In this document: piece after piece, positions 1 through 64,000 of the stretch
Position numbering within the stretch: position 1 is the first letter of the stretch
Layout of the letters: the number at the start of each line of letters is the position of its first letter
Virus record (IMG/VR): IMGVR_UViG_3300021400_000095
Source: a virus
Lineage: Duplodnaviria; Caudoviricetes
Strand: one strand, 5' to 3'
Length of the DNA: 64,000 bases
Made by a program: the position numbers and the translations under genes
Notes under the pieces: model-generated
Database searches by the model: none
Told to the model about the DNA's origin: nothing
What the model saw: only the letters and a program-made list of their open reading frames with translations

Positions 1-14
1 TAATTATTGTTTTT

Positions 15-87
15 GGAGGTCTGGCAGAGGTGGTCTATGCACTGGACTGAAAATCCAGAGAACCCAGTTCAACTCTGGGGGCCTCCA
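15..87 (+). tRNA. tRNA-Phe(GAA)
   Basis: Cloverleaf: GGAGGTC/GGCCTCC acceptor, CTGGA-CTGAAAA-TCCAG anticodon arm, TTCAACT T-loop; CCA not encoded. Confidence 0.93.
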
Positions 88-102
88 CAACAAAAAAAGG
101 AA

Positions 103-175
103 GACTCCATAGCTCAGTTGGTAGAGCACCACACTTTTAATGTGGGGGTCACGAGTTCGAGCCTCGTTGGGGTCA
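103..175 (+). tRNA. tRNA-Lys(TTT)
   Basis: GACTCCA/TGGGGTC acceptor, CCACA-CTTTTAA-TGTGG, ACGAG-TTCGAGC-CTCGT. Confidence 0.95.
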
Positions 176-433
176 CAAAAGCAATGTTGGCAAATCCAAT
201 TGCTTTTTCTTAAGAGAAAATAACCTTTTCACATTTATTGGTTGTATGTGAATAAATTACTGATGTATTTTAAAAACCAATATGTATCAGTATCTGCAAA
301 GTTTAAGGGTATCTTTGTAACTAAAAGTTAAAACTGTTTGGTTTTTCTTGTAAAACTGGTTTCCAAGCATCTGTTCAACAGTCAGTACCTTTCTGGATGA
401 ATCATATTGCAGGTTAAAAATGATTCATCACAT

Positions 434-505
434 GCAGAGTTAGTACAATGGTTAGTATGCCAGCCTTCCAAGCTGGATATGAGGGTTCAATTCCCTTACT
501 CTGCT
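434..505 (+). tRNA. tRNA-Gly(TCC)
   Basis: GCAGAGT/ACTCTGC-T acceptor, CCAGC-CTTCCAA-GCTGG, GAGGG-TTCAATT-CCCTT. Confidence 0.95.
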
Positions 506-526
506 CAAAGTCATAAAGTGCCCAGG

Positions 527-590
527 GCATGGAAGTATTGCAGGTTGATACTTTTAATATTTAAACTTAGGTTCGAGCCCAGGCCATGCA
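527..590 (+). ncRNA. degenerate tRNA-like element (acceptor + T-loop, no canonical D/anticodon arm)
   Basis: GCATGG/CCATGC stem, AAGTATT..GATACTT hairpin, GGTTCGAGCC T-loop. Confidence 0.4.
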
Positions 591-626
591 GCAAGCAATA
601 CTTTATGAAACAAAATATTTTTCAAT

Positions 627-1000
627 GGGGGTGTTCTTGGTTTTGACACATAACAACCAATAAACAAGCATGTAGTGCTTTGTATGTAGGCACTTAAATA
701 TTAACATTCAACAATTAACTGGCAATTATGCTTATTCTTTTGCTTATTAATCAATACAAGGTATCTGATTAAAACAAATCACAAGGTGATTTGGGCAAAC
801 ATCTTATAAAGATATTTTCTTTGTTATTGTCTTTAATTATTAAGGTGTCATCTTAAACAAAGTGGTATCCAAACAGGGGTTCAATGAATAACATTTTGTT
901 TGTACAATTACAAGGTTATTCTTTTAATGAAATTGTACTAAACATGTAGAAACTTTTGAGGAACTTATGTTGGACAGTGGTTCAACTCCACTCACCTCCA
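627..1000 (+). ncRNA. ssrA: tmRNA; tag ORF 721-750 = GNYAYSFAY*
   Basis: 5' GGGGGTG..TTTTGAC, 3' GACAGTGG-TTCAACT-CCACT-CACCTCCA with G3.U70; resume context TAACT-GGC; AAGCATGTAG and AAACATGTAG motifs. Confidence 0.93.
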
Positions 1001-1006
1001 CTTTTT

Positions 1007-1040
1007 CTTGTTTTTTTGAATATTTATCTGTATATTTGCA
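1007..1040 (+). promoter_or_regulatory. Bacteroidota primary-sigma promoter (TTG...TATATTTG), followed by a boxA-like GTTCTTTGA
   Basis: TAnnTTTG -7 element at 1031-1038. Confidence 0.7.
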
Positions 1041-1060
1041 GTGTATTTGTTCTTTGACAA

Positions 1061-1203
1061 GTTTGTAGTAACATAAATATTTGGTTTAGTAAATGTACAC
1101 CCAAATATACCATGCAAACAGGACTATTTGCTAAGGTCTCTTTAAAAACATTTACAGTTGAGTTAACAACTCATGTTAGCATAAGTAAACACATTTATAG
1201 TCC
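1061..1203 (+). ncRNA. unassigned pseudoknotted structured RNA
   Basis: Two nested hairpin domains with an 8-nt loop-loop complementarity GTAAATGT/ACATTTAC. Confidence 0.5.
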
Positions 1204-1210
1204 AATGTCT

Positions 1211-1517
1211 ATAGGGTTTCTAACAGCTATTACAATAGTGTTGGTCTTTTCCTATTTTTTTTTTTGAAATTGATTAATAAAAAAAGATAGTGGTTTTTGG
1301 TGATTTTGGCCTATTGTCTTCTTACTTTGGATTAGTAAGTTTTTGAAAAACCCCAGGTTTTTGGCTTTTTTTACCCCTGTACTACTTCAAAAACAAAAAG
1401 AAATGAAAAATCTTTATCCCCATAAGTTTAATCCAACTAATTTGGAGGATAAAAAAACAATAGGTTTTCATTACTGGTTGTGGTAGATACCAAGTCTTTT
1501 CCTATTTTTTTTGAAAT
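1211..1517 (+). repeat. two copies (1211-1270, 1460-1517) of ATAGG..TTTC ... GTCTTTTCCTAT-T(n)-GAAAT hairpin unit
   Basis: Direct repeat of both ends with different inner hairpins. Confidence 0.55.
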
Positions 1518-1541
1518 ATAATAAACCACACAAAAGGTTTA

Positions 1542-1674
1542 AGAAAACATGCAGCAATTTTAAATAAAATTAATTTGTCTGTAATACAAAAGATGGTGGG
1601 TTCAAATCCCCCATAAAGAAGTTTGTGGTCCTTCTTTATTAGTTTAATGGTGAGAACTAAAATTTTGTTTTCTG
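1542..1674 (+). ncRNA. circularly permuted tRNA-like RNA (Tyr GTA anticodon arm) clamped by ACAGCAA module (copy 1)
   Basis: Order: anticodon arm 1574-1590, T arm ~1596-1612, loop-closed acceptor 1613-1639, D arm 1642-1657; ends AGAAAAC/GTTTTCT. Confidence 0.8.
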
Positions 1675-1691
1675 TAAAATACCTTATATTT

Positions 1692-1766
1692 GGGAGCTTA
1701 GCTCAGTTGGTTCAGAGCATTTGCCTTACAAGCAAAGGGTCGATGGTTCGAATCCATCAGTTCCCA
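1692..1766 (+). tRNA. tRNA-Val(TAC)
   Basis: GGGAGCT/AGTTCCC, TTTGC-CTTACAA-GCAAA, GATGG-TTCGAAT-CCATC. Confidence 0.95.
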
Positions 1767-1768
1767 CA

Positions 1769-1902
1769 AGAGATACTTGGAGAAGGTACAAGGTAGTTAA
1801 TGCATCAATGGCTACAATCATGGCCTCCATGATAAGAGATAGTTTATGAATTTGAAAACACCAAGTAACAACATGTAGAGGTTGCAAACTCTATATGGCT
1901 CT
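1769..1902 (+). ncRNA. unassigned structured RNA with a T-arm-like hairpin
   Basis: TACTTGG/CCAAGTA (1774-1867) and CATGTAGAG/CTCTATATG (1872-1897) stems. Confidence 0.4.
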
Positions 1903-1912
1903 AATCTTAACA

Positions 1913-2025
1913 AGAAAAGTAACAGCAAAATTTGAAGTTTTTAGATGAGTCATAAGATGATATGTATAGTGAAAACTATATGGGGTCTGAATCCCCAACT
2001 TACCCCAAACTAAAATTCTTTTCTG
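1913..2025 (+). ncRNA. ACAGCAA-module RNA (copy 2)
   Basis: AGAAAAG-TA-ACAGCAA ... CTTTTCTG (compensatory change relative to other copies); inner TATAGT/ACTATA and GGGG-TCTGAAT-CCCC hairpins. Confidence 0.7.
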
Positions 2026-2041
2026 TTTTAAAGTATAAAAT

Positions 2042-2119
2042 GGTGTGTTAGTTCAGCCTGGTTAGAATGCCACACTGTCACTGTGGAGGTCATGGGTTCG
2101 AGTCCCATACATACCGCCA
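2042..2119 (+). tRNA. tRNA-Asp(GTC)
   Basis: GGTGTGT/ACATACC-G-CCA, CCACA-CTGTCAC-TGTGG. Confidence 0.95.
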
Positions 2120-2121
2120 AA

Positions 2122-2214
2122 AGAAAACTTACAGCAATTTATGTTGGATAAAATAAAAAATCTCTAAACTTTTTTATGAAATGGTTCAAATCCATTAAAA
2201 CTAATAGTTTTCTG
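2122..2214 (+). ncRNA. ACAGCAA-module RNA (copy 3) with CTA anticodon-like loop and T arm
   Basis: AGAAAAC-TT-ACAGCAA ... GTTTTCTG; loop CTCTAAA on an A/T stem; AATGG-TTCAAAT-CCATT. Confidence 0.7.
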
Positions 2215-2228
2215 TTTATTTTTAAACT

Positions 2229-2301
2229 GGGGGATTAGCTCAGTTGGCAGAGCACAACATTTGCAATGTTGGGGTCAGGGGTTCAAATCCCCTATCCTCC
2301 A
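2229..2301 (+). tRNA. tRNA-Ala(TGC)
   Basis: GGGGGAT/ATCCTCC-A with G3.U70, CAACA-TTTGCAA-TGTTG. Confidence 0.95.
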
Positions 2302-2335
2302 CTAAATCAATTAATTACAATATTGTAATTATATT

Positions 2336-2410
2336 CATGCCATCGTATAATTGGTTAGTACCCTGCCCTTTCACGGCAGAAATGTTGGGGTTCGAGTCCC
2401 CCTGGCATGA
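2336..2410 (+). tRNA. tRNA-Glu(TTC)
   Basis: CATGCCA/TGGCATG, CTGCC-CTTTCAC-GGCAG, TTCGAGT T-loop. Confidence 0.9.
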
Positions 2411-2425
2411 CAAATTTTTAGTACA

Positions 2426-3364
2426 ATGTCAAAATATGATATTTTATTTAGTGAAAAAGAGAAAGAGAACATAATTAAAGATTATGTTGAAAACTTATTA
2501 TCAATTAAAGAAATTTGTTTTAAATATAGTATAAAAAACAAACAATGGTTATGCAAAAAACTTTTAAAAGGAAAAACAAGAAGTTATAATGAATCTTGTA
2601 AAATTGCACATAAAAAATATCCAGAAAAATTCTTACATACAGAAGAAACAAAAAAATTAATGAGACAAAAAAGGCTTGATTTTATGAAAAATCATCCTGA
2701 AGAAACTGCTTGGAGAAAAAGAAACAAACCTTCATATCCTGAGCAATGTTTTATTGATTTTTTAAATGAATATGGATATTCTGACAAATATTTAATTGAA
2801 AGAGAAAAAAGTATATTTCCATATTTCATTGATTTTGCTTTTAATGATTTAAAGATTGCAGTTGAAATTGATGGTTCACAACATTATCTAGAGGAAGATA
2901 GAATTAAAAGGGATAAGAAGAAAGATGAACTATTAATTTCTTTAGGATGGTCAATATTAAGAATTTCAGCAATTTCTTTAGTCAATAAAGAATTTAAAGA
3001 AATTGATAAAAAGTTATCTGAAATCATAGTTTCTGTTAAAACTGTAGTACAACCATTACAAGTTGGTTTAATAAAGAAAATAAAGGGGAAGAAAAGACTA
3101 TCAAAAAATGGTAAATGGTATGTAAATTACAGAGAAAAATCTGAAAAATATTCAGATAACCAAACAATTAAGCAATATGAAAATTCATTAAGACAGAGAA
3201 AAGTTAAAGACAGACCATCAAAAGAAGAATTATTTGAAATGATGTCAACACAGACATTTAAATCAATTGCTGAAAAATATGGTGTTTCAACAAATGCTAT
3301 TCAAAAATGGTGTAAGGCATATGGGATACCACATAGGAAAAGAGATTACAATAATTTGGGATAG
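2426..3364 (+). CDS. DUF559/Vsr-like endonuclease with C-terminal HTH; putative free-standing homing endonuclease
   Basis: S-x-x-E motif, YFIDFAF..KIAVEIDGSQH..RD...GWSILRI; C-terminal SIAEKYGVSTNAIQKW HTH; inserted between tRNAs. Confidence 0.8.
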   Translation: MSKYDILFSEKEKENIIKDYVENLLSIKEICFKYSIKNKQWLCKKLLKGKTRSYNESCKIAHKKYPEKFLHTEETKKLMRQKRLDFMKNHPEETAWRKRNKPSYPEQCFIDFLNEYGYSDKYLIEREKSIFPYFIDFAFNDLKIAVEIDGSQHYLEEDRIKRDKKKDELLISLGWSILRISAISLVNKEFKEIDKKLSEIIVSVKTVVQPLQVGLIKKIKGKKRLSKNGKWYVNYREKSEKYSDNQTIKQYENSLRQRKVKDRPSKEELFEMMSTQTFKSIAEKYGVSTNAIQKWCKAYGIPHRKRDYNNLG

Positions 3365-3437
3365 TGCTGGAACTGGTATACAGGCATGCCTAAGGAGCAT
3401 GTGGAGATTTCCATGTGGGTTCAAATCCCCTACCCCA
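3358..3437 (+). tRNA. tRNA-Leu(AAG), long variable arm
   Basis: CTG-GAACTGGTATA-CAG D arm, CATGC-CTAAGGA-GCATG, TGGA..TCCA variable arm; T/acceptor pairing slightly imperfect. Confidence 0.8.
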
Positions 3438-3568
3438 TACAAATGAGATACAACATAACAATATAAGTTATTAGAAAAATAATAATATGGGTATATCACC
3501 CATAGTTTAAGTCCCCTCCAAAAAGGCAGAACAATTATTTTAATAATATAATAACAAAATTAATAATT

Positions 3569-3778
3569 ATGGGGTACTTTGTTTTAATTTTTGGTTTCTT
3601 ATTCACATTTATTGCAACAATAATCAAGGTGAATAAGACTTACATTCCAAAGACTGATTGTTCTACAGACATCAAGGATGCTAAGAGCAATTTGATTCAC
3701 ATGAGAACTTTCTTTATACTTGGACCAAGTTTAATTGTAATAAGTATTATACTTATTATTTTAGGTGTAGGATTATAA
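3569..3778 (+). CDS. small two-TM membrane protein
   Basis: 69-aa ORF with two hydrophobic segments. Confidence 0.6.
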   Translation: MGYFVLIFGFLFTFIATIIKVNKTYIPKTDCSTDIKDAKSNLIHMRTFFILGPSLIVISIILIILGVGL

Positions 3779-3826
3779 AGGAAATGTAATATGAATGGGT
3801 ACAAGATGAACTTCTTGTACCATTTT

Positions 3827-3900
3827 ACCCCCTTAGCCCAATTGGAAGAGGCAATAGGTTAAGGACCTATTCAGTGTGAGTTCAAATCTCACAGGGGGTA
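3827..3900 (+). tRNA. tRNA-Leu(AAG), short variable arm
   Basis: ACCCCCT/AGGGGGT-A, GCC-CAATTGGAAGA-GGC, ATAGG-TTAAGGA-CCTAT, GTGAG-TTCAAAT-CTCAC. Confidence 0.88.
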
Positions 3901-3918
3901 CAAATAATATAAATATAT

Positions 3919-4036
3919 TGGGAGGTAGCTCAGTTGGTTAGAGCAGAGTATTTATGTTTTTAGTAACAGAAACTTACAGCAATATTTACAATGCATTTGG
4001 AGCCTCAGGTCATAGGTTCAAGTCCTATCCTCCCAA
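3919..4036 (+). tRNA. tRNA-Pro(TGG)-like gene interrupted by ~44-nt ACAGCAA-module insert (copy 4, ~3949-3992)
   Basis: TGGGAGG/CCTCCCA-A acceptor, GCTC..GAGC D arm, ATAGG-TTCAAGT-CCTAT T arm; insert GTTTTT-AGTAAC-AGAAAC-TTACAGCAA; TTTGG loop (Gln TTG register not excluded). Confidence 0.75.
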
Positions 4037-4041
4037 CAAAT

Positions 4042-4119
4042 GGACATGTAGCTCAGTTGGTTTAGAGCATTTGACTGATATTCAAAAGGTCACAGGTTCA
4101 ACTCCTGTCTTGTCCACCA
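4042..4119 (+). tRNA. tRNA-Ile(GAT)
   Basis: TTTGA-CTGATAT-TCAAA, ACAGG-TTCAACT-CCTGT, encoded ACCA. Confidence 0.93.
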
Positions 4120-4245
4120 AGATAACCTTTCATTGGTCTAGCTAGGTGAAAGGAGAACTAATTTTATGCTGATAGTTTGAAAGCACACAAGTAGAACAGT
4201 TAGCAAAATAAGGTTGTAAAAAGTTGGTGAAAACCCATTATCTTG
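4118..4245 (+). ncRNA. unassigned multibranch structured RNA
   Basis: CAAGATAA/TTATCTTG closing stem; CCTTTCA/TGAAAGG and TGCTGA/TTAGCA inner stems. Confidence 0.45.
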
Positions 4246-4250
4246 ACCAT

Positions 4251-4323
4251 GCAGTAATATATCAATTGGTAGATAGTCTGCTTGCCATGCAGAAGGTTGA
4301 GAGTTCGAGTCTCTTTTACTGCT
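4251..4323 (+). tRNA. tRNA-Gly(GCC)
   Basis: GCAGTAA/TTACTGC-T, TCTGC-TTGCCAT-GCAGA. Confidence 0.94.
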
Positions 4324-4455
4324 CAAAGAGTAACGGACAAGGCTTAGGAGTATGATTAATGTTAAAGGAAGGAGTTTATTAACAAACATTTTTACTTCTT
4401 AATAATCATTAAAACAAGACTGTGGGATGCGAGTGGTTACTTTTTTTATTTAAAT

Positions 4456-4530
4456 GGGGATTATGGTGTAATGGTAGCATGTATGATTGTGGTTCATCAG
4501 GTCACAGTTCGAGCCTGTGTTTTCCCCCCA
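4456..4530 (+). tRNA. tRNA-His(GTG)
   Basis: G-1, ATGA-TTGTGGT-TCAT, CACAG-TTCGAGC-CTGTG, C73-CCA. Confidence 0.9.
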
Positions 4531-4556
4531 TAAAAAATTATTTTTTTTTAGAAAAA

Positions 4557-4590
4557 TTTGTTTATTTAAAATAATATTTATATATTTGTA
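4557..4590 (+). promoter_or_regulatory. Bacteroidota primary-sigma promoter
   Basis: TTTG 4557-4560 and TATATTTG 4581-4588, immediately before module copy 5. Confidence 0.75.
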
Positions 4591-4594
4591 GAGA

Positions 4595-4697
4595 AGAAAA
4601 CAGACAGCAAATTAAGTTTAAGATTGTAGGTTCAATTCCTTCTGTTTTTAAAGAAATTTAAAGGCAAAAATAGGTAATCCAAAAACAAAGTTTTCTG
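4595..4697 (+). ncRNA. ACAGCAA-module RNA (copy 5), permuted T-acceptor-D-like order without anticodon arm
   Basis: AGAAAAC-AG-ACAGCAA ... GTTTTCTG; GTAGG-TTCAATT-CCTTC; TGTTTTTA/TAAAGGCA closed stem. Confidence 0.7.
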
Positions 4698-4709
4698 CTT
4701 GAAATACAA

Positions 4710-4865
4710 GCCGCCTTAGTATAGTGGTATTACAACTGACTTGCTACAGAGTGATTCACTGAGAAGAATTGCAAGGTATTAAAAGTGGTGAGCAGTACAG
4801 ATGATAGTTCAACTCTATCTACCTTGCCTAATCAGTAGATGTTGGTTCGATTCCGACAGGCGGCT
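4710..4865 (+). tRNA. tRNA-Thr(TGT) interrupted in the anticodon by an 85-nt tRNA-like insert (4744-4828)
   Basis: GCCGCCT/AGGCGGC-T acceptor; ACTGA-CTTG|TAA-TCAGT reconstitutes the classical Thr anticodon arm; GTTGG-TTCGATT-CCGAC. Confidence 0.85.
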
Positions 4866-4906
4866 CAAATTTTCTGAACACATAGGAAAATTTTTGTGTA
4901 CACAAT

Positions 4907-5061
4907 GCCTGTATAGACTGAAATGGTGAAAGGGAGTAACAAACTGCTAAACAAATTTTAGTGAATGCATTAAGTTAAACTTTGAGTTAGTAAGTGTGAA
5001 AGGCTTAAGCAGCACCCTCTTTTGATAGAGGGGGATGTGGGTTCAATTCCCACTACAGGTA
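4907..5061 (+). tRNA. atypical tRNA with ~80-nt D-loop insert and 8-nt anticodon loop (TTTTGATA; Gln or Ser reading)
   Basis: GCCTGTA/TACAGGT-A acceptor, CCCTC/GAGGG anticodon stem, GTGGG-TTCAATT-CCCAC. Confidence 0.65.
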
Positions 5062-5068
5062 CAAAAAT

Positions 5069-5142
5069 TGTGGGGTGATAGCAGTTGGTAGCTAGTCAGG
5101 CTCATAACCTGAAGGTCATGGGTTCAAGTCCCATCCCCGCAA
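5069..5142 (+). tRNA. tRNA-fMet(CAT), initiator-type
   Basis: TGTGGGG/CCCCGCA-A, AGCAGTTGGTAGCT D arm, TCAGG-CTCATAA-CCTGA. Confidence 0.9.
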
Positions 5143-5186
5143 CAACAGAACAAATATTTTTTCCTTATCATTTCTTTGATAAGTAT

Positions 5187-5475
5187 AACACAAACTTGTC
5201 CTATAGTCCCTCAAATATAGGACCTTGCCATGTGCAATTAGGTAAAGGCATAAAATAGTGTACATATGTTTATGCATAATAAGAGACCATTCCAAAGTGT
5301 TGGGTTGCTAATTAAACATGTACTCAGCCATTCTTGGCTAGTCAGAATATAACAAATAAATCTGGAGAGAAGCACCTTGCCAACAGTTAAGTAAAACCTT
5401 GTAAAGAAAATTATTTCCAAAGGTCATCCATTTAAAATGGTTAAACAGTCGCAGTGATGTAGTAAAGTTTGTGTT
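5187..5475 (+). ncRNA. unassigned ~290-nt structured RNA
   Basis: 11-bp terminal stem AACACAAACTT/AAGTTTGTGTT plus several inner hairpins. Confidence 0.6.
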
Positions 5476-5486
5476 TTTTTATTATT

Positions 5487-5672
5487 TAGTGCTGTAAAAA
5501 GTTTGGCAGATTAAAGATTAGGTTGCAAATGAAAGTTATCCTCCCTATTGGCTGTGTATTTTTATAATACTGAACTCTAGTTGCATAAGCCTTGTATGAG
5601 CAGCATAACTAAAATTATTTAGTTCCAAACATTCAGGGAGTAAGGCATTAATAAGGGCACTGAACAGCACTA
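5487..5672 (+). ncRNA. unassigned ~185-nt structured RNA
   Basis: TAGTGCTGT/ACAGCACTA terminal stem, CTCCCT/AGGGAG inner stem. Confidence 0.55.
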
Positions 5673-5676
5673 TTAT

Positions 5677-5753
5677 GTACCTGTGGCAGAGTGGTCAAAT
5701 GCAAAGGTCTGCAAAACCTTGATTCATTGGTTCAAATCCAATCAGGTACTCCA
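5677..5753 (+). tRNA. tRNA-Cys(GCA)
   Basis: GTACCTG/CAGGTAC-T-CCA, AAGGT-CTGCAAA-ACCTT. Confidence 0.95.
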
Positions 5754-5812
5754 AAAAAGCATATAACAATTTTTGAATTTTTGTAATTTAGAAGTTGTTA
5801 TTTTTTTTTTAT

Positions 5813-5897
5813 GGAGGGTTGGGTGAGTGGCTTAAACCAGCAGTTTGCTAAACTGCCGACCCACAAGGGTCCACTGGTTCAAATCCAGTACCCTCCG
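5813..5897 (+). tRNA. tRNA-Ser(GCT)
   Basis: GGAGGGT/ACCCTCC-G, GCAGT-TTGCTAA-ACTGC, long variable arm. Confidence 0.95.
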
Positions 5898-5937
5898 CAT
5901 TAACAAAAAGAATTGTATTTACCAAATTTTAATTAGC

Positions 5938-5968
5938 AGCACATCTTTAATAGGTGTGCTTTTTTTTT
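5938..5968 (+). terminator. intrinsic terminator closing the RNA island
   Basis: AGCACATC/GGTGTGCT hairpin + T run. Confidence 0.8.
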
Positions 5969-5980
5969 GTTTAGTATTAA

Positions 5981-5989
5981 ACTATTTAT
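5981..5989 (+). promoter_or_regulatory. ACTATTTAT phage promoter-like motif (also 10079-87 -, 18124-32 -, 27823-31 +, 35817-25 -, 39492-500 -)
   Basis: Same 9-mer about 20-40 nt upstream of six start codons in gene orientation. Confidence 0.65.
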
Positions 5990-6011
5990 ATAAAAATATA
6001 TTAATTTAGGT

Positions 6012-6872
6012 ATGACTTTATTTGAGGACATAGTACAGGAATTTGACAACAATAGTTTCATTTTGACAAGGGATTGGTTATATGAGAAATACAATGAAAT
6101 GAATCAGAGTTTGTTCAGTGGAAGTCTTGGTGAATGTGATTTGGACATATTCACCACAGGAAGGGGTGCAAATGGAAGGGTTTTAGGATGGTTTTCAATG
6201 AAAATGAGTGGTTTAAAGTACAACAAGACAACAAGGAGGTTATATCTTGTAGATTATTGGGGTGATAAGGAATATGTTACCAAGTCAAATTTTTATGAAA
6301 CCACAAGTCCATTAATTAGTTTAAATGGAAATTATACATGGAGTGAGAAGGCAGCATTATCAACATTAGTTCATGAGATGTGTCATTATTATACATTTAT
6401 GTATGGCATTGCACCAAAGCAAGCACATGGGCCTGAGTTCAGGGAAATTGCATATATAGTATCAAAGAGGTCAAATGGTATATTTACAGTACAGAGGTTA
6501 GCAAGTGCAGAGCAGATGGGTGAAATGCAGTTAGATGCTGCAATACAGGCAAAGAATGATGAAAGGAAAGAGAGGAAAATGAGTAAGACAATACCAATGT
6601 TCATTTACTATAATGATGGAAAAATTGGATTAACAATGGCAAATAGTCAGAAGGTTGTTGATTATATTGTACATTATGAGTACAAAAATACTTCAACAAA
6701 TGGTGCAATAAAGATTAACATATGTACTGATGAGAAACTAAAGGATTTTTTGGTAAATGATAAAGGATACAAGAAGACACAGACATCATATAGATATTGG
6801 GATATAACAGGAAAGTCATGGTTAAATGAGCTTGACAAATATCCAATGAAGACTATATTTTCCAGAGAATAA
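6012..6872 (+). CDS. SprT-like zinc metalloprotease
   Basis: TLVHEMCHYY..HGPEF motif; N-terminal YNEMNQSLFSG. Confidence 0.85.
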   Translation: MTLFEDIVQEFDNNSFILTRDWLYEKYNEMNQSLFSGSLGECDLDIFTTGRGANGRVLGWFSMKMSGLKYNKTTRRLYLVDYWGDKEYVTKSNFYETTSPLISLNGNYTWSEKAALSTLVHEMCHYYTFMYGIAPKQAHGPEFREIAYIVSKRSNGIFTVQRLASAEQMGEMQLDAAIQAKNDERKERKMSKTIPMFIYYNDGKIGLTMANSQKVVDYIVHYEYKNTSTNGAIKINICTDEKLKDFLVNDKGYKKTQTSYRYWDITGKSWLNELDKYPMKTIFSRE

Positions 6873-6892
6873 CATAATTAGTTAATAGTATT

Positions 6893-7042
6893 ATGGATTT
6901 TAGTAAATTAAATGAAGAGCAATTACATGAACTTGTCAGGGAAAGGGTTTTTGATAAGTTAAGTAAGGAGTATATGAAAAACAGTAATGACAATAAAGAA
7001 ATCCCTGTTGGGATTAATTTAGGGGTTATTGATTTAGAATAA
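6893..7042 (+). CDS. small hypothetical protein (49 aa, MDFSKLNEEQLHELVRE...)
   Basis: Translated by hand; fills the intergenic gap in the same orientation. Confidence 0.55.
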   Translation: MDFSKLNEEQLHELVRERVFDKLSKEYMKNSNDNKEIPVGINLGVIDLE

Positions 7043-7069
7043 TAAAAAAATAAAAAACAAGTTTAAGAA

Positions 7070-7411
7070 ATGTTAGTAACAGCATTATTATCACAATTAT
7101 TAATAGCAGTTCCAAGTATTATTTTAGGGACACAGACATTAACATCAGTATTCAATGGTTTTTTCAAAGTAGATAAGCCAGGTTTAAGGCAATTAGTATC
7201 TTGGATTTTTGCAATTTTAATTGCAATTGGATTTGTTGCAACAGGTAATTTAACATTTGGTTTACCAGTTGTTTGGGAATACATTGTTGGTATTGTTTCA
7301 GGTGTTTTAGCAGGTGGTGCTGCTAATGGTTTTTATGATTGGGCAGCAATTTCTGCAATTTTCAATTCATTTGAAAATGTAATTAGGGGAGAAAAGAGAG
7401 TAAAGGAATAA
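7070..7411 (+). CDS. holin-like membrane protein
   Basis: Three TM segments, GVLAGGAANGFYD motif, charged C-terminus. Confidence 0.6.
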   Translation: MLVTALLSQLLIAVPSIILGTQTLTSVFNGFFKVDKPGLRQLVSWIFAILIAIGFVATGNLTFGLPVVWEYIVGIVSGVLAGGAANGFYDWAAISAIFNSFENVIRGEKRVKE

Positions 7412-7509
7412 AATAAACAAGATTAATTTGTGCAAGGATTGGCAATATTGTCAATCCTTTTTTGTTTTCCTAATATGTTTTTGTATATTTGTAAAAAAAT
7501 ATTAGGAAT

Positions 7510-8664
7510 ATGAATAAAGGATATATTTGTACAAGTTCTTATGGTATTAAAGCACCAATTATTAAGGAAGGTGATGATTTAGTAAATATTATAGTGAAGT
7601 CTGTTCTTGATGCAACTTATGTTGACAGTACTTATAATATGGTTAAAAATGATAGTATTAAAGAGGGGTTTGAGACACAAGTGGTGAAAAATTATGACCT
7701 TGATGACAGGGACATTATTGGTATTACTGAGAGTGTTATTGCCAGGGCACAGGGAAATTATGTTACAGTTGATGAGGTAGCAGAGAACATAAAGGAACTT
7801 GTAGGTGATGTTAAGAAAATAATAGTAGTAAATCCAATTTATAGTAGGAATAGATTTAGTTTAATACTTAAGGCAATTGCAAGGGCTGCTAGTGAATCTA
7901 TTGCCATATACATGCCTGAATTTGATGAGGTTGGAAATCCATCAGGTGTTAATCCATTTACTGGTGTTGATATAAAGGCATATTACAAGGAACTTGTTGA
8001 AAAAGAAGGTAAAAATTGTTATTTTAGGGAAGGAAGCCATTATGACTATGACAATGAAAACAATGCCATTGAGATTTATTGTGGGCTTCATGATTATAAG
8101 GAATGGAAAGAAAAATATGGTGATGAAAGGCACATTACATTGGCAGATATTTGTTCAGACAAGTGTGAATATGGCCTTCTTGGTTCAAACAAGGCAACTG
8201 ATGAAAAGTTAAAGTTATTTCCAAACAAGGTAAAGGCTGAAAAGTTATTATATGAGGTACAAAAAAGAATATTAGAAAAGACAGGGAAATTAGTATATGT
8301 TGCATCATATGGTGATGGTTGTTTCAAGGATGCTGTTGGTGGTATTTGGGAGTTTGCTGACCCTGTAACAATGCCAGCATATACAAATCCTGAGGTATTT
8401 GAATCAAGGCCAAATGAAATTAAGATTAAGGCATTTGCTGATGACCAATATAGGGATTTAAGTGGAAATAAACTAATTAATGCAATAAAGGATAGTATTA
8501 AATCAAAGGATAATATGCTTATTGGCAAGATGGCAAGTCAAGGAACAACACCAAGAATTGTCAGGGATTTGGTTGCAAGTTTAATGGATTTAACATCAGG
8601 TAGTGGAGACAAGGGAACACCAATTGTATTAGTTAAGGGGTATTTTAATAATTATGCTAAGTAA
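7510..8664 (+). CDS. coenzyme F420-0:L-glutamate ligase (CofE)-like protein
   Basis: GIKAPIIKEGDDL, TESVIARAQG, SLMDLTSGSGDKGTPIVLVKGYF motifs; TATATTTG promoter at 7484-7491. Confidence 0.8.
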   Translation: MNKGYICTSSYGIKAPIIKEGDDLVNIIVKSVLDATYVDSTYNMVKNDSIKEGFETQVVKNYDLDDRDIIGITESVIARAQGNYVTVDEVAENIKELVGDVKKIIVVNPIYSRNRFSLILKAIARAASESIAIYMPEFDEVGNPSGVNPFTGVDIKAYYKELVEKEGKNCYFREGSHYDYDNENNAIEIYCGLHDYKEWKEKYGDERHITLADICSDKCEYGLLGSNKATDEKLKLFPNKVKAEKLLYEVQKRILEKTGKLVYVASYGDGCFKDAVGGIWEFADPVTMPAYTNPEVFESRPNEIKIKAFADDQYRDLSGNKLINAIKDSIKSKDNMLIGKMASQGTTPRIVRDLVASLMDLTSGSGDKGTPIVLVKGYFNNYAK

Positions 8665-8670
8665 GAAAAT

Positions 8671-9027
8671 ATGAAAACAATTAATATAGAAATTGAAAAT
8701 GCATACATGGGTGATGCATGTCAATTTAAATTTAATACATCTGAAGAATATTCAAGTAATATTTCTTTAAAAGAAGTTATTACAGACTATATAAACAGGA
8801 TACACATATTATGTAATTCAGAGGTAAAAAGTTTTGAATATTCTGAAGATTTAGGTGCATTGTATTTTGATGATGAAATTGAAATAAATTTTGTTAATAA
8901 TATTGATACCCTTCTTGATGATTGCCAAAAACTTTTTGATAAAGGTGGTAATATATTTTGCTTTAAAGCATGTTATGAAAATGTAATTTGTTGGTTTAGT
9001 TTTATAATAAAAGAAGAAGAGTCTTAA
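8671..9027 (+). CDS. hypothetical protein
   Basis: ORF in operon context. Confidence 0.7.
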   Translation: MKTINIEIENAYMGDACQFKFNTSEEYSSNISLKEVITDYINRIHILCNSEVKSFEYSEDLGALYFDDEIEINFVNNIDTLLDDCQKLFDKGGNIFCFKACYENVICWFSFIIKEEES

Positions 9028-10058
9028 ATAAGGCTCTTCTTTATTTGTTTAATGGATTCCAGAATCATATATTTAATATCTTGTTCTGTAATTTTAATTT
9101 TTCTTTCTGCAACTATTGGGTCTGACAATCTATCAGGTGTAAGAATTTTATTTTTCATAAGTCTTTTCCTAACTTCTAAGGTATCACTATTCATAACATA
9201 GAAATTATCATCAACTTGTATTTGATAATAATCAACACCTTTTATATCAACAATTGTTGGTTTATGTATAGTATAATCAAAGCCATTTATATTATCAACA
9301 ATTGTTTCTTTATCACCAAAAGTAGAATCATCAAACCAAGATTTTTTTACTTTAGTAAGTATAGGTTTTTGTGCTTTATCATTAAAATTTGATTTATTAA
9401 TTATATTTTCTTTTCCAAATTTTTCAAATCTTATATTAAGACCAAAAAGATTTTTAATGTCATTATAATCATAAGTTGGTTTACTATTAGAAACAACTTC
9501 ATCTATAAATGTTTCAAATTTAGCATTAGGATTATTTGGGTCATAAACAACATTATATACATTTAATGCCATTTTACTATCACTACTATCAAATCCTTTA
9601 TTGTTAACTTTTGGGTCAATAAGAACATTTAACACAAATTGGTTTGCTTTAGTTTTATTATCACCATTATTTGACCCAAACCAAACATTTGGCCTTAATG
9701 GATGGTCAGCAACTCTTAAATTAAATGCCACTTTTTTACCTTGATAGCCAGGCACATTCAAAAGATAAAAATAGTTAGAGGTGTACCAAGCATCAGCACA
9801 AATCCAATCAAAGTTATTTTTATAACTATTAATATCATTGTTTTTTTTATATCCTATTTTATGCTTAAATGCAAAATTTGCAGCATCACCTTTTCTTTTT
9901 AATAAGTATAAGAAGAAATTAATATCAGTATTAATTTTATCAATTTCTTCTTCATTCTTTATCCATTCTTTTGTTCCATCTGAATCATGATAAAAGCCTA
10001 TACCAAGGTCAGGTCTTGCATCAGAAAGAATAAAAACTTCATTTAAATTTTGTTTCAT
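9024..10058 (-). CDS. hypothetical protein, putative virion-internal protein
   Basis: C-terminal KIKITEQDIKYMILESIK motif; LRVADH; ACTATTTAT motif upstream. Confidence 0.7.
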   Translation of the reverse strand: MKQNLNEVFILSDARPDLGIGFYHDSDGTKEWIKNEEEIDKINTDINFFLYLLKRKGDAANFAFKHKIGYKKNNDINSYKNNFDWICADAWYTSNYFYLLNVPGYQGKKVAFNLRVADHPLRPNVWFGSNNGDNKTKANQFVLNVLIDPKVNNKGFDSSDSKMALNVYNVVYDPNNPNAKFETFIDEVVSNSKPTYDYNDIKNLFGLNIRFEKFGKENIINKSNFNDKAQKPILTKVKKSWFDDSTFGDKETIVDNINGFDYTIHKPTIVDIKGVDYYQIQVDDNFYVMNSDTLEVRKRLMKNKILTPDRLSDPIVAERKIKITEQDIKYMILESIKQIKKSLI

Positions 10059-10135
10059 ATTAATAACAACATTTTCATATAAATAGTTGTTAAATTAATA
10101 TAATTTTTGTATTTTTGTAAAAAAAGGATTTAATT

Positions 10136-10378
10136 ATGAGCACATTAGTTATTGTTTTGATTGTTGTTGCAGTATTGATTGCAGCATGTTTAATTAGTTA
10201 TCATTATGGTGAACATCATGAACTTCACAAGGTAAGGGCTGAATTCAGTGATGTTTTAAAGCACCTTGGTCCAAGTAGCAGATTCAGACAGGGCTTTGAA
10301 GCAGCAGAAAAAATTATTGATGTTATGGATGCTGATTTTAATGGTAATTATAGAGAAAAAGAGGATGTTGAAGATTAA
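10136..10378 (+). CDS. small N-terminally anchored membrane protein
   Basis: Hydrophobic N-terminus; TATTTTTG promoter at 10110-10117. Confidence 0.7.
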   Translation: MSTLVIVLIVVAVLIAACLISYHYGEHHELHKVRAEFSDVLKHLGPSSRFRQGFEAAEKIIDVMDADFNGNYREKEDVED

Positions 10379-10380
10379 TT

Positions 10381-10395
10381 TGGCACATTTCTTGT
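10381..10395 (+). promoter_or_regulatory. sigma54-like -24/-12 promoter (also 18226-40, 20047-61, 22559-73)
   Basis: TGGCAY-N5-TTG(T/A) with exact spacing in four positions upstream of genes. Confidence 0.6.
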
Positions 10396-10420
10396 AGTAT
10401 AATAATAAAAACACAAAAAT

Positions 10421-10651
10421 ATGGCTAAAAATACATTTACATTAGATTCATTTAAAGAAATGCTCAAAGAAGATAAAGACTTCAAAGAGCAGATTGTTAA
10501 GAAAAATGATTTTATTGACTTGGACAATGGTGTTATGAGGATTCATTCAGAAAATATAAACAAATATCTTGAAAAATATTCTTGTAAAGATGCTGAAGAC
10601 CTTGAAAACACATTGTGGTTTAACTATGGTATTTTTTGTCAAGTAATTTAA
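10421..10651 (+). CDS. hypothetical protein
   Basis: ORF in operon context. Confidence 0.7.
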   Translation: MAKNTFTLDSFKEMLKEDKDFKEQIVKKNDFIDLDNGVMRIHSENINKYLEKYSCKDAEDLENTLWFNYGIFCQVI

Positions 10652-10657
10652 GTACAT

Positions 10658-10876
10658 ATGTTTGGTAAAATTAAAAAGAAAGAATTATATAAGGTTAATG
10701 TTGATATAAGAACAAAAAGCAACCCATATGTTATTGCAAATAATACATATTTTGTTGTTGCAAAAGACATTTATGATGCAAGAGGAAAAGTAAGAAAGTT
10801 GCTTAAGGTTAACAAAGATATACAGCAAATTTCAATATGTAGTTCTTCATTAGTAAATGATGAAATTTATGAGTAA
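10658..10876 (+). CDS. hypothetical protein
   Basis: ORF in operon context. Confidence 0.65.
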   Translation: MFGKIKKKELYKVNVDIRTKSNPYVIANNTYFVVAKDIYDARGKVRKLLKVNKDIQQISICSSSLVNDEIYE

Positions 10877-11810
10877 CAAAGCAAAATATCTTAGATTTAC
10901 AAAAGATTACAGTTTACCTATTAATATTTTTAATGATGAACTGTTTTCTTATTATAGGGAATTGTATAAGGATTTCTGGCCAGTTCATGAAGAAAATTTA
11001 ATGAACAATGAAATTGAACAACTTGATGGAAATGTTGATGCTTGGTTGGCAACATATGCAACAATAAGGGATAATATTATAAACACCCTTGAAGCAAGTG
11101 ACAAGTATCAAGAATTCAACAATAAAGACATTTCCATGTATGATATTCCAAATATTGGCCTTGGTGAACATAGCCTTTATAGTGAAGAAACTGATGGAAA
11201 AATGTTTATTTCACTTGATTTGAAAAAAGCCAATTTTCAAGCCTTAAAATATGTTGGTGTTCTTCCTTATGCTTCATATGAGGAATTTATTAAGGCATAT
11301 GGTGGAACTGAATATTTTTCAAAATCAAAATATTTGAGACAGGTTATTTTTGGTAAACTTAATCCAAAAAGACAAATCAAAGTTGAAAAATTCCTTATTT
11401 ATCAACTTTATCTTGATTGTATTAGAGAATATGGTTTTACTTCACCTTATTCATTAAATAGTGATGAACTTGTCTTTAATGTTAATGAAAACAATGTACC
11501 ATCAGAAAAAAAACTTAAATATATTGAAGAAAAAGTTAAATTCTTATATGGTATTGATGTTAGAGTTGAGGTTGTGAAAATTAAAAGGCTTCCTATTGTT
11601 AATAGTAATGGTAATAAAGTGGATTGCTATATAAGGAAAAATATATATACAGGTGAAGAAAAATTGAAAAAGGCTTCTACTACATTTTTCCCACAAATTT
11701 GGAAACTTTATAAAGGTCTTGAAATTACAGAAAAAGATAGAATGTTTTTCTTTGAGGACCAAATTGCAACTTTTAATGAAAATTTAAAACTTGCTGAAAA
11801 AACTGATTAA
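10869..11810 (+). CDS. hypothetical protein with DNA-polymerase-palm-like motifs
   Basis: FISLDLKKANFQ, SKYLRQVIFG, LNSDELVF resemble polymerase motifs A/B/C. Confidence 0.5.
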   Translation: MSNKAKYLRFTKDYSLPINIFNDELFSYYRELYKDFWPVHEENLMNNEIEQLDGNVDAWLATYATIRDNIINTLEASDKYQEFNNKDISMYDIPNIGLGEHSLYSEETDGKMFISLDLKKANFQALKYVGVLPYASYEEFIKAYGGTEYFSKSKYLRQVIFGKLNPKRQIKVEKFLIYQLYLDCIREYGFTSPYSLNSDELVFNVNENNVPSEKKLKYIEEKVKFLYGIDVRVEVVKIKRLPIVNSNGNKVDCYIRKNIYTGEEKLKKASTTFFPQIWKLYKGLEITEKDRMFFFEDQIATFNENLKLAEKTD

Positions 11811-11826
11811 AAATAAATATTAGTAT

Positions 11827-12576
11827 ATGGATACTTTAAAAATATTAGCAACAAGTGACTTTCATGGACACTTGCCTGATATAACAACACCTTTTGATTT
11901 GTTGTTAATATGTGGGGATATTTGCCCTGCACATGACCACTATTATGCATATCAAATCAACTGGTTTCAACATACCTTTGCTAATTGGATAAATAAACTA
12001 CCATTTAAAAATGAGTGGAGCAAAGTTGTGATGGTTGCAGGAAATCATGATTTTTTTTTAGAGAGGTTAAGTTCTTTAAGTGAAGAAATCAGATGTTTTA
12101 ACATAACAACTAATAACAGGGTTGTTATTCTTAAAAATGAAGAATATGATTATGAATATTTGTCTGATGATGGTATTAAAACCTTAAAGATTTTTGGTAC
12201 ACCTTATTGTCATATTTTTGGTAATTGGGCTTTTATGATATCAGATGAAAGTCTTGAAAAGAAGTTTTCATTTATACCTGACAATTGTGATATATTTATT
12301 TCACATGATTCACCATCAACAAATGGTCTTGGGACTATAAATGAAGGTTGGAATGCAGGTACTGATGCTGGTAACATACCACTTACCAATATACTTAAAG
12401 AAAAGAAACCAAAATACTTTTTTAGTGGGCACATTCATACAGGTAATCATAATTTTGAAAAAATAGACAATACTTGGATGGCAAATGTATCTTATATTAA
12501 TGAAGGGTATAGAGTTGCTTTTCCTGTGCTTGAATTTGAAATAGATAAAGAAACAAAGATGTATGGAGAACATTGA
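11827..12576 (+). CDS. calcineurin-like metallophosphoesterase
   Basis: SDFHG, CGD, AGNHD, SHDSP, GHIH motifs. Confidence 0.9.
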   Translation: MDTLKILATSDFHGHLPDITTPFDLLLICGDICPAHDHYYAYQINWFQHTFANWINKLPFKNEWSKVVMVAGNHDFFLERLSSLSEEIRCFNITTNNRVVILKNEEYDYEYLSDDGIKTLKIFGTPYCHIFGNWAFMISDESLEKKFSFIPDNCDIFISHDSPSTNGLGTINEGWNAGTDAGNIPLTNILKEKKPKYFFSGHIHTGNHNFEKIDNTWMANVSYINEGYRVAFPVLEFEIDKETKMYGEH

Positions 12577-12895
12577 AAAAGATTATAATGATATTGCAAC
12601 AGCAATTGCATCATTATTGGTTAAAATACAATCAAGTATTATTGAAGAGAACAGTAAGTCAGAAAATGGTGAAAAAGTTGATGTTGAATATTTGAAGAAA
12701 TTAAAAGCATCTGCTATGCATTGTTCACATGCAATAGGTGAATTAATTGAATCAAAAGCAATTTTGATTGATGATTTATCTGCTGCTGATAATTTAATTA
12801 TTGAACAATATGAAAATGAAATGGATATGGCATTGGATAATTTTGGTAAAACAATTTTGTTCAGTGATATTTTAAAAGATTTTAATGATGAATAA
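12563..12895 (+). CDS. hypothetical protein
   Basis: ORF in operon context. Confidence 0.7.
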   Translation: MENIEKDYNDIATAIASLLVKIQSSIIEENSKSENGEKVDVEYLKKLKASAMHCSHAIGELIESKAILIDDLSAADNLIIEQYENEMDMALDNFGKTILFSDILKDFNDE

Positions 12896-12907
12896 TTTTA
12901 TTGTATT

Positions 12908-13360
12908 ATGGAGAAATTAGAAAAAACAATTGTTAATGACCTGATGGTTGCAATGAAGGAAAAGAATGAAGTCAAACTTTCAGCACTTAGGTCTGTTAAA
13001 ACTGCTATTCAGAATGAAAAAACAAATGGCTCATTCCATGAACTAACTGATGGTGATGTTGCCAAAATTATTCAGAAACAAATCAAACAAAGACTTGAAT
13101 CTGAACAGATTTACAGGGATGCAAATAGGGATGAACTTGCAGACAAGGAAATGAAAGAAAGAGTTGCACTTGAAGAATATATTCCAAAACAGTTAAATGA
13201 TGAAGAATTACTTTCTGCAATTAACACCATTATTCATGACCTTAATGCTACATCTATGAAAGATATGGGTAAGGTTATGGGTGAACTTAATAAAAGATAT
13301 GCTGGTAGAATAGATGGCAAGAAAGCAAGTACAATTATAAAAGAAAAACTTAATGAATAA
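12908..13360 (+). CDS. yqeY: GatB/YqeY domain protein
   Basis: AMKEKN..LSALR, KQRLES..Y..ANRDELADKE, YIPKQL, SMKDMGKVMG, GRIDGK. Confidence 0.92.
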   Translation: MEKLEKTIVNDLMVAMKEKNEVKLSALRSVKTAIQNEKTNGSFHELTDGDVAKIIQKQIKQRLESEQIYRDANRDELADKEMKERVALEEYIPKQLNDEELLSAINTIIHDLNATSMKDMGKVMGELNKRYAGRIDGKKASTIIKEKLNE

Positions 13361-13361
13361 A

Positions 13362-13391
13362 AAAAGGTCACTGATTTTTCAGTGACCTTTT
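13362..13391. terminator. bidirectional intrinsic terminator
   Basis: AAAAGGTCACTGA/TCAGTGACCTTTT between convergent genes. Confidence 0.85.
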
Positions 13392-13396
13392 ATGTT

Positions 13397-14101
13397 TTAT
13401 TTAGCAGGAAAGGCAAATTTATAACAATCAGCACCTTTTCCATTTATATCATTTTTTGGATAGAATGATGGTGATTTACCTTCAAGTGGTATACAGCAAT
13501 CACCAGCATTTAAGCCATTTGCCAATTCACATGGACCACCTTGCATGAAATTTCTTTCAAATGCTTTTACATCAGCAATATCTTCATCAGAAAGTCCTTC
13601 ATAGTCACCATTTACAAGTGCAGGTAATGCCCATTCAGGAACAATTACATCATAGTAATTATTATTAAAAGAAGTAAGTTGTTCAGGTGTTACATTATCA
13701 AAATCCTCATCATCATATGATTCAAGCAAAACTTTTTGAACACTTTCTCTAATAATAGCACTCAAACTCTTATTAATTGATTCATCAAAATAACCTCTAC
13801 TTGGTGCAAAATCATATGAGGATTCTTCTTGTTCTCTATTCATTTTTTCTGCATATGCCCATGCTTGTTCTTCACTATTAGTGGTTTTAACAATATCCAT
13901 ATCATTTAAATTAAGTGACATGTCTTCAATATAGTTTCCATTCTTATCAAACATATCAGATGAAAACACATTATAAGCACCACCATCATCAACAACATAA
14001 TATTTCATGGTATCAATAAATGATTCAGATACAAGTCTTTTAACACATTCATTAACAACACTTTTTAAATCTGTTGTATTAATTGTTATTATTTTACTCA
14101 T
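13397..14101 (-). CDS. putative internal head protein
   Basis: Two copies of the helical motif (DLKSVVNECVKRLVSE; LSAIIRESVQKVLLE); acidic. Confidence 0.65.
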   Translation of the reverse strand: MSKIITINTTDLKSVVNECVKRLVSESFIDTMKYYVVDDGGAYNVFSSDMFDKNGNYIEDMSLNLNDMDIVKTTNSEEQAWAYAEKMNREQEESSYDFAPSRGYFDESINKSLSAIIRESVQKVLLESYDDEDFDNVTPEQLTSFNNNYYDVIVPEWALPALVNGDYEGLSDEDIADVKAFERNFMQGGPCELANGLNAGDCCIPLEGKSPSFYPKNDINGKGADCYKFAFPAK

Positions 14102-14103
14102 AA

Positions 14104-14814
14104 TTAATTACTATTTAAAAGTACATTTATTTGGTTAGAATAAACTTGCATGCTTTTAATAACTTCCCTTGCACTAGGGACATCTTCTTTTTCTTTAAAT
14201 ATAACACCAAGACATGCAGTTGGAAGGCCATTTTTGCCATGCATTACATACATACCCATATATGCAACTTCTTCATTTTTTAATCTATAGTACATTTCAG
14301 GGTCACTTTCCATGCAATCATCAATAGGACCATACCAATATCCATGTTCAATAACATAAGAGGCCCAAGGATATCTTGAAAGTCTGAAATTCTTATATTC
14401 TGATTCAATAATATCATATTTATTTCTAGGGTCCATATATGTTAAGTCTGCATATAAGAAAGGAAGATTATTCAAATTTGAACCACCATTATGTGCTTCC
14501 AAAATATATGCTCTATCAGCATTAATACTTGACCTAAAATCAGAAAGTAAACTTCTAATTTGTGGGTCTGCTTGCAGTCTTTGTTTTATTCCTTCTTCAT
14601 GTTTTTCAATTGAATATTCTTGGAATTTTTCAAATACAGTTCCAGGATTAAGGATAAAATATCCAACACAGGCCGCAATAAACAAAGTTAAAAGACTTGT
14701 AAAAGTACCTTTAAGTCCTTCCTTATTAATGAATCTTTTGATTCTTTCCATCAAGCCAACAACATTATTAATCTCAGTTGTTGTGGTTTTCATAGTTTTC
14801 TTATCCTCTGCCAT
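14104..14814 (-). CDS. single-TM protein with GAF-like extracytoplasmic domain (possible T4-T-type holin)
   Basis: One TM segment followed by ADRAYILEAHNGG...LGVIF. Confidence 0.5.
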   Translation of the reverse strand: MAEDKKTMKTTTTEINNVVGLMERIKRFINKEGLKGTFTSLLTLFIAACVGYFILNPGTVFEKFQEYSIEKHEEGIKQRLQADPQIRSLLSDFRSSINADRAYILEAHNGGSNLNNLPFLYADLTYMDPRNKYDIIESEYKNFRLSRYPWASYVIEHGYWYGPIDDCMESDPEMYYRLKNEEVAYMGMYVMHGKNGLPTACLGVIFKEKEDVPSAREVIKSMQVYSNQINVLLNSN

Positions 14815-15040
14815 GTTTTTTCATTATTAAGCATTGAATGCCAATTATAATTAAAAGAACTGCAACTGTGCCAATAACACCAAGTGCAGTGTTAATTTGG
14901 AATAAGAAACTTGCAGCATAGAACATACCACCAGCAATTGCAACTGCTAATATAGTGATTAAAATTGCTTCTAAATATTTTTTCCAACCAAGTTCTTTCC
15001 AAAAATCTACAATAAATTTAAAAACATTAAACATAATCAT
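14801..15040 (-). CDS. small two-TM membrane protein
   Basis: Two hydrophobic segments, basic C-terminus. Confidence 0.7.
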   Translation of the reverse strand: MIMFNVFKFIVDFWKELGWKKYLEAILITILAVAIAGGMFYAASFLFQINTALGVIGTVAVLLIIIGIQCLIMKKHGRG

Positions 15041-15043
15041 TAA

Positions 15044-15931
15044 CTATTTTATTTCTCTTATTTTGTCCAATGTTGATTTGAAAGTCTCTTGATTTTCATT
15101 TAACCTATCTGCATAAGTTGTTTTTGTATCACTTGATTTGTAACCCATTAAATGCTTCATTCTTTCAAATTCTTCATCTAATTTAACTTTATTTGTGTGA
15201 CTTACTACATTGGCTTTGTTATTTCTCCATTCAACTAAATATATGTTACCATCACAATCCTTCATGTTAAATTTCATACCATTTTGTTTGAAATCATCAG
15301 GAATCTTACTAATCATATGATTTTCTGTGATGAACTTTGTCTTTTTATAATAAATAGTTTTAATGTTTTCATTAATTGGCTTATTTGCAGATTTTTCAGC
15401 ATCAGAAAGATGATTTATCATTTGTCTCATGTTAATACCATCTTTACTTTCATACATGCTTTCCCTATCAAAAACATCATCAGGCATTTCTCTTGCTTGT
15501 AAACCAGTTTTCTTGAAGGCTTTTTCATTCCCTTGCATTTTTTCACCAGCATCTTTTAATCCCTGATAAATGTTCTCATTATCAGAAAAATCTCCAGATT
15601 TTTCAAGACCATTGTTCATTTCTTTCTCAGAACTATAACCTTTTACTTGTGCATGCACTCTTTTCTTATACTCTGGAGTTGCATTCTCTGGATTATAGTC
15701 CAATGTGGTTTTATTTCCATCTTGCTTTTCATATTTGGCTTTCTTTTCACCAACCTCATCAGCAAGACCACCATCATAGTCTTTGGCTCTCTTTTTTGCA
15801 TCACTGTAAGCCTTACCATTGTTCTTCCTGTCTTCACTTTCAACATTTGGGCCAAGTTTTGCCTTAAACTCATTTGAACTTTCCTTGACAAGACCTTTAA
15901 TTGCTTTAACAGTCAATACCATTTCTTCCAT
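15044..15931 (-). CDS. putative head-associated/scaffold-like protein
   Basis: LTVKAIKGLVKES, PINE, LDEEFERMKHLMGY, RLNE motifs. Confidence 0.6.
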   Translation of the reverse strand: MEEMVLTVKAIKGLVKESSNEFKAKLGPNVESEDRKNNGKAYSDAKKRAKDYDGGLADEVGEKKAKYEKQDGNKTTLDYNPENATPEYKKRVHAQVKGYSSEKEMNNGLEKSGDFSDNENIYQGLKDAGEKMQGNEKAFKKTGLQAREMPDDVFDRESMYESKDGINMRQMINHLSDAEKSANKPINENIKTIYYKKTKFITENHMISKIPDDFKQNGMKFNMKDCDGNIYLVEWRNNKANVVSHTNKVKLDEEFERMKHLMGYKSSDTKTTYADRLNENQETFKSTLDKIREIK

Positions 15932-15960
15932 AGTTATTTATTTTGTATATAATTTATTTA

Positions 15961-16374
15961 TTAATTATCTCCTGTTTTATATACCAAAGTATCATCATCA
16001 TAATCATCATCAATACAACCATAAACACTATAATCACCAAACTTATTTGTTGATTCTTTTTGTTTTGCATCATTAACTGCCTCCATATATGGGTCATATG
16101 ATGGGTCTGACATATCCTTTGTATAATTTCCTAATATTGCACCATCAGATTCATCAACCAAGACATATGCATCATAATCCATGTCATCAATGATTCTTTG
16201 TCTCTCTTGTTCTGCTTCCTCTTTGGCATAATATTCCATTGCTTCATCTTCATCAGAAAAGTGCTTTCTGTAAAAATCCTCTTCATCTGGATAATCACCA
16301 TAAGATTCAACAATCTGTCTTACACTTTCCTTTACCATTTCTTTTATGTCATCTACTGTGATTTTCATTACCAA
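15961..16374 (-). CDS. acidic putative internal head protein
   Basis: MKITVDDIKEMVKESVRQIVES motif. Confidence 0.65.
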   Translation of the reverse strand: MVMKITVDDIKEMVKESVRQIVESYGDYPDEEDFYRKHFSDEDEAMEYYAKEEAEQERQRIIDDMDYDAYVLVDESDGAILGNYTKDMSDPSYDPYMEAVNDAKQKESTNKFGDYSVYGCIDDDYDDDTLVYKTGDN

Positions 16375-16571
16375 GGTATATTTCTTCTATAATTATTATA
16401 ATAACCTGAATTAAGTTCCATCCCTCTCATTAGTTGTTGCATTCTTAATTGTAACAATTTTTCATTATCTGGCTTTTCTTCACTCAATTCATTTTTTATT
16501 TTATCATTTATTTTTGATAAATCTCTTAATACATTTGGGTCAAAACTTTGACTAAATTCTTGTCTAACCAT
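16368..16571 (-). CDS. hypothetical protein
   Basis: Tightly packed ORF in minus-strand operon. Confidence 0.6.
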   Translation of the reverse strand: MVRQEFSQSFDPNVLRDLSKINDKIKNELSEEKPDNEKLLQLRMQQLMRGMELNSGYYNNYRRNIPW

Positions 16572-16572
16572 T

Positions 16573-17841
16573 TTATTTTTTAATTGATTTTGCTATCATG
16601 TTTTTGTGGTCATATGCAGGGTCTTTCTTTTTACTGAAAGGTGGAGCATCATAACCAAAATCTCCAAATCTTGTGTCCATTTCAACAGCTTCTTTTAAAT
16701 AATCAATTTGCTCTTGTGTTAAATAAACAGTTCTTTTAATTGGCTTGCCAAACAATGGCTGACAATATTGCCCTGAAGCATCTGCTGATGTTGCACCACC
16801 ACCTTCACCATCTTCATTGATAACAGATTCATGCATAGGCTCAGATGATGTGTTCCCTGTGTTTTCAATATTCATAATATTTTTATCATATTTAATAAGT
16901 GATATATCATTAAAATTCTTTTTCAAACTGCTTTTAATTTCCTTTGGGTTTTTCCAACTCTTTATGAATTCTTCATTATGATATAAAGTCCTTAATATGT
17001 TTTTAGCAAATTCAATAGCATTGTTAAATGCATCTGTAAATAATAACTCATCTTCTTTATATTTTTTGATAAAATCAATTAATACACCAACATTTGCCCA
17101 CATTAAATCACTGTTTCCACTATTATTGATTTTATTTATCAAATATTGTAATGCAAATTCACCAAACTTATCTTGATTGTCAAGTGCTGAATCATTTTCA
17201 AGAATTCCAGTTCCCCAAGCACCTTCAGTAATAGGACTAATTTTAATTGTAACATCATAAACATCATCCAATGTATCAATATTAACATCATTTATATATA
17301 CATTGTTTTCTTTTGACATGTTTTTGATGTCTTTTCCAATTTTTACTAATTCATCAGATAAACCCCATCCATTCTTACCAAAACTATATTTAATCTCATC
17401 ACCATCTTTTTCCTTTTTTATTTCTGATGGAAGTTCATTTGCATTCATTTCATTTAATTGATTACCTTCTATAATATGTGATTCAAATGTGTTTATGTAA
17501 AGATTTCTCATCTTTTTCATGTAATCTTTTCTTGGTAATTTGTATTTAATATGAAATTTATCCTTCCCTGTACTATTACCATCTTCATCAACATCAGGCT
17601 TAATCCTTTCAGTCCTAATTAAAATTGCACTGTTTTCATCTGATGGGTCACTTCTCTTTAACAATAATTCCAATGCCTTTGGACTGTCAATACCATGTGC
17701 TAATAGATACCTATCAACACTTGCTGACTTTGGACTTGTCAACAATTGCTTAATAAAATATTCCATATGAGATATGAAACCATATCTTGTCATTTCATCA
17801 TTCTCTGGAATATATGATTCTATTAAACCCATATAATTCAT
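16573..17841 (-). CDS. multidomain putative virion protein with internal DUF4259-like domain
   Basis: GAWGTGILENDSALD motif; LNE/INE linkers; VYLTQEQIDYLKE. Confidence 0.6.
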   Translation of the reverse strand: MNYMGLIESYIPENDEMTRYGFISHMEYFIKQLLTSPKSASVDRYLLAHGIDSPKALELLLKRSDPSDENSAILIRTERIKPDVDEDGNSTGKDKFHIKYKLPRKDYMKKMRNLYINTFESHIIEGNQLNEMNANELPSEIKKEKDGDEIKYSFGKNGWGLSDELVKIGKDIKNMSKENNVYINDVNIDTLDDVYDVTIKISPITEGAWGTGILENDSALDNQDKFGEFALQYLINKINNSGNSDLMWANVGVLIDFIKKYKEDELLFTDAFNNAIEFAKNILRTLYHNEEFIKSWKNPKEIKSSLKKNFNDISLIKYDKNIMNIENTGNTSSEPMHESVINEDGEGGGATSADASGQYCQPLFGKPIKRTVYLTQEQIDYLKEAVEMDTRFGDFGYDAPPFSKKKDPAYDHKNMIAKSIKK

Positions 17842-17843
17842 GA

Positions 17844-18101
17844 CTATTTCTGTATTTCACTTTGATAAAATGCACTCCTTTGCCACAATGTCCTAAACAA
17901 TGTGTCAACTGATTTTGCTACTATCTTCTTAACTTGTTTTTCAAGTTCTTTATCATTCTTAATAGCATCTTTTGCAATATCTTTGACCTTTTTATTGAAT
18001 TCCTGATTCTTTAATATGTCATCAATATTGCCCTCAGTAATGATTCCTTCCATTACTAATTTCTTAGCCATTGATTCTGAAACAATTACCTTTTTAGCCA
18101 T
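17844..18101 (-). CDS. small putative virion-internal protein
   Basis: MAKKVIVSESMAKKLVME; first gene after an ACTATTTAT motif. Confidence 0.65.
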   Translation of the reverse strand: MAKKVIVSESMAKKLVMEGIITEGNIDDILKNQEFNKKVKDIAKDAIKNDKELEKQVKKIVAKSVDTLFRTLWQRSAFYQSEIQK

Positions 18102-18266
18102 TTTTGTATATTTTTATTCATAGATAAATAGTTTTATTATCTAAAAAAGACTTAATTATTTGCTTTTCTTAGTTTTATTTTGTATTTTTGAATTGTCAAA
18201 ATATTATTATAAAATAATATGCTTTTGGCATGATTTTTGATAATGAATAAGGAAAATAATTTTTAT

Positions 18267-19859
18267 ATGAAAGAAATGTTTAAAATATCTGAAAATGCAA
18301 ATCCAAACTACCTTGCATTGATTACTAAAATTGGTGAAACCCATCCAATTGAAGGTGCTGATAGGCTTCTTAGAACCACTGTTAATGGTTTTGACATTGT
18401 TGTTGGTAATAACATGAAAGAAGGGGATATTGTTGTATATGTTCCTGTGGAATCTGCACTTTCTGAAAAGTTCCTTTCTACAAATAACTTGTATGAACTT
18501 GATGAATGGCAAAAAAATGCCAATGCATCTGAAATTGGTGTTCTTTATACCAAACTTAATGAACTTAAGTCTGAAGGTAAAAAGGATGAAGCAGATGCTG
18601 TTTATAAGGAAATTAAATCTAAGGTTGGATATTTTACCAATAAGAATAGGGTTAGAATTATTAACCTTAGAGGTTGCCCTTCTAATGGCTTTGTTGCTGG
18701 TGTTGATTCTCTTGTAAAATATAATTCTGAACTTGCTAATTCTAACTGGGAAGAACTTGTTGGAACTTATTTTAATTATGTAGGTGATGATGAGTTTTGT
18801 AAGAAATACATCCCTACTATCAAAGATAATAATGTTCCTCAAAATAATAGGAAAGGTACTAAAAAAGCACAAAAGAAACTGCAAAGGTTTGATAGACTTG
18901 TCCCTGGTCAGTATGAATTCCATTATGACACAATCAGACTTGATGCAACCAATATGCAAACTTTTATTCAACCAACTGATACTGTAACTATTACAGTAAA
19001 GGTACATGGTGCTCTTGCTGAAATGGCAAATGTTCTTATTAATAAGAAACTTTCTGTTTGGGAGAAAATTAAGAAATTCATTGGTTTTCATGTTGAAACC
19101 ACTGAATATGGAAATGTCTATTCTTCACATAAGGTAATCAAAAATAGATATATTAATAAGGGTGAAATTAATAATTTCTATGGTGCTGACATTTGGGGTT
19201 GTGTAAATAGGGACTTTGGTAAGTACCTTTCTGAAGGCATGACTGTTTATGGTGAGGTTGCTGGTTATGTTGAAGGCTCTGATAAAATGATTCAAAAAAA
19301 TCATGACTATGGTTGTAAGCCTGGTTGTTGGAAATTCATGCCTTATAGAATTACTGAAACTGACAAATATGGTAATTCAAGAGAATGGAACATTTCTGAA
19401 ATTTTTAAGTGGACCATTGATTTAATGGTTGCTCACCCTGAACTTGAAGATAAAATTCTTCCTATTAAGATACTTTATCATGGAAGAATTTGTGACTTGT
19501 ACCCTGATATTGAAATTGATGAAAAATGGTATAGTAATTTCCTTGAAAGACTTCATAATGATAAGAACTTCTATATGGAGTTAAAGGAACCCATGTGCCA
19601 TCTTTATGAGGAAGAAGCAAATGCAGCAAAGAAAGCACTTGATAAGGCAATTGCTGATGGTGAATCAAAGAAAATCATTGCTAAACTTGAAAAAGAGTTT
19701 AACAAATGGGAAGATATGAGAGCACCAAGGGAAGGTGTTGTTATTAGAATTGATAATGATGCCAAGGCAGAAGCTTTTAAAGTTAAGACTAATGCCCACT
19801 ACGGGGTTGAATGTGCACAACATGATGCTGGTGAAGTTGATATTGAGGAAATTTCATAA
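18267..19859 (+). CDS. ATP-dependent RNA ligase (Rnl2/DRB0094-like) with N-terminal OB/tRNA-binding domain
   Basis: HPIEGADRL OB motif; motif I TVKVHG, YGEVAG, REGVVIR, FKVK. Confidence 0.85.
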   Translation: MKEMFKISENANPNYLALITKIGETHPIEGADRLLRTTVNGFDIVVGNNMKEGDIVVYVPVESALSEKFLSTNNLYELDEWQKNANASEIGVLYTKLNELKSEGKKDEADAVYKEIKSKVGYFTNKNRVRIINLRGCPSNGFVAGVDSLVKYNSELANSNWEELVGTYFNYVGDDEFCKKYIPTIKDNNVPQNNRKGTKKAQKKLQRFDRLVPGQYEFHYDTIRLDATNMQTFIQPTDTVTITVKVHGALAEMANVLINKKLSVWEKIKKFIGFHVETTEYGNVYSSHKVIKNRYINKGEINNFYGADIWGCVNRDFGKYLSEGMTVYGEVAGYVEGSDKMIQKNHDYGCKPGCWKFMPYRITETDKYGNSREWNISEIFKWTIDLMVAHPELEDKILPIKILYHGRICDLYPDIEIDEKWYSNFLERLHNDKNFYMELKEPMCHLYEEEANAAKKALDKAIADGESKKIIAKLEKEFNKWEDMRAPREGVVIRIDNDAKAEAFKVKTNAHYGVECAQHDAGEVDIEEIS

Positions 19860-20065
19860 TGAAAAGGGTTGTTAAATATATTCCAGTTGACCCATATTAT
19901 TCTGAACAAACTCAGACCTATATTGGGTCAACTGCTTCTGAAGTTGATAATATTCAATATGAAACTGAAGAATTTATGGCAAGAAATCATACAAATTTGG
20001 GTATGATTTATAAAACTGAAACAATTTTTGACAATACAAATGAGTTTGGCATGAATTTTGATTAA
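19859..20065 (+). CDS. hypothetical protein
   Basis: TAATG-coupled to the ligase. Confidence 0.65.
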   Translation: MKRVVKYIPVDPYYSEQTQTYIGSTASEVDNIQYETEEFMARNHTNLGMIYKTETIFDNTNEFGMNFD

Positions 20066-20119
20066 GTTAAAATAGAAAATTAACAAATACATTATTAACA
20101 ACAAAAAAAAATTAGAACA

Positions 20120-20974
20120 ATGGCAGATACAATGCTTTCTTTTAGTAGGAATCTTAGTTCCACTTTTCTTACTGAGGATGAACTTAAGAAGATTTGTCCT
20201 ATGGCTTTTAAGACTGAGCCTACCAACCCTGATGTTTCTGACAAGTACACTATGGCAACCACTATGGATGTTGTAAATGACATGGCACAGATTGGTTGGT
20301 TTCCAACTCAGGCAAAGCAGTGCAGGGGAAAGAAGAATTCAAAGGGGATTAGGAGTTATCATATGATTTCTTTTCAAAATCCTGATATTAAGATTTTGAA
20401 GGATGGTGAAATTGAAGCCTATCCAACCATTATTTTGCAGAACTCTCATGATGGTTTCAGTTCTTTTAAGTTTATGTGTGGCCTCTATCGGCTAGTATGT
20501 AGCAACGGATTAATTTTGGCTGATGCTGAATATGCAAGTGTTTCCATTAGACATATCAATTACAATTTTGAAGAACTCAGGCATGTTATTAATGACATTG
20601 TTGAAAAACTTCCTGAAAAGATTGCTGTAATTAATAAGATGAAGTCAACTGAACTTACTGAGGAACAGAAGACTGAGTTTGCAACCAATGTTATTAAGGT
20701 TAGAAAAGATATCCCCATTGAAAAGGAGATTGAGGTTAGTAATGACACTATTACTGACATTTTAACACCTATTAGGAAAGAAGATGAAGGTAACAATTTG
20801 TGGGCAATCTACAATGTTCTTCAGGAGAAGATTATCAATGGATATTTCTCTTATGCCAAGGATGAAAGAACCAAAGCAAGGAAGATGAGGAAGATTACCA
20901 GCCCTATTAAGGACATTAATATTAACTGTGAATTGTTTAAACTGGCCAGTAACTACATGAATGTTGCTGCATAA
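20120..20974 (+). CDS. DUF932/DUF945 family protein
   Basis: ILQNSHDGFSSF...GLYRLVCSNGLI, NLWAIYNVLQE. Confidence 0.88.
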   Translation: MADTMLSFSRNLSSTFLTEDELKKICPMAFKTEPTNPDVSDKYTMATTMDVVNDMAQIGWFPTQAKQCRGKKNSKGIRSYHMISFQNPDIKILKDGEIEAYPTIILQNSHDGFSSFKFMCGLYRLVCSNGLILADAEYASVSIRHINYNFEELRHVINDIVEKLPEKIAVINKMKSTELTEEQKTEFATNVIKVRKDIPIEKEIEVSNDTITDILTPIRKEDEGNNLWAIYNVLQEKIINGYFSYAKDERTKARKMRKITSPIKDININCELFKLASNYMNVAA

Positions 20975-20986
20975 ATATAAATTAAT

Positions 20987-21271
20987 ATGAGTGATTTGCT
21001 AAATAAGAAATTTTTTAAGCACAAGAAGTTGAATACATTTTATCTCAAAAGGTTCAAGACTGAATCAAAGAGTAATTTTCAGGTTTGGAAGAAAAATGGT
21101 AAATATTATGTTGCAATAGGTGTAATATCTGTTGGTGACAGTCTTTATGCTGAAGAAACCATTGATTATGGGACTAACATTATTGAAGCAAGGAAGTATT
21201 GTGATGAACTTAGGCAAAATTATATCTTAAATGAAGTAAAAAGATATAAGAATTTAAAGAAAGTATATTAA
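20987..21271 (+). CDS. hypothetical protein
   Basis: ORF in operon context. Confidence 0.65.
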   Translation: MSDLLNKKFFKHKKLNTFYLKRFKTESKSNFQVWKKNGKYYVAIGVISVGDSLYAEETIDYGTNIIEARKYCDELRQNYILNEVKRYKNLKKVY

Positions 21272-22533
21272 TGATAGAAAAGTTATTTAAAATAAACATA
21301 TGTGAAAAACATCCTGAATATTGTTCCATTGAATATTTATGGGACAATATTTGGTCTATACCTGAGTTTGCAATTTTAAAGACATGTGAACAAAATCCAA
21401 AATGGCATGGTGAAGGAAATGTTATGAACCACACTGCACTTGTCATAAAGCATGCACTTCAAATTGTGAACAATGATATGACCTATGATGGTATTCATAT
21501 TAATGGATATTTGGATGCTGAAAGCAATCATAAAAGAAATGAATTTGAAACTGTTTGGCTTGACAAGAAGCATTTCAATGATACATTAATTTTGCTTACA
21601 GCAGCATTGTTTCATGATATTGGCAAAGGTGTAACAACCAGGCTTGGAAAAGATGGAAATTATCATTCATATAATCATGAATTTGAGGGTGAAAAACTTA
21701 CCAGATTACTTTTATGGGATGAAAACATTCATTTTAGGGAAGCAGTTTGTTCATTGGTTAAATACCATATGATGCCATTAAGTCTTTTTAATAGTAAAGA
21801 TTATTTGGAAAAAATTGTACAAATTTCACATAATGTTCCATCTTGGGAATTATTATTGAAATTAAAGTCATGTGATTTGGAAGGTTCCTTACAGGAGGAT
21901 AATCTTTTAAAGGAAAGGGACACCTTATATTTATCTGAATTGGTAGATATCACAACAAATATTAATTTCAAAGGTTTTCCATCAAAGAGACATTATGGTA
22001 TCAAGTATTATGAAAGAAACACCAAAAAACCATTGGATATTTATATTTTGATTGGGCTTTCAGGTGCTGGTAAAAATACTTTTATCAACAATATATTTGA
22101 AGATGATGTTGTTGCCATTAATGGCAAAGTTATAAAGAAACTTGACAAAGATAATACTACCATTATTTCAAGGGATGATATTAGGATTAAACTTGGATAT
22201 TGTTCTGAGAATGAAAAAATTGTTGGCACTACTGAACAGGAAAATAAGGTATCAGAAGTTTTCAATGAAGAAGTTCTATCTGCTGCAAAAGAAGGAAAAA
22301 CAATTATCATTAATAATATTAATTTAAAGAAGGAATATAGGTCACAGATAATAAACATGTTTTCAAACTATTGTTTGACAATAAATTATGTTTATATACA
22401 GGCAGACAAACTACAAAAGAATTTTGATAGAAGAGAAGGTCAAATGAACTCAGATTCAATTATTAGACAAATAAAGAATTTTGATTGGCCAGATTTCTAT
22501 GAATATGATAAATTTTACATTCTCACAAATTAA
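21271..22533 (+). CDS. HD-domain phosphohydrolase fused to P-loop (AAA_33/PNK-like) kinase
   Basis: QNPKWHGEGNVMNHT, FHDIGK, HM; GLSGAGKNT Walker A, SRDDIR. Confidence 0.88.
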   Translation: MIEKLFKINICEKHPEYCSIEYLWDNIWSIPEFAILKTCEQNPKWHGEGNVMNHTALVIKHALQIVNNDMTYDGIHINGYLDAESNHKRNEFETVWLDKKHFNDTLILLTAALFHDIGKGVTTRLGKDGNYHSYNHEFEGEKLTRLLLWDENIHFREAVCSLVKYHMMPLSLFNSKDYLEKIVQISHNVPSWELLLKLKSCDLEGSLQEDNLLKERDTLYLSELVDITTNINFKGFPSKRHYGIKYYERNTKKPLDIYILIGLSGAGKNTFINNIFEDDVVAINGKVIKKLDKDNTTIISRDDIRIKLGYCSENEKIVGTTEQENKVSEVFNEEVLSAAKEGKTIIINNINLKKEYRSQIINMFSNYCLTINYVYIQADKLQKNFDRREGQMNSDSIIRQIKNFDWPDFYEYDKFYILTN

Positions 22534-22599
22534 TTTGTGAGAATTTTTTTTTTATTTTTGGCATATTTTTTGTATATTTGTAAAAAGGTACAATATAAT

Positions 22600-23580
22600 A
22601 TGGATGAAATTAGTTTAATACAAAAAATAGGTGGAAATACAACACCAAATGACATACTTGAAATTGAAAATAAAGTCATTAAATTAGTTGAGGAAAGGGG
22701 TGTTGCACCTTTTCCTTACAAAAACATTATTAGTTCTATTGTAGAATATATTAAAAAAGAAACAAATTTAAATAAACCAACAGCAACAGTTGGGGAAAAG
22801 AAGCTTTACATACCATATGAGATTACCAGTAAAATTGATTTTATTGATAATTTAAATATTGAGGTTAATGTGGAATATACTACTGATGAGAAAAAACTTA
22901 GCAATTCAGGTGGTGGTATTACACATTTTTCCACAAGACCTAGAATGGTTAATGGAAAACTTGACAATATTACAATTGTAATACATTGTTTATCAATGTA
23001 TGGGTATTTGTTAGAAAGAACATTGTATAATTCATTATATCATGAAATACATCATGCATATGAAGCATATTTAGATTTAAAGAAAAATGGATATTATAAA
23101 AGATGGCTCAACCAAGTCAAGAAATCTAATATTAATGTTACTGATATTTTTAATAATAATGAAGACAATAATTTGTTTAATATAATATTATATAGGTTAT
23201 TTTCTGAAACTGAATTTAATGCACTTATTTCAGGCTTATATGGTGATTTAAAAGGATTTCATTCAATTAGGCAAAACTTTCAAAAAGATATTAAAAATAC
23301 ACAAGCATATTATATTTACTATTTAATCAGTCAAAATTATAAAGCACTTTATGCAAAAATAAATGACAGTAATATTAGTAAAGTTAAAAATTTATTGGTT
23401 GACCATGGGATTATATTAAATCCATATAATAATTCAACAGCAAGTTATGTTAAAGAACTTTCAAGAAAAACAAATTATTTGTTAAAGGATTTAATTAAAG
23501 GTATTGGAAGGGCTGCTTCATTATATTATGATAATCAAGAGGAAAAATTTCCAGATAAAAATATTAAAATAGAAAATTAA
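22600..23580 (+). CDS. HExxH putative metallopeptidase
   Basis: LYHEIHHAYE and downstream ETEFNA. Confidence 0.6.
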   Translation: MDEISLIQKIGGNTTPNDILEIENKVIKLVEERGVAPFPYKNIISSIVEYIKKETNLNKPTATVGEKKLYIPYEITSKIDFIDNLNIEVNVEYTTDEKKLSNSGGGITHFSTRPRMVNGKLDNITIVIHCLSMYGYLLERTLYNSLYHEIHHAYEAYLDLKKNGYYKRWLNQVKKSNINVTDIFNNNEDNNLFNIILYRLFSETEFNALISGLYGDLKGFHSIRQNFQKDIKNTQAYYIYYLISQNYKALYAKINDSNISKVKNLLVDHGIILNPYNNSTASYVKELSRKTNYLLKDLIKGIGRAASLYYDNQEEKFPDKNIKIEN

Positions 23581-23582
23581 AT

Positions 23583-24014
23583 ATGGATAAAAATTGGCAA
23601 TATTATGGTGTTTTCTTTTCTGATAAAGTAAAGGAACTTTTATATAGGAAAGCAAGTCAATATCTTGACCTTCCTTTTATGTTTGAAAACTATTATTTTG
23701 ATATTGATACATGGAAGAAATATTGTGACCATGTAACAATTGTATATAATGATGGAAACCCTGAAAAACAAAAAATTGCAGAAGGACTTGACCTATTTGT
23801 AGGTAATGAGGCTTCTATGATGGTAACACATTTGGGTGTATCTGATAGAGCAGTTGCTTTTAAAGTTGATTATAAAACAACAAATAAGATTTCACATGTA
23901 ACTGTTGCAGTTGCTCCTGGTGCAAAACCTGTTGAAAGCAATTATATTACTGATTGGGAAGAAATTGATGTTTTTTATATTAGTGGCAAAATTAATAAAG
24001 TTTTAAAGAAATGA
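23583..24014 (+). CDS. 2H phosphoesterase (cyclic phosphodiesterase)
   Basis: Two HVT motifs; HVTVAVAPGAKPVESN resembles the fungal tRNA-ligase CPDase domain. Confidence 0.8.
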   Translation: MDKNWQYYGVFFSDKVKELLYRKASQYLDLPFMFENYYFDIDTWKKYCDHVTIVYNDGNPEKQKIAEGLDLFVGNEASMMVTHLGVSDRAVAFKVDYKTTNKISHVTVAVAPGAKPVESNYITDWEEIDVFYISGKINKVLKK

Positions 24015-25273
24015 CAATAAATATCTATAAAGAAATCCTTAAAGAACTAAAGAACATAATTACAGGTACTGAATGGGAAAATCATATTTTTTCTGTTGGT
24101 GGTTGTAATAGGGATTATATTATGGGAAATGAAATTAAAGACATTGATTTTGTTTGTGATTTGCCAAATGGTGGTATTAATTTTGCAAAATGGCTCAAAG
24201 AAAATGAATATGTCAATAATAGCATTGTTGTTTATGAAAATTTTGGAACTGCAATGTTTCATTTAAATAAATTTCCTGATATTGAACTTGAAGTTGTTCA
24301 TACAAGAAAAGAATGTTATCATGATGCAAAGACAAGAAATCCTGAAACTTCTTTTGGCACACTTCTTGAAGATTGGGAAAGAAGGGACTTTACAATTAAT
24401 GCAATATATTACAACATTAGTAAAGGTGAATTTTTAGATTTTAAAGATAGAGGTAAAACTGACATTGAAAAGAAAATAATTAGAACCTGTAGTTTAAACC
24501 CTGATATAGTTTTTACTGAAGACCCTTTAAGAATTCTAAGAATGGTTAGATTTGCTACAAAACTGGGGTTTGAAATTGATAATAATACTTTTAGTAGTGC
24601 TAAAAAGAATACAAACAGGTTATCAATTATTAGTAAAGAAAGGATTCAGGATGAACTTAATAAAATGCTTACTTCTGGTAATGCAGATTATGCAATGAAA
24701 CTTATATATGATTTAGGTGCTGATGAATATATTTTTAATTCAAAAATTGATTGCCCTGAGCAAATAATTAAATCTCTGAAAAACTATAAGTTACTGCCAA
24801 ACTGTGATGTAAAAAATCTTGAAGCCAATTTGACTATTATATATAGTTTCTATCCTGATGTAGAAGATAAAATGAAATATCTCAAATATTCAAATGAAAT
24901 AATTTATTTGGTTATGTTTTATTTTGATTTATTTGATGATATTAATTTATCAAGAATGACACCATCAGGAATTAGAAAAATACAATATAACAGCAAAACA
25001 TTTAATAATTTAATAAATGCCTGTAATATTGCTACTGCTGTCCTTAACACACCAAATGTTAATAAAGTATTGGAAAGCACTAATAAAATGATGAAAGCTG
25101 GCATAGCAATGTTTAATTATAAACTTCCTGTTGATGGAAATGATGTTATGAGAGTGCTTCATATTAAACCATCACCAGTTGTAAAAACAAAATTGGATTT
25201 CCTGTTAAATCAGGCTTTTATTAATCCATTCCTTAGTAAATCTGATTGCGAATTATTGTTAGAACTAAATTAA
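24011..25273 (+). CDS. cca: CCA tRNA nucleotidyltransferase (class II)
   Basis: VGGCNRD, DIDF, FGT, RRDFTINA, EDPLRILR, SKERI motifs. Confidence 0.9.
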   Translation: MTINIYKEILKELKNIITGTEWENHIFSVGGCNRDYIMGNEIKDIDFVCDLPNGGINFAKWLKENEYVNNSIVVYENFGTAMFHLNKFPDIELEVVHTRKECYHDAKTRNPETSFGTLLEDWERRDFTINAIYYNISKGEFLDFKDRGKTDIEKKIIRTCSLNPDIVFTEDPLRILRMVRFATKLGFEIDNNTFSSAKKNTNRLSIISKERIQDELNKMLTSGNADYAMKLIYDLGADEYIFNSKIDCPEQIIKSLKNYKLLPNCDVKNLEANLTIIYSFYPDVEDKMKYLKYSNEIIYLVMFYFDLFDDINLSRMTPSGIRKIQYNSKTFNNLINACNIATAVLNTPNVNKVLESTNKMMKAGIAMFNYKLPVDGNDVMRVLHIKPSPVVKTKLDFLLNQAFINPFLSKSDCELLLELN

Positions 25274-25280
25274 TAATATT

Positions 25281-25439
25281 ATGACTAGTAATACTAATGA
25301 AACTTTATTAAAAAATACCTATCAAGTTGGAAACTCTGTTTTTAACTCCTATGAAGAAGCATTATGCTATTTAATGAAAGAAAAAAATTATACAACTAAT
25401 GCAACAGAAATAATAATAAATACTGAATACTATTATTGA
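25281..25439 (+). CDS. small hypothetical protein (52 aa)
   Basis: Translated by hand: MTSNTNETLLKNTYQVG...; fills gap. Confidence 0.5.
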   Translation: MTSNTNETLLKNTYQVGNSVFNSYEEALCYLMKEKNYTTNATEIIINTEYYY

Positions 25440-25441
25440 TT

Positions 25442-26662
25442 ATGACTAAATTAACAATTGAATATCTTAGAGAACATAACATGATTGCCTATGAATATAT
25501 TAGAGGGTCACATGCTTATGGCACTAACATTGAAACCTCTGATAAAGATATTGGAGGTGTTTACATTTGTCCAAAGGAAACTCTTGTTGGACTTAGATGC
25601 AATTATGTGGAACAGGTTGCTGATGAAAAAAATGATACTGTTTTCTATGAACTTGGTAGATGGGTTGAACTCCTTATGAAATCAAATCCAACTGCACTTG
25701 AAAGTTTGTTTATACCTGAAGATTGCATCATTGGTAAAATTCATCCAGCAGTACAACATATTCTTGACCATAGAGACCTTTTTGTTACTAAAGAATGCCT
25801 AAATCCTCTATTGGGTTATTCATATTCACAAATTGAAAAAGCAAAGGGTCTTAATAAGAAAATCAATATTCCTGAAGATTTCCAAAGAAAAGATATTCTT
25901 GATTTTTGCTATACTTTTAAGAATCAAGGAAGTCAACCAATTAAAGATTTTCTTAAAGAAAATTATCTTGACCAAAAATATTGTGGTCTTGTAAACATTC
26001 CTAACATGAAAGATGTTTATGGTGTTTACTATGATTGGGCTTCATATTTCAAATTTGAGAACATTGATTGGTATGATGCAAGTTTTCAAAGTGGTGGAAT
26101 TAAATACCCATTTTCAAAGTTCATCAAAGATTTTGAGCATGCATATATTAGAGATAGAATTAATGATAAGGTGTTTTTCCATTATTCTGGAATTGTTCAT
26201 CCTGATGAATTATCAAAGTCAAATGTTGTTAGATTGTCATCCATTCCAAAGGGTGAAAAGCCTATTTGTTTTATGACTTATAATAAAGATGGTTATGAAA
26301 GTCATTGTAAAAAATATAAAGAATGGGTAGATTGGAAAAAACATAGGAATCCTGTAAGGTATGAAAATAATAAAGGACATAACTATGATGCCAAAAATCT
26401 ATGCCATACAATTAGATTAATGACAATGGGTGTTGAACTTGCTGAAGGAAAAGGTTTCAATGTTAGAAGAAGTGGTGAAGATGTAAAGCATCTTCTTGCA
26501 ATTAGAAATCATGAAATGTCATATGATGAAATCATGGAAGAAGCAACCAATTTGAAAAAAATTTTTGATGAGAAAGTAAAAACAACAACTCTTCCTGATA
26601 AAATTGATATTTCTTTAGTTAATAAACTACTTATTGAAAGTAGAAGTATTGCTTATGAATGA
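25442..26662 (+). CDS. DNA-pol-beta superfamily nucleotidyltransferase (RlaP/YcgL-like)
   Basis: GSHAYGTNIETSDKDIGGVY, NPTALESLF, YDAKNLCHTIRL, LLAIR. Confidence 0.85.
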   Translation: MTKLTIEYLREHNMIAYEYIRGSHAYGTNIETSDKDIGGVYICPKETLVGLRCNYVEQVADEKNDTVFYELGRWVELLMKSNPTALESLFIPEDCIIGKIHPAVQHILDHRDLFVTKECLNPLLGYSYSQIEKAKGLNKKINIPEDFQRKDILDFCYTFKNQGSQPIKDFLKENYLDQKYCGLVNIPNMKDVYGVYYDWASYFKFENIDWYDASFQSGGIKYPFSKFIKDFEHAYIRDRINDKVFFHYSGIVHPDELSKSNVVRLSSIPKGEKPICFMTYNKDGYESHCKKYKEWVDWKKHRNPVRYENNKGHNYDAKNLCHTIRLMTMGVELAEGKGFNVRRSGEDVKHLLAIRNHEMSYDEIMEEATNLKKIFDEKVKTTTLPDKIDISLVNKLLIESRSIAYE

Positions 26663-26831
26663 AAGAAATTCTGATGGTCCAATAATATTTTATGAAGAAA
26701 ATCTTGGTATGTTTTCTGATTGGGGTGACCACATGGTAATGGAAAACAAGTTTATAAATAAAGATTGGTATGATTTTTTTGAAAAAGCAGATGTTGATGA
26801 TTTATTTCCAATAAAAAGGGAGCCTTATTAG
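26655..26831 (+). CDS. small hypothetical protein
   Basis: Overlaps stop of the upstream gene. Confidence 0.55.
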   Translation: MNERNSDGPIIFYEENLGMFSDWGDHMVMENKFINKDWYDFFEKADVDDLFPIKREPY

Positions 26832-26844
26832 GCCCCCTTTTCAT

Positions 26845-27687
26845 TTATAAATTGATTAGTTGTTCATCATCATTTTCTATATCTTCAATGTTATTAATTG
26901 TGAATTTGAAATATCCATGGTCTTTATTTGGTGTTTCAATATATTCATATGTATAATCATCCTTATCTGAAATATCCCAAACAACAAAACCATGTTCTGA
27001 AATGCTCTCACCAAAGTCTTTTTGATTTATTGATGAACAATATACAATTTTTACACCATTCTTTTTAATTTCCTGTTTCTTGTGAATATGGCCAGCAACA
27101 ACAAAATCACAATCTTCAAATATATTTGGGTCAATTCCATTCTCTGTTATGTTCCTTGTTGTTGTAATTGCACCATTAATATCAGCATGAATTAATCCAA
27201 CATATGTTTTATCTTCACCAAATTTAATCCTTGCAAATTGTGTATCAGGTGAATTAAAACCATCAAATGATGACCATAAACACCAAACAACATTGTCATC
27301 CTCAAAACAACCTGATTTATATTTAAGTTCCTTATCAAGATAAATAACATTCTTCATTTTTCCAAGTTCAAAAACAGGTGTTAAGGAATCAACCCTATCT
27401 GTATTGTTCATTAACATATCATGGTTTCCAGCAATGATAATTGTCTTTGTAACTTTACCTAACTCTGTAAGAAACCAATGGGCTGCAAGTATTGATTCAT
27501 TAGTGACATCTATCTTCTTGTGAAAAATATCACCAGCAACAACAATTCTTACATCACCATTATTTTTTTCTTCTTGCACAATTTTACTGCACTGCTTAAT
27601 AAATGTCTTTAAAATCTCCTTAAGGTCTTCAATTCCATTGAAATTTGGAATGTGTATGTCTGCACATGTAATAATCTTTGTTATCAT
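26845..27687 (-). CDS. SbcD/Mre11-like (T4 gp47-like) nuclease
   Basis: ADIHI, AGDIFH, AGNHD, GHIHK, YCSSINQKDFGE; TATTTTTG promoter at 27705-27712. Confidence 0.85.
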   Translation of the reverse strand: MITKIITCADIHIPNFNGIEDLKEILKTFIKQCSKIVQEEKNNGDVRIVVAGDIFHKKIDVTNESILAAHWFLTELGKVTKTIIIAGNHDMLMNNTDRVDSLTPVFELGKMKNVIYLDKELKYKSGCFEDDNVVWCLWSSFDGFNSPDTQFARIKFGEDKTYVGLIHADINGAITTTRNITENGIDPNIFEDCDFVVAGHIHKKQEIKKNGVKIVYCSSINQKDFGESISEHGFVVWDISDKDDYTYEYIETPNKDHGYFKFTINNIEDIENDDEQLINL

Positions 27688-27865
27688 AACAATATTTCTT
27701 TTTACAAAAATATAAAAATTTTTAGGAAAAAACAAATTAATAATAATCAATATTTTAATGCTTTAATTTGCATAACTTATTGATTATCCGAAAGTTATTT
27801 GGTTTTTTTTCCACATTTATTTACTATTTATATGTTAGTAAATAATAACAAAAAATACATAAAAT

Positions 27866-29821
27866 ATGAAATATTTACATAGGTTTAAAACCACTGAAGA
27901 TTTCAATCAAGAGTTTCATGGAGATGATTATAAAATTCCTTGGGTATCAGTTATAAGTGCTAATACAGATACTCTACAATATAACAAAACAAAAGAACAA
28001 GAAAAGGAAGAAGAAAGACAAAAAACACCATTGACATTTGAAATACAAAGTGATGGTAATATTATATGGAAAACAAATAGTGCAAGTGCACCAACAAGAA
28101 CAATTGAATATAGTAAGGACAATGGTGAAACATGGACAGAGATTACAAGTGCAACAGGTAATACTGCACCAAGTATCTCAGTAGTTTCTGGAGATACTGT
28201 TCAGTTTAGAGGTGATAATGAAAGTTATAGTGTATCTTCTTATTGTAATTGTTTTAGTGGAAGTACATGCAGTTTTAGTATTAAGGGCAATATAATGAGT
28301 TTAATTAATAGTACAGATTTTGCTACATTAACAACATTAGAAAGTGCATATACATTTGGTTATTTGTTTAGAAATTGTACTGGTTTAACTGATGCAAGTG
28401 AATTACTTTTACCTGCCACAACATTAGCAGATAATTGCTATACAAGTATGTTTTATATTTGTACTAGTTTAACAACTGCACCAGAATTACCTGCTACTAC
28501 TTTAGCAACTTATTGTTATTCTTCTATGTTTGCAGGTTGTACTAGTTTAACAACTGCACCAGAATTACCAGCAACTACTTTAGCATCTTATTGTTATTAT
28601 TATATGTTTGTAGGTTGTATTAGTTTAACAGGAGCACCAGAATTACCAGCAACTACTTTAACAGGAAATTGTTATTCATATATGTTTAATAGATGTACAA
28701 GTTTAGTAAATGCACCTGCATTACCAGCAACTACATTAGCAGGTTATTGTTATACTTGTATGTTTAGTGGTTGTACTAGTTTAACAGGTGTTCCTGTTAA
28801 TTATTTACCTGTTACAACATTAGCAAATAATTGTTATCAAAGTATGTTCCAAAGTTGTACTAGTTTAACAACTGCACCAGAATTACCTGCTGAAACATTA
28901 GCAGGAACTTGTTATTCTAGCATGTTTGCAGGTTGTACTAGTTTAACCACTTCACCAGAATTACCAGCTACTACTTTAGCAACAAGTTGTTATCAAAGTA
29001 TGTTTGCAGGTTGTACAAATTTAACACAAGCACCAGAATTACCAGCAACCACTTTAACAGGAAATTGTTATAATGGTATGTTTAGTGGTTGTACTAGTTT
29101 AACAGGTGTTCCTGTTAATTATTTACCTGTTACAACATTAGCAAATTGGTGTTATACAAGTATGTTTGCAGGTTGTACAAATTTAACACAAGCACCTGAA
29201 TTACCTGCTACTACTTTAGCAACTTATTGTTATTCATATATGTTTAATAGATGTACAAGTTTAGTAAATGCACCTGCATTACCAGCCACCACTTTAAAAG
29301 ATAGTTGTTATGAAGGTATGTTTTATGGTTGTACTAGTTTAACAACAGCACCTGAATTACCTGCTACTACTTTAGCAATTTATTGTTATAATAGTATGTT
29401 TAGAGGTTGTACTAGTTTAACAACAGCACCAGATTTACCAGCAACTACATTAGCAAGTAATTGTTATGGAAGTATGTTTTTTGCTTGTACTAGTTTAACT
29501 ACAGCACCAGAACTACCTGCAACTACATTAGCATCTAGTTGTTATTATGGAATGTTCCAAAATTGTACTAGTTTAACAACAGCACCAGATTTACCAGCCA
29601 CAACATTAGTACAAAGTTGTTATAGAGTAATGTTTAATGGTTGTAGTAATTTAAACTATATTAAATGTCTTGCTACTGATGTATCTGTAACTTACTGTAC
29701 AAATAATTGGGTAACTAATGTTGCATCTTCTGGTACATTTGTTAAAAATTCAGCAATGACAGGATGGACAACAGGTATTAGTGGTATTCCTGCAAACTGG
29801 ACTGTTCAGGATGCAAGTTAA
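27866..29821 (+). CDS. BspA-like leucine-rich-repeat protein (putative adhesin/receptor-binding)
   Basis: 16 repeats of PELPATTLxxxCYxxMFxxCTSLTTA; C-cap WVTNVASSGTFVK..GIPANW. Confidence 0.88.
   Translation: MKYLHRFKTTEDFNQEFHGDDYKIPWVSVISANTDTLQYNKTKEQEKEEERQKTPLTFEIQSDGNIIWKTNSASAPTRTIEYSKDNGETWTEITSATGNTAPSISVVSGDTVQFRGDNESYSVSSYCNCFSGSTCSFSIKGNIMSLINSTDFATLTTLESAYTFGYLFRNCTGLTDASELLLPATTLADNCYTSMFYICTSLTTAPELPATTLATYCYSSMFAGCTSLTTAPELPATTLASYCYYYMFVGCISLTGAPELPATTLTGNCYSYMFNRCTSLVNAPALPATTLAGYCYTCMFSGCTSLTGVPVNYLPVTTLANNCYQSMFQSCTSLTTAPELPAETLAGTCYSSMFAGCTSLTTSPELPATTLATSCYQSMFAGCTNLTQAPELPATTLTGNCYNGMFSGCTSLTGVPVNYLPVTTLANWCYTSMFAGCTNLTQAPELPATTLATYCYSYMFNRCTSLVNAPALPATTLKDSCYEGMFYGCTSLTTAPELPATTLAIYCYNSMFRGCTSLTTAPDLPATTLASNCYGSMFFACTSLTTAPELPATTLASSCYYGMFQNCTSLTTAPDLPATTLVQSCYRVMFNGCSNLNYIKCLATDVSVTYCTNNWVTNVASSGTFVKNSAMTGWTTGISGIPANWTVQDAS
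28410..29650 (+). repeat. ~72-bp tandem coding repeats (LRR)
   Basis: Recurring TGTACTAGTTTAACA..CCAGAATTACC at 72/78-bp spacing. Confidence 0.9.
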
Positions 29822-29856
29822 TTCTTAAATAAAACTATATCATATAAAAAAAAATT

Positions 29857-29884
29857 AAACCACTGAATTACTCAGTGGTTTTTT
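29857..29884. terminator. bidirectional intrinsic terminator
   Basis: AAACCACTGA/TCAGTGGTTT hairpin between convergent genes. Confidence 0.75.
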
Positions 29885-30285
29885 ATTTTTTCACAAATAA
29901 AATCAGTTATTGCTGATGTTTTGTCATTAATTTCTTCCAGTAAATTTTTCAATGTTTTATTTCTATTATCCAAAGCTGAAACAATATCTTCAAGTTCCAT
30001 AAGGTCAAATATTTCATCCATAATATCTTCATGTCCATATACATAATCAGCAATATCACTACTTGTCATATTATCAAGGACATCAATTTCAAGATTATTG
30101 TTTTCAATTTCAGATACTAAATCAATATCATCATCTTTAACAAACCCAAATTCTTCAGCAATTTCTTGAATTTCATCATAATCAAGTTCACAAACTATTG
30201 ATTTAATAAAATCAACTTTATCCCAAGGGGTTAGGTTATCAATTTTATCAAAAATTTCTTTAAATTCAGGAGAATATTTATCCAT
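29872..30285 (-). CDS. acidic hypothetical protein
   Basis: ORF, D/E-rich. Confidence 0.7.
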   Translation of the reverse strand: MDKYSPEFKEIFDKIDNLTPWDKVDFIKSIVCELDYDEIQEIAEEFGFVKDDDIDLVSEIENNNLEIDVLDNMTSSDIADYVYGHEDIMDEIFDLMELEDIVSALDNRNKTLKNLLEEINDKTSAITDFICEKIKNH

Positions 30286-30305
30286 ATGCCAATATATTTT
30301 ATTTA

Positions 30306-30791
30306 TTAAAGTCCTGATTGTGTGCTAAAAAAATGTTTATTTCCACCACCAATAACATGAACATTGCCACTAATTTCCACAATATCAACATCACCTTGAA
30401 AGTCTTCAATTATAGCAGCACACCAAGGATGTTCTTTTATCCACAATTTATTTTTATCAGAAAGTTTATCATATTCAAAAACACCAACTGAACCTGCATC
30501 AGCACAAAACTCACCCAATGTTTTTTCCTTTAGCCATTTTTCTCTAAATTCATGAAATTCATTTGCAAGTTTTTCCTTTTCTTCCTCACTTTTTCCAGTG
30601 AAATTATAAGTGTTGAAAAACTCAAAATATTTTTCATCCCATTGCTTATAATCTTCATTTTCACCAAAAATGCCTGGATATACCATACAAGACCAATCAC
30701 CATAATTAGTGCCTCTATGCATTAAACATGCTTCATATGCATTTTTCAAATAACAAGGGTCTGTAATCACAATTGTTCCTTTTACTTTCAT
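30306..30791 (-). CDS. hypothetical protein (ITDPCY / GEFCADAG family)
   Basis: ITDPCY, TNYGDW, FCADAGSVGVF motifs. Confidence 0.7.
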   Translation of the reverse strand: MKVKGTIVITDPCYLKNAYEACLMHRGTNYGDWSCMVYPGIFGENEDYKQWDEKYFEFFNTYNFTGKSEEEKEKLANEFHEFREKWLKEKTLGEFCADAGSVGVFEYDKLSDKNKLWIKEHPWCAAIIEDFQGDVDIVEISGNVHVIGGGNKHFFSTQSGL

Positions 30792-30828
30792 AATATATAA
30801 AAATTTTATTTTATTTCATATACAAAAA

Positions 30829-31086
30829 TTATACCAAACTAAGTAAAAAACACCAAAATTTTTTAAAGAAATTATTTTTTTCTTCTTTTATTGGTTCAAT
30901 CTTTTCTTTTCTCTTATCTAAATCAAGATTAATTAATGCTTGATGATAATAATCATTATCAATTAATTCAATATCAGCATCATCAAGCCATCCACTATCA
31001 ATCTTTTCTTTCAATTGTTTCTGATTTTCTTTTACAACAATATTAGTTTTAATAATATCACTTTTTAAATCATTAATACTATCCAT
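30829..31086 (-). CDS. hypothetical protein
   Basis: ORF in operon context. Confidence 0.65.
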   Translation of the reverse strand: MDSINDLKSDIIKTNIVVKENQKQLKEKIDSGWLDDADIELIDNDYYHQALINLDLDKRKEKIEPIKEEKNNFFKKFWCFLLSLV

Positions 31087-31498
31087 TGTTTATTTCAATT
31101 GTATCATCATTATTTTCCATTTCTTGGCTGTTTACATTTCCTTCAGCAATATTCTCAAAAAATAATTCAATATGATTAATTATCCAAACAATTCCTGATG
31201 TAAAACAACAATCAAATAATAATGCCAACCACCATAAACCTGTTCCTGTAAGAAGTATATTAAATGGTGTAAATGCAACACTTTTGACAAAAAACCAATC
31301 AATCAATGATAATATCCAACCTAAATTTGCTGGAAAACACATCATACAACTGAACATAGTCCCAAAATGCTCAGAAATATTTGAACTAATGCTTCTTATA
31401 TGTTCAAATATATGAAATGGTCCACTACCAAACACTTGCATATTAGACCAACCATAGCATACAATACAATATAAAAATATAATTAAACCATTACTCAT
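31079..31498 (-). CDS. DUF1360-like membrane protein
   Basis: GPFHIFEHIR, CMMC motif, TM segments. Confidence 0.6.
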   Translation of the reverse strand: MSNGLIIFLYCIVCYGWSNMQVFGSGPFHIFEHIRSISSNISEHFGTMFSCMMCFPANLGWILSLIDWFFVKSVAFTPFNILLTGTGLWWLALLFDCCFTSGIVWIINHIELFFENIAEGNVNSQEMENNDDTIEINNG

Positions 31499-31508
31499 AA
31501 AATACTAT

Positions 31509-31829
31509 TTAAAGCCAATTTTCAAATAAAGGAGTTACCCTTGGTGCACTTCTCCAATTATTTATTTCTTCTTTTGTTATTAAACCATTTTGATAATCAA
31601 ACTCTCTTGCCAAATTTTTTAAAGCACCAATTAAATAATTGCCACCATCAAGTTCATTTAAATCCTGACCACCACTATTTGGTCCTATCCCAATCCTAAC
31701 AGTATGATATTGGCCATTACTGTTCATAATACAAACATTGATGTCACCATCATGACCAACATTGATTTTCAGTTCATTTCCTGAACCATCCAAATCTTTT
31801 AAAACAAAATCATTATAAGCATTATTCAT
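31509..31829 (-). CDS. hypothetical protein
   Basis: ORF in operon context. Confidence 0.7.
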   Translation of the reverse strand: MNNAYNDFVLKDLDGSGNELKINVGHDGDINVCIMNSNGQYHTVRIGIGPNSGGQDLNELDGGNYLIGALKNLAREFDYQNGLITKEEINNWRSAPRVTPLFENWL

Positions 31830-32295
31830 TTTTCTTAAACTTTTTATTGAATTGATTTTTCATGTTATTAATCATTTCATTAAATGCTAATTCAAATTCT
31901 TCCTTGGTTATGATTTTAATCTTATCTATTTCTTCTTTAAACTCTTTCTCTGAATTATTAGAAATGGTAAATTCTTTCATAAAATCAAACTCACACCAAG
32001 TTGCATCATAATAACCAGTAAATTCATAAGCAAATCCTATCCCCCTAAATGTTTTTTCAAAACAACAACTTGTTCTATGTTGTTCATATACCCAATCAAC
32101 TAACATGTAATCAACTATTGAACTATCTCTTTGATACTTTATATATTTACCCTCCAAATCATTCAAAGCATATTTTTTTAACTGTAAATTTATGATTTTA
32201 TCATGTATATCATGTAATTTTGAACTGACTTCAGTATACTCCTTCTCCAATTCCAATATTTTATTGTCAAGATTCTTGTTGTCTGTCTTCTTCAT
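31822..32295 (-). CDS. hypothetical protein
   Basis: ORF in operon context. Confidence 0.7.
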   Translation of the reverse strand: MKKTDNKNLDNKILELEKEYTEVSSKLHDIHDKIINLQLKKYALNDLEGKYIKYQRDSSIVDYMLVDWVYEQHRTSCCFEKTFRGIGFAYEFTGYYDATWCEFDFMKEFTISNNSEKEFKEEIDKIKIITKEEFELAFNEMINNMKNQFNKKFKKNE

Positions 32296-32716
32296 TGATA
32301 TTTTCCTCTTCATTTTTTACTTCTTTTTTCTTGGTTTTTGGCTTTGCCTTATAAACAAATTCATAATTCTTTAATCTTGAAATTGGTATTGTTTCATCCA
32401 TGAATATATCCTGTAATTCAAGTATCTTTTCCTTTAATAATTTGGCCCTTTCTTGGGCTGTTGTCATCTTTTCTATTGTATAATCAATTGCATCAAAAAT
32501 CTTTTCAAAACCAACTGCCATTTCAGCACAAAAATAATATGTCTCATTATCCTTTGCTACTGAAACACCAAATTTTTCTTCAACATCCTTACTTACAACC
32601 CATTTGTTGGGAAATATGACCATAATATATATTATGTTGTCATTGCCAACTTCCTGCACTTGCATCCCTTTAAAATAAGGCTTTATTTTCTCTATTCTGT
32701 TTCCAATATCAGCCAT
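32267..32716 (-). CDS. hypothetical protein
   Basis: First gene after TATATTTG promoter (32732-32739, minus). Confidence 0.75.
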   Translation of the reverse strand: MADIGNRIEKIKPYFKGMQVQEVGNDNIIYIMVIFPNKWVVSKDVEEKFGVSVAKDNETYYFCAEMAVGFEKIFDAIDYTIEKMTTAQERAKLLKEKILELQDIFMDETIPISRLKNYEFVYKAKPKTKKKEVKNEEENINEEDRQQES

Positions 32717-32787
32717 TCTTTACTTTTTCTACAAATATACATATATTTATTATAAAAATCAAGTAATTAGAAAAAAATCAAAATATT

Positions 32788-33438
32788 ATGGATAAGCAAA
32801 AACTACTTAAAATAATTGGAATTATTCTTGGTGTTGCCATTATATTTATTGGTGGTATCTATGTTGGAAAAAAAACAACACCAATAAAAACTGTTACAAT
32901 TACTAAATATGAAAAAGGTGAAACAATACATGATAGTATTGATAAACCTGTCCCTGTTTATATCAAACAAACAATTGATACAGGCAAATTCATTGCACAA
33001 TGTGTTAAAGATGGTGTGTTCTATGAACTTTTCCCTGAAAAAATTAAATATGATACACTTATACTTGATAAAACTGATTCAACAAAAATCATTGCTGACT
33101 ATTCTGCAAAAAGAGAATATAATGAAACACTCTTTGATTCAGATACACTTGGTACAATGAAAATTAAAACCTCTGTACAATATAATAGACTTGGTACTAT
33201 TAACTATAGTTTTACCCCTGTAACTAAAACAGTTGAAACAACAAAATATGTTGAAAGACATATCCTCCCTTTTGTTGGTGCTGGCCTTTCAACCTTCCCT
33301 TCATATGGTGCTGAAGCAGGTATGTTCATTAATAAATCTTGGGGATTCTCTGTCAATGGTAACTACTACCCAAATTACCAAAATATTCAAAACCTTCCAA
33401 AATTTGATGTTAGTGTGAAAGTACTTAAAATGTTCTAA
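32788..33438 (+). CDS. N-terminally anchored envelope protein, possible spanin
   Basis: N-terminal TM; C-terminal amphipathic beta strands ending in F. Confidence 0.5.
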   Translation: MDKQKLLKIIGIILGVAIIFIGGIYVGKKTTPIKTVTITKYEKGETIHDSIDKPVPVYIKQTIDTGKFIAQCVKDGVFYELFPEKIKYDTLILDKTDSTKIIADYSAKREYNETLFDSDTLGTMKIKTSVQYNRLGTINYSFTPVTKTVETTKYVERHILPFVGAGLSTFPSYGAEAGMFINKSWGFSVNGNYYPNYQNIQNLPKFDVSVKVLKMF

Positions 33439-33462
33439 TTTTATTTGTTACAATATAAAAAA

Positions 33463-33494
33463 AATAAAGGTTAGGATTTTTCCTAACCTTTATT
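33463..33494. terminator. bidirectional intrinsic terminator
   Basis: AATAAAGGTTAGGA/TCCTAACCTTTATT. Confidence 0.85.
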
Positions 33495-33520
33495 CATTTA
33501 TTTGTGCTATGCTACTATTA

Positions 33521-35779
33521 TTAAGCACCAAATGTACCACAGTCAACAACAAGATTACTTACATCAAGTTTGACAACATCATCTTCCTTTACAATTGCAA
33601 TCTTTGTTAATGCACCATTTGCTGAATTGTCCTTAACAGCACTTACTGCAAATTGCTTTACATCATAAGCATCTGCTAAACCAGTTGCTGCACTTGTAGA
33701 AGTTGCAATGTCATGTGTGATTGCACTGATACCAATAGTAGTACCACTCTCATCCTTAGAAACCTCAGTTGCAATGTACTTGTTGTCATCAACAACCTCA
33801 ATGTCTAATGCTTCCTTAGCAGCATCAATCTCCTTAAGGATGTCACTAATCTTATCAGCAACAGTTGCTGCACTTGTGAATGCTACATTATAATCAGGAT
33901 TAGTTTCACCTGTGTGTGAACCAATCTTATCATCAATTGCCTTTTCAGCATCCTTTGCTCTGTTAACTTCAGCTGTTAATGCACTTGCACTTGCAATGTC
34001 AGTTTCTTTAAGTGTTAAAGTCTTAAGTTTACCATCCTCTTGGACAACACCAACCTCAATATGTGCTGTGTTACCAGAAACCTCTGAATCAAAGCCTTCA
34101 ACTAATTGTTGAACAGCACCACTTAATGCCTGTAAGTCAGAATCACTTGCAATGTTCTTTTCATTAAGAGCAACACTGGTAAGTTTACCATCAGTCTCAA
34201 CAATAGTTACATCAATGTGAGATGTCTTAGCACTTACAGTTGCATCAAGGTCTAATACAGAACCACTTAATGCCTCTAATTGACTTTGTGAAGCAACATC
34301 ATTTAATGCAAATTCATATACATCATGACCATCAGCAGCAACTGTCTTATTAATTGTCATGTGGGTCTTAGTTGCATCACCAGCAACAGTTGTGTTGATT
34401 TCAGTCTTACCTGAAGCCATTGCAGCATCAATTGCATCTTGAACACCTGCAAGTTTGAAACCATTAGCACCAACAGTTAAGAAGTCCTCACTTTGAGAGT
34501 CAACTACACCATGAACAATACCATCTGTTACAGTAACACCACTTGCAAATTCTGCTTCAAGAACAAGTTCAGACATATCAACATAGGTTGTCTGAGTTGC
34601 ACCAGAAGCATCAATGTAAACATATTCAAGATTCTGATAATGTGCATCAGTAGGGTCAGTAATATAATTAATACTTACAATATGACTATCTTTAGGAACA
34701 TCAATGTTTGCACCAATTTGGTCATTATTAGAATCAAGAAGTTGATATCTTTCCTTGATTGTTTCAGGAAGACCTGTTGTAATCTTTACAAGGTCAAGGT
34801 CAGTATAAAGACCATCACCATCACTCTTAAGAACTTTCTCACCTGATTTGATGTTAACTGCAATATCAGTACCTGTAGCAGCAGTTGTTACATTAATTGA
34901 GTTGTCTTCACTTGCAACTGTGACAGCACTGACAGCTTCAGCAATCTCATCTTCAATCTTGTCAATAGCCTGACCAAGAGTATCAGCAGAAGTTACTGTA
35001 CCATGGTCACCATTGTAGCCATTAAGTTTAATGTCAGTAAGATTTGCCTTTGTTTCAGTAACCTTACCATCAGCCTCAGCAACAGTGGTAACTACCTTAC
35101 CTTCAACTGCATCAGCTTCTTTGTCCATTGCATTGATTTGACCTTGGAGTTTACCAAGAGCAGCATTAAGTGTATCAGTTTCTGCAAGTTTTGCATCTGC
35201 ACCTTCTGTATAACCAGTAATTGTGAACTCACCAACATGCTTAGTGTCTGCACTACCAATTAATCCACCATGTTGCTCTAAGTCAACAAGAATCTTATCA
35301 GGGTCAGCATTTACTGAATTAACATTGAGGTCATCAAGAACTGCATCATCAATTCTCTTGATATTTTCATCAAGTTCTTTAAGAGCATCAATAACAGTTG
35401 TTTTACCAGAAAGATAATTTGTATTAGTAAATGCACTTGCTGGCATTGTACCATTATTTGCAAGACCAACAGCAGCAATAATATTATTTACTCTTTCAGT
35501 TTCATGTCCTGTTGCTTCTTGAATTTCAAGAACTTTACCATCAACATATGCTTGATTTACAAATCTAACAGCAGTGTCTTTATCACTAGCAAGTGTCCAT
35601 AATGATGTACCTGTGTTACCTGAACCAGCATCACCAAGTTGAACTATGATTTCACCTTCAGCTGCAACATCTTTTAATCTACCATTAGCAAGACCATGAG
35701 GGCCAATTGCTTCAGCACCAAGTGTTGTCCTTAAGTGTTGTAAAACTTTTCTGTTTAATTCACTAGGAGTTTTAGCCAT
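33521..35779 (-). CDS. putative tail/whisker fibre protein
   Basis: Coiled-coil segments (ALGKLQGQI), D/T/A-rich, C-terminal VDCGTF. Confidence 0.65.
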   Translation of the reverse strand: MAKTPSELNRKVLQHLRTTLGAEAIGPHGLANGRLKDVAAEGEIIVQLGDAGSGNTGTSLWTLASDKDTAVRFVNQAYVDGKVLEIQEATGHETERVNNIIAAVGLANNGTMPASAFTNTNYLSGKTTVIDALKELDENIKRIDDAVLDDLNVNSVNADPDKILVDLEQHGGLIGSADTKHVGEFTITGYTEGADAKLAETDTLNAALGKLQGQINAMDKEADAVEGKVVTTVAEADGKVTETKANLTDIKLNGYNGDHGTVTSADTLGQAIDKIEDEIAEAVSAVTVASEDNSINVTTAATGTDIAVNIKSGEKVLKSDGDGLYTDLDLVKITTGLPETIKERYQLLDSNNDQIGANIDVPKDSHIVSINYITDPTDAHYQNLEYVYIDASGATQTTYVDMSELVLEAEFASGVTVTDGIVHGVVDSQSEDFLTVGANGFKLAGVQDAIDAAMASGKTEINTTVAGDATKTHMTINKTVAADGHDVYEFALNDVASQSQLEALSGSVLDLDATVSAKTSHIDVTIVETDGKLTSVALNEKNIASDSDLQALSGAVQQLVEGFDSEVSGNTAHIEVGVVQEDGKLKTLTLKETDIASASALTAEVNRAKDAEKAIDDKIGSHTGETNPDYNVAFTSAATVADKISDILKEIDAAKEALDIEVVDDNKYIATEVSKDESGTTIGISAITHDIATSTSAATGLADAYDVKQFAVSAVKDNSANGALTKIAIVKEDDVVKLDVSNLVVDCGTFGA

Positions 35780-35850
35780 AATTTTATTTGTTTAATATTT
35801 GTTATTTTATTTTTATATAAATAGTTTTATTTTTTCAATAATATTTAATT

Positions 35851-38800
35851 TTAATAATCACCTGCATCAAAAATTACTGTATCTGTACTATTTTCTAATG
35901 CAAGCACTCTTGTATTGAGGTTATTCATTGCTGCTGAAATTACTTTACCATCAAGGTCAATCTCATCCTTTGTATAGAAATTTTCAGTTGCATATGAAGC
36001 AACATCACCACTTGTGACTAAATTAGCAGTTGCAGTTGCAATTGCAGCATCAGTTTGACCACTTGTGTAATATCCACTTAAATCAACCTGTCCTGAATTA
36101 CCACTAATGACAGCAATCTTGTTATTAAGGTCATTCAATGCCGTTGAGATAACAAATTCATCATCAATCCATTGCTCTTTTGTAAGGAATTTGTCATCAG
36201 CCTCTTCTTTAGTATAAACTGAGCCAGTAACACTTTCTTCAATTTCACCAATCCTGTCATTGAGGTCATTTATTGCAGCAGCAATCACCTCTTCCTTAGG
36301 ATTAAGGAAGTCATATGTTACATAGTATTCAGTGTTAGCTGAAAGTTGATTAAGTTTGCTGTTAATTGCATTGTCAGCACTCTGTCTTTGGCTTCTTTCA
36401 TTATTAATTGCACCTGTCAACTCTTGTCTAAGGCCATCAAGTTGGTCACTTACATCAATATCAGCAATTAACTCATCCACTTCTTCTTTAGTATAGACAT
36501 CACCACTGATATTTTGTTCAAGGGTTTCAAGTCTTTCATCAAGGTCATTTAATGCAGCAGCAGTTACTCTTTCATCTTCAACAATAACTTTTTTAAGAAC
36601 AGTTGCATCAACTGCTTTTTTAGAAGGATTTGATTCATCCATTGTAACTGCTGAAAATTCAGCAACAGTTTGGATTAAATCAATATCAGATGATGAGCCA
36701 CTTAATTCAATAATTCTTTCATTTAAATCATTTAAAGCAGCTGCAATTACCTCAGAATCATCATCAATTTCTTCTTTGGTGTAGTAATTTGTCAAAGCAC
36801 TTTCAACATAATCTTCAACCCATACTTCAGTTGCATAACCACTAACAACAGGAATATCAGTTTTATCTGCTTTTCTATCATTAAGGTCATTTAAAGAAGC
36901 AGCAATTACTTTCTCAGCATTATCAATTTCTTCTTTAGTATAGTATTGGGTTAAAGCACTTTCAACATAATCTTGTGTTTCTGCTGAAGTCCAATATGCT
37001 GAAAGGTCAACTTGTCCTGAATTACCACTTAATTCAATAATTCTTGCATTTAAATCATTTAGAGCAGCAGAGACAACTTCTTCAGAATCATCAATTTCTT
37101 CTTTAGTATAGTATTCAGTTAAAGCACTTTCAATTTGTGTTTCAACATCACCACTTGTTGTATAGGTAGCACCAAGGTTAAAAGTAATTTGGTGGCCACT
37201 TACAGCAATATCAGTAACAGCATTACCATTACCTGTACTTGCAGAAGTTAATTGAGTTTCAGCAGTAAGAACTGTTCCAAGGTCAACAACACCTGTATTA
37301 GATACTGTTAAATCATCACCATTCATGGTAATACCAGTAACCAATGTACCTAATGCTGCTGTATCACCTGTAACTGTTTTATTGTTAAAAGTAATTGCAG
37401 AGACAAAATGCTTATTATCAATCTCAGTTTTGGTATAGTAATTATTTGGATTAAAGATATCAGTCAATGGAATTGCAATATCTTGTTTTCCAGCATCTGT
37501 ATTAAATGTAATTACTAAACTACCACCAGAGATGAGTACATTGTCAACCATTCCATCCTTAACAAAATTAGCACCATCAATGGTCATTGAAGTCAATGTA
37601 GTACCATTGTTTTTGAAATATATTTTCTTATCAGTACTATTCCATTCAGCAGAATCAGGATAAACATTTAAATCAGGTTTATTTTGGATAAATGCATCAC
37701 TTGTTGTTGCTGTTTCATTCCAATCAGCCTGAACATTAACCTCAGCACCTTCTTCAATACCTGCTAACTTGTTTTTCTCTGTGGTTGTATAATTATTGTC
37801 AGTATGGACATAATTTGCATCTTGAACATAATTTGAACCAAGATTTAAAACCTTGTTAGTTACTGTAACATTAGAACCATTAATGGTTGCACCTGTTACC
37901 ATATTGGTGTATGCAGTTGCACCTGAACTAGCATTATTTCTAATGGTAGTCAAATCATCAATTGCATCTTGTTTATTATTCCAATTAGTTCTTTCTTGTG
38001 CAGTAATGTGTGCAGTTGTATCACCTGTATGTGCAGTAAATGCAGATAAAGGTGTATAATCACTTAATTTCCTTGTTGAACCATCAGTAATATCATCTAA
38101 TGTAGAAGGAATTGTGATTGTTTTTCTTGTTGAAGAAACAGTAAGGTCACCATCTGTTGCAGTATTAGTTCCAGCAAGACTTTCAACATAAGTTATTGTT
38201 TTAGCAGTTTCAGCAGTAGCAGTACCATTATCAGCAATTAATTTATGTTTTGCATGGTCTGTTGTAACAACCAAATCAAGTTTACCATTAGTAATTGTCT
38301 GTGCACTACCATTTAAATCAACTGCTGTAACAACTGTACCTAAATCAGCAACTTTATTGGCCTTACTTACAGCAGAACCATTCATAGTTACACCTGTAAG
38401 CATGTCAGTATAAGCAGTTGCACCTGAACTAGCATTATTTCTAATGGTTGTTAGGTCATTAATTGCATCTTGCTTACCATTCCAAGTTGATTTTTCAGTG
38501 TCAGTAACTAATCTATGTGTTGCATCATCAGATAATTCTGATAATTGTGTAGGAACAGTAATATCAACAGATTTATCTGTTATTGTTTGTTCTGTTCCAT
38601 TTACTTTTACTTTTTCAATAACATTTACCTGTGCACCATTTTCAATACCACTTAATTTAGTTCTTTCTTCATCAGTAAAGTTGTTAATGGTTTTTCTTGT
38701 TGAATATAGATTCAAATTACCACTTGTTTTTGGTGAACCACTAAGACTGTCAACAATTGTTACTGTTTGTGCAGTGGTTTGACTTGTAGGTGTACCATCA

Positions 38801-39456
38801 TTGGCTATTAAAGCATGTTCAGCATGGTCTGTTGTTACTGTTAAATCAAGCACACCATCAGTAATTGTTTGTGCACTACCATTTAAATTAACTGCATTAA
38901 CAACAGTTCCAAGGTCAACAATACCATTAGTATCAGGAGATTTTGTACTACCATTTTCCTTTACACCTGTTACAGTACCCTTATAGTTTTGAATAAGTCC
39001 TTCAACATCAGCAGTTGTTACTGGTGTTGAACCAGTAACATGGCCAAATTTATCAGAACTTATTTTGTTAAAGCCACTTACAGGTGTAAAATCACTTTTA
39101 TGTGAGATAGTAATAGAATTACCACTTGCATCAGTATTTACTAAATTGGCTGAGATTACAGTATCACCTGATACACTATTAATTGTACTATCAAGGACTA
39201 CTTCAGCAAGGTGTGCAACAGTATTATATACATTTTGTACTTTTTTGTTAACAGAACCTTCTGTGATAAAAGTTGCTAAAGTATTAGCATTATTACTATC
39301 ATTAACAGTTTCAACATAAAGTTTGGTATCATCATCTTTAGTTGACCCACTAACATGAACAACAGCTATTTCACCAAGAGATAATTTTCCAACAGGTTTG
39401 GCATCTATTGTGCCACTGTGTAAATTAATTAATTGTTTTCTTTGTTTTTCAGCCAT
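35851..39456 (-). CDS. putative long tail fibre protein
   Basis: LSLGEIAV N-terminus, YTTTEKNKLAGIE, NVQADWN, seven VIAAALNDLN-type repeats, C-terminal FDAGDY. Confidence 0.75.
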   Translation of the reverse strand: MAEKQRKQLINLHSGTIDAKPVGKLSLGEIAVVHVSGSTKDDDTKLYVETVNDSNNANTLATFITEGSVNKKVQNVYNTVAHLAEVVLDSTINSVSGDTVISANLVNTDASGNSITISHKSDFTPVSGFNKISSDKFGHVTGSTPVTTADVEGLIQNYKGTVTGVKENGSTKSPDTNGIVDLGTVVNAVNLNGSAQTITDGVLDLTVTTDHAEHALIANDGTPTSQTTAQTVTIVDSLSGSPKTSGNLNLYSTRKTINNFTDEERTKLSGIENGAQVNVIEKVKVNGTEQTITDKSVDITVPTQLSELSDDATHRLVTDTEKSTWNGKQDAINDLTTIRNNASSGATAYTDMLTGVTMNGSAVSKANKVADLGTVVTAVDLNGSAQTITNGKLDLVVTTDHAKHKLIADNGTATAETAKTITYVESLAGTNTATDGDLTVSSTRKTITIPSTLDDITDGSTRKLSDYTPLSAFTAHTGDTTAHITAQERTNWNNKQDAIDDLTTIRNNASSGATAYTNMVTGATINGSNVTVTNKVLNLGSNYVQDANYVHTDNNYTTTEKNKLAGIEEGAEVNVQADWNETATTSDAFIQNKPDLNVYPDSAEWNSTDKKIYFKNNGTTLTSMTIDGANFVKDGMVDNVLISGGSLVITFNTDAGKQDIAIPLTDIFNPNNYYTKTEIDNKHFVSAITFNNKTVTGDTAALGTLVTGITMNGDDLTVSNTGVVDLGTVLTAETQLTSASTGNGNAVTDIAVSGHQITFNLGATYTTSGDVETQIESALTEYYTKEEIDDSEEVVSAALNDLNARIIELSGNSGQVDLSAYWTSAETQDYVESALTQYYTKEEIDNAEKVIAASLNDLNDRKADKTDIPVVSGYATEVWVEDYVESALTNYYTKEEIDDDSEVIAAALNDLNERIIELSGSSSDIDLIQTVAEFSAVTMDESNPSKKAVDATVLKKVIVEDERVTAAALNDLDERLETLEQNISGDVYTKEEVDELIADIDVSDQLDGLRQELTGAINNERSQRQSADNAINSKLNQLSANTEYYVTYDFLNPKEEVIAAAINDLNDRIGEIEESVTGSVYTKEEADDKFLTKEQWIDDEFVISTALNDLNNKIAVISGNSGQVDLSGYYTSGQTDAAIATATANLVTSGDVASYATENFYTKDEIDLDGKVISAAMNNLNTRVLALENSTDTVIFDAGDY

Positions 39457-39628
39457 TGTATCTTTGTTTATATAAACTTTATTTGCTCTCTATAAATAGT
39501 CACAATATTAGAAAAAAACAGGAAGACTTATTAATAAATCTCCCTGTAAAAATAAAAAACAAATGATACAATTTGGCTTTTAAAACCTTTTCAATATAAA
39601 AATAATATATAATCTCTAAAAAAACAAG

Positions 39629-40780
39629 TTATTTAGTATATTCTGATGTTGATGTCATCTGTATTTTCTTTTTTGTCCAACCTGTCATTTCAATTAATTT
39701 GTCTTCCAATTTTTTTCTTTTTTCTGAAATAACATTAAATGAACCTAAAAAGAATACTTGTTTTACTTTATCTTTTTTTACATATTCTTCCAATAAACTA
39801 TAAAACCTACCAGCATCTGTTACTGATTTACAAAAAACAATATCCAATTCATCATTATCATCTTTAAATATGATTTTGTTTTTATATAAACAAACAAATC
39901 TTAAATCATATTCACTATATATTTTACCTAATAATATGTTTTCATATATCCATTGAAATGTTTTCCTGTCTTTTCTGTTATTGTAACCCCAAACCCAAAA
40001 AGTTTCTTCTACATCATATTTAAATTTGTCATATACACTCCAATTTAAACTATTTGTCTTTTGTTCAACTAATTTTCCATATTCATTTCTTAATAAATTA
40101 ATCTTTTCAGAATCTGTTTTCCTTTCAAGTATTAAATATTCATATTTTGCATCTGTCATTTTATTGGATATTGATATTCTTGATGGGAAAATAACCTCTT
40201 TTGACTCTCTAAGTAATTCATTTACCTTTTCATATGCTGTTGAAACATTTTCACAATAACAAATAAACTCATTTTGATTCCCATTTCTACATGAAACAAC
40301 CTTATAATTAAAACTATTATATTTCTTTGGTAAGTTTCTTTTTAATTCAAGTTCCTTTTTCTTTTTTCTCCTTTTATAATAGTTAATTTTTCTACCAACC
40401 TTTTTTGGCCTTCCTATTGGCCTTTTTTTCTTAACTGGTTTTGGTGGATGTGCTTCTAAATATAATCTTTTCTTTTCTGCTTCTCTTTCCTTCTTCTTTT
40501 GCTTTTTAATCCTTTCCTTTTCTTTTTTTTCTTCCTTTAATTTTATTGCTTTTGCTCTTTCCCTCTCCCTTTTTCTTAATTTCTTTTCTTTCTCCCTTTT
40601 TAACCTTTTTTCTTTTTCTTTTCTTAATTTTTTGCAATATTCTTCATGACCTCTCTTTCTATTTTCAGCAATTTTTTTATTATGCCTTAATTGAAAGATG
40701 GTAATACCCTTTTCTTTTGCCTCCTGTTCCTCTTTTTCAAGAGTTTCTTTATCTATAAAATATTTTGTTTTTTCAGTCAT
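39629..40780 (-). CDS. highly basic hypothetical protein with AT-hook-like motif
   Basis: K/R/E-rich helix then KKRPIGRPKKVGRK. Confidence 0.7.
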   Translation of the reverse strand: MTEKTKYFIDKETLEKEEQEAKEKGITIFQLRHNKKIAENRKRGHEEYCKKLRKEKEKRLKREKEKKLRKRERERAKAIKLKEEKKEKERIKKQKKKEREAEKKRLYLEAHPPKPVKKKRPIGRPKKVGRKINYYKRRKKKKELELKRNLPKKYNSFNYKVVSCRNGNQNEFICYCENVSTAYEKVNELLRESKEVIFPSRISISNKMTDAKYEYLILERKTDSEKINLLRNEYGKLVEQKTNSLNWSVYDKFKYDVEETFWVWGYNNRKDRKTFQWIYENILLGKIYSEYDLRFVCLYKNKIIFKDDNDELDIVFCKSVTDAGRFYSLLEEYVKKDKVKQVFFLGSFNVISEKRKKLEDKLIEMTGWTKKKIQMTSTSEYTK

Positions 40781-40819
40781 TTTATATATATTTGCAGTAA
40801 CTAATTAAATATATAGTTT

Positions 40820-41224
40820 ATGAGTGAAAAAGTAAACACCACATTATTTGAAGATATTGTCAATAATGTGATAACAACAACAAAAAAAGGTATAGTCATA
40901 ACCATCCCAAAAACAATTAAATGGGAAAACTATAAGAAAGAACTTGATGCTGTTGCTGATTGGTCACAAGCAATGAATTTTAAAGTAAGCCATAAACCAA
41001 AAGACCTTGAACCTGGTAATAGGGTATATTTATGTTATAACAACCAAATTATTGGCTGGCAAACATTTATTGGATATTATACAGGTCAATTTAATTGTAC
41101 AACAACAGGAAATGATTGGAAAGGTGTCTTTATTCAAAGAAGTGGCCCATTCCACTACCTTGAAACACCTATTCCTTGTAAGGGATTCAGAGGATTTAAA
41201 TATTTTGATTATGTTGTAGAATAA
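40820..41224 (+). CDS. ASCH/PUA-like domain protein
   Basis: PGNRVYLCY..IIGW and C-terminal PIPCKGFRGFKY; TATATTTG promoter at 40787-40794. Confidence 0.55.
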   Translation: MSEKVNTTLFEDIVNNVITTTKKGIVITIPKTIKWENYKKELDAVADWSQAMNFKVSHKPKDLEPGNRVYLCYNNQIIGWQTFIGYYTGQFNCTTTGNDWKGVFIQRSGPFHYLETPIPCKGFRGFKYFDYVVE

Positions 41225-41258
41225 CATTCAAGAATTATTAAAATATAAAAGTTGACTT

Positions 41259-41522
41259 ATGAGAAAAACAATAAAAGAAATATTTACAACAAACATTAAT
41301 ACTACTGGGTTTGTTGATAATTCATCTTATACAACACAAACAAGTGCAAAACCATTTCAATGTGTTTATATTGCATGGTCACATGCACATGATTTCTATC
41401 CTGAAATGGTACTTGGATATTTTGACACAATTGTGGATGCAGAACAAGCAATTATTAATAATGGATATGGTGGTAGAATTGAACAAACCACTTGGGATGA
41501 ACTTACAAAAATAACATATTAA
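41259..41522 (+). CDS. hypothetical protein
   Basis: ORF in operon context. Confidence 0.6.
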   Translation: MRKTIKEIFTTNINTTGFVDNSSYTTQTSAKPFQCVYIAWSHAHDFYPEMVLGYFDTIVDAEQAIINNGYGGRIEQTTWDELTKITY

Positions 41523-41547
41523 ATAATATATAAAAATATAAATAGTT

Positions 41548-42015
41548 ATGGCAAAATTTTATGCAGCAGATGAAGAAATTCAAAATCTAGTACATGAGGT
41601 AGCAGCTGAACTTGGTCTTGAACAATACATGGACTTTGAAGCATTGTGTGTGCCTAAGGCAAAAGAAGTTGTTACTGTTTCAAAGGCAAGTGCCCTTGCT
41701 GAATTCCTTTCAAATAGGGATGACCTTATTCTTGTTATGGTTTTTGATGAAGTATTTAGTCAATTTGATGAGAAAACTAAATATATGTTTATTAGAATGG
41801 CAATGGACAAAATTTCTTATGATAGTGAAAAAGATAAGATTGTTCTTGATTGCCCTATGATTACCCTACCTGTTGGCTTCTATCAGAAGTATGAAAAAGT
41901 TGCAGTAGACACTGCCCTTCTTGGCCAAATGTCAATTGCACAATGGGAAGATAAGAAGAGACAAGAAAAGGAAGAAAAGAAAGCACTTAAGACTAAAAAG
42001 AAGAAGTCTGAATAA
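41548..42015 (+). CDS. hypothetical protein
   Basis: ORF with typical codon usage; basic C-terminus. Confidence 0.75.
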   Translation: MAKFYAADEEIQNLVHEVAAELGLEQYMDFEALCVPKAKEVVTVSKASALAEFLSNRDDLILVMVFDEVFSQFDEKTKYMFIRMAMDKISYDSEKDKIVLDCPMITLPVGFYQKYEKVAVDTALLGQMSIAQWEDKKRQEKEEKKALKTKKKKSE

Positions 42016-42017
42016 AA

Positions 42018-42051
42018 AAGAAAAGAGGTCTAAACTTAGACCTCTTTCTTA
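42018..42051. terminator. bidirectional intrinsic terminator
   Basis: AAAGAGGTCTAA/TTAGACCTCTTT between convergent genes. Confidence 0.8.
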
Positions 42052-44295
42052 TTAATTTACAAAAGTCATTCCTAATTCAGCAGTAATATTTACATTACCA
42101 TTTAATTCCCACCAATCACTAAGGTCAATTTCCTTACTTACTTTTGTTTGACTTCCAATATTATATCTAAGTTCAACTAGTTTACTTTCACTTGTATTTG
42201 CTTTGAAAAGTGTCATTTGTAAAATTACACTTGAACACATCCAATCAGTTTCATAAGTTCCTTCAAAATTAACACCAAAATCAATTGTTACTGTTGAAGC
42301 ATCTTTATTATATACTCTGAAGTTAAAAATGCCTTCACCTTTTGTGCCAACACTATCTTTTATGTCACCTTCAAAACCACAGGCAGCATAAATTGAACTA
42401 TCATCAGATGGTCTAAATATTAAGTCATTTGAACTAGTAGTATCAATAAGTGTTCCCTTACAACCTTCACCAACAGTGCAATCAACAAAACCACCAAAAT
42501 TTATTTCAAAATTACAAATATCATATGGTTGTGGTTGTGGTGCAGCAGTACTTCTTAAAACAATTGAACCATCATAGTATTGACTTAATTTTCTTCTTGT
42601 TTTTAAATATTCTCTTAACTCTGCATATTTCTCATCAAATGTTCCTGTTGTTGTACCTGTCCAATTAAGTGCTTCATCACCTGCATAATCTGGATTTGAA
42701 TGGAACTCAAAACATTTAAAATCACTATTAGATAATCTATTTTTAGTGAATGACCTTATATTAAGTGTTGTTAAATAAGATGGTAAACTATTGTATGTAT
42801 CCTGCTTAAGTTTTATTGCAAATGGGTCATTTTGTGTTTTGTAGATATATTGAGGATTAAAAATATTTACTTCATATGTTGTAGAATTTTGTGTAATACC
42901 TGATATTGTGAAATAGTCACCATCAGGCATCTGTTGTTTAACATCATCTTTATATATATTGATAGCAAATGCATTCAAGCCCTTTTGTGCTGCATATACA
43001 TTATAAGTAACATTATTATTAAGGTCTTTTACAACAATGTTACCATCCCTACCCATTAAAGCAGTTTCACCTGAGAAAACACCAACAGTAACATTTACTG
43101 CCTGACTTGTTGAACCTGTTGTTGGACTTACTGTTGCCCAACTTGGGCTTGATGTTATTTGCCAATTGTGGCCAATTGTATCTGTGATTTGGAATGATAG
43201 TGTTCCACCTGTGTATTCAAATGTTCTTAATTCACCAACACTGAACACACCTGCTTCTTGTGAGCATGTTATTGTTGTTGTTCTATTATTTGTCACATCC
43301 TTAACAACAAAATTACCTGACCTTGCATCTGTTGTTTGTGTTGCTGTTAATGTAACAGTTGCATTTCCTGTACCAGCAGTAACACTTGCACTAATCCAAC
43401 TTGGTAAATTTTGTATTTGCCAACTGAAGCCATTAGGATTGGTAATAGTCATAGTCTTTGAACCACCTGTATTTGAAAAACTAAATGAGGTTGGGTTAAC
43501 ACTGAAACCATAACTTGCTGCATTTTGTACAACTGATGTTGTTGCTGTAACAGTTGGATAATTAGTACAAGATGCTGTGATTACATGTGTTACAGGATTT
43601 ATGCCAGTATTAGCAGGAATTGTAAATGTTCCTGTTTTAGTTGTTTTTGTTTGGTTACCATACTTGACAGTCACAGCATCAACATTTGATGTTACTGTAT
43701 ATGACATACTTGTTGCAGTGGAAGCAACAGGGGTTGGTGCTGTAATTGAAATTGTTGGGGCTACTGCACTTTGTGTAATAGTAAATGTTTTAACAATACT
43801 ACCACAAGTAACAGTAATTGTAGCAGTTCTACTTGTTGTTCCTGTAAAGTTAGAAATTGTTATTGTTTGTGACAGGTCACCTGTACCAGCAGTTGTTGGT
43901 ACAGATACCCAATTAGCATTAGTAGTAATAGTCCAATTACTATTTGAGGTGATTGCTAAAGTACCATTTCCACCACCACTATCATATGTATCTGGTGTAA
44001 GTGTTGCTGTTAATGTTCTTTGTGCTGGTGTAACTGAACTCCAAGTAAGTGCTGTAACAGTATATAATTTATTACCAACCATGACATCTTCTGATTGGTA
44101 TGTGATTTTAGATGTATCAATTGCAGTACCAACATCAGTTTGCCATTGTGTTGATGCTGTTACATATGTGTTTTTAACATTTACTGTAACAGGATTAGCA
44201 TTGTTATATTTCAATGTAACTGGTATTGTAACATCATAATTATGTTTTAATTTTAAATCCCATTTTCCTGTTAATGTTTGTGAAGCATCTGCCAT
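42052..44295 (-). CDS. BACON (Ig-like) repeat virion protein, paralog A
   Basis: SNSNWTIT..WVSV..SRTATITV..ITQ repeats. Confidence 0.85.
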   Translation of the reverse strand: MADASQTLTGKWDLKLKHNYDVTIPVTLKYNNANPVTVNVKNTYVTASTQWQTDVGTAIDTSKITYQSEDVMVGNKLYTVTALTWSSVTPAQRTLTATLTPDTYDSGGGNGTLAITSNSNWTITTNANWVSVPTTAGTGDLSQTITISNFTGTTSRTATITVTCGSIVKTFTITQSAVAPTISITAPTPVASTATSMSYTVTSNVDAVTVKYGNQTKTTKTGTFTIPANTGINPVTHVITASCTNYPTVTATTSVVQNAASYGFSVNPTSFSFSNTGGSKTMTITNPNGFSWQIQNLPSWISASVTAGTGNATVTLTATQTTDARSGNFVVKDVTNNRTTTITCSQEAGVFSVGELRTFEYTGGTLSFQITDTIGHNWQITSSPSWATVSPTTGSTSQAVNVTVGVFSGETALMGRDGNIVVKDLNNNVTYNVYAAQKGLNAFAINIYKDDVKQQMPDGDYFTISGITQNSTTYEVNIFNPQYIYKTQNDPFAIKLKQDTYNSLPSYLTTLNIRSFTKNRLSNSDFKCFEFHSNPDYAGDEALNWTGTTTGTFDEKYAELREYLKTRRKLSQYYDGSIVLRSTAAPQPQPYDICNFEINFGGFVDCTVGEGCKGTLIDTTSSNDLIFRPSDDSSIYAACGFEGDIKDSVGTKGEGIFNFRVYNKDASTVTIDFGVNFEGTYETDWMCSSVILQMTLFKANTSESKLVELRYNIGSQTKVSKEIDLSDWWELNGNVNITAELGMTFVN

Positions 44296-44308
44296 ATTAA
44301 TATAATAT

Positions 44309-45100
44309 TTAAATTTCTAATTCTTCATCATTTTTTAAATCTATATCATTAGTATTTTCTTGGTTTAATGAATTTTCTTCTAAACTATTTGAATCTGAGG
44401 TCATTGCAAACATGTTGTTTGATGGTGTAAATGTTAGTGATATTCTTAAATATTCACCACCAGGAATAAAATCTTCTTTAGAACTATATATTAATCCTGC
44501 ATATGCTTGCATATCACCACTACTATAACTACCATAGTCAACTTTCATACTAAAAAAGCCATCACCTGTTCCTGTTGATTTAGTAAGATTTGTAATAGTA
44601 ATTGTAATATCTATATCAGTTGTTGTTTGTGATGGATTTAAAACAACATCCATATCATAATAATCTTCTCTAATAGAATCTTCAAGATGTGCAGGATGAG
44701 TATCACCCATGCCATTATAACTCTCTATTGTTATCATAAGGTCAGCAGTACAATTATCAAAATTATAACCCCTAACATCACATGGAACTATGCCTGTTAT
44801 TCCAGGTTGTACATTTGCACCTTGTGTTACTGTCCAAGCACAAGTAATTGTTGCTGTACCATCATATCCAGCAGTTGCATTTGTTGTTCCTGTAAGTGAA
44901 AGTGTTCCTGTTCTGCTTGTGTAACTACCATTTTCTTTAACACCAAGTATAAATTGTGCAGCCTGTCCTGAATAATTTTGTGTTCCACCTGTGACTTCAA
45001 AAAAATCAGGACAAGTATAATCTATTTTACCATTTTGTGGTAATGAATTTATACTAAGTAAAAAGGTTGTTTTATTTTTTGGTATATTAATTGTATCCAT
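44309..45100 (-). CDS. BACON-like virion protein
   Basis: ENGSYTSRTGTLSL..WTVTQ. Confidence 0.65.
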   Translation of the reverse strand: MDTINIPKNKTTFLLSINSLPQNGKIDYTCPDFFEVTGGTQNYSGQAAQFILGVKENGSYTSRTGTLSLTGTTNATAGYDGTATITCAWTVTQGANVQPGITGIVPCDVRGYNFDNCTADLMITIESYNGMGDTHPAHLEDSIREDYYDMDVVLNPSQTTTDIDITITITNLTKSTGTGDGFFSMKVDYGSYSSGDMQAYAGLIYSSKEDFIPGGEYLRISLTFTPSNNMFAMTSDSNSLEENSLNQENTNDIDLKNDEELEI

Positions 45101-45117
45101 TTAAAAATAAAAATTTA

Positions 45118-46920
45118 TTATGTTATTTTTATTTGAACTGAAGAATTATCAGCACTATAGTTGTAATCATGGTCAATTTCATGATAATTATCACTTGCAT
45201 TATATTTTGCTGTAAATGTAACTTTCTGTCCAAGTCTTAGAGGCATTTCAGATGATGAACTACTTCCATATGATATTTTACATGTCAAGTTACTTGGCAT
45301 TGTTGTAGCACTTACTAGTTCAAATTCATATGTAACCTGTGTTTGGCCACTGTTGGCTTCATTAAGAAGTGCCAAAACTCTTGTACCCAAACTTGAATTT
45401 GTCATAGCACTTGTAACAATATCCAAATAATGGGTTTCACCTAATGCTGATATAGTTCTAAATTTAAATAAAAATCCATATCTTGCAGGTACAACATTGA
45501 AAACAATGTTACCATCAATAATTCCATGATTACCTGTTTTTGTGTTTTGATATACTGTTATTGCACTCTCTGTATAAGTAAAATCATCACCATTTTTCTT
45601 TACAATATTAAATGCACCTTCTCTTGTATCATAACCATCACTAAGTGTATATGCACTCATAACAACAACTGTATCACCTACACCTGATGTTGGTTTTGCA
45701 TATAACCATGCTGGTTTATTCTTTATGCTCCATTGATAATCACCTGCATAAATATTAAAGTTAACTGGACTACCATTAAAGTTTAAAATTACCTCTTCAG
45801 GGTCATGTGCAATATATGTAATATATGTTGAAGTAAATCTTGGTGTTTGAAGTGCCTCTCTTGCTGCTTGTGATACATTTATTGTCTGATGAGTATTACC
45901 ATGTGTTGTCTCATTTACAACAAAACTACCTGTTCTAATACTGCTGTTAGGATTTTGGCCAGCTGTTAATGTAACTGTTGCATTTCCAGTACCAGCAGTT
46001 GTACTTGCACTAATCCAACTTGGTAAGCCTGTAATGTTCCAACTGAGGCCATTAGGATTATTAATGGTTATTGTACTTTGACTACCACCTGAAGCAAAAT
46101 TAAGACTTGTTGGACTAACACTGAATACATATCCAGCAGCATTTTGTACAACTGATGTTGTTGCTGTAACTGTTGGATAATCAGTACAAGATGCTGTGAT
46201 TACATGTGTTACAGGTGTTAAACCTGTATTTGCAGGAATAGTAAAACTACCTGTTTTAGTTGTTTTTGTTTGATTACCATATTTAACAGTCACAGCAGTC
46301 ATGTTTGATGTAACTGTATATGATATACTTGTTGCTGTTGCTTCAATAGGTGTTGTGGATGATATTGAAATTGTTGGGACAAGTGCATTTTGTGTAACAG
46401 TAAATGTTTTAACAATTTCACCACAGGTAATTGTAATTATACCTGTTCTATTAGTTGTACCTGTATAATTTGCAATTGTTATTGTTTGTGATAAACTACC
46501 ATCACCAGACATTGTTGGTACAGATATCCAATTAACATTAGTAGTAATAGTCCAATTACTATTTGAGTTAATTGCCAAAGTTGCTGTTCCACCTGTATTA
46601 TTAAATGTGGTTTGTGAAAGTGTTGCAGTTAATGTTCTTTGTACAGGAATAACTTCAAGCCAATTGATTTTATTTACTATATATGTTTTTGTTTCATCAG
46701 AAACTTCCTCTGTTTGTTCAAATGTAATTCTATTTGTATCAATTGCAGTACCAACTTCAGTTCTCCACTCAGTTGATGCTGATACATATGTATTACCAAC
46801 TTCCAATGAAACAGGATTAGCATCATCATATTTCAGTACAACAGGTATTGTTATACCATCATAGATGTGCTTTAATTTCACATTCCATTTTCCATTTAAT
46901 GTTTGTTCTGTACTAGCCAT
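45118..46920 (-). CDS. BACON (Ig-like) repeat virion protein, paralog B
   Basis: Same N-terminus and BACON repeats as 42052-44295. Confidence 0.85.
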   Translation of the reverse strand: MASTEQTLNGKWNVKLKHIYDGITIPVVLKYDDANPVSLEVGNTYVSASTEWRTEVGTAIDTNRITFEQTEEVSDETKTYIVNKINWLEVIPVQRTLTATLSQTTFNNTGGTATLAINSNSNWTITTNVNWISVPTMSGDGSLSQTITIANYTGTTNRTGIITITCGEIVKTFTVTQNALVPTISISSTTPIEATATSISYTVTSNMTAVTVKYGNQTKTTKTGSFTIPANTGLTPVTHVITASCTDYPTVTATTSVVQNAAGYVFSVSPTSLNFASGGSQSTITINNPNGLSWNITGLPSWISASTTAGTGNATVTLTAGQNPNSSIRTGSFVVNETTHGNTHQTINVSQAAREALQTPRFTSTYITYIAHDPEEVILNFNGSPVNFNIYAGDYQWSIKNKPAWLYAKPTSGVGDTVVVMSAYTLSDGYDTREGAFNIVKKNGDDFTYTESAITVYQNTKTGNHGIIDGNIVFNVVPARYGFLFKFRTISALGETHYLDIVTSAMTNSSLGTRVLALLNEANSGQTQVTYEFELVSATTMPSNLTCKISYGSSSSSEMPLRLGQKVTFTAKYNASDNYHEIDHDYNYSADNSSVQIKIT

Positions 46921-46943
46921 TTTATATTGTATATTCCTATATT

Positions 46944-49754
46944 TTATTTTTGTGTCAATGTACCTGCAACACTTACAGGCACTCTTTGTATGTCTTCATA
47001 TTGTTCCAAAATACCATCCAAATCAACCAACACTTCATCCTTAAGTGAATTGACAAATCTCCAAGTAAATATTGATGTTGATGGTAAAACTTGTTTAACA
47101 TATTCAATAACAACATTATTTACATAATCTTTCCACTTTTCAAGATTTTCTGTGTTGTCAAACAACCCTTCTGGTTTCTTCAATATTCTTATTACCATAT
47201 TTTTCAAATTAACAACAGAATATGATGCAGGTACTTCATATTCACTACCATTTTCAGGGTTATTCAATCCTTCTGTATGCTCTGAAACATCAGGTAATGT
47301 TGTACTGTTACCAACTTCACATAAATCTGATAAAGATGTAGGTTTAAAATAATCTGCTTTTCTGTTGTTTCTTATTTTGTCACCAATTCCAAATGAAAAG
47401 AAATCACTTCCTTGTCCATCTTCACCAACAATTTTGATAATATCATTATCTGAGAAACTTGTAAAATTGTCTTTATTAACAAATATTTTATCAAATTTCT
47501 TTATATATGATTCACCATTATCATAATCTACATTTTTTGCAACATGTGGATTATTTGCAATTGTTGATTCCTTTATTGTTTCAAAATAAAGAACTCTAAT
47601 TCCATTGTCTGAACTTGCTTCAACAATTTCTTGTAATGGAATATTAACCCAACCTTTCTTATCCTGGTTTAATTCACCAATTATTGTTATATTATTAATG
47701 TCTTCAAGTATAAAATAATGTGAATATTGACCCTGGTATTTTGCAAGAGGTGTTCCACCACTCATATAAGTATCAAGTATTGAATCTATGTTCTCAACAT
47801 AGCATATATCTTTTTCTTTAACTGAATTTGGTAAAAAACTTGCCAAATCAATTAAATTTGTTACAAATTTCATTCTGGTTTCTGTTTCTGAAAATCCTGA
47901 AAATGATGCTGATATTTTAATACCTTGTATATTAAGGTCTTTTACATCAATGTGATGATAACCCCACCCACCATTTTCTTGGAAATATAAATTGTTATCA
48001 TATTGTTTTCCATTTTCATACCAAGGGATTACATATCTATATTTTATATTTCCATTTGTATCATAAACTGAAATAGGTTTACAAGCAATGCCTTCATATC
48101 TAACATCATCAAATGTATTTATTGGAATGCTATCTTTACTTGTATTTATGAATTCAACATCTTCTGCTGATGGATAACAACCAGTATATGCACTATCAAT
48201 AAAGACACATCTATCACTACCTTTTGCAACTGCAATATATTCATCAATAGCATAATCTTTACCATACACTAAACCAAGTAATCCCATAATACTTTGAATA
48301 CTATGTCTTGTTCCCTTTGATGATAATATATATGGTGCATTAATTTTAAGATTTCTCATAAAATTAACATTAGCATCAACTTCACTATACCCATACATTT
48401 TACTTGGATATAATGATTCTGTTACAACACTTGTTTTTCCTGTTGGAATTGGTAAGTATGGTTCAAAACCAGCAAGGCCAACAACATCTTTCAAACCATA
48501 ATCAGGTAAATTGTTCTTCTGATTATATGTTATGTTGTTTGTATATTTAATTGTATCAATATATCTTTTAAGACCATCAAATTGCCTACTATAAATTTGA
48601 ATGATTGGTTCAATTCTACTTGTATCAATTTTTGACATGTCTTCCATATCATCTTCATTTTGTCTGAAGAAAGTCCAATCAAGATTCTTTATTGATTCAT
48701 GGGTCATCATTCTCCACAAATTATTTGAATCATATTGGTCATGATATTCTGCCAATTTAATTAAACCAAGAAGATATGTTGAATATGCACCACTGTGTAC
48801 ATCTGGATTCCAATTATTAACTGATGGCCATATATAAGGCTCCATTGTATATTCAACACCTGTTTCAGTATCATAAGGTGTTTCAAATACAGCAACATAT
48901 AATGGTTTTGATTCTCTATTTAATAAAACACTTTCAAATTCATCAATGGTTTCAAAATACTCAGTAATAATATCATTGTTTGGTCTGTAACTTAAGCCAA
49001 AATTACTACTCCCATTATGAAGATATAATTTAATGTCACCATACTTATAAATTATAACTTCATGATTATTCAACTTTGCAGTACCAATAATACCATCACC
49101 ACATGTATATGCTGTATTTGCACTAAAGCCCCAATTACAACCATTACTTACAAAATTACCATTTCTGTACTCATCATAGTTGCCAGCATTTAAACACATA
49201 TATCTATATGGATTATCTACCTGTTCATTTGTAATATATTTTGTTTCAAGATTAATATTGAAATCATTGTAAACATAATACTTATTTTGTAATTCAGGTA
49301 TTGGGTTTCCATGGTCATCTGTTAAAGTAACCTGTTCATCACTAAAATATATTTCAGCAGGGAAATACATAAGTACATGATTGACAGTACCATGTACCAT
49401 TTCAACAGCAGAACCATAATAAGCAAAATCTTTGATTGATGTATAATCAGGCTTTATTCTGATTTTTGTTTCATCAGATATTGGAGATTCTATTAAATCT
49501 GATAATGTCCATTCTTCATTATCATCATGTTTTAACCAATCATTTTTTACATGTTTCTTTCTTAAATCAGCATCAGTTCTTACACTAAATTTAAAATTTG
49601 AATCAGAGTAAACAACTTCTTGACCATCTGTAAATAAACTATCTAATGGGGTGATGGTCATGATGTCATTTTCATATATATCACCCTTTTCAGTAACCTG
49701 TGACTTCTTTCTTAAATTTGTATAGTCAGCCTTTACTTTATAATTTTCTGCCAT
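46944..49754 (-). CDS. putative baseplate/tail structural protein
   Basis: FAYYGS, ILSSKGTRHSIQSIMGLLG (baseplate-wedge-like), QVLPSTSI; structural operon. Confidence 0.6.
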   Translation of the reverse strand: MAENYKVKADYTNLRKKSQVTEKGDIYENDIMTITPLDSLFTDGQEVVYSDSNFKFSVRTDADLRKKHVKNDWLKHDDNEEWTLSDLIESPISDETKIRIKPDYTSIKDFAYYGSAVEMVHGTVNHVLMYFPAEIYFSDEQVTLTDDHGNPIPELQNKYYVYNDFNINLETKYITNEQVDNPYRYMCLNAGNYDEYRNGNFVSNGCNWGFSANTAYTCGDGIIGTAKLNNHEVIIYKYGDIKLYLHNGSSNFGLSYRPNNDIITEYFETIDEFESVLLNRESKPLYVAVFETPYDTETGVEYTMEPYIWPSVNNWNPDVHSGAYSTYLLGLIKLAEYHDQYDSNNLWRMMTHESIKNLDWTFFRQNEDDMEDMSKIDTSRIEPIIQIYSRQFDGLKRYIDTIKYTNNITYNQKNNLPDYGLKDVVGLAGFEPYLPIPTGKTSVVTESLYPSKMYGYSEVDANVNFMRNLKINAPYILSSKGTRHSIQSIMGLLGLVYGKDYAIDEYIAVAKGSDRCVFIDSAYTGCYPSAEDVEFINTSKDSIPINTFDDVRYEGIACKPISVYDTNGNIKYRYVIPWYENGKQYDNNLYFQENGGWGYHHIDVKDLNIQGIKISASFSGFSETETRMKFVTNLIDLASFLPNSVKEKDICYVENIDSILDTYMSGGTPLAKYQGQYSHYFILEDINNITIIGELNQDKKGWVNIPLQEIVEASSDNGIRVLYFETIKESTIANNPHVAKNVDYDNGESYIKKFDKIFVNKDNFTSFSDNDIIKIVGEDGQGSDFFSFGIGDKIRNNRKADYFKPTSLSDLCEVGNSTTLPDVSEHTEGLNNPENGSEYEVPASYSVVNLKNMVIRILKKPEGLFDNTENLEKWKDYVNNVVIEYVKQVLPSTSIFTWRFVNSLKDEVLVDLDGILEQYEDIQRVPVSVAGTLTQK

Positions 49755-49756
49755 AA

Positions 49757-50650
49757 TTAGATGTTATTTATTTTTTCATCATATGATTCTTCACTGTCAA
49801 TAAATTCTCTCTTCCTCTTAACATCATATAATGGATTACCCAAACTATCCTTAACAGTATAGTAATCTTGCTGTAAGTAAATTTCATGGTCATCATTATA
49901 TGTTGTAATAATTGCTTTATCTCTATTTCTGATTTGGTCACCTTCAAGCATATATGTTATTGTATCAGCATCATGGTCAACCATTTCAATTTCAATTAAT
50001 TTTGGGTCAAATTTTGTATTTGTTACAGTAACTTTACCACCAGGAATACCAATATATGGTGTTACATTTGGTTTAAAACTACTTGCTGAGGATGGTGTAA
50101 CTGTACAAAATACAAGATTATTTGAACTTGAATCAGTCAATCTGTATCTTGTTGCTTTTGGATATGCATCACCAACAGTTACAAGAATTGGTTCACATCT
50201 ATTACATGATGTAATTAATCTACTGATGTCATTTCTAACACCATCTTCATTAAAATAATCAATCCTATATCCTGTTAAATCAGTAATACTTGTTCCTGAA
50301 AATTGTGCCAAATTAAAAACAACACCCTTAATATCAGGATATGCAGCAAGAACACTAACATCAGTCAATGTTGTTTCAATCTCTTTTGGCCTAATATATA
50401 TTGTATAAAATCCCTTCTTGTTAAAAATATTAACAGGTAATCTTAATTCATATAACCCTAATATATCATTAGGATTCTTATTTAAACTACTATCATATTC
50501 AGCCTTGACCAAACACTCTGAACCAAGTGGTAAAAAACCATCCATAGTATCAGGGTCTGTTGACCTTGATGGCCTATAATAGTAGAACATTTCAACATCA
50601 CTAATATCAATGTTTGCACTTCTTACTGTTCCATATAAATCCATATCCAA
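49757..50650 (-). CDS. conserved hypothetical structural protein
   Basis: Beta-rich ORF in structural operon. Confidence 0.65.
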   Translation of the reverse strand: MDMDLYGTVRSANIDISDVEMFYYYRPSRSTDPDTMDGFLPLGSECLVKAEYDSSLNKNPNDILGLYELRLPVNIFNKKGFYTIYIRPKEIETTLTDVSVLAAYPDIKGVVFNLAQFSGTSITDLTGYRIDYFNEDGVRNDISRLITSCNRCEPILVTVGDAYPKATRYRLTDSSSNNLVFCTVTPSSASSFKPNVTPYIGIPGGKVTVTNTKFDPKLIEIEMVDHDADTITYMLEGDQIRNRDKAIITTYNDDHEIYLQQDYYTVKDSLGNPLYDVKRKREFIDSEESYDEKINNI

Positions 50651-50659
50651 AATATATTT

Positions 50660-52339
50660 TTATAAATCATACATGTTATTACCAATTTCTTCCAAATCCT
50701 GCATTGAATTACATTCTGATAATCTTAAATGCCTTTCAAATGCTGCTGCATTCCCTCTGTTAATCTCAACATCTAATTCTACTTTTGAATCAAATGCTAC
50801 ACCCATTAAATAATCTTGTTTGATTACTGGTGTATTTTCAACACTACCATCCATTCTCCAAACATCACCACCTATTATTTTTTGTATGTTTGTGATGTTG
50901 TCCTCTGTTGTCATGTTGAACTCACTGTTATAAATTTGTGTTTTTACATCATCAAAATCAATCTTGTTATACCAATAATCTACATTTTCAAATCCATCAA
51001 CATTAAATGTATCTTTAACAGCCTCTTCATATCCATAACTCTCTTTATATTCAATACCTTCTGTTGCTGTTGAAATATTATATGTATTATTAGTAAACTT
51101 TGCTCCAATTATATAATCAAAACTAATTATATTGTCACTAATTGTAATTTCTTTAATAAAATCACCTCTGAATTCACCATTTGCTTCCTCCTTGTTTAAA
51201 ACAAGTTCTGTCTTATATGGTATTTCCATTGGGTAATCTGATGAATTATTGTATTTTACTAAAAAGTAGTATGTTCCTGACAAATTATATTTATCAATTT
51301 CAGATAAAACACTGATTGTTCTATATTTCTTTTGTCCTGAACTAATTAATTCATCATCACCACAAACAAGGTCATTTCCTGTATATTCTTGCTTATTATT
51401 TGTAAAATATTTACCAACATTATTGTTAGTACCATATTTTTTAAAAATACCAGGTAATATTTTTCCTTCATCATCAGAGTAATATTCAGGTATCCTTAAT
51501 GTACTTAATTTTGATGTTGCTGTTACATTATGCCCACTTAGAATAACAGTACCTTTTGTTAAACCTGAACACTCAATATATCTTTCTATAGTATATTCAT
51601 TATTAATTGTTAATCCACTTGTTTTTTCATACCAATCCTTTGTATTTCCATTTTGAAAAATCCTAATATTATCACCAAATGTATCATAGTAATTTGTCAA
51701 TATTCCTGTATCAGCATAATTACAAGTCAATAATAATGGAATTGGAATATATGGTATTTCAGGTGTTTTATCAAAATTATCAAAAATAAGTGTTTTGGCT
51801 TCACAATAGAAACTAATACCAGAATTAATGACCTCAGTATCTGAATATTCTTCAGGTATTTTTAACAAATTTCTAAATCTTTCAATATCATCTTCTGAAA
51901 TTAATATAACACAATTACCATGAACACTTTGTTCTGTTGTATATCTTCTACCATCTATTGTGGAAAATAAATTTTCATTATAGACATCATGATTTTCACA
52001 AGTGGCTTCATTTATAAAATCTTCTGTTGTTCCTGTATAATCAAAATTAGTAACAAAATTGTTACTCATATCAATATTTCCACAATTAATATTTTGCAAT
52101 CTATATAAATGAATTGAGTTTCTGAATGTATTAAGAATTTCAGAATATTTTTTTATATAATCAACACCTTTTGTTATTTCATCATCACTTTTGTTCCAGT
52201 TACAGATAAATGTTCCATAATCATTGTTTGTGTCTGTTCCATCATAATATACATAGTCAGTACCACTCACTGATGGAATGATACCATTTACATGTGACTT
52301 AAAGTCATCAAGATTAATTTGTTTGTATATTGTTTCCAT
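50660..52339 (-). CDS. putative structural protein
   Basis: C-terminal INRGNAAAFERHLRLSE; structural operon. Confidence 0.65.
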   Translation of the reverse strand: METIYKQINLDDFKSHVNGIIPSVSGTDYVYYDGTDTNNDYGTFICNWNKSDDEITKGVDYIKKYSEILNTFRNSIHLYRLQNINCGNIDMSNNFVTNFDYTGTTEDFINEATCENHDVYNENLFSTIDGRRYTTEQSVHGNCVILISEDDIERFRNLLKIPEEYSDTEVINSGISFYCEAKTLIFDNFDKTPEIPYIPIPLLLTCNYADTGILTNYYDTFGDNIRIFQNGNTKDWYEKTSGLTINNEYTIERYIECSGLTKGTVILSGHNVTATSKLSTLRIPEYYSDDEGKILPGIFKKYGTNNNVGKYFTNNKQEYTGNDLVCGDDELISSGQKKYRTISVLSEIDKYNLSGTYYFLVKYNNSSDYPMEIPYKTELVLNKEEANGEFRGDFIKEITISDNIISFDYIIGAKFTNNTYNISTATEGIEYKESYGYEEAVKDTFNVDGFENVDYWYNKIDFDDVKTQIYNSEFNMTTEDNITNIQKIIGGDVWRMDGSVENTPVIKQDYLMGVAFDSKVELDVEINRGNAAAFERHLRLSECNSMQDLEEIGNNMYDL

Positions 52340-54113
52340 TTATATTATCAAATAAATAAACAAACACTTTTTCATTATTTATGTTGTTTTCTTTCTGCAC
52401 ATATTTTAATTTAATTGGTACATAAAGCCATTCTTTAACATCTTTTACAGATAAAGTACCATCTAATTTTGGTTCAACCAAATTTAATACAGCAGTGTTT
52501 CCAACAAGTTCAGGAGTTACTTTTGGGGTTTTTGGCCATAATATCATTGGTATTGTTCTGCCATAACCTGCATGATTAAACTCCACTTTCATATAAATAG
52601 TTTCTTCTACATTTTCAGCATTTAAAACAATATCAGGAAAATAATAAATATTAAATCCATCACTTGATTTTTCAGTAAAATATTCATCACAAACAGTAAA
52701 ATGACAATCCAATCTATAATTTGTTAATCCACTTGATGATAGTACAACATTTCCTGTATCCTGGCCATTCTTTGCAAGTTCATTTTTTGCCTTAATATAT
52801 TTTCCAAATAATTCACCTGTATCAACAAAAATTGTTGAATAATATAATAACTTTTGTGTTAAAGGGTCTTTTGAATCATAAAATGATAATCTGATAAAAC
52901 TTTTCTTTAATTTCATTTTTTGATTTTGTACATCATTATCAGTAAAACCAAGATAATAAAGCATATCAGAAATATTATTTTGTATTAAATTTGATGGTGT
53001 TGTATTACTATTCCAATATAAAGAATCATTATCAATATAATTCCAACCTTCTTTACTTAAATCCCTTACTCTGAAATGAAGATTATATGTAACACTTGTA
53101 AGTGGTTTATATTTACCTGATTCTATGTAATATGGAGCATATTTAACTTTTTCCATATCAATAACAGGTGCACTTTCAACAACAAGATTCTTAACCTCTT
53201 CAGTAAATGCATTATTAACATTTTGTTCCTGATATAAATGTGAAAAATCTTGTGTGGTTTCAAAACCAACAGGTATCCTCCAATAACCAGTCTCTTTTGC
53301 AATTGTAATTCTATTATATAATTCTACACCATCTTTTTCAGTAACTCTTATTGTCCCATTTTCAGTTATACTTGGGTCTTTGAAGAGAACACATGTTCCA
53401 TTATTTTTTACAAAATAAAATGCATTCCATTTATAACATAAAACATGCTCATGTAATGATTCTTCAGTAACACCTGATTTTAACTTACCAAAAATAACAT
53501 TACTATTTGTTTTAAATGGCTTATAATAATACATTGGCTCATTTTTCAAAATATTTTCTGGACTACAATTAAAATCAGTATCCATCCAATGATTAAATAA
53601 AAACTCACTTGGCTTTCTTGGTGATTTTACTTGATAAGACTTATTTTGGTCTGTTGTAAAATTAATTTCTTCCATTTGAAGGTCTGTTATCACATCTTCA
53701 AATTTCATAGTATCTGTATTATACCATTGAATTGTTGCACCTGAAGCAAAAACAATATCTTGTGCAAATATATTGGTATCATTATTAAAAACAAGTCTTG
53801 AATAACCTGTTATTTTATCTGAAATATAAGAAAAATCCAATGGAACTCTATTAATGGCATCCATCATGATTTCTGTATTATCATTAATAAAATTAACACC
53901 TGTAACTTTCTTTCTTACAACAAAATTCTCTATGTTTTCATCATTAGATTCAGCATATACAAATCTTTTAAAGACAATTGTATCACCTTCTCTTATATTA
54001 TTTCTACCATTAACTGTTATTATAAGGGTATTACCAGATTCTTTCATTGAAACTGGTAATATTGGTTCTTCCAAAACCATTTTATTATTTGTATTTATTT
54101 TCAATGTTTCCAT
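52314..54113 (-). CDS. putative structural protein
   Basis: KSFIRLSFYDSKDP, IYMKVEFNHAG; structural operon. Confidence 0.65.
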   Translation of the reverse strand: METLKINTNNKMVLEEPILPVSMKESGNTLIITVNGRNNIREGDTIVFKRFVYAESNDENIENFVVRKKVTGVNFINDNTEIMMDAINRVPLDFSYISDKITGYSRLVFNNDTNIFAQDIVFASGATIQWYNTDTMKFEDVITDLQMEEINFTTDQNKSYQVKSPRKPSEFLFNHWMDTDFNCSPENILKNEPMYYYKPFKTNSNVIFGKLKSGVTEESLHEHVLCYKWNAFYFVKNNGTCVLFKDPSITENGTIRVTEKDGVELYNRITIAKETGYWRIPVGFETTQDFSHLYQEQNVNNAFTEEVKNLVVESAPVIDMEKVKYAPYYIESGKYKPLTSVTYNLHFRVRDLSKEGWNYIDNDSLYWNSNTTPSNLIQNNISDMLYYLGFTDNDVQNQKMKLKKSFIRLSFYDSKDPLTQKLLYYSTIFVDTGELFGKYIKAKNELAKNGQDTGNVVLSSSGLTNYRLDCHFTVCDEYFTEKSSDGFNIYYFPDIVLNAENVEETIYMKVEFNHAGYGRTIPMILWPKTPKVTPELVGNTAVLNLVEPKLDGTLSVKDVKEWLYVPIKLKYVQKENNINNEKVFVYLFDNINGNNIQTN

Positions 54114-56647
54114 TAATAACAAATTGGTGTTAAATCTCCATTATTATATTCTATATTTTCAAAATCAACCTCATCCCAACCATAAATATTATATTGCCCC
54201 ATTGGATTCTTATCATTGCAATTCAATAAACCATATTTGTTAACAGGGTCTTGTCTCTTTAAGAACAAATTAACATTCTGCTCAATATAAAAACATCCAT
54301 TAGCAAATGGCCTATTATATAATAAACTATCATTAGCTAATTCTGATGGTGCAATTGTTTCTCTCCAAACAAAACTGTTTGAATTTGGTACATATGTTGC
54401 ATATTTTGGGACACCTTCATTGGTTTTTATAAAGTAATAACCTCTATTCCTTAACTGATTTTCATCAAGTCTTACATCACAATAAAAATCAATAGTGTTA
54501 CCTGAAATCTCATTTACAATTGCAAAATATGTTTCTTTTTTTACATTATCATATATTATAACATCATCATTTTTAATAAAATTATAGTTATTTAAGAATG
54601 TCATTTTGAAGCCATCTGTGGTTGCTGTATAACTATTTCCATTATACTTTAATAATGTACCAGAAACCTTTGTTATTGCATCTGATAACTCTCTTAATTG
54701 TATTCTTGTAAATGGGCTATAAAAATATCCTTCAGGTGCTAAATTTCCATTAAACTCAGTTCCATCCAATGTATTTAATTTAGTTTCAGCAGTGTCAAAA
54801 CCACCATTGTCATAATCATCACTTAATATTGTATCAAAAAATACTTCCTTGAATCTTTCATTTGTAGATTCTCTTTGTGCTGTATTAAATCTATATTGCA
54901 CTTTACTTAATATTGTTTCTGTGCAATTAACAGGATTATATTCTACAATATCACCATAAAATTCATCAGTACCTTCTATTGTAATATCATCTTCTATTGG
55001 TTTTGGTGTGATACCATTTGTTAAATTTCCAAATACCATAGCATTTCCACCTGTTAAATTTGATAAATTATGTAGTTTTCTTACATTATAATCAATAACA
55101 TTTTCATCCAATTCAATACCAGATGTTACCTTACCAAAACAATGTGAAAATTCAATATCTGAATCAGTATATATATTATTATCATACCATTTTTTATAAC
55201 CTTTATTCCTTTTAATAATAAGTAAATATATTTCAGTAAGAGGTCTTCCTCTATGGTCAACAAGTCCTTCAACATTTACATCATCAGTAAAAACAATTTG
55301 TGCAATTCTATCACCATATATGTTTTCACCATAAGCCAATTTATTAACAACACTTGTTAATTCCTGACCATTATTTGTTATCTTTTTGAATTTTCTAAAA
55401 TAATATTCACAATCAACACCACTAACAGTTTTCTTGAAATAAAATGTTATATTTCCATTACCATTTTTTGGTTTAAGTTCACCATTTTCAATAATAAAAT
55501 CATGAGCAATATCATTATATGCAAATGAAAACCAATTGTCTTTTTCAGAACCATCAAATAATCCAACAGAAACAACCCTTACTTTATTATTTAATTCATT
55601 GACACTTCCATTAATTTCATAAGACAAGGAAATTAAACTATTTGGTAATAGGTTATGCTTAAGTAATGATTTTACCCTAATTAATGTTGTTCCACCAGGG
55701 GAAACATAAGGGGAATATTCCATTGTTTTAATACCCATATTTTCAGTACTTGCTGAAAAAACCTCCTTTAATTTAGCAGTATCCTTTTTAAATGGATAAA
55801 CAAGACAATAATCCCAGTTCTTTTCAATTCTATGTCTATATTTATTAACTTTTGGTATAAATGAATATAATGACCTATCAGGGTACAAATCAATTTGTTC
55901 ACAAGATTTGTTATTGTTCATTATCTTGTTAATTGTAATTTCATCAGAACTAGCATTTGGTATTGCAATATCTGTTTTGTTAGTAAATCCATACCAACCA
56001 TCTTTTTCAGTCAATTTCTCACTGAATGTTTCATACAGTGTTGATGTTACATTGTCATATTGATATATGTGCACATTTTGTAATGTTGGCCTTGGGTTTG
56101 AAAGAGAAACAACCTCCTGAACATTTATACCTTCATTACTCCTAACCAAATCAGCCAGTGTATTGAACTTTGATTTATCACTTTCATTGGTCTTATTCAC
56201 ATATATGAAATCATTTGTCCTCAATCTATGGTTATTAAAAATATCTAAACCACAATGATAAACATAAGGTTCTTTATTTGTAAACAACTCAGGATGTGTA
56301 TATTCAGTATCCCTAATTGCTTGCTTCCAATCCAAGTTAGTTGTGTTAATTGCATTTCCTTTATCTGACTGATTAAACACAAGCATACAGTTATCTGAAC
56401 CCTCATACCTAACAACCTCTGTTCTTGTATTGAACAAAACATTTGAGCATATTGGATTAACAGTTAAGATTACCCTATATTTATTACAATTGTCCCTTTC
56501 ATATGTATATAAATTGTTCAAATTCAATACATCATTAACATTATTATATGGGAACAACCTTGATGTTGATTTTAAATCAACATCAATAAAGTTGGTTCTG
56601 TTAACAGAATTAATGCTTCTATTTTTTTCTAAAAATACTTTTCTCAT
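54113..56647 (-). CDS. putative structural protein
   Basis: 844-aa ORF, TAATG-coupled to the next gene. Confidence 0.7.
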   Translation of the reverse strand: MRKVFLEKNRSINSVNRTNFIDVDLKSTSRLFPYNNVNDVLNLNNLYTYERDNCNKYRVILTVNPICSNVLFNTRTEVVRYEGSDNCMLVFNQSDKGNAINTTNLDWKQAIRDTEYTHPELFTNKEPYVYHCGLDIFNNHRLRTNDFIYVNKTNESDKSKFNTLADLVRSNEGINVQEVVSLSNPRPTLQNVHIYQYDNVTSTLYETFSEKLTEKDGWYGFTNKTDIAIPNASSDEITINKIMNNNKSCEQIDLYPDRSLYSFIPKVNKYRHRIEKNWDYCLVYPFKKDTAKLKEVFSASTENMGIKTMEYSPYVSPGGTTLIRVKSLLKHNLLPNSLISLSYEINGSVNELNNKVRVVSVGLFDGSEKDNWFSFAYNDIAHDFIIENGELKPKNGNGNITFYFKKTVSGVDCEYYFRKFKKITNNGQELTSVVNKLAYGENIYGDRIAQIVFTDDVNVEGLVDHRGRPLTEIYLLIIKRNKGYKKWYDNNIYTDSDIEFSHCFGKVTSGIELDENVIDYNVRKLHNLSNLTGGNAMVFGNLTNGITPKPIEDDITIEGTDEFYGDIVEYNPVNCTETILSKVQYRFNTAQRESTNERFKEVFFDTILSDDYDNGGFDTAETKLNTLDGTEFNGNLAPEGYFYSPFTRIQLRELSDAITKVSGTLLKYNGNSYTATTDGFKMTFLNNYNFIKNDDVIIYDNVKKETYFAIVNEISGNTIDFYCDVRLDENQLRNRGYYFIKTNEGVPKYATYVPNSNSFVWRETIAPSELANDSLLYNRPFANGCFYIEQNVNLFLKRQDPVNKYGLLNCNDKNPMGQYNIYGWDEVDFENIEYNNGDLTPICY

Positions 56648-56650
56648 GTT

Positions 56651-59600
56651 TTACTGTTGTTCTAATATACCATCAATTGTTACCAATTGTCTAATTAATG
56701 CAGCCTGTTGTTTTATATTAATAATAACATCACTAAGGCTTGCTTCATTAACAGGACTACATATAATTCTACCTGTCCTTTCTTCACCACTATTTTCTAA
56801 TACATGTGCTGCCAATGTTTTATTACCTGAACCAGAATATGTTGTCATATCCTGACCATTTTCACTGATTTTAAGCCATGAACTTGCACTGTTATCAACT
56901 GAAATTGTCCAACCAACATTTGAACTTATGCTTAATGCCACCATAGTATCTGCTGATGTTGCTGTTATTGTTGTTTCAGCAGCAGTACCATTAACAGTTA
57001 AATATGGATTTTCAGCACCACTATCATATTGATTTAACTTGGTAAACTTATCATAAACCCTTATTAAATCAGTACTACCCTTTACACCAACTATTTGTGT
57101 TGCCATTGCAATACAATAATAATCAGTATCAGGATAATACATACCCATTTCATTGAAATTCAACTTAATTTTAGGTATGTTTTCATTCAATATATAATTT
57201 CTTATTGCTTCAGTATAATCAGCAATGTTTACATTTGGTTTTAAAAGATAAGTTTCTTCAATGCTAACATCCCAATTTGATTTTAATTGTTGTTTTATTG
57301 ATTGTGAATAACCAGTAATACTTGCATATGTTATTCCTGGCAATACTAAAGACCTATTAATTCTACTATTTTCACTCACATTTATTGGTATTGTAAATGT
57401 TCCTGCAATACCACCAGCAAATTCAACAACAACCATAGAACCAGGCTTATTCAAAACAACACCTTGACCTCCAACATTGAATTTTGCATCTGAATTTTCA
57501 CCAAATCTACATAATAACAATGCCCTACCAACAACATCAGGGAACTGTGTCATTGGTTCTTGAATTGTATAATATACATAACCACTTTGAGCAATTGGAC
57601 ATGGGTATGTTGCTCTTGGTATCAAATAGTAATCATTTTCAATGTCATCAATATCATTATAATATATTGCTCTTGATGAGTCACCTACACTTGGTCTATA
57701 ACTGATGTTATTTGCAAATACTGCTGATATTTCATCACTTATATTCCATGGTATTGGTCTGTTTGGCTGCATTATTAACTCATCATAACCAGTATCTGCT
57801 GATGTTGGTGTATTTCCATTTATTGAATAAAAGAATGAATCATATGACATAATGCCATTTGTAATTTCACTCTTTCCACTAAAACTTGCAATAACACCAT
57901 TGACATCATTCATATTTGAAATATCTGTTGTGCCATTGGTTCTTGTTATTGTAAATTCATTTTCATTAAAAGTACAATTTCCAAATTTGTTATTATATGT
58001 TATACCATTATGGACCTTACCACCAAATGCATATCTTTCATCATTATATGCATATGTTGCATCCTGACTTGTTTGTTCTTCTTGTGAAAGTGATAATGTT
58101 AAATTAATCCAATCAACAATACCAACATTTGCATAGAATGGTCTATACATTACAGGATAATAGAATACTGGATATACTGAAACCCTATCACCAACATTTA
58201 AAGAATCTCCTTCATAATAATATGTTGTACCATTACCATTATTGGTTACATATAAATTACTACCATTTGGTGTTCTGATAATATATGCCATTCCATTTAA
58301 ACTTGTATTTGCAAATCTAATGGTATAATATGTATTACCACTTACCATATTTTGTGAAATAGATGAAATTGTTGTTTCAGTAAGTTTATTTGCAACAATT
58401 GCATCACCATTCATTGCCATTTCAGCAAATAACTTCCTACCATTTGTTAAACTTGTTGGACCATTTGTTGGAATAACTGAACTATCTGAAACAATTCCTG
58501 GTAATCTGTAATCATTTTCAAATGAATAACCATCAACTAAAATTGTATTTCCACTTTCATCTGTTGTTTCTGGCTGACCAAACAATGCAGTGTCCAATTG
58601 TCTGTTATATCTCTTATCTATTGAAAATACTTTGTTGGTAAAATATGCAGTATCATCATCTGTTTGTCTGAATAATGCAAATCTCTTTGCCCAGTTATCA
58701 ATGTTATTTCCACCAATATTATTCCACCATTCACCTGTTAAGGTACTTAATTTTGTACTATATGGTAAATAATAACTACCTAAGAACAAATCAATATTTT
58801 CAATACCCTCAATAAGATATGTGCCATATTCATAATATTTATTACATGCTGACCAAACATATACAGTATATCTTGTATCAGGCTTCCATAAATAAACAAT
58901 TAAGGTATTTCCTTCTGTTCTTGTCCTTGCTGCAATTGAAGAACCTGTTGTTATGCTAGCAATCTGTCTTCCATAATAATTTCCTGTTTCATTATCAACA
59001 ATTGTTACATTATTTAATGGAATTACTGAAGTGCTTCCAAAATTAATTTCATTAATTTTAATATAGCCAGAATTTGAAGTTTCAGCACTCTGTGAAACTG
59101 TTGTACCTGTTGCTCCATTTATCCTGAATGCAAAATTACTTGTTTCAATATCAGCATTAATTAAATTAGTACCAATTTCAACCACCTTAATAAGTTCAAC
59201 ACCACTATTATCTGTACCAATAAATGTATATGTACCAAATGGTACATTATTAAGTGATACTGAATATATACCATTATTAATATGTATTGCTGACTCAGGT
59301 ATTTCAGTACCATTATATGTAATTCTAAGGCCATCAACAGCATCAGTACCATTTATTTCAACATGTGCAACTAAATTACATGTATCCTCATCACTAACAT
59401 CAACCTTCATTGTTAATTTTCTTCTCAAAATGCTTTCACTTTCACATACTGAGAAAAATTGTTTGTTAAACTCATCAAATGCAGTTGCACCATTATGTAA
59501 ACCAAAATAAAAATAAAATGAATTTTCATATTGTGGCAATGATGCACCATGACTATTATCATAACTTAAAAATCTCTTCAATTGTTCTGTATTATCAAGT

Positions 59601-62600
59601 GAATTAAGACCTAATCTAAATTTATAATAGTCAACATTTCCATTTTCTAATGTCCTTGTATATGTTTCACCTGTTTCACTATTATCATAGTTGAAATCTT
59701 TAGGTATATTTCCACCAAGTGATGACCATTCATCAACAATTGTTAATTTTTTATTCCATTGGTTGTTAATATCATTTGATGTTGTTATTTCTTTATGTAA
59801 TGCACCATCAAAACCTGCATTTCTCATGTAAATGAAATCATAAATAGGATAACCTGTCTTGTCATCATATCTATTGTTGCATAATAATCTCTTTTGATTC
59901 ATGGTTGCAAACATTGTTCTGAAATCAACTGAATTAATTTCATCATTTGAAATCAAACCTGTTGGAACAAAATATCTATACTGTAAATCACCATTACTTT
60001 GCCCTCTCACTTCTTCCCTTCTTTGTGAAATATTTGAACCTGCCTCACATACTCTTTGTAAATTAATACATGATTTGATATTTGTTTCTGAATTAGTACA
60101 TGAAATACCTAAGAAATGTCCACCAGGCATATAAAGACTCTTATTAACATCATTACTCTTTACACCTTGACCAGGGCCTGTATAGTTCCAAGCAATACCT
60201 GCTGCTTCAGTAAGTGGTATAGTATCATCAAATATCTCTTCATTTATAGTTGCATCATTTGGGTTTTTAATTTCACCATAAATAATTGGATTTTGAGTTG
60301 TTGAATAATAATTTGTTGTTGCACTAAAACTTGGTTCAAGTTGTGTAACACCACTTTCAACAATTTTACCTGAAGATGTTGTAGTACAAATTGTGTTCTT
60401 ATCATCTGCATAAAGATAACCATCATCATCCATATTAGTTAAAGCCAAATTTGTTGGCATTACATATGATGAACTTGTTAAATATTTAAATGCCTGTGGA
60501 ACACCATATAAATTACATTCCAATAATGAGCCAAGAAGAACTATGTCATTGGCAAATAAAATGGTTTTCTTACCACTTTCCTTCCATTCACATGGTTTTA
60601 AATAATAAACATATTGTTGCTTTGATGTCTGATTTTCATGAACAATACCACCATTTCCACTTCCATTTCTCTTATTACCACCAAAAATTGGATATAGTTT
60701 TCTACCCCACTCCTTATGACATTTCTGCTTATTTGTTCTTTGGTTTTTACAACCATTAGGTGTACTGATTTTAGTATATGTACCATCATTATCCTTTACA
60801 TATGACAGTGCACATTGTTGTACATAAAATCTTGTTTTATTGAACATCTTTGTATTGTCCATACAGGCTTTAATTTTTGACTTGATTTTAATTAAACCAA
60901 ACAAAAATGTTCTTTTTACTCTGATAAATCTCATCCATCTTGGCATGTATATAACACCATTAACCCAATCATTATAAAAGTCAAAATTAATAACTTTATA
61001 TTCTTGGGCTAATGCCATTTCAATACAAGCCATTAAATAATCTGTTTTTGTTGTAATACAAACACTTTCATTGTCATCCCTATTTTGAAAGTCAACTGAA
61101 TTTTCATCTTGTGGACTATCCCCAAAATAATAGGCATTACCATCACTATCTTTACCTCTTCTATTACTTCCTCTGCCTGGGTTATTACCACCACCTCCAC
61201 TATGTTGTGAATTACCACCACCACTTGAAGTACTTGCTTGTCCAAAATCACCTGTTAAATACTCTAGTGTTTGTTTCAATATGTTTACAGTTGCTTTTGT
61301 TTTATTACCTGATAACCATTGAAAAAACCCTCTTGATTTAACTTCTTCATTAAAATTGTAATTAACAGGTGCAAAATACCAATTTTCCAAATCAGGGCAA
61401 AGTCCATCAGCAATTGTCAAATACCTATATGTTAACAATTTTTGTATAATATCTCTATCTGTACCACCAGTACCTACTAATCTTAATCTAACAATAAATT
61501 TAAATACATGTGCAATAATATTAAGTACACAGTTGATAATATAGACAACTCTAATATATGTCTTAATCAATGCACACAAGATAGTGAACATTAATGGAAG
61601 TCTAATTCTAATATTATTATATGGCATTGGATTATTATTACCATATATATTACAATGTTTAATACCTGTAAATCTTTCTGATTTCATTGTCCTACTTTTT
61701 TGAAATCTTGGAATATAGGATTTAACAGTATATACATTATTCCACATGAGGTCTCTAAATGAATCTTCCCTTGTATCACTACCAAATTCATAGTCATAAT
61801 TCTCATGTAATCTGACATTTGTACCTTCAATGTTTTGTGGATTATGTGGGACAAGAACCTTTGCTCTGAAGTAGTTATCAGTATTTTTTTCCATATCATG
61901 CATGGAAATTCTGAATCTAACCCTTGTTCTTGTTGGAATACCTTTGCTTGGGTCATCAGTAGGAACCATATTACCAAACTCATCAGTCATCATATAATCA
62001 AGGTTCATTGGAATCTGGTAACACCAAACACCATTTCCATCAATTAATTGTGTTCCTCTGATTTGGAATTCTTCAACACCACCACCAGGTGTTTTTCTAA
62101 TCATTTCAATTGTGCCTTCACCTGTGGTAAGTTCATCCATTGCACCCATTTGGTTTGTTGGTATACATTTTTTTGAAATACCATTTGATGAGTTATCTGC
62201 AACAAGTGAACCAATGAACACACATGTTGGCTCAAATTTAAATGCAACATTAATATCAGCCCTTGTAATACCAATTGTTTCACCATTATCAGCATTCCCC
62301 CAGAATGGAATAACATTAACAACTTGGTCTTGTCTAAAAATTTGACTTAAACTTTCAAGGTCAGTACTTTTCTTAAATTGGTTTGGATTTTCAAATTGTT
62401 CTATTGTATAACCCTTGTAAACAAAATCTCTTGGCCTCTGTGAAAGAATACCACAATCAGAAAGGTCAAGGTCCATATGTAATGTTTGTGTACCAACAGG
62501 AACACCTGCAATTATGTAATCACCAGAATTATTTGTTCTGGTTGTATATATATAATATTTGTCAAAAACTTCTATAAGAGCATCATTATCAAGAAGATAT

Positions 62601-62980
62601 GTTTTATTTGGAAAAGTACCAACAACTTGGTGGCAGTTATCTACTTTGTTATCAGGTAACAAATTATATTTAACACCTTCTCCATTTTTTGAAGATGTTG
62701 AAGTATATGGATAAAGGGCTGCAATTTCATATTCATCTTCATCAAAATCACCTTCAATAAAGACACTAATTTTAGCATTTGGAACACCAAAACTTTCATT
62801 TGCAAGAACTCTACCAGCAATAACACCATAATTTGAGGAATGAAGCCTGTAAACATCTTCAGACTTCATTTTAAGTGAAAGGATTTCAAATGAATCATAT
62901 GTTTGATTTAAATCAACTGTAACAAATGAATCACTATTTACCTGTGTTCTTATTCTTAAACTCTTATTAGTTTCTGACAT
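56651..62980 (-). CDS. very large putative baseplate/tail protein with C-terminal BACON domain
   Basis: 2109 aa; YGVIAGRV..GVPNAKISVF; Cys-rich middle; C-terminal SSNVGWTI..SWLKI..ERTGRI..IKQ. Confidence 0.75.
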   Translation of the reverse strand: MSETNKSLRIRTQVNSDSFVTVDLNQTYDSFEILSLKMKSEDVYRLHSSNYGVIAGRVLANESFGVPNAKISVFIEGDFDEDEYEIAALYPYTSTSSKNGEGVKYNLLPDNKVDNCHQVVGTFPNKTYLLDNDALIEVFDKYYIYTTRTNNSGDYIIAGVPVGTQTLHMDLDLSDCGILSQRPRDFVYKGYTIEQFENPNQFKKSTDLESLSQIFRQDQVVNVIPFWGNADNGETIGITRADINVAFKFEPTCVFIGSLVADNSSNGISKKCIPTNQMGAMDELTTGEGTIEMIRKTPGGGVEEFQIRGTQLIDGNGVWCYQIPMNLDYMMTDEFGNMVPTDDPSKGIPTRTRVRFRISMHDMEKNTDNYFRAKVLVPHNPQNIEGTNVRLHENYDYEFGSDTREDSFRDLMWNNVYTVKSYIPRFQKSRTMKSERFTGIKHCNIYGNNNPMPYNNIRIRLPLMFTILCALIKTYIRVVYIINCVLNIIAHVFKFIVRLRLVGTGGTDRDIIQKLLTYRYLTIADGLCPDLENWYFAPVNYNFNEEVKSRGFFQWLSGNKTKATVNILKQTLEYLTGDFGQASTSSGGGNSQHSGGGGNNPGRGSNRRGKDSDGNAYYFGDSPQDENSVDFQNRDDNESVCITTKTDYLMACIEMALAQEYKVINFDFYNDWVNGVIYMPRWMRFIRVKRTFLFGLIKIKSKIKACMDNTKMFNKTRFYVQQCALSYVKDNDGTYTKISTPNGCKNQRTNKQKCHKEWGRKLYPIFGGNKRNGSGNGGIVHENQTSKQQYVYYLKPCEWKESGKKTILFANDIVLLGSLLECNLYGVPQAFKYLTSSSYVMPTNLALTNMDDDGYLYADDKNTICTTTSSGKIVESGVTQLEPSFSATTNYYSTTQNPIIYGEIKNPNDATINEEIFDDTIPLTEAAGIAWNYTGPGQGVKSNDVNKSLYMPGGHFLGISCTNSETNIKSCINLQRVCEAGSNISQRREEVRGQSNGDLQYRYFVPTGLISNDEINSVDFRTMFATMNQKRLLCNNRYDDKTGYPIYDFIYMRNAGFDGALHKEITTSNDINNQWNKKLTIVDEWSSLGGNIPKDFNYDNSETGETYTRTLENGNVDYYKFRLGLNSLDNTEQLKRFLSYDNSHGASLPQYENSFYFYFGLHNGATAFDEFNKQFFSVCESESILRRKLTMKVDVSDEDTCNLVAHVEINGTDAVDGLRITYNGTEIPESAIHINNGIYSVSLNNVPFGTYTFIGTDNSGVELIKVVEIGTNLINADIETSNFAFRINGATGTTVSQSAETSNSGYIKINEINFGSTSVIPLNNVTIVDNETGNYYGRQIASITTGSSIAARTRTEGNTLIVYLWKPDTRYTVYVWSACNKYYEYGTYLIEGIENIDLFLGSYYLPYSTKLSTLTGEWWNNIGGNNIDNWAKRFALFRQTDDDTAYFTNKVFSIDKRYNRQLDTALFGQPETTDESGNTILVDGYSFENDYRLPGIVSDSSVIPTNGPTSLTNGRKLFAEMAMNGDAIVANKLTETTISSISQNMVSGNTYYTIRFANTSLNGMAYIIRTPNGSNLYVTNNGNGTTYYYEGDSLNVGDRVSVYPVFYYPVMYRPFYANVGIVDWINLTLSLSQEEQTSQDATYAYNDERYAFGGKVHNGITYNNKFGNCTFNENEFTITRTNGTTDISNMNDVNGVIASFSGKSEITNGIMSYDSFFYSINGNTPTSADTGYDELIMQPNRPIPWNISDEISAVFANNISYRPSVGDSSRAIYYNDIDDIENDYYLIPRATYPCPIAQSGYVYYTIQEPMTQFPDVVGRALLLCRFGENSDAKFNVGGQGVVLNKPGSMVVVEFAGGIAGTFTIPINVSENSRINRSLVLPGITYASITGYSQSIKQQLKSNWDVSIEETYLLKPNVNIADYTEAIRNYILNENIPKIKLNFNEMGMYYPDTDYYCIAMATQIVGVKGSTDLIRVYDKFTKLNQYDSGAENPYLTVNGTAAETTITATSADTMVALSISSNVGWTISVDNSASSWLKISENGQDMTTYSGSGNKTLAAHVLENSGEERTGRIICSPVNEASLSDVIINIKQQAALIRQLVTIDGILEQQ

Positions 62981-62983
62981 AAA

Positions 62984-63229
62984 TTATACTGTTTTCAATC
63001 TTAATATTTTTTTCATGTTAATTGTTTTTTCCTTTTTAAAAATTGCAGTAAATAAAACATGAAAAACCATTATTGGTACTATTGGAATACAAACAATGTA
63101 AATAAGTAAATTTCTAAAAAATTCTTTAACTCTGAACCTTATTATACTTTTTTTTGATGTTGGAATTTTATGCCCATATTTTTTATGAAGATAATCAAGG
63201 TCAGCATTTACTTTACAAGCACAAGCCAT
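62984..63229 (-). CDS. small CxC membrane protein
   Basis: MACAC N-terminus, one TM. Confidence 0.6.
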   Translation of the reverse strand: MACACKVNADLDYLHKKYGHKIPTSKKSIIRFRVKEFFRNLLIYIVCIPIVPIMVFHVLFTAIFKKEKTINMKKILRLKTV

Positions 63230-63232
63230 ATA

Positions 63233-64000
63233 TTATCTAATCTTGCATCTTATTATAATATCATTATTGACATCCTTGATTTCAAGCATTGAATCATTGT
63301 TTGAATAAACAATGTAATCTGAAGCCTCCAAATCAATTTCAGAATAGTTACCTAAACCTCTCCATTCAAATACTTGTCCTGTTTCCTGTGTTGTTCTTGA
63401 TTTTGAATAATTTCCACCAAATAAATTATATACTTTCAAATCAATCAAATTCAAAACACCATCAACCTTTGAAATCTCTTTCTTGATGTCACCAATGAAT
63501 AAATCATCACCCATGTTATGTTTATTAATGTCCATGTAATCAGTAATTACTTCAACAATACCAGCCATAACATCTGCCTTATTATAACTCTTATCAATAA
63601 ACACATCAACAGTAAATCCTAAATTAATGATTTTACCAGACTTAATCTCAATATAATCATTAACCATCCTGTATTCTGATAAATAATCCCTTACATTCTC
63701 AGCCAAAACAGTTGGCAATGTGTCATCTAATTGACCCTTACTGTTCAATCCAAGTAAATATAACATTATTTTGTTGTTCTCTTCATTACAACTAACTCTG
63801 AATGGTGTCCCAAATTTTGGTGGCATCTGTAATGTCCTTGCAACATAATCCTTAACAGTAACACATCTATTCTTACTACCACTGTTATATTTAATCAAAT
63901 ATCTAAGTTCATCTGCTGTTGGTCTGTCCTTGCCAGAAACAGATGGTGTTGTACTAACAACTGAAATACTTTTCTTAACAGCATCTCTAAGACTTATATT
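63233..64000 (-). CDS. baseplate wedge subunit (T4 gp6-like), 5' end outside the window
   Basis: Frame open to the window edge; SGKDRPTADELR..NRCVTVKDY motif. Confidence 0.75.
   Translation of the reverse strand, partial: NISLRDAVKKSISVVSTTPSVSGKDRPTADELRYLIKYNSGSKNRCVTVKDYVARTLQMPPKFGTPFRVSCNEENNKIMLYLLGLNSKGQLDDTLPTVLAENVRDYLSEYRMVNDYIEIKSGKIINLGFTVDVFIDKSYNKADVMAGIVEVITDYMDINKHNMGDDLFIGDIKKEISKVDGVLNLIDLKVYNLFGGNYSKSRTTQETGQVFEWRGLGNYSEIDLEASDYIVYSNNDSMLEIKDVNNDIIIRCKIR

Follow-up and report, generated by a model that had tools for sequence, protein, structure and literature searches.

The tRNA array of the phage analysed here contains a gene with the acceptor, D and T arms of a tRNA and an insertion in its anticodon stem, which raises the question of whether this is an intron-bearing tRNA or an RNA that keeps its insert. 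The gene occupies positions 3919-4036 of the window, by which we mean the whole analysed stretch of 64,000 nucleotides. Positions 1-6000 are identical to part of a 352,732-bp ENA contig that also encodes the window's proteins, and upstream regions of this contig were reached by stepwise identity look-ups. To judge from its size, tail genes and tRNA array and from the sample names, the phage appears to be a jumbo phage of the sheep rumen. The parts of the RNA are as follows.

3919..4036, + strand: linear tRNA-like RNA; acceptor pairs U1-A72, G2-C71 and G3-C70, with A73; CCA not encoded
3928..3944, + strand: D arm
3946..3948, + strand: anticodon-stem positions 27-29 (GAG), complement of 4004-4006
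3949..3992, + strand: 44-nt insert at position 29/30, consisting of an A/U linker, the handle hairpin, TTACAGCAA and a second A/U linker
3956..3973, + strand: handle hairpin, 6 bp here (family: 7 bp); the conserved position-8 G is at 3963
3974..3982, + strand: conserved NNACAGCAA word, a putative protein-binding site
3993..4003, + strand: lower anticodon stem (30-31/39-40) and 7-nt loop with A32, U33, G37 and A38; anticodon UUG at 3997-3999
4012..4028, + strand: T arm

A preliminary description of this locus had proposed a tRNA-Pro with intact acceptor, D and T arms and an insert of about 44 nt. The architecture is as described: the acceptor strands lie at 3919-3925 and 4029-4035 with A73, the Rfam tRNA model matches at 49.8 bits with a long insertion, and the insert spans exactly 3949-3992, with the expected GTTTTT/AGAAAC hairpin and its 6-nt loop at 3956-3973 followed by TTACAGCAA. 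The proline identity had to be given up, as the in-register anticodon is UUG (Gln) and no NGG anticodon is found in a 7-nt loop on a 5-bp stem; UGG is out of register and disrupts the stem. ARAGORN misses the unspliced gene, and when 3949-3992 is removed it calls the remaining 74 nt, a perfect cloverleaf, as tRNA-Gln(UUG) with a 5-bp stem and an A32-A38 loop. In this restored stem, positions 27-29 (GAG) and 30-31 (GC) pair fully with 39-43, while in the unspliced fold the split anticodon stem has a pair probability below 0.01. An outer helix GAGTATT/AATATTT, also proposed earlier, can form, and its computed energy of -22.7 kcal/mol is not distinguishable from the -21.9 kcal/mol of the fold with the split anticodon stem. 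As a family feature this helix was rejected, since it consumes the GAG that the anticodon stem needs and just 1 of 51 homologues can form it.

The combination of a stem and the word ACAGCAA, referred to here as the handle, is found on eight RNAs of this phage's tRNA array. Three of them, upstream, carry a lone anticodon-type hairpin, one is the linear RNA at 3919-4036, and the following four, in the window, bear the handle as a terminal stem.

1542..1674, + strand: permuted tRNA enclosed by a terminal handle, with GUA anticodon arm, T arm, looped acceptor and D arm
1913..2025, + strand: terminal handle showing a compensatory change of C:G into G:C
2122..2214, + strand: terminal handle, one hairpin and a T arm
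4595..4697, + strand: terminal handle, T arm and hairpins, without an anticodon arm

The motif is not a chance occurrence, given that the window holds 8 matches where 0.96 are expected; four of the eight lie inside the tRNA cluster. Ordinary genes for tRNA-Gln(UUG) and tRNA-Pro(UGG) are present in the same array, upstream of the window.

Beyond this phage, pattern scans of viral contigs for CAGCAA between D and T arms returned 120 distinct linear tRNA bodies with a handle, a few chance hits included. Conservation of CAGCAA in the scanned sets is built in, because the word is part of the search patterns, but relatives retrieved with the tRNA body alone, with no CAGCAA in the query, still carry it (L262, L276, L281), and two others (L271, L283) carry a decayed form. 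The latter (L271:7388-7503 and L283:1396-1511) have the same body and hairpin and are possibly natural handle mutants. In the 7-bp handle stem, 742 of 791 cells are paired (shuffle maximum 484), and the compensatory changes are of many types. A G at position 8 follows the stem in 95 of 113 linear forms and also closes the 3' strand of 84% of terminal-stem forms; both stem and G are kept in linear and permuted layouts alike. Since these counts contain related sequences, the p-values given here are overstated, while effect sizes are large. Linkers around the handle range from 4 to 16 and from 5 to 18 nt. Removal of the insert restores a 5-bp stem with a U33/R37 loop in 77 of the 120 linear forms, compared with 1.7 in shuffles; a canonical anticodon arm is not obtainable in the other 43, and in about one third of linear forms the handle stands in place of the loop.

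The 311 terminal-stem candidates are a noisy set, 206 of which have no T arm. Anticodon loops occur on these candidates about ten times more often than by chance (UUU 22 versus 2.1; UGG 9 versus 0.4). Bodies that share the acceptor of the 3919-4036 RNA display UUG, UGU, UUU or no loop at all, and anticodons are swapped on a shared acceptor 7-mer in 6 of 9 cases, a figure that is weak alone next to 58 of 123 for ordinary tRNAs. Across the family, redundancy with ordinary tRNAs was seen at 6 of 13 partial loci, a figure that points neither way. Blastn against named phages returned ordinary tRNAs only, and literature searches, which covered few subscription journals, yielded no description of the ACAGCAA handle motif. 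A pattern of D arm plus handle also matches 73 bacterial or archaeal genome-bin contigs (L399-L471), many from gut Clostridia, which may be true members, prophages or chance matches.

The linear RNA had further been described as topologically the same molecule as the permuted RNA at 1542, with a functionally fixed module position and with the two forms either interconvertible through a circular intermediate or derived by retro-permutation. The first point holds: in the RNA at 1542 the module forms a terminal stem that encloses a permuted tRNA, and the permuted RNA L016:315-510 shares with the 3919-4036 RNA its acceptor stem, A73, the sequence of positions 27-29 and a near-identical D arm, while L114 and L138 are permuted forms with the same 29/30 junction. 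L016:315-510 itself has an encoded CCA after the body and no canonical anticodon loop. The module position is constrained, lying at 28/29 or 29/30 in 58 of the 77 restorable linear forms, but it is not fixed, and in the RNA at 1542 the handle sits at 26/27. Neither a circular RNA nor retro-permutation is needed, since 25 of 105 terminal-stem units with a T arm are arranged head-to-tail, at most 45 nt from the next handle, and DNA duplication followed by trimming can yield the linear form. At the junction of two such units, the sequence already has the form of an insert-bearing linear tRNA. A permutation route at the DNA level is thus available, which does not imply that it was actually used.

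The gene neighborhoods of handle RNAs point to a protein partner. Of about 215 loci collected with the RNA pattern alone, 78 contain a gene of the DUF2828/DUF7788 families, and such genes adjoin handle RNAs in many phages. When 74 loci were instead selected by the protein, 20 had a handle on the sense strand within 500 nt upstream of the gene (p 1.6e-4; controls: 3 antisense, 0.5 shuffled, 0 with a reversed motif) and 54 had none in that interval. The 64,000-nt window contains no such gene; the same contig encodes a DUF2828/DUF7788 protein of 537 aa, 70.6 kb upstream of the 3919-4036 RNA. This gene has a handle in its own leader (L477:19609-19654) that ends 3 nt before the ATG. In other phages, similar leaders with a handle overlap the ribosome-binding site. 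On the basis of the gene linkage and of the handle in its own leader, we infer that the DUF2828/DUF7788 protein binds the handle, and the placement of the leader handle 3 nt before the start codon suggests that the protein represses its own mRNA.

The protein is predicted to adopt a Ro60-like ring fold. The AlphaFold model used was that of a homologue (pLDDT 90; 56% identical to this phage's protein over 248 residues), for which all top Foldseek ranks are Ro60/Rsr/TROVE structures (E 8e-9 to 1e-5). The best of these is Ro60 of the Thermus phage phiLo, at 15% identity, and the best PDB match by sequence is again Ro60, a weak one (E 0.003). DUF2828/DUF7788 matches occur in 691 phage records and also in plants, and no functional paper was found in the literature under either name. 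Unannotated handle RNAs also lie beside the DUF2828 gene in Listeria phage P200 (L473:7655-7960) and in Felix O1 (L472:13878-13930, 14419-14535).

A Ro60-fold protein with RNA partners recalls the bacterial Y RNAs, and the handle RNA may work like a YrlA Y RNA (PMC4201824) without belonging to that family. It was not filed as YrlA because the RF02553 model gave no match at E<=1 in window positions 1-12000 and none at the gathering score in six homologous loci, and because the Rsr-binding motif GNCGAAN0-1G is found in 0 of 51 linear and 0 of 311 terminal-stem forms. Two further marks of YrlA RNAs give a mixed picture: the tRNA-like D, T and acceptor arms are present in the 3919-4036 RNA, and for the second mark, a Ro60 orthologue encoded within about 4 kb, the evidence points both ways. 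The partner has a Ro60-like predicted fold and is a DUF2828 rather than a TROVE protein, and its gene is 70.6 kb away here and adjacent in many other phages. The likeness consists in a tRNA elbow (D, T and acceptor-like arms) with a protein-binding stem on the anticodon-arm side, and in several RNAs per Ro60-fold gene. It extends to the open acceptor end of the 3919-4036 RNA, as in Mycobacterium smegmatis YrlA, where RNase P opens the acceptor and CCA is gained (Chen et al., 2014, PMC4201824). The handle differs from GNCGAAN0-1G in consisting of a stem, ACAGCAA and G, its partner is DUF2828/DUF7788 and not a Pfam TROVE protein, the anticodon loop is kept below the handle, and the gene is in ordinary tRNA order. 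The phage phiLo similarly encodes a Ro60 ring with the small partner RNAs Yrl1 and Yrl2 (PMC12135203; PDB 9KOP, 9L5Y), but these use a CGAA motif, and CAGCAA is unmentioned in PMC12135203.

The reading that we favor, with moderate confidence, is that the RNA at 3919-4036 is a stable tRNA mimic whose retained handle would be bound by the Ro60-fold ring and which would act as bait or in counter-defence. That the handle is retained within a ribonucleoprotein seems quite probable from the sequence comparisons, and the bait or counter-defence role is proposed more tentatively. The gene is co-directional with the tRNA cluster and its acceptor, D and T arms are intact; its transcript would be trimmed by RNase P and receive CCA as the neighboring tRNAs do. 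The ring protein would then bind the handle through the 7-bp stem, the position-8 G and NNACAGCAA, much as Rsr binds YrlA RNAs, and free handle RNA would relieve the self-repression of the protein. In the weakest step, the particle might show the tRNA elbow and a non-decoding anticodon loop as a bait for, or an inhibitor of, antiviral nucleases of the host. For the family at large, it is a more speculative suggestion that one Ro60-fold protein displays, through the ACAGCAA handle, a library of exchangeable tRNA pieces, be they whole tRNAs, permuted ones or single anticodon loops, to counter host nucleases or, less likely, that a new protein-guided form of bacterial tRNA splicing is at work.

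An unlikely alternative retains the same particle and makes the RNA a RYPER-like tether or gate from the ring to a host exoribonuclease such as PNPase or to RNA-repair enzymes, with the tRNA shape serving stability and docking only and not as bait. Such a role has been demonstrated for Y RNAs (PMC4201824) and for the Ro60-Yrl complex of a Thermus phage, which dampens host PNPase (PMC12135203), and in two cultured phages the DUF2828 gene has RNA ligase genes close by. A tether leaves unexplained why diverse, genuine-looking anticodon loops are kept and swapped, and it is because these varied loops are kept that bait is favored.

It is similarly doubtful that the insert represents a new class of short tRNA intron, cut at 29/30 and sealed by a phage RNA ligase into tRNA-Gln(UUG), with the Ro60-like protein perhaps as a splicing platform and permuted genes maturing through a circle. 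Excision does restore a 5-bp stem and 7-nt loop here and in 77 of 120 homologues, 58 of them at 28/29 or 29/30, and splicing is the simpler explanation for a split stem that is perfectly complementary in these 77 (null 1.7) yet barely populated in the unspliced RNA. The 5' junction is biased to G|UA, U1-A72 and A73 agree with this phage's own tRNA-Gln, genes for an RNA ligase, an HD+kinase protein, an enzyme of the CCA-adding type and RlaP lie in the window, and short unexplained tRNA introns have been reported in Lak phages (PMC6784885). The would-be spliced products, however, seem unlike decoding tRNAs: A32, present in the 3919-4036 RNA, is found in 20 of 51 linear handle RNAs versus 11 of 975 ordinary tRNAs of the same loci, simple synthetase identity elements fit the anticodon in 22 of 43 handle RNAs versus 334 of 391 ordinary tRNAs, and Ser and Leu anticodons occur on bodies with short variable arms. 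The variable linkers also speak against an intron, as do the many handles that enclose no tRNA or occupy the mRNA leader of the DUF2828/DUF7788 gene. The tRNA-Gln(UUG) product would be redundant in this phage, and no insert-free allele of the 3919-4036 body was found.

Archaeal non-canonical tRNA introns and permuted algal tRNAs depend on a bulge-helix-bulge. With these and with the Lak phage introns (PMC6784885) the handle RNAs share a short anticodon-stem insert, the removal of which restores a cloverleaf, and a permuted order. They differ in that the bulge-helix-bulge is missing (a 4-bp central helix was found at the junctions of only 1 of 51), the insert itself is conserved and the products are without decoding features. 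On balance, the insert is probably kept rather than spliced, and its excision is unlikely.

That the RNA is a non-functional by-product, a tRNA-looking relic of a tandem permuted-gene junction, is very improbable: head-to-tail arrays are common (25 of 105) and the A/U-rich handle of this RNA folds weakly, but every arm is intact, the halves of the split stem complement each other fully, the rumen relative L281 keeps the same body and junction region, and the same layout in 120 RNAs with covariation largely refutes this explanation.

If the retained handle and its ring protein do form a bait, the tRNA look-alike may help the phage to counter host defence nucleases. The best-placed system is phage Bas63, which has a protein with a published phenotype together with unannotated handle RNAs, so that counter-defence is testable in the laboratory. 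Bas63 gp130 belongs to the same Pfam families, DUF2828/DUF7788, and has been described as a Ro60-like counter to Ppl, deletion of which reportedly sensitises the phage to Ppl; that study, in which no RNA was tested, goes no further than proposing that some of the genes annotated as tRNAs are possibly Y RNAs (bioRxiv 10.1101/2024.10.10.617714). The handle RNAs, not identified there, lie just downstream of the gp130 gene, in the tRNA cluster between annotated tRNAs, at about 82235-82300, 82690-82765 and 82777-82910 of MZ501086. The link from Ppl to a tRNA bait is loose, since Ppl is described, in a title cited in PMC13434339, as a sensor of DNA overhangs and NTP depletion. A decoy specific for PARIS was also considered. 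The commonest anticodons of the linear forms are GUU, UGU and UUU (8 each of 51), which are AriB targets (bioRxiv 10.1101/2025.02.04.636281). This candidate was dropped because ordinary tRNAs that carry the D arm of the search pattern show an enrichment of the same three anticodons (GUU 25, UGU 10 and UUU 18 of 158). These results point to RNA partners for DUF2828/DUF7788 and correct a likely annotation error, in that handle genes look like intron-bearing tRNAs.

Several other features of this phage may be recorded. A tRNA-Thr(UGU) body at 4710-4865 has an insert of about 84 nt in its anticodon; the insert contains a tRNA-like element that includes a T arm, lacks an ACAGCAA handle and resembles the tRNA inserts of Lak phages (PMC6784885). 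At about 4889-5061 lies a tRNA-like gene with about 95 nt inserted in its D-loop region and an anticodon loop of 8 nt, which ARAGORN misses and Rfam matches weakly. A tRNA-Arg-like body (L218:5465-5990) has an interruption of about 460 nt in its anticodon loop that resembles a group I intron and is a candidate for one. L218:2000-2072 is a tRNA with a CUA (amber) anticodon, yet the window's long ORFs are read with table 11. The tRNA array is interrupted at 2426-3364 by a DUF559/HNH-type endonuclease gene, a homologue of which (49% identical) lies within the tRNA array of a related phage. The RNA repair cluster at 18237-26662 comprises the RNA ligase, an HD+AAA_33 kinase, the CCA-adding-type nucleotidyltransferase and RlaP, and a Thg1 gene is located on the contig upstream of the window. 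Finally, the phage tmRNA at 627-1003 encodes a tag peptide that ends in aromatic residues instead of the usual alanines.

Follow-up and report, generated by a model that had tools for sequence, protein, structure and literature searches.

An insert with a pseudoknot leader and a tRNA look-alike in the anticodon of a phage tRNA-Thr gene: boundaries and possible routes of removal

Lak-type tRNA introns and the split threonine tRNA gene

Introns in bacterial and phage tRNA genes are normally self-splicing and belong to group I or group II, while those spliced by proteins are a feature of archaea and eukaryotes. Group I introns of bacterial and phage tRNAs occupy several anticodon-loop positions, are mobile and set their own boundaries; they follow a U before the 5' site, end in a terminal G and contain a core (P3-P7) of at least about 200 nt. 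A tRNA-like intron was reported in the tRNA-Thr(TGT) gene of Lak megaphages and described as a 'tRNA in a tRNA' (Devoto et al. 2019; PMC6784885, Fig. 4, Table S6). The Lak tRNA introns were called 'enigmatic', a remark repeated in a 2026 survey (PMC13037316), and neither paper gives a boundary rule, a pseudoknot or a mechanism for them. Our literature search, outside which most subscription journals lay, returned no paper explaining how Lak-type introns are removed.

The window (the whole 64,000-nt stretch of DNA analysed) contains a new member of these published but unexplained introns. An 85-nt insert (4744-4828, + strand) lies between anticodon positions 35 and 36 of a tRNA-Thr(UGU) gene, and the boundary rule and pseudoknot described below are absent from the literature found. 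As with the Lak introns, the insert is tRNA-like, belongs to a large gut phage, sits in the anticodon loop of a tRNA-Thr(TGT) and has intronless alleles in relatives. The published Lak introns in Thr, Gly, Phe and 'Tyr' genes also share its N-U-A start, hairpin leader, 8-bp inner stem and terminal C located 9 nt past the T stem. The Lak Thr intron, however, gave no BLAST match to 4744-4828 and only 49% identity when alignment was forced, indicating a shared design but a different allele. It is 114 nt long, interrupts the loop at 36/37 and has an inner anticodon arm, whereas the present insert is 85 nt long, interrupts the loop at 35/36, has no such arm and has a longer P2 helix in its leader.

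The 5' exon (4710-4743, +) supplies the acceptor 5' strand, D arm, anticodon stem 5' strand (4735-4739) and loop bases 32-35, while the 3' exon (4829-4865, +) supplies loop bases 36-38, the anticodon stem 3' strand, T arm and acceptor 3' strand. Deleting 4744-4828 yields a tRNA-Thr(tgt) of about 72 nt with all pairs present in the acceptor (7/7), anticodon (5/5) and T (5/5) stems, so that the coordinates, sequence and restored tRNA-Thr(TGT) given in a preliminary description of this locus were borne out. The 35/36 junction is unique for a Thr loop, and alternative junctions giving an Ala tRNA or a 9-nt loop were ruled out by C3-G70, the intronless alleles and the family rule. The discriminator base is U, and CCA is absent from the gene. 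Rfam read 4710-4865 as a single insert-containing tRNA (51.3 bits, E 1e-8), while ARAGORN missed the gene at default settings and labelled it Arg in intron mode. A comparable misreading was observed for the Lak 'tRNA-Tyr(GTA)' gene (L004 22504-22667, Lak-A2; L110 3316-3463), which by the family rule is an Asn(GUU) gene split at 35/36 and has a body that matches Asn. Standard tools thus misread the anticodons of such genes, and the annotation is corrected here.

The genome is AT-rich, and only 30 CG dinucleotides were observed in the 64 kb window. The preliminary description took retention of CG in the exons as a sign of selection. The count itself is accurate, with 4 of the 30 located in 71 exon bases, but it is weak as evidence of selection because 23 of the 30 lie inside the tRNA array anyway and because the intronless orthologue in a relative (L012) lacks two of the exon CGs through compensatory change. 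The extreme CG avoidance of the window (observed/expected 0.021; ACG accounts for 1 of 15211 codons) is common to its closest relatives but not to L018. ACA is the commonest threonine codon in the window (750 of 1247).

Intron structure and the boundary rule

The intron starts with CUA, a case of the N-U-A motif found directly past the 5' splice site (4744-4746, +), followed by an H-type pseudoknot leader at 4747-4770 (+), in which P1 pairs 4747-4749 with 4759-4761 and P2 pairs 4753-4757 with 4766-4770. This 27-nt leader (4744-4770, N-U-A plus pseudoknot) was absent from the preliminary description. P2 runs straight into the tRNA look-alike (4771-4827, +), composed of an 8-bp acceptor-like stem (4771-4778/4820-4827), a D-like loop (4784-4793) and a T arm (4803-4819), with neither an anticodon arm nor CCA. 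A terminal C (4828, +) is the first unpaired base past the 8-bp stem and lies 9 nt past the T stem, so that the intron ends in CC with the 3' splice site next. The inner stem was predicted with a pairing probability of 1.0, in agreement with the acceptor-like stem and T arm noted earlier. The Rfam tRNA score at 4772-4827 (19.1 bits) fell below the gathering score. The alternative fold suggested earlier, in which GCAAG pairs with the 5' CTTGC copy, had a probability of 0.0, and the closest homologue (L072) lacks that copy.

Energy-based folding, which is unable to show pseudoknots, let a second ACUGA, located in the leader, pair with the 3' anticodon strand, and the 85-nt insert alone was no more stable than shuffled sequences (z -0.5). 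The structural assignment therefore rests on covariation. Among ten members with identical leader spacing, 98.8% of cells were paired and five pairs had changed on both sides; none of 500 shuffles reached this score, and slid controls gave 10-41%. P2 was part of no search pattern, while P1 was included in the patterns of three scans. At the level of sequence comparison, these compensatory changes demonstrate that 4747-4770 forms an H-type pseudoknot.

Candidates for a wider family were taken from pattern scans and syntenic loci, with a detector for split tRNAs containing an inner T loop. In large phages, including Lak, we found 31 distinct leader-bearing inserts of 74-141 nt, distributed over 11 tRNA types. 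Boundaries were placed by two conditions, a 3' end 9 nt past the inner T stem and an anticodon loop of 7 nt. Under this rule the first three bases were N-U-A (U at +2, A at +3) in 31 of 31 and the last intron base was C in 31 of 31. A short hairpin directly followed N-U-A in all members, and the full 8-bp inner acceptor was observed in 28 of 31. The rejoined anticodon agreed with that of the nearest intronless tRNA, compared with the loop masked, in 28 of 31. The splice site was located at 34/35 in 4 members, at 35/36 in 18 and at 36/37 in 9, and all four letters occur among the exon bases flanking both junctions. Because the rule holds at three loop positions while the junction exon bases are free, it is the insert and not the host tRNA that sets the boundaries, and the insert seems to mark its own cut sites. 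The preliminary description had considered cutting by an anticodon nuclease, which is unlikely given that the site goes with the insert and varies between 34/35, 35/36 and 36/37 over 11 tRNA types.

The search patterns held TACA or TACG, and later ones also the terminal C, so that the family is partly selected for these features. The patterns left the position of U-A relative to the boundary unfixed, and members found without any pattern (Lak, L018, L066 Tyr and L072 Asn) follow the same boundary rule. P1 and P2 together comprised at least 8 bp in 16 of the 31 members, compared with a shuffled mean of 2, while in the Lak subtype P2 has just 1-3 pairs and an A-rich tail. In the inner acceptor and T stems the sequence is free and pairing is kept, with every acceptor pair covarying in the family, which indicates that shape is what is kept; the T loop is the sole conserved part of the look-alike. 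Comparison across the family thus establishes the boundaries, the pseudoknot leader, the tRNA-like acceptor and T arm, and the fixed 3' ruler. Together with the intronless alleles, the family analysis also supports the earlier view of the insert as a nested tRNA mimic and an intron, outside groups I and II and probably spliced by proteins.

The split-tRNA detector also returned a separate leaderless group, in which the insert runs from the first base of the inner tRNA to CCA (L069, L369, L382, L385 and L198). The insert at 4744-4828, with its 27-nt leader and without CCA, lies outside this second subclass. A scan of a genome collection yielded one family member (L262, in a Bacteroidales bin), which is probably a binned phage contig; the other matches were due to chance, as was the L001 match of the first exon-based pattern. 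The N-U-A pseudoknot leader was also observed twice outside tRNAs, at L018 6814 (+) and L072 5121 (-), against about one chance match given by shuffles in an equal amount of sequence. Both copies lie in a second conserved RNA and share a conserved upstream element, with an ACAGCAA module following in L018, and the leader in this setting may be an autonomous cut signal.

Alleles, mobility and genomic setting

Contigs of two other studies span the split tRNA-Thr gene with zero substitutions and differing flanks, which excludes an assembly artefact. Intronless alleles in related phages, which the preliminary description had proposed as a check, are present in two cases. In the CG-poor relative L012, the corresponding position is occupied by an intronless tRNA-Thr that is identical to the spliced product at 62 of 72 positions (38 of 41 over the 3' exon half and flank), and the intronless tRNA-Thr of another phage contig (L394) shares 28 identical bases spanning the junction. 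The closest intron, in the Thr gene of L072, is 84% identical to the one here while the exons are 67% identical, and the next closest, in a Val gene (L023), is 74% identical with exons at 53%. As the introns are closer to each other than the exons, we infer that, in the course of evolution, the intron is transferred from one tRNA gene to another. Two strains (X2 and X3) contain an extra 36 nt at 4702-4723, a stub ahead of the split gene. In both, the 28-nt stub matches the start of the intronless L012 allele at 25 of 28 positions, possibly a scar of replacement by recombination.

BLAST against named phages gave exon-level matches only. A neighbouring SprT-like gene had no match in IMG/VR, and its closest relatives lie on contigs that end before the tRNA. 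Matching DNA was found in sheep and cattle gut metagenomes, and syntenic relatives lie on contigs of up to 393 kb; the source is for these reasons most likely a rumen jumbo phage. Relatives such as Lak suggest a Bacteroidales-type host.

The window starts inside a long array of tRNA and tmRNA genes (16 genes by ARAGORN), in which several other elements were observed. A tRNA-shaped gene at 3919-4036 contains an insert with an ACAGCAA module that disobeys the boundary rule of the leader-type introns, and a similar gene occurs at L018 5036-5151. A third oversized tRNA-like gene (4907-5061) varies more between strains than the split Thr gene, had no homologue among the loci compared and is not of the leader-type class. 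ACAGCAA modules enclosing tRNA parts are repeated at 1542-1674, 1913-2025, 2122-2214 and 4595-4697, one of them with the parts in permuted order, and such modules are present in L012 and L018 too; the stretch 4614-4690 is replaced in one strain. A DUF559/HNH-like endonuclease gene (2426-3364) lies inside the array and ends at a tRNA-Leu, and its homologue sits immediately behind an intron-bearing tRNA-Glu in L018/L019; the gene may play a part in mobility. In L012, a tRNA-Lys-like gene (2218-2768) is interrupted by about 480 nt with G as the last base, an insert that appears group I-like by eye and was not called by the Rfam gathering search. A non-coding stretch of about 290 nt (5187-5475), without an Rfam match, is conserved in L012 (75% over 322 nt), L379, L072 and L018. 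RNA-library contigs of two studies start at 5179 and 5191 while DNA contigs continue past there, a weak hint that this stretch is an expressed, unnamed phage RNA.

Possible routes of removal and comparison with known systems

We consider it likely that the intron is removed by some route. Its anticodon-loop site, use of several positions, mobility and intron-set boundaries are shared with group I tRNA introns. A group I assignment was rejected, however, as the insert has G as the last exon base, a terminal C and a length of 85 nt. A group II intron, which would start with GUGYG, end in AY and contain domain V, was likewise rejected for an insert that starts with CUA and ends with CC. Rfam returned no ribozyme or intron match to 4744-4828 at E up to 10.

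The reading we tentatively prefer is a removable intron with its own cut signals that is excised by ordinary hydrolytic RNases, RNase Z-type at the 3' site and RNase E-type at the 5' site, and sealed by an ATP-dependent ligase. The tRNA array would be transcribed as a precursor, in which an RNase Z-type enzyme, probably that of the host, would grip the inner T loop and cut past C4828, so that the 3' exon would carry a 5'-phosphate. At the other end, a pseudoknot-guided nuclease would cut 3 nt upstream of P1 and leave a 3'-OH on the 5' exon, host RNase E/G being the best candidate. The anticodon stem would hold the two halves while a phage-encoded ATP-dependent RNA ligase joins them, and after CCA addition the mature tRNA would read ACA. 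A 3'-OH and a 5'-phosphate are ends that ATP-dependent ligases can join.

RNase Z-type cleavage is proposed because the 3' site lies past the first unpaired base at a fixed distance from the T loop; RNase Z cuts past the unpaired discriminator to give a 3'-OH (PMC7479834) and measures from the elbow (PMC4919913). Cytidines behind the discriminator suppress RNase Z (PMC7479834), and by T-arm numbering the last intron base is C74, which counts against this enzyme; it fits only if the 8-bp stem shifts the register. The fixed 9-nt ruler agrees with the tRNA-end-processing idea of the preliminary description at the 3' site, but that idea fails for RNase P at the 5' site, as the mimic acceptor begins 27 nt downstream of it. 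RNase P could cut the inner element at its own +1 position and compete. At the 5' site the invariant U fits the RNase E preference for U at +2, with A or U at +1 (PMC5222698); U+2 was observed in 31 of 31 members and A/U+1 in 26 of 31. Against RNase E, U+2 is a single base, A+3 and the start of P1 are more conserved than the enzyme requires, and the stretch of single strand is short. Both Bacteroides thetaiotaomicron and the rumen Bacteroidales bin holding a leader-type intron have RNase E/G.

The candidate sealing enzyme is an ATP-dependent RNA ligase of Rnl5/NgrRnl-like type (18267-19859, +; PHROG 968 E 1.6e-32, PHA02142, Atlas 0.98), with an N-terminal OB module and an adenylyltransferase domain with a KxHG motif; one of its matches was weak and below the cut-off. 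Homologues are present in Lak and in two near-complete intron-bearing phages, and we infer the link of this ligase to the intron. The preliminary description had named it as the sealer. It is indeed a ligase, but of a nick-sealing family that fits imperfectly, given that the Rnl5 enzymes characterised so far seal nicks in duplexes and act poorly on single strands (PMC4408790). A search for Rnl1 gave no match anywhere, the control included. The near-complete intron-bearing phages have ATP-dependent ligases, and because intron-bearing phages often have several of the PF09414 family, another of these may serve as the sealer.

A less likely alternative, though the strongest of the rivals, is that a dedicated and unrecognised endonuclease of the phage or host reads the pseudoknot and elbow, leaving cyclic-phosphate and 5'-OH ends that a phage phosphodiesterase and kinase would heal before ligation, as in fungal tRNA splicing. 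In its favour, a gene cluster, including the ligase, lies 13-22 kb from the split gene. It comprises an HD domain plus polynucleotide kinase for RNA end healing (21271-22533, +), a protein matching the cyclic phosphodiesterase domain of fungal tRNA ligase (23583-24014, +; PF08302 E 3.4e-7), a CCA-adding enzyme family member (24011-25273, +; PF01743, PF12627), which the mature tRNA would need for its CCA, and an RlaP RNA-repair nucleotidyltransferase (25436-26662, +; PF10127 E 1.2e-17). For the kinase, phosphodiesterase and RlaP proteins a role in intron removal is presumptive. Such RNA-repair genes are common in jumbo phages (PMC7824862), and for that reason the kit is no proof of a link to the intron. 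The conservation of N-U-A-C and the terminal C beyond the needs of host RNases, as well as the two leaders outside tRNAs, argue for a dedicated enzyme. The cluster also contains an unnamed phage protein with an HExxH motif (22537-23580), which matched only hypothetical phage clusters and, having no nuclease match, was rejected as the splicing nuclease. EndA-family proteins were matched in 0 of 4 large intron-bearing phage records, with control matches only in archaea, and RNase Z-like and RtcB proteins were likewise unmatched in the near-complete or large intron-bearing phage records searched.

Cleavage by the RNA itself is improbable, whether the pseudoknot were to self-cleave the 5' site as a small ribozyme or the whole insert were to self-splice, with stacking of the pseudoknot on the acceptor stem placing N-U-A near the terminal C. 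The intron-defined boundaries, the invariant U, A and terminal C, the continuity of P2 with the acceptor stem in 4744-4828 and the leaders outside tRNAs are consistent with it. Against it, invariant bases are very few for a catalytic core, the shortest members measure 74 nt, the Lak subtype retains just 1-3 pairs of P2, nothing is kept in the inner part beyond features read by proteins (elbow and stem length), and no Rfam ribozyme family was matched.

Equally improbable is an insert that is never removed and acts as a decoy or scaffold, hiding the anticodon from host anticodon nucleases, soaking up tRNA-binding proteins or releasing the mimic as a small RNA. The phage could use the host tRNA-Thr, and the array contains other non-decoding tRNA-shaped RNAs (3919-4036, 4907-5061 and the ACAGCAA modules). 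The spliced joint was not seen in RNA-library contigs, which are ill suited to detecting a modified RNA of 75 nt. The only such contig over the gene, 158 nt long and from a cattle rumen RNA library, reads through the 3' junction unspliced at a depth of 2.2 and could be DNA, and two RNA runs (X15 and X17) gave mostly matches to tRNAs of other organisms. A decoy would give no reason for base-exact boundaries, nor for the split anticodon rejoining to the right amino acid in 28 of 31. In four Pro(UGG) genes the split anticodon is the same despite inner acceptor stems altered in compensatory fashion. Finally, a pseudogene from chance insertion or an assembly artefact is largely refuted and very improbable. 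In its favour, the zero substitutions in 156 nt between strains are not significant alone (P about 0.1). Against it, independent assemblies span the gene, 31 members share a covarying structure and all exon stems are intact.

These observations probably describe a further tRNA-splicing route, distinct from group I, group II and EndA, in which a mobile 74-141-nt intron would combine a 5' pseudoknot with a 3' tRNA-elbow ruler and rely on borrowed RNases and a phage ligase; in its strongest version the pseudoknot would be a new small ribozyme. If splicing is real, large phages either have a means of concealing anticodons until transcription is over or harbour a selfish element that host enzymes remove. 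The boundary rule makes the removal mechanism testable on a 156-nt transcript.

Archaeal and eukaryotic tRNA introns processed by EndA/TSEN are likewise short and protein-spliced, with the same logic of cutting followed by ligation. Their bulge-helix-bulge was rejected here, as its central helix has 1 of 4 pairs at this locus and is complete in 1 of 31 members, and the site is not at 37/38. In phage T4, Pnkp and Rnl1 repair tRNA-Lys after cleavage by PrrC; the broken anticodon loop is healed and sealed by the phage's own enzymes, much as proposed for intron sealing. The T4 repair differs in that a single cut without an intron is sealed by Rnl1, whereas the ligase of the window is Rnl5-like. 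In the tRNA-like processing signals of tmRNA and MALAT1/Men-beta (PMC4919913), which RNase P and RNase Z cut, the position of a cut is likewise set by a mimic of acceptor and T arm, through its distance from the elbow, but their products are not rejoined, and the 5' boundary of the intron lies 27 nt upstream of the mimic.

What the first reader, a model, noticed from the sequence alone, without database searches (positions are those of the whole stretch)
18267..26662. Complete RNA end-healing/sealing and 3'-end rebuilding cluster as candidate partner of the interrupted tRNAs
Seen in one co-oriented block: OB-fused ATP-dependent RNA ligase, HD-phosphatase/kinase fusion, 2H cyclic phosphodiesterase, CCA-adding enzyme and RlaP-like nucleotidyltransferase. 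Established: kinase + CPDase/phosphatase + ligase is the chemistry of T4 Pnk/Rnl1 tRNA repair and of fungal Trl1 tRNA splicing. Seen: only Asp, Ile, His and Cys tRNAs encode CCA (most end N-CAA) and the tmRNA lacks it. Inference: besides countering anticodon nucleases, this kit could mature the intron-containing and permuted tRNAs, giving a split-Trl1-like phage splicing pathway. The endonuclease is not identified in this window.
Basis: partly seen in the sequence, partly recalled or inferred. Interest (0 to 1): 0.75.

Follow-up and report, generated by a model that had tools for sequence, protein, structure and literature searches.

The report
Jumbo-phage RNA repair gene block
A giant rumen phage carries, in one 8.4-kb block, a full set of enzymes for mending cut RNA and rebuilding tRNA ends; this is a known kind of phage counter-defence kit, and its proposed second job of splicing the phage's oddly interrupted tRNAs is neither shown nor excluded.

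Summary
Window 18267-26662 (+ strand) encodes five RNA-end enzymes:
- an Rnl5-type RNA ligase with an N-terminal OB domain;
- an HD-phosphoesterase/polynucleotide-kinase fusion (HD-Pnk);
- a 143-aa 2H phosphoesterase;
- a class II CCA-adding enzyme;
- an RlaP nucleotidyltransferase.

Catalytic motifs are intact, and two relatives keep the gene order. Five other ORFs of no recognised RNA function sit between them.

Most phage tRNAs and the tmRNA do lack an encoded CCA.

Best reading: a heal-and-seal tRNA repair kit that also rebuilds 3' ends. Such kits are already described for jumbo phages (PMC7824862) and resemble the Runella HD-Pnk/ligase cluster.

The splicing idea is only partly supported.
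- One insert, in tRNA-Thr(UGU), belongs to a real intron family shared with Lak megaphages.
- Every genome I found with that family also has this ligase.
- Three complete relatives have the kit but no such intron, and the ligase family is common in phages not reported to carry tRNA introns.
- No Tpt1, splicing endonuclease or RtcB was found in relatives.
- The ligase is not Trl1-type.

An overlapping window of this scan noted the same stretch (e1-5674089).

The parts
18267..19859 (+). Rnl5-type ATP-dependent RNA ligase, 530 aa: N-terminal OB domain, then nucleotidyltransferase domain, with helical inserts
   Evidence: - Families: PF21189 and phrog_968.
- Motifs K245-x-H-G, E330, E489-G490 and K505-x-K507 are invariant in 64 homologues.
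- A profile search of solved structures hits only NgrRnl 5COT, E 3e-4.
- AF2 model pLDDT 92.7; best Foldseek match NgrRnl, E 1e-12, target-normalised TM 0.70.
- The ATG at 18267 is supported by alignment with relatives.
19859..20065 (+). o68, a small ORF of unknown function that stays next to the ligase gene
   Evidence: Adjacent to the ligase in L001 (upstream of it) and in G002 (downstream of it), at 66-69% identity. No family match.
20120..20974 (+). DUF932 protein of unknown function, conserved in the block
   Evidence: PF06067, E 1.4e-28. Lies between the ligase and HD-Pnk in L001 and L005. Nearest other family is DUF3871, mostly Bacteroidota. No solved relative.
20987..21271 (+). o94, small ORF of unknown function
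   Evidence: No family match. A homologue lies near DUF932 in G002.
21271..22533 (+). HD-Pnk: N-terminal HD phosphoesterase fused to a C-terminal P-loop 5'-OH polynucleotide kinase
   Evidence: - Families: PF01966, PF13671 and phrog_505.
- Invariant in 54 homologues: H46, H115-D116, H132, H136, H166, D202, the P-loop G262..G267-K268-x-T270, R301-D302..R305, and R387-R388.
- AF2 model pLDDT 91.1.
- Kinase-domain fold neighbours: T4 Pnk (target TM 0.73), C. thermocellum Pnkp, a fungal kinase (9drz), mammalian PNKP and PSTK.
- HD-domain neighbours: the Aquifex tRNA-processing enzyme entries 3wfo/3wfp.
22519..22544 (+). Terminator-like hairpin (11-bp stem plus a T run) straddling the HD-Pnk stop codon
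   Evidence: It splits the block into two probable transcription units. That split is an inference.
22600..23580 (+). o347, a phage-only protein with an HEIHH (HExxH-like) motif; probably an unrelated insert
   Evidence: No Pfam, PHROG or NCBIfam match. Not in the same place in relatives: absent from the L001 block, 3 kb past RlaP in L005, and 56 kb from HD-Pnk in G002. Nearest protein-atlas clusters are phage hypotheticals. The listed GTG start at 22537 lies inside the hairpin, and relatives align from about residue 34, so the ATG at 22600 is the likelier start.
23583..24014 (+). Stand-alone 2H cyclic phosphodiesterase, 143 aa
   Evidence: PF08302, E 3.4e-7. Two H-V-T motifs. Homologous to the C-terminal half of Pnk-2H fusion proteins in G012, G015 and G020. 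Absent from G002, G003 and G010.
24011..25273 (+). Class II tRNA nucleotidyltransferase (CCA-adding type)
   Evidence: PF01743, E 1.9e-22, and PF12627. NCBIfam PRK13299 'CCA tRNA nucleotidyltransferase', E 1.2e-41, below its equivalog cut-off. The GG..RD, DxD, RRDFTINA and EDPLR motifs can be read in the translation.
25281..25439 (+). o52, small ORF of unknown function between the CCA enzyme and RlaP genes
   Evidence: no significant family match.
25436..26662 (+). RlaP-family (PF10127) Pol-beta-type nucleotidyltransferase
   Evidence: PF10127, E 1.2e-17; phrog_388, E 4.9e-42. 58-74% identical in relatives. 41-42% identical in all 15 Lak records. The start may be the ATG at 25442.
15..5898 (+). 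tRNA/tmRNA array, the likely clients of the CCA enzyme. It includes the intron-bearing tRNA-Thr(UGU) at 4710-4865 and the handle-bearing tRNA-like RNA at 3919-4036.

Best explanation
The block is a phage RNA (chiefly tRNA) repair and 3'-end rebuilding kit of the heal-and-seal type.

Proposed order of events after a host ribotoxin or anticodon nuclease cuts a tRNA, leaving 2',3'-cyclic phosphate and 5'-OH ends:
1. The 2H enzyme and/or the HD domain of HD-Pnk open and remove the 3'-terminal phosphate.
2. The kinase domain of HD-Pnk phosphorylates the 5'-OH.
3. RlaP can add back one or two nucleotides lost at the break.
4. The Rnl5-type ligase seals the 3'-OH/5'-phosphate ends.

The CCA enzyme restores damaged CCA ends. 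It also adds to the host's supply of CCA-adding activity for the phage's own tRNAs and tmRNA, most of which are encoded without CCA.

Shown here: enzyme identities, intact catalytic motifs, clustering, conservation, and CCA-less tRNA genes.
Inferred: the substrates, the order of steps, and the counter-defence purpose.
For: - Domain and motif evidence exists for all five enzymes.
- The ligase model matches the nick-sealing NgrRnl over the whole chain.
- The kinase domain matches T4 Pnk, C. thermocellum Pnkp and a fungal kinase. The HD domain matches an Aquifex tRNA-processing enzyme.
- Gene order is kept in L001 and L005.
- A core of ligase, HD-Pnk and RlaP is present in the five complete relatives G002, G003, G004, G010 and G011, whether or not they have interrupted tRNAs.
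- The three complete relatives without this ligase (G012, G015, G020) instead carry Pnk-2H fusions plus Rnl1-type and Rnl2-type ligases. End-healing and sealing is therefore a constant need in this lineage.
- Published parallels: jumbo-phage RNA repair inventories list ligases, kinases, 2H, HD-like phosphatases, RlaP, CCA enzymes and Ro/TROVE proteins (PMC7824862). Purified RlaP adds 1-2 nucleotides to damaged RNA (bioRxiv 10.64898/2025.12.29.696909). Runella has an HD-Pnk plus ligase cluster (PMC6097658).
- The discriminator-CAA tRNA ends make CCA addition obligatory.
Against: - No enzyme activity or substrate has been tested.
- The solved relative NgrRnl is titled a nick-sealing RNA ligase. 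From my own knowledge it seals nicks in duplex RNA, so efficient sealing of an open anticodon loop is not assured.
- The Runella ligase partner of HD-Pnk sealed none of the 3'-OH/5'-phosphate substrates tried (PMC6097658), so the true substrate of such pairs is unknown.
- No host nuclease is identified.
- 2H and the CCA enzyme are missing from the complete relative G002, so the five-gene set is not an obligate unit.
- The phage CCA enzyme is not needed for CCA-less tRNAs: G002 has 13 of 16 tRNAs ending in CAA and no CCA enzyme.
Confidence: 0.72

Rival explanations
1. One reading: the kit, or at least its ligase, joins the exons of the phage's small non-group-I tRNA introns.

This intron family sits after anticodon position 35 (36 in the Lak-A1 Thr gene). 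It begins N-TAC-R-G plus a hairpin, and ends with a tRNA-like acceptor stem and T arm.

Two chemistries are possible:
- If cutting leaves cyclic-phosphate and 5'-OH ends, HD-Pnk and 2H would heal them first.
- If RNase P/Z-type enzymes cut, the ligase alone would be enough.
For: - The 85-nt insert in tRNA-Thr(UGU) at 4710-4865 is real. G002 has the uninterrupted orthologue.
- The same intron design occurs in G004 (at least 5 copies), G003 (at least 1), Lak-A1 (Thr and Asn) and two further IMG/VR contigs.
- The insert is too short for a group I intron (my judgement), and no Rfam ribozyme family matches the region.
- All four genomes with the intron have the Rnl5-type ligase, a polynucleotide kinase, the CCA enzyme and RlaP.
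- No RtcB or EndA was found in G004 or Lak-A1.
- The 3' splice site falls just after the discriminator position of the tRNA-like element. That is where RNase Z would cut, leaving a 5'-phosphate ready for this ligase (reading; inference).
- I found no paper that explains how these introns are removed.
Against: - G002, G010 and G011 have ligase, HD-Pnk and RlaP but no such intron.
- With 3 intron-bearing genomes among 9, of which 6 carry the ligase, the overlap has a chance probability of about 0.24 (my arithmetic). The intron carriers are also close kin.
- The healing enzymes do not track the intron. Lak has no HD-Pnk and G003 has no 2H.
- No Tpt1 was found.
- The ligase family is widespread in phages not reported to carry tRNA introns.
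- The control genome B. thetaiotaomicron has RtcB, so a Bacteroidota host ligase could do the joining.
- Splicing of these RNAs has never been shown.
Confidence: 0.17
2. The kit is the enzymatic arm of a Ro60-like/Y-RNA-like particle. The phage's DUF2828-vWA protein and its ACAGCAA-handle RNAs, which include the 'permuted' and 'interrupted' tRNA look-alikes, would recruit or present damaged RNAs to the healing and sealing enzymes. The bacterial rsr-Y RNA-rtcB loci are thought to work this way.
For: - In G003, HD-Pnk (127398-128561) is followed 222 bases later, on the same strand, by a DUF2828 + DUF7788/vWA protein (128783-130414).
- DUF2828 homologues are present in G002, G003, G004, G010, G012, G015, G020 and Lak-A1.
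- The element at 3919-4036 and similar RNAs in relatives carry CAGCAA inside a tRNA frame.
- The literature places Ro/TROVE proteins with a tRNA-like partner RNA among jumbo-phage RNA repair parts (PMC7824862).
- Earlier notes of this scan (e1-5674077, e1-5674078, e1-5674099) read these RNAs as Y-RNA-like.
Against: - The adjacency was seen in one genome only. In the window's phage the DUF2828 gene lies outside this window (scan notes).
- G011 has the whole kit and no DUF2828 match. G012, G015 and G020 have DUF2828 but not this ligase or HD-Pnk. The two therefore do not co-vary.
- The DUF2828 protein has no sequence match to a solved Ro60. Its Ro60-like fold was not tested here.
Confidence: 0.2
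3. The ligase and HD-Pnk mainly mend nucleic-acid ends other than tRNA breaks. Examples would be nicks in RNA:DNA hybrids, or DNA ends made during replication or by restriction. On this reading they sit beside the tRNA enzymes only through shared regulation.
For: - Runella HD-Pnk is described as a DNA/RNA end-healing enzyme (title cited in PMC6097658).
- A calcineurin-like, SbcD/PdeM-like phosphoesterase gene lies next to RlaP on the other strand (26845-27750).
Against: - The three partner genes are RNA-specific. RlaP acts on RNA, the CCA enzyme acts on tRNA, and the 2H enzyme matches a tRNA-ligase CPD domain.
- The ligase's closest structure is an RNA ligase.
Confidence: 0.06

Closest known systems
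Jumbo-phage RNA repair gene sets (Iyer et al. 2021, PMC7824862, section 3.4.9; drawing on Burroughs & Aravind 2016, which I could not read)
   Same: The same parts list and the same proposed purpose: ATP-dependent RNA ligase, polynucleotide kinase, phosphoesterases including 2H and (rarely) HD, RlaP, CCA-adding enzyme, alongside many phage tRNAs and sometimes a Ro/TROVE protein.
   Different: Here all five enzymes lie in one co-oriented 8.4-kb block. The ligase is Rnl5-type, whereas the passages I read discuss Rnl1, Rnl2 and RtcB. The phosphatase is an HD domain fused to Pnk, not the usual HAD type. HD-Pnk has only one near-full-length match among 50,697 deposited phage records, yet 400 clusters in metagenomes.
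Runella slithyformis HD-Pnk / ligase / Tpt1 cluster (Munir & Shuman; summarised in PMC6097658)
   Same: The same two-domain HD-Pnk layout (N-terminal HD 2',3'-phosphoesterase, C-terminal 5'-OH kinase), encoded close to an ATP-dependent ligase gene.
   Different: In Runella the ligase ORF overlaps the HD-Pnk ORF; here three ORFs separate them. Runella adds Tpt1 and a methyltransferase-HIT protein; here there are 2H, the CCA enzyme and RlaP, and no Tpt1 in relatives. Whether the Runella ligase is Rnl5-type was not tested.
Naegleria gruberi RNA ligase NgrRnl (PDB 5COT) and Deinococcus DraRnl: the Rnl5 family
   Same: N-terminal OB domain followed by the nucleotidyltransferase domain; lysine-containing motif I K-x-H-G; best structural match; weak hit to TIGR02306, the DraRnl model.
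   Different: 530 aa against 340: about 190 extra residues in helical inserts (about 78-117 and 448-484). Sequence identity only 13-16%. Substrate untested.
Phage T4 Pnkp + Rnl1 tRNA repair
   Same: The same logic: kinase plus 3'-phosphatase heal, then a ligase seals tRNA cut by a host anticodon nuclease.
   Different: Different families. T4 uses a HAD phosphatase and Rnl1. No Rnl1-type gene (PF09511) was found in G004 or Lak-A1. The more distant relatives G012, G015 and G020 do carry Rnl1-type ligases.
Fungal/plant Trl1 tRNA splicing ligase
   Same: Kinase plus 2H CPDase plus ATP-dependent ligase chemistry. The 2H protein matches Pfam's Trl1 CPD domain family. Relatives G012, G015 and G020 even fuse kinase and CPDase in the Trl1 order.
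   Different: The ligase domain is not Trl1-type. No Tpt1 to remove a junction 2'-phosphate. An extra HD phosphatase is present that would remove the 2'-phosphate which, to my knowledge, Trl1 needs. No splicing endonuclease.

Membership tests
Rnl5 RNA ligases (NgrRnl/DraRnl) | OB domain at the N terminus, nucleotidyltransferase domain after it, no C-terminal OB domain | tested here: met
   PF21189 at residues 16-68. A profile of the family hits only NgrRnl, at its N-terminal OB domain. The AF2 model aligns to whole NgrRnl chains with target-normalised TM 0.66-0.70.
Rnl5 RNA ligases (NgrRnl/DraRnl) | Covalent nucleotidyltransferase motifs, including the motif I lysine | tested here: met
   K245, G248, E330, G333, E489, G490, K505 and K507 are invariant in 64 homologues.
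Rnl5 RNA ligases (NgrRnl/DraRnl) | Seals 3'-OH/5'-phosphate nicks in duplex RNA | not testable with these tools
   Needs an enzyme assay.
HD-Pnk end-healing enzymes (Runella type) | N-terminal HD metal-dependent phosphoesterase domain with intact metal ligands | tested here: met
   PF01966. H46, H115-D116, H132, H136, H166 and D202 are invariant in 54 sequences. Fold neighbours are the Aquifex tRNA-processing enzyme entries 3wfo/3wfp.
HD-Pnk end-healing enzymes (Runella type) | C-terminal P-loop 5'-OH polynucleotide kinase domain | tested here: met
   PF13671 and phrog_505. The P-loop G-x-x-G-x-G-K-x-T and an R-D-D-x-R motif are conserved; from memory this resembles the T4 Pnk Asp/Arg pair. 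Fold neighbours: T4 Pnk, C. thermocellum Pnkp, mammalian PNKP and a fungal kinase.
HD-Pnk end-healing enzymes (Runella type) | Ligase ORF immediately upstream of, and overlapping, HD-Pnk | tested here: not met
   The ligase gene is upstream on the same strand, but 1.4 kb and three ORFs away. This is a feature of gene context, not of the protein.
2H phosphoesterases | Two H-x-T/S motifs | tested here: met
   H-V-T occurs twice in the translation. The motifs align with those of the Pnk-2H fusions. PF08302, E 3.4e-7. The fold was not modelled.
Class II CCA-adding enzymes | PolyA_pol head domain with the catalytic carboxylates and the nucleotide-selecting E-D-x-x-R motif | tested here: met
   PF01743 and PF12627; motifs read. 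The score against NCBIfam's CCA equivalog model is below its cut-off (143 against 290 bits), so CCA-adding, CC-adding and A-adding specificity cannot be told apart.
RlaP (PF10127) | Match to the family model above its cut-off, with the Pol-beta G-S and D-x-D motifs | tested here: met
   64.9 bits against a cut-off of 23. G-S and D-K-D can be read in the N-terminal 40 residues.
Trl1-type tRNA splicing pathway | Trl1-type ligase domain | tested here: not met
   Trl1 ligase structures match only at E 0.03-0.3, against 1e-12 for NgrRnl.
Trl1-type tRNA splicing pathway | Tpt1 2'-phosphotransferase to clean the splice junction | tested here: not met
   PF01885 was not found in G001-G004 or Lak-A1. 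The window's own genome outside these 64 kb could not be searched.
Trl1-type tRNA splicing pathway | Dedicated splicing endonuclease | tested here: not met
   PF01974 was not found in G001-G004 or Lak-A1. None was recognised among the window ORFs that I scanned.

The most novel reading that the evidence does not exclude
The Rnl5-type ligase of this block is the sealing enzyme of a protein-dependent tRNA splicing pathway in phages of Bacteroidota.

The small introns mark their own cut sites with a conserved 5' hairpin module and a tRNA-like acceptor stem plus T arm. The 3' cut falls where RNase Z cuts a tRNA. The phage ligase then joins the two exon halves, with HD-Pnk and 2H healing the ends first if needed. 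To my knowledge this would be the first tRNA splicing in bacteria or their viruses that does not depend on a self-splicing intron.
Probability: 0.17. Interest if true: 0.8.

Novelty: new member of a known kind. Interest (0 to 1): 0.4.

Why it matters
As a repair kit, the block adds a compact and complete example of how giant gut phages protect translation from host RNA-cutting defences. It uses an Rnl5-type ligase and an HD-Pnk, both rare in deposited phage genomes. It also offers five enzymes for biochemical study.

The comparison suggests two alternative set-ups in this lineage:
- Rnl5-type ligase + HD-Pnk + RlaP, with 22-33 tRNAs;
- Rnl1/Rnl2-type ligases + Pnk-2H fusion, with 47-66 tRNAs.

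The larger prize is indirect. The small tRNA introns first seen in Lak megaphages still have no known removal mechanism. This ligase is the most concrete candidate for their joining step, and that can be tested with a few purified proteins and synthetic tRNA halves.

Tried and rejected
- **Close deposited relatives.** A megablast of the block against 50,697 phage records found nothing. A blastn of the interrupted tRNA-Thr also found nothing.
- **The window's own genome.** No whole genome is held for it, so absences could only be tested in relatives.
- **Single-sequence searches of solved structures.** These gave nothing useful for the ligase, RlaP, 2H, DUF932 or the DUF2828 protein. Profiles and predicted structures were needed.
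- **o347 as the missing endonuclease.** Rejected. It is a phage-only protein with an HExxH-like motif, its position is not conserved, and it has no nuclease signal.
- **DUF932 as an RNA enzyme.** No evidence either way.
- **Does the phage CCA enzyme co-vary with CCA-less tRNAs?** No. G002 has CAA ends and no CCA enzyme.
- **Does DUF2828 co-vary with the ligase and HD-Pnk?** No.
- **My quick scan for handle RNAs.** Too noisy to use.
- **Wide pattern scan for intron-bearing tRNA-Asn.** Of 118 stretches only two were real. One lies on an 18%-complete fragment with no ligase match, and the other record is not held. Neither is informative.
- **Shared promoter motif.** The ACTATTTAT motif seen before neighbouring genes does not precede the block.
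- **Papers.** Burroughs & Aravind 2016 and Munir & Shuman 2017 are not held.

Full report
**1. What is in the sequence**

The window has about 30% G+C. No whole genome is held for it. Notes of this scan describe it as part of a roughly 353-kb rumen jumbo phage. Positions 18267-26662 carry ten ORFs, all on the + strand. Five encode RNA-end enzymes.

- **Ligase (18267-19859).**
  - It matches Pfam's PHA02142 OB-fold domain at its N terminus and PHROG 968, 'RNA ligase'.
  - The family is large: 1,619 representatives at 50% clustering.
  - In 64 homologues the ligase motifs are invariant: K245-x-H-G, E330, E489-G490 and K505-x-K507.
  - A profile search of solved structures finds only the Naegleria gruberi ligase NgrRnl.
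  - An AlphaFold model (pLDDT 92.7) aligns best with NgrRnl (E 1e-12, target-normalised TM 0.70). T4 Rnl2, T4 Rnl1 and Trl1 ligase domains score far worse.
  - Several weaker matches for the N-terminal domain are tRNA-binding OB proteins.
  - It is therefore an Rnl5-type ligase, enlarged by about 190 residues of helical inserts.
- **HD-Pnk (21271-22533).**
  - It joins an HD domain to a P-loop kinase.
  - The HD metal ligands, the P-loop, an R-D-D-x-R motif and two further arginines are invariant in 54 homologues.
  - In its model (pLDDT 91.1) the kinase half resembles T4 Pnk, C. thermocellum Pnkp, a fungal kinase and mammalian PNKP. The HD half resembles an Aquifex tRNA-processing enzyme.
- **2H protein (23583-24014).** It has two H-V-T motifs and matches the CPD domain family of fungal tRNA ligase.
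- **CCA enzyme (24011-25273) and RlaP (25436-26662).** Both are clear family members.

**2. What else is in the block**

o68, DUF932, o94, o347 and o52 have no recognised RNA function.
- o347 is not in the same place in relatives and is probably an unrelated insert.
- o68 and DUF932 travel with the ligase in close relatives, for reasons unknown.
- A strong terminator-like hairpin follows HD-Pnk, so the block probably forms two transcription units.

**3. The tRNA ends**

Of the tRNAs in 1-5900, only Asp, Ile, His and Cys encode CCA. Ten end discriminator-CAA. The tmRNA ends A-CTT. The same CAA habit holds in relatives G002, G003 and G004. G002 has no CCA enzyme gene, so the host enzyme must be sufficient and the phage copy is an addition, not a necessity.

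**4. Relatives and the phylogenetic profile**

HD-Pnk led to seven related IMG/VR loci. L001 and L005 keep the order Rnl-DUF932-HDPnk-2H-CCA-RlaP.

To sample the lineage without bias towards the block, I used a conserved 297-aa protein (window 49757-50650, minus strand) as a marker. I then fetched eight genomes rated 93-100% complete.

| Genome | Rnl5 ligase | HD-Pnk | RlaP | CCA enzyme | 2H | Other ligases | tRNA genes | TACRG introns |
|---|---|---|---|---|---|---|---|---|
| window (64 kb only) | + | + | + | + | + | none seen in the window | 17 in array | 1 |
| G004 | + | + | + | + | + | 2 small PF09414 | 33 | ≥5 |
| G003 | + | + | + | + | − | not searched | 22 | ≥1 |
| G002 | + | + | + | − | − | not searched | 22 | 0 |
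| G010 | + | + (kinase motifs lost) | + | + | − | not searched | 31 | 0 |
| G011 | + | + | + | + | + | not searched | 23 | 0 |
| G012 | − | − | + | + | fused to Pnk | Rnl1 + Rnl2 type | 64 | 0 |
| G015 | − | − | fragments | + | fused to Pnk | Rnl1 (weak) + Rnl2 type | 47 | 0 |
| G020 | − | − | − | + | fused to Pnk | Rnl1 + Rnl2 type | 66 | 0 |

Sources.

- Tpt1 and EndA were not found in G001-G004 or Lak-A1.
- RtcB was not found in G004, G012, G015, G020 or Lak-A1.
- End-healing plus sealing is thus universal in this lineage, but it is built from interchangeable parts.

**5. The interrupted tRNAs**

The 4710-4865 gene is tRNA-Thr(UGU) with an 85-nt insert after anticodon position 35. G002 carries the uninterrupted orthologue. 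The insert has three parts:
- it begins C-TAC-A-G followed by a short hairpin;
- it then forms an 8-bp acceptor-like stem with a T arm;
- it ends one base (a discriminator) after that stem.

The same design, with compensatory changes in the hairpin stem (CAG:CTG, CGG:CCG, CAGG:CCTG), occurs in these places:
- G004: Gly, Asn, Arg and Glu;
- G003: Glu;
- Lak-A1: Asn and Thr, the 'enigmatic' introns of Devoto et al. (PMC6784885);
- two further IMG/VR contigs.

No Rfam ribozyme or group I model matches.

The 3919-4036 element carries CAGCAA inside a tRNA frame, like similar RNAs in G002, G003, G004 and G020. Earlier notes of this scan read these as Y-RNA-like handles for the phage's DUF2828 protein.

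**6. Does the kit go with the introns?**

*For the link*
- All 15 Lak genomes have the Rnl5-type ligase, RlaP and 2H.
- Lak-A1 also has a CCA enzyme, a P-loop kinase and DUF2828, scattered around the genome.

*Against the link*
- Lak has no HD-Pnk.
- Three complete genomes have the kit without the introns.
- The intron carriers in this lineage are close kin, and the overlap could arise by chance (about 0.24 by my arithmetic).
- The healing enzymes vary where the intron design does not.
- The ligase family is mostly found in mycobacteriophages.

The link is therefore possible but unproven. It is at most a secondary use of a general repair kit. If the 3' cut is made RNase Z-style, the ends would already suit the ligase and no healing would be needed. 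That would fit the missing HD-Pnk in Lak, but it is an inference.

**7. The Ro60-like connection**

In G003 the gene after HD-Pnk encodes a DUF2828 + vWA protein. That layout recalls Ro60, and the literature links Ro/TROVE proteins to RNA repair. However, DUF2828 and the ligase/HD-Pnk pair do not co-vary across genomes, and the Ro60-like fold was not tested here.

**8. Verdict**

The block is a new member of a known kind, a jumbo-phage RNA repair and tRNA-end kit, with an uncommon Rnl5 + HD-Pnk make-up. The 'split Trl1' label fails its membership tests. The splicing role stays a live and testable minority hypothesis.

Noticed in passing
window 15-5898; G002, G003 and G004 tRNA arrays: Most tRNA genes of this phage lineage end discriminator-C-A-A, not CCA (8 of 15 in the window, 13 of 16 in G002, 10 of 18 in G003, 12 of 23 in G004). 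Position 74 is almost always C. This points to a lineage-wide 3'-processing rule, and it does not depend on a phage CCA enzyme.
   Followed up: partly
window 4710-4865; G004 252663-252816, about 256041, 260019-260195, 260304-260482; G003 85921-86079; L241 (Lak-A1) c16332-16518 and c23984-24148; L258; L312: One intron family is shared by distant phage lineages. It sits after anticodon position 35 (36 in Lak Thr). It has a 5' N-TAC-R-G hairpin with covarying stem, then a tRNA-like acceptor stem plus T arm. The 3' splice site is one base past that stem, at an RNase Z-like position. L258 holds a minimal 65-nt form.
   Followed up: partly
G012 239.9-240.8 kb; G015 31.3-32.2 kb; G020 161.6-162.4 kb: Fusion proteins of 315-328 aa: P-loop polynucleotide kinase followed by 2H cyclic phosphodiesterase. 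This is the domain order of the healing half of fungal Trl1. The 2H half is homologous to the window's stand-alone 2H protein.
   Followed up: partly
G002-G004, G010, G011 against G012, G015, G020: Two set-ups appear in one phage lineage. Genomes with Rnl5-type ligase + HD-Pnk carry 22-33 tRNA genes. Genomes with Rnl1/Rnl2-type ligases + Pnk-2H fusion carry 47-66. Only eight genomes were compared and there was no phylogenetic correction.
   Followed up: no
G003 127398-130414 (L053): HD-Pnk is followed on the same strand, 222 bases later, by a DUF2828 + DUF7788/vWA protein, the candidate Ro60-like protein of this phage group.
   Followed up: partly
Lak-B records, e.g. MK250025.1 540901-543111: The RlaP match in all nine Lak-B genomes comes in two pieces spread over 2.2 kb, against one piece of 1.15 kb in Lak-A and Lak-C. 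The gene seems to be interrupted by about 1 kb (an intron, an intein or an insertion).
   Followed up: no
window 2426-3364 (+): A 312-aa ORF with a DUF559 / REase_MTES_1575 endonuclease-type domain and a weak HTH match lies inside the tRNA array, between tRNA-Glu and a tRNA-Leu-like gene. It looks like a mobile endonuclease.
   Followed up: no
window 7510-8664, 11827-12576, 12908-13360, 26845-27750: Neighbouring genes include an F420-0:gamma-glutamyl ligase-like protein with a large insert, a YqeY (GatB-like) protein, and two calcineurin-like phosphoesterases. The one next to RlaP is weakly SbcD/PdeM-like.
   Followed up: no
G003 145408-147156; G014 123927-125531; G010 286774-287529: Variants of the kit enzymes. 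The G003 and G014 ligases carry an extra coiled-coil-like insert of about 70 aa in the OB region. The G010 HD-Pnk keeps its HD motifs but has lost the kinase P-loop.
   Followed up: no
G012 286732-286851; G015 c360749-360864: tRNA-like genes that contain a second internal T-arm-like hairpin (about 44 extra bases). They are of a different design from the TACRG introns.
   Followed up: no
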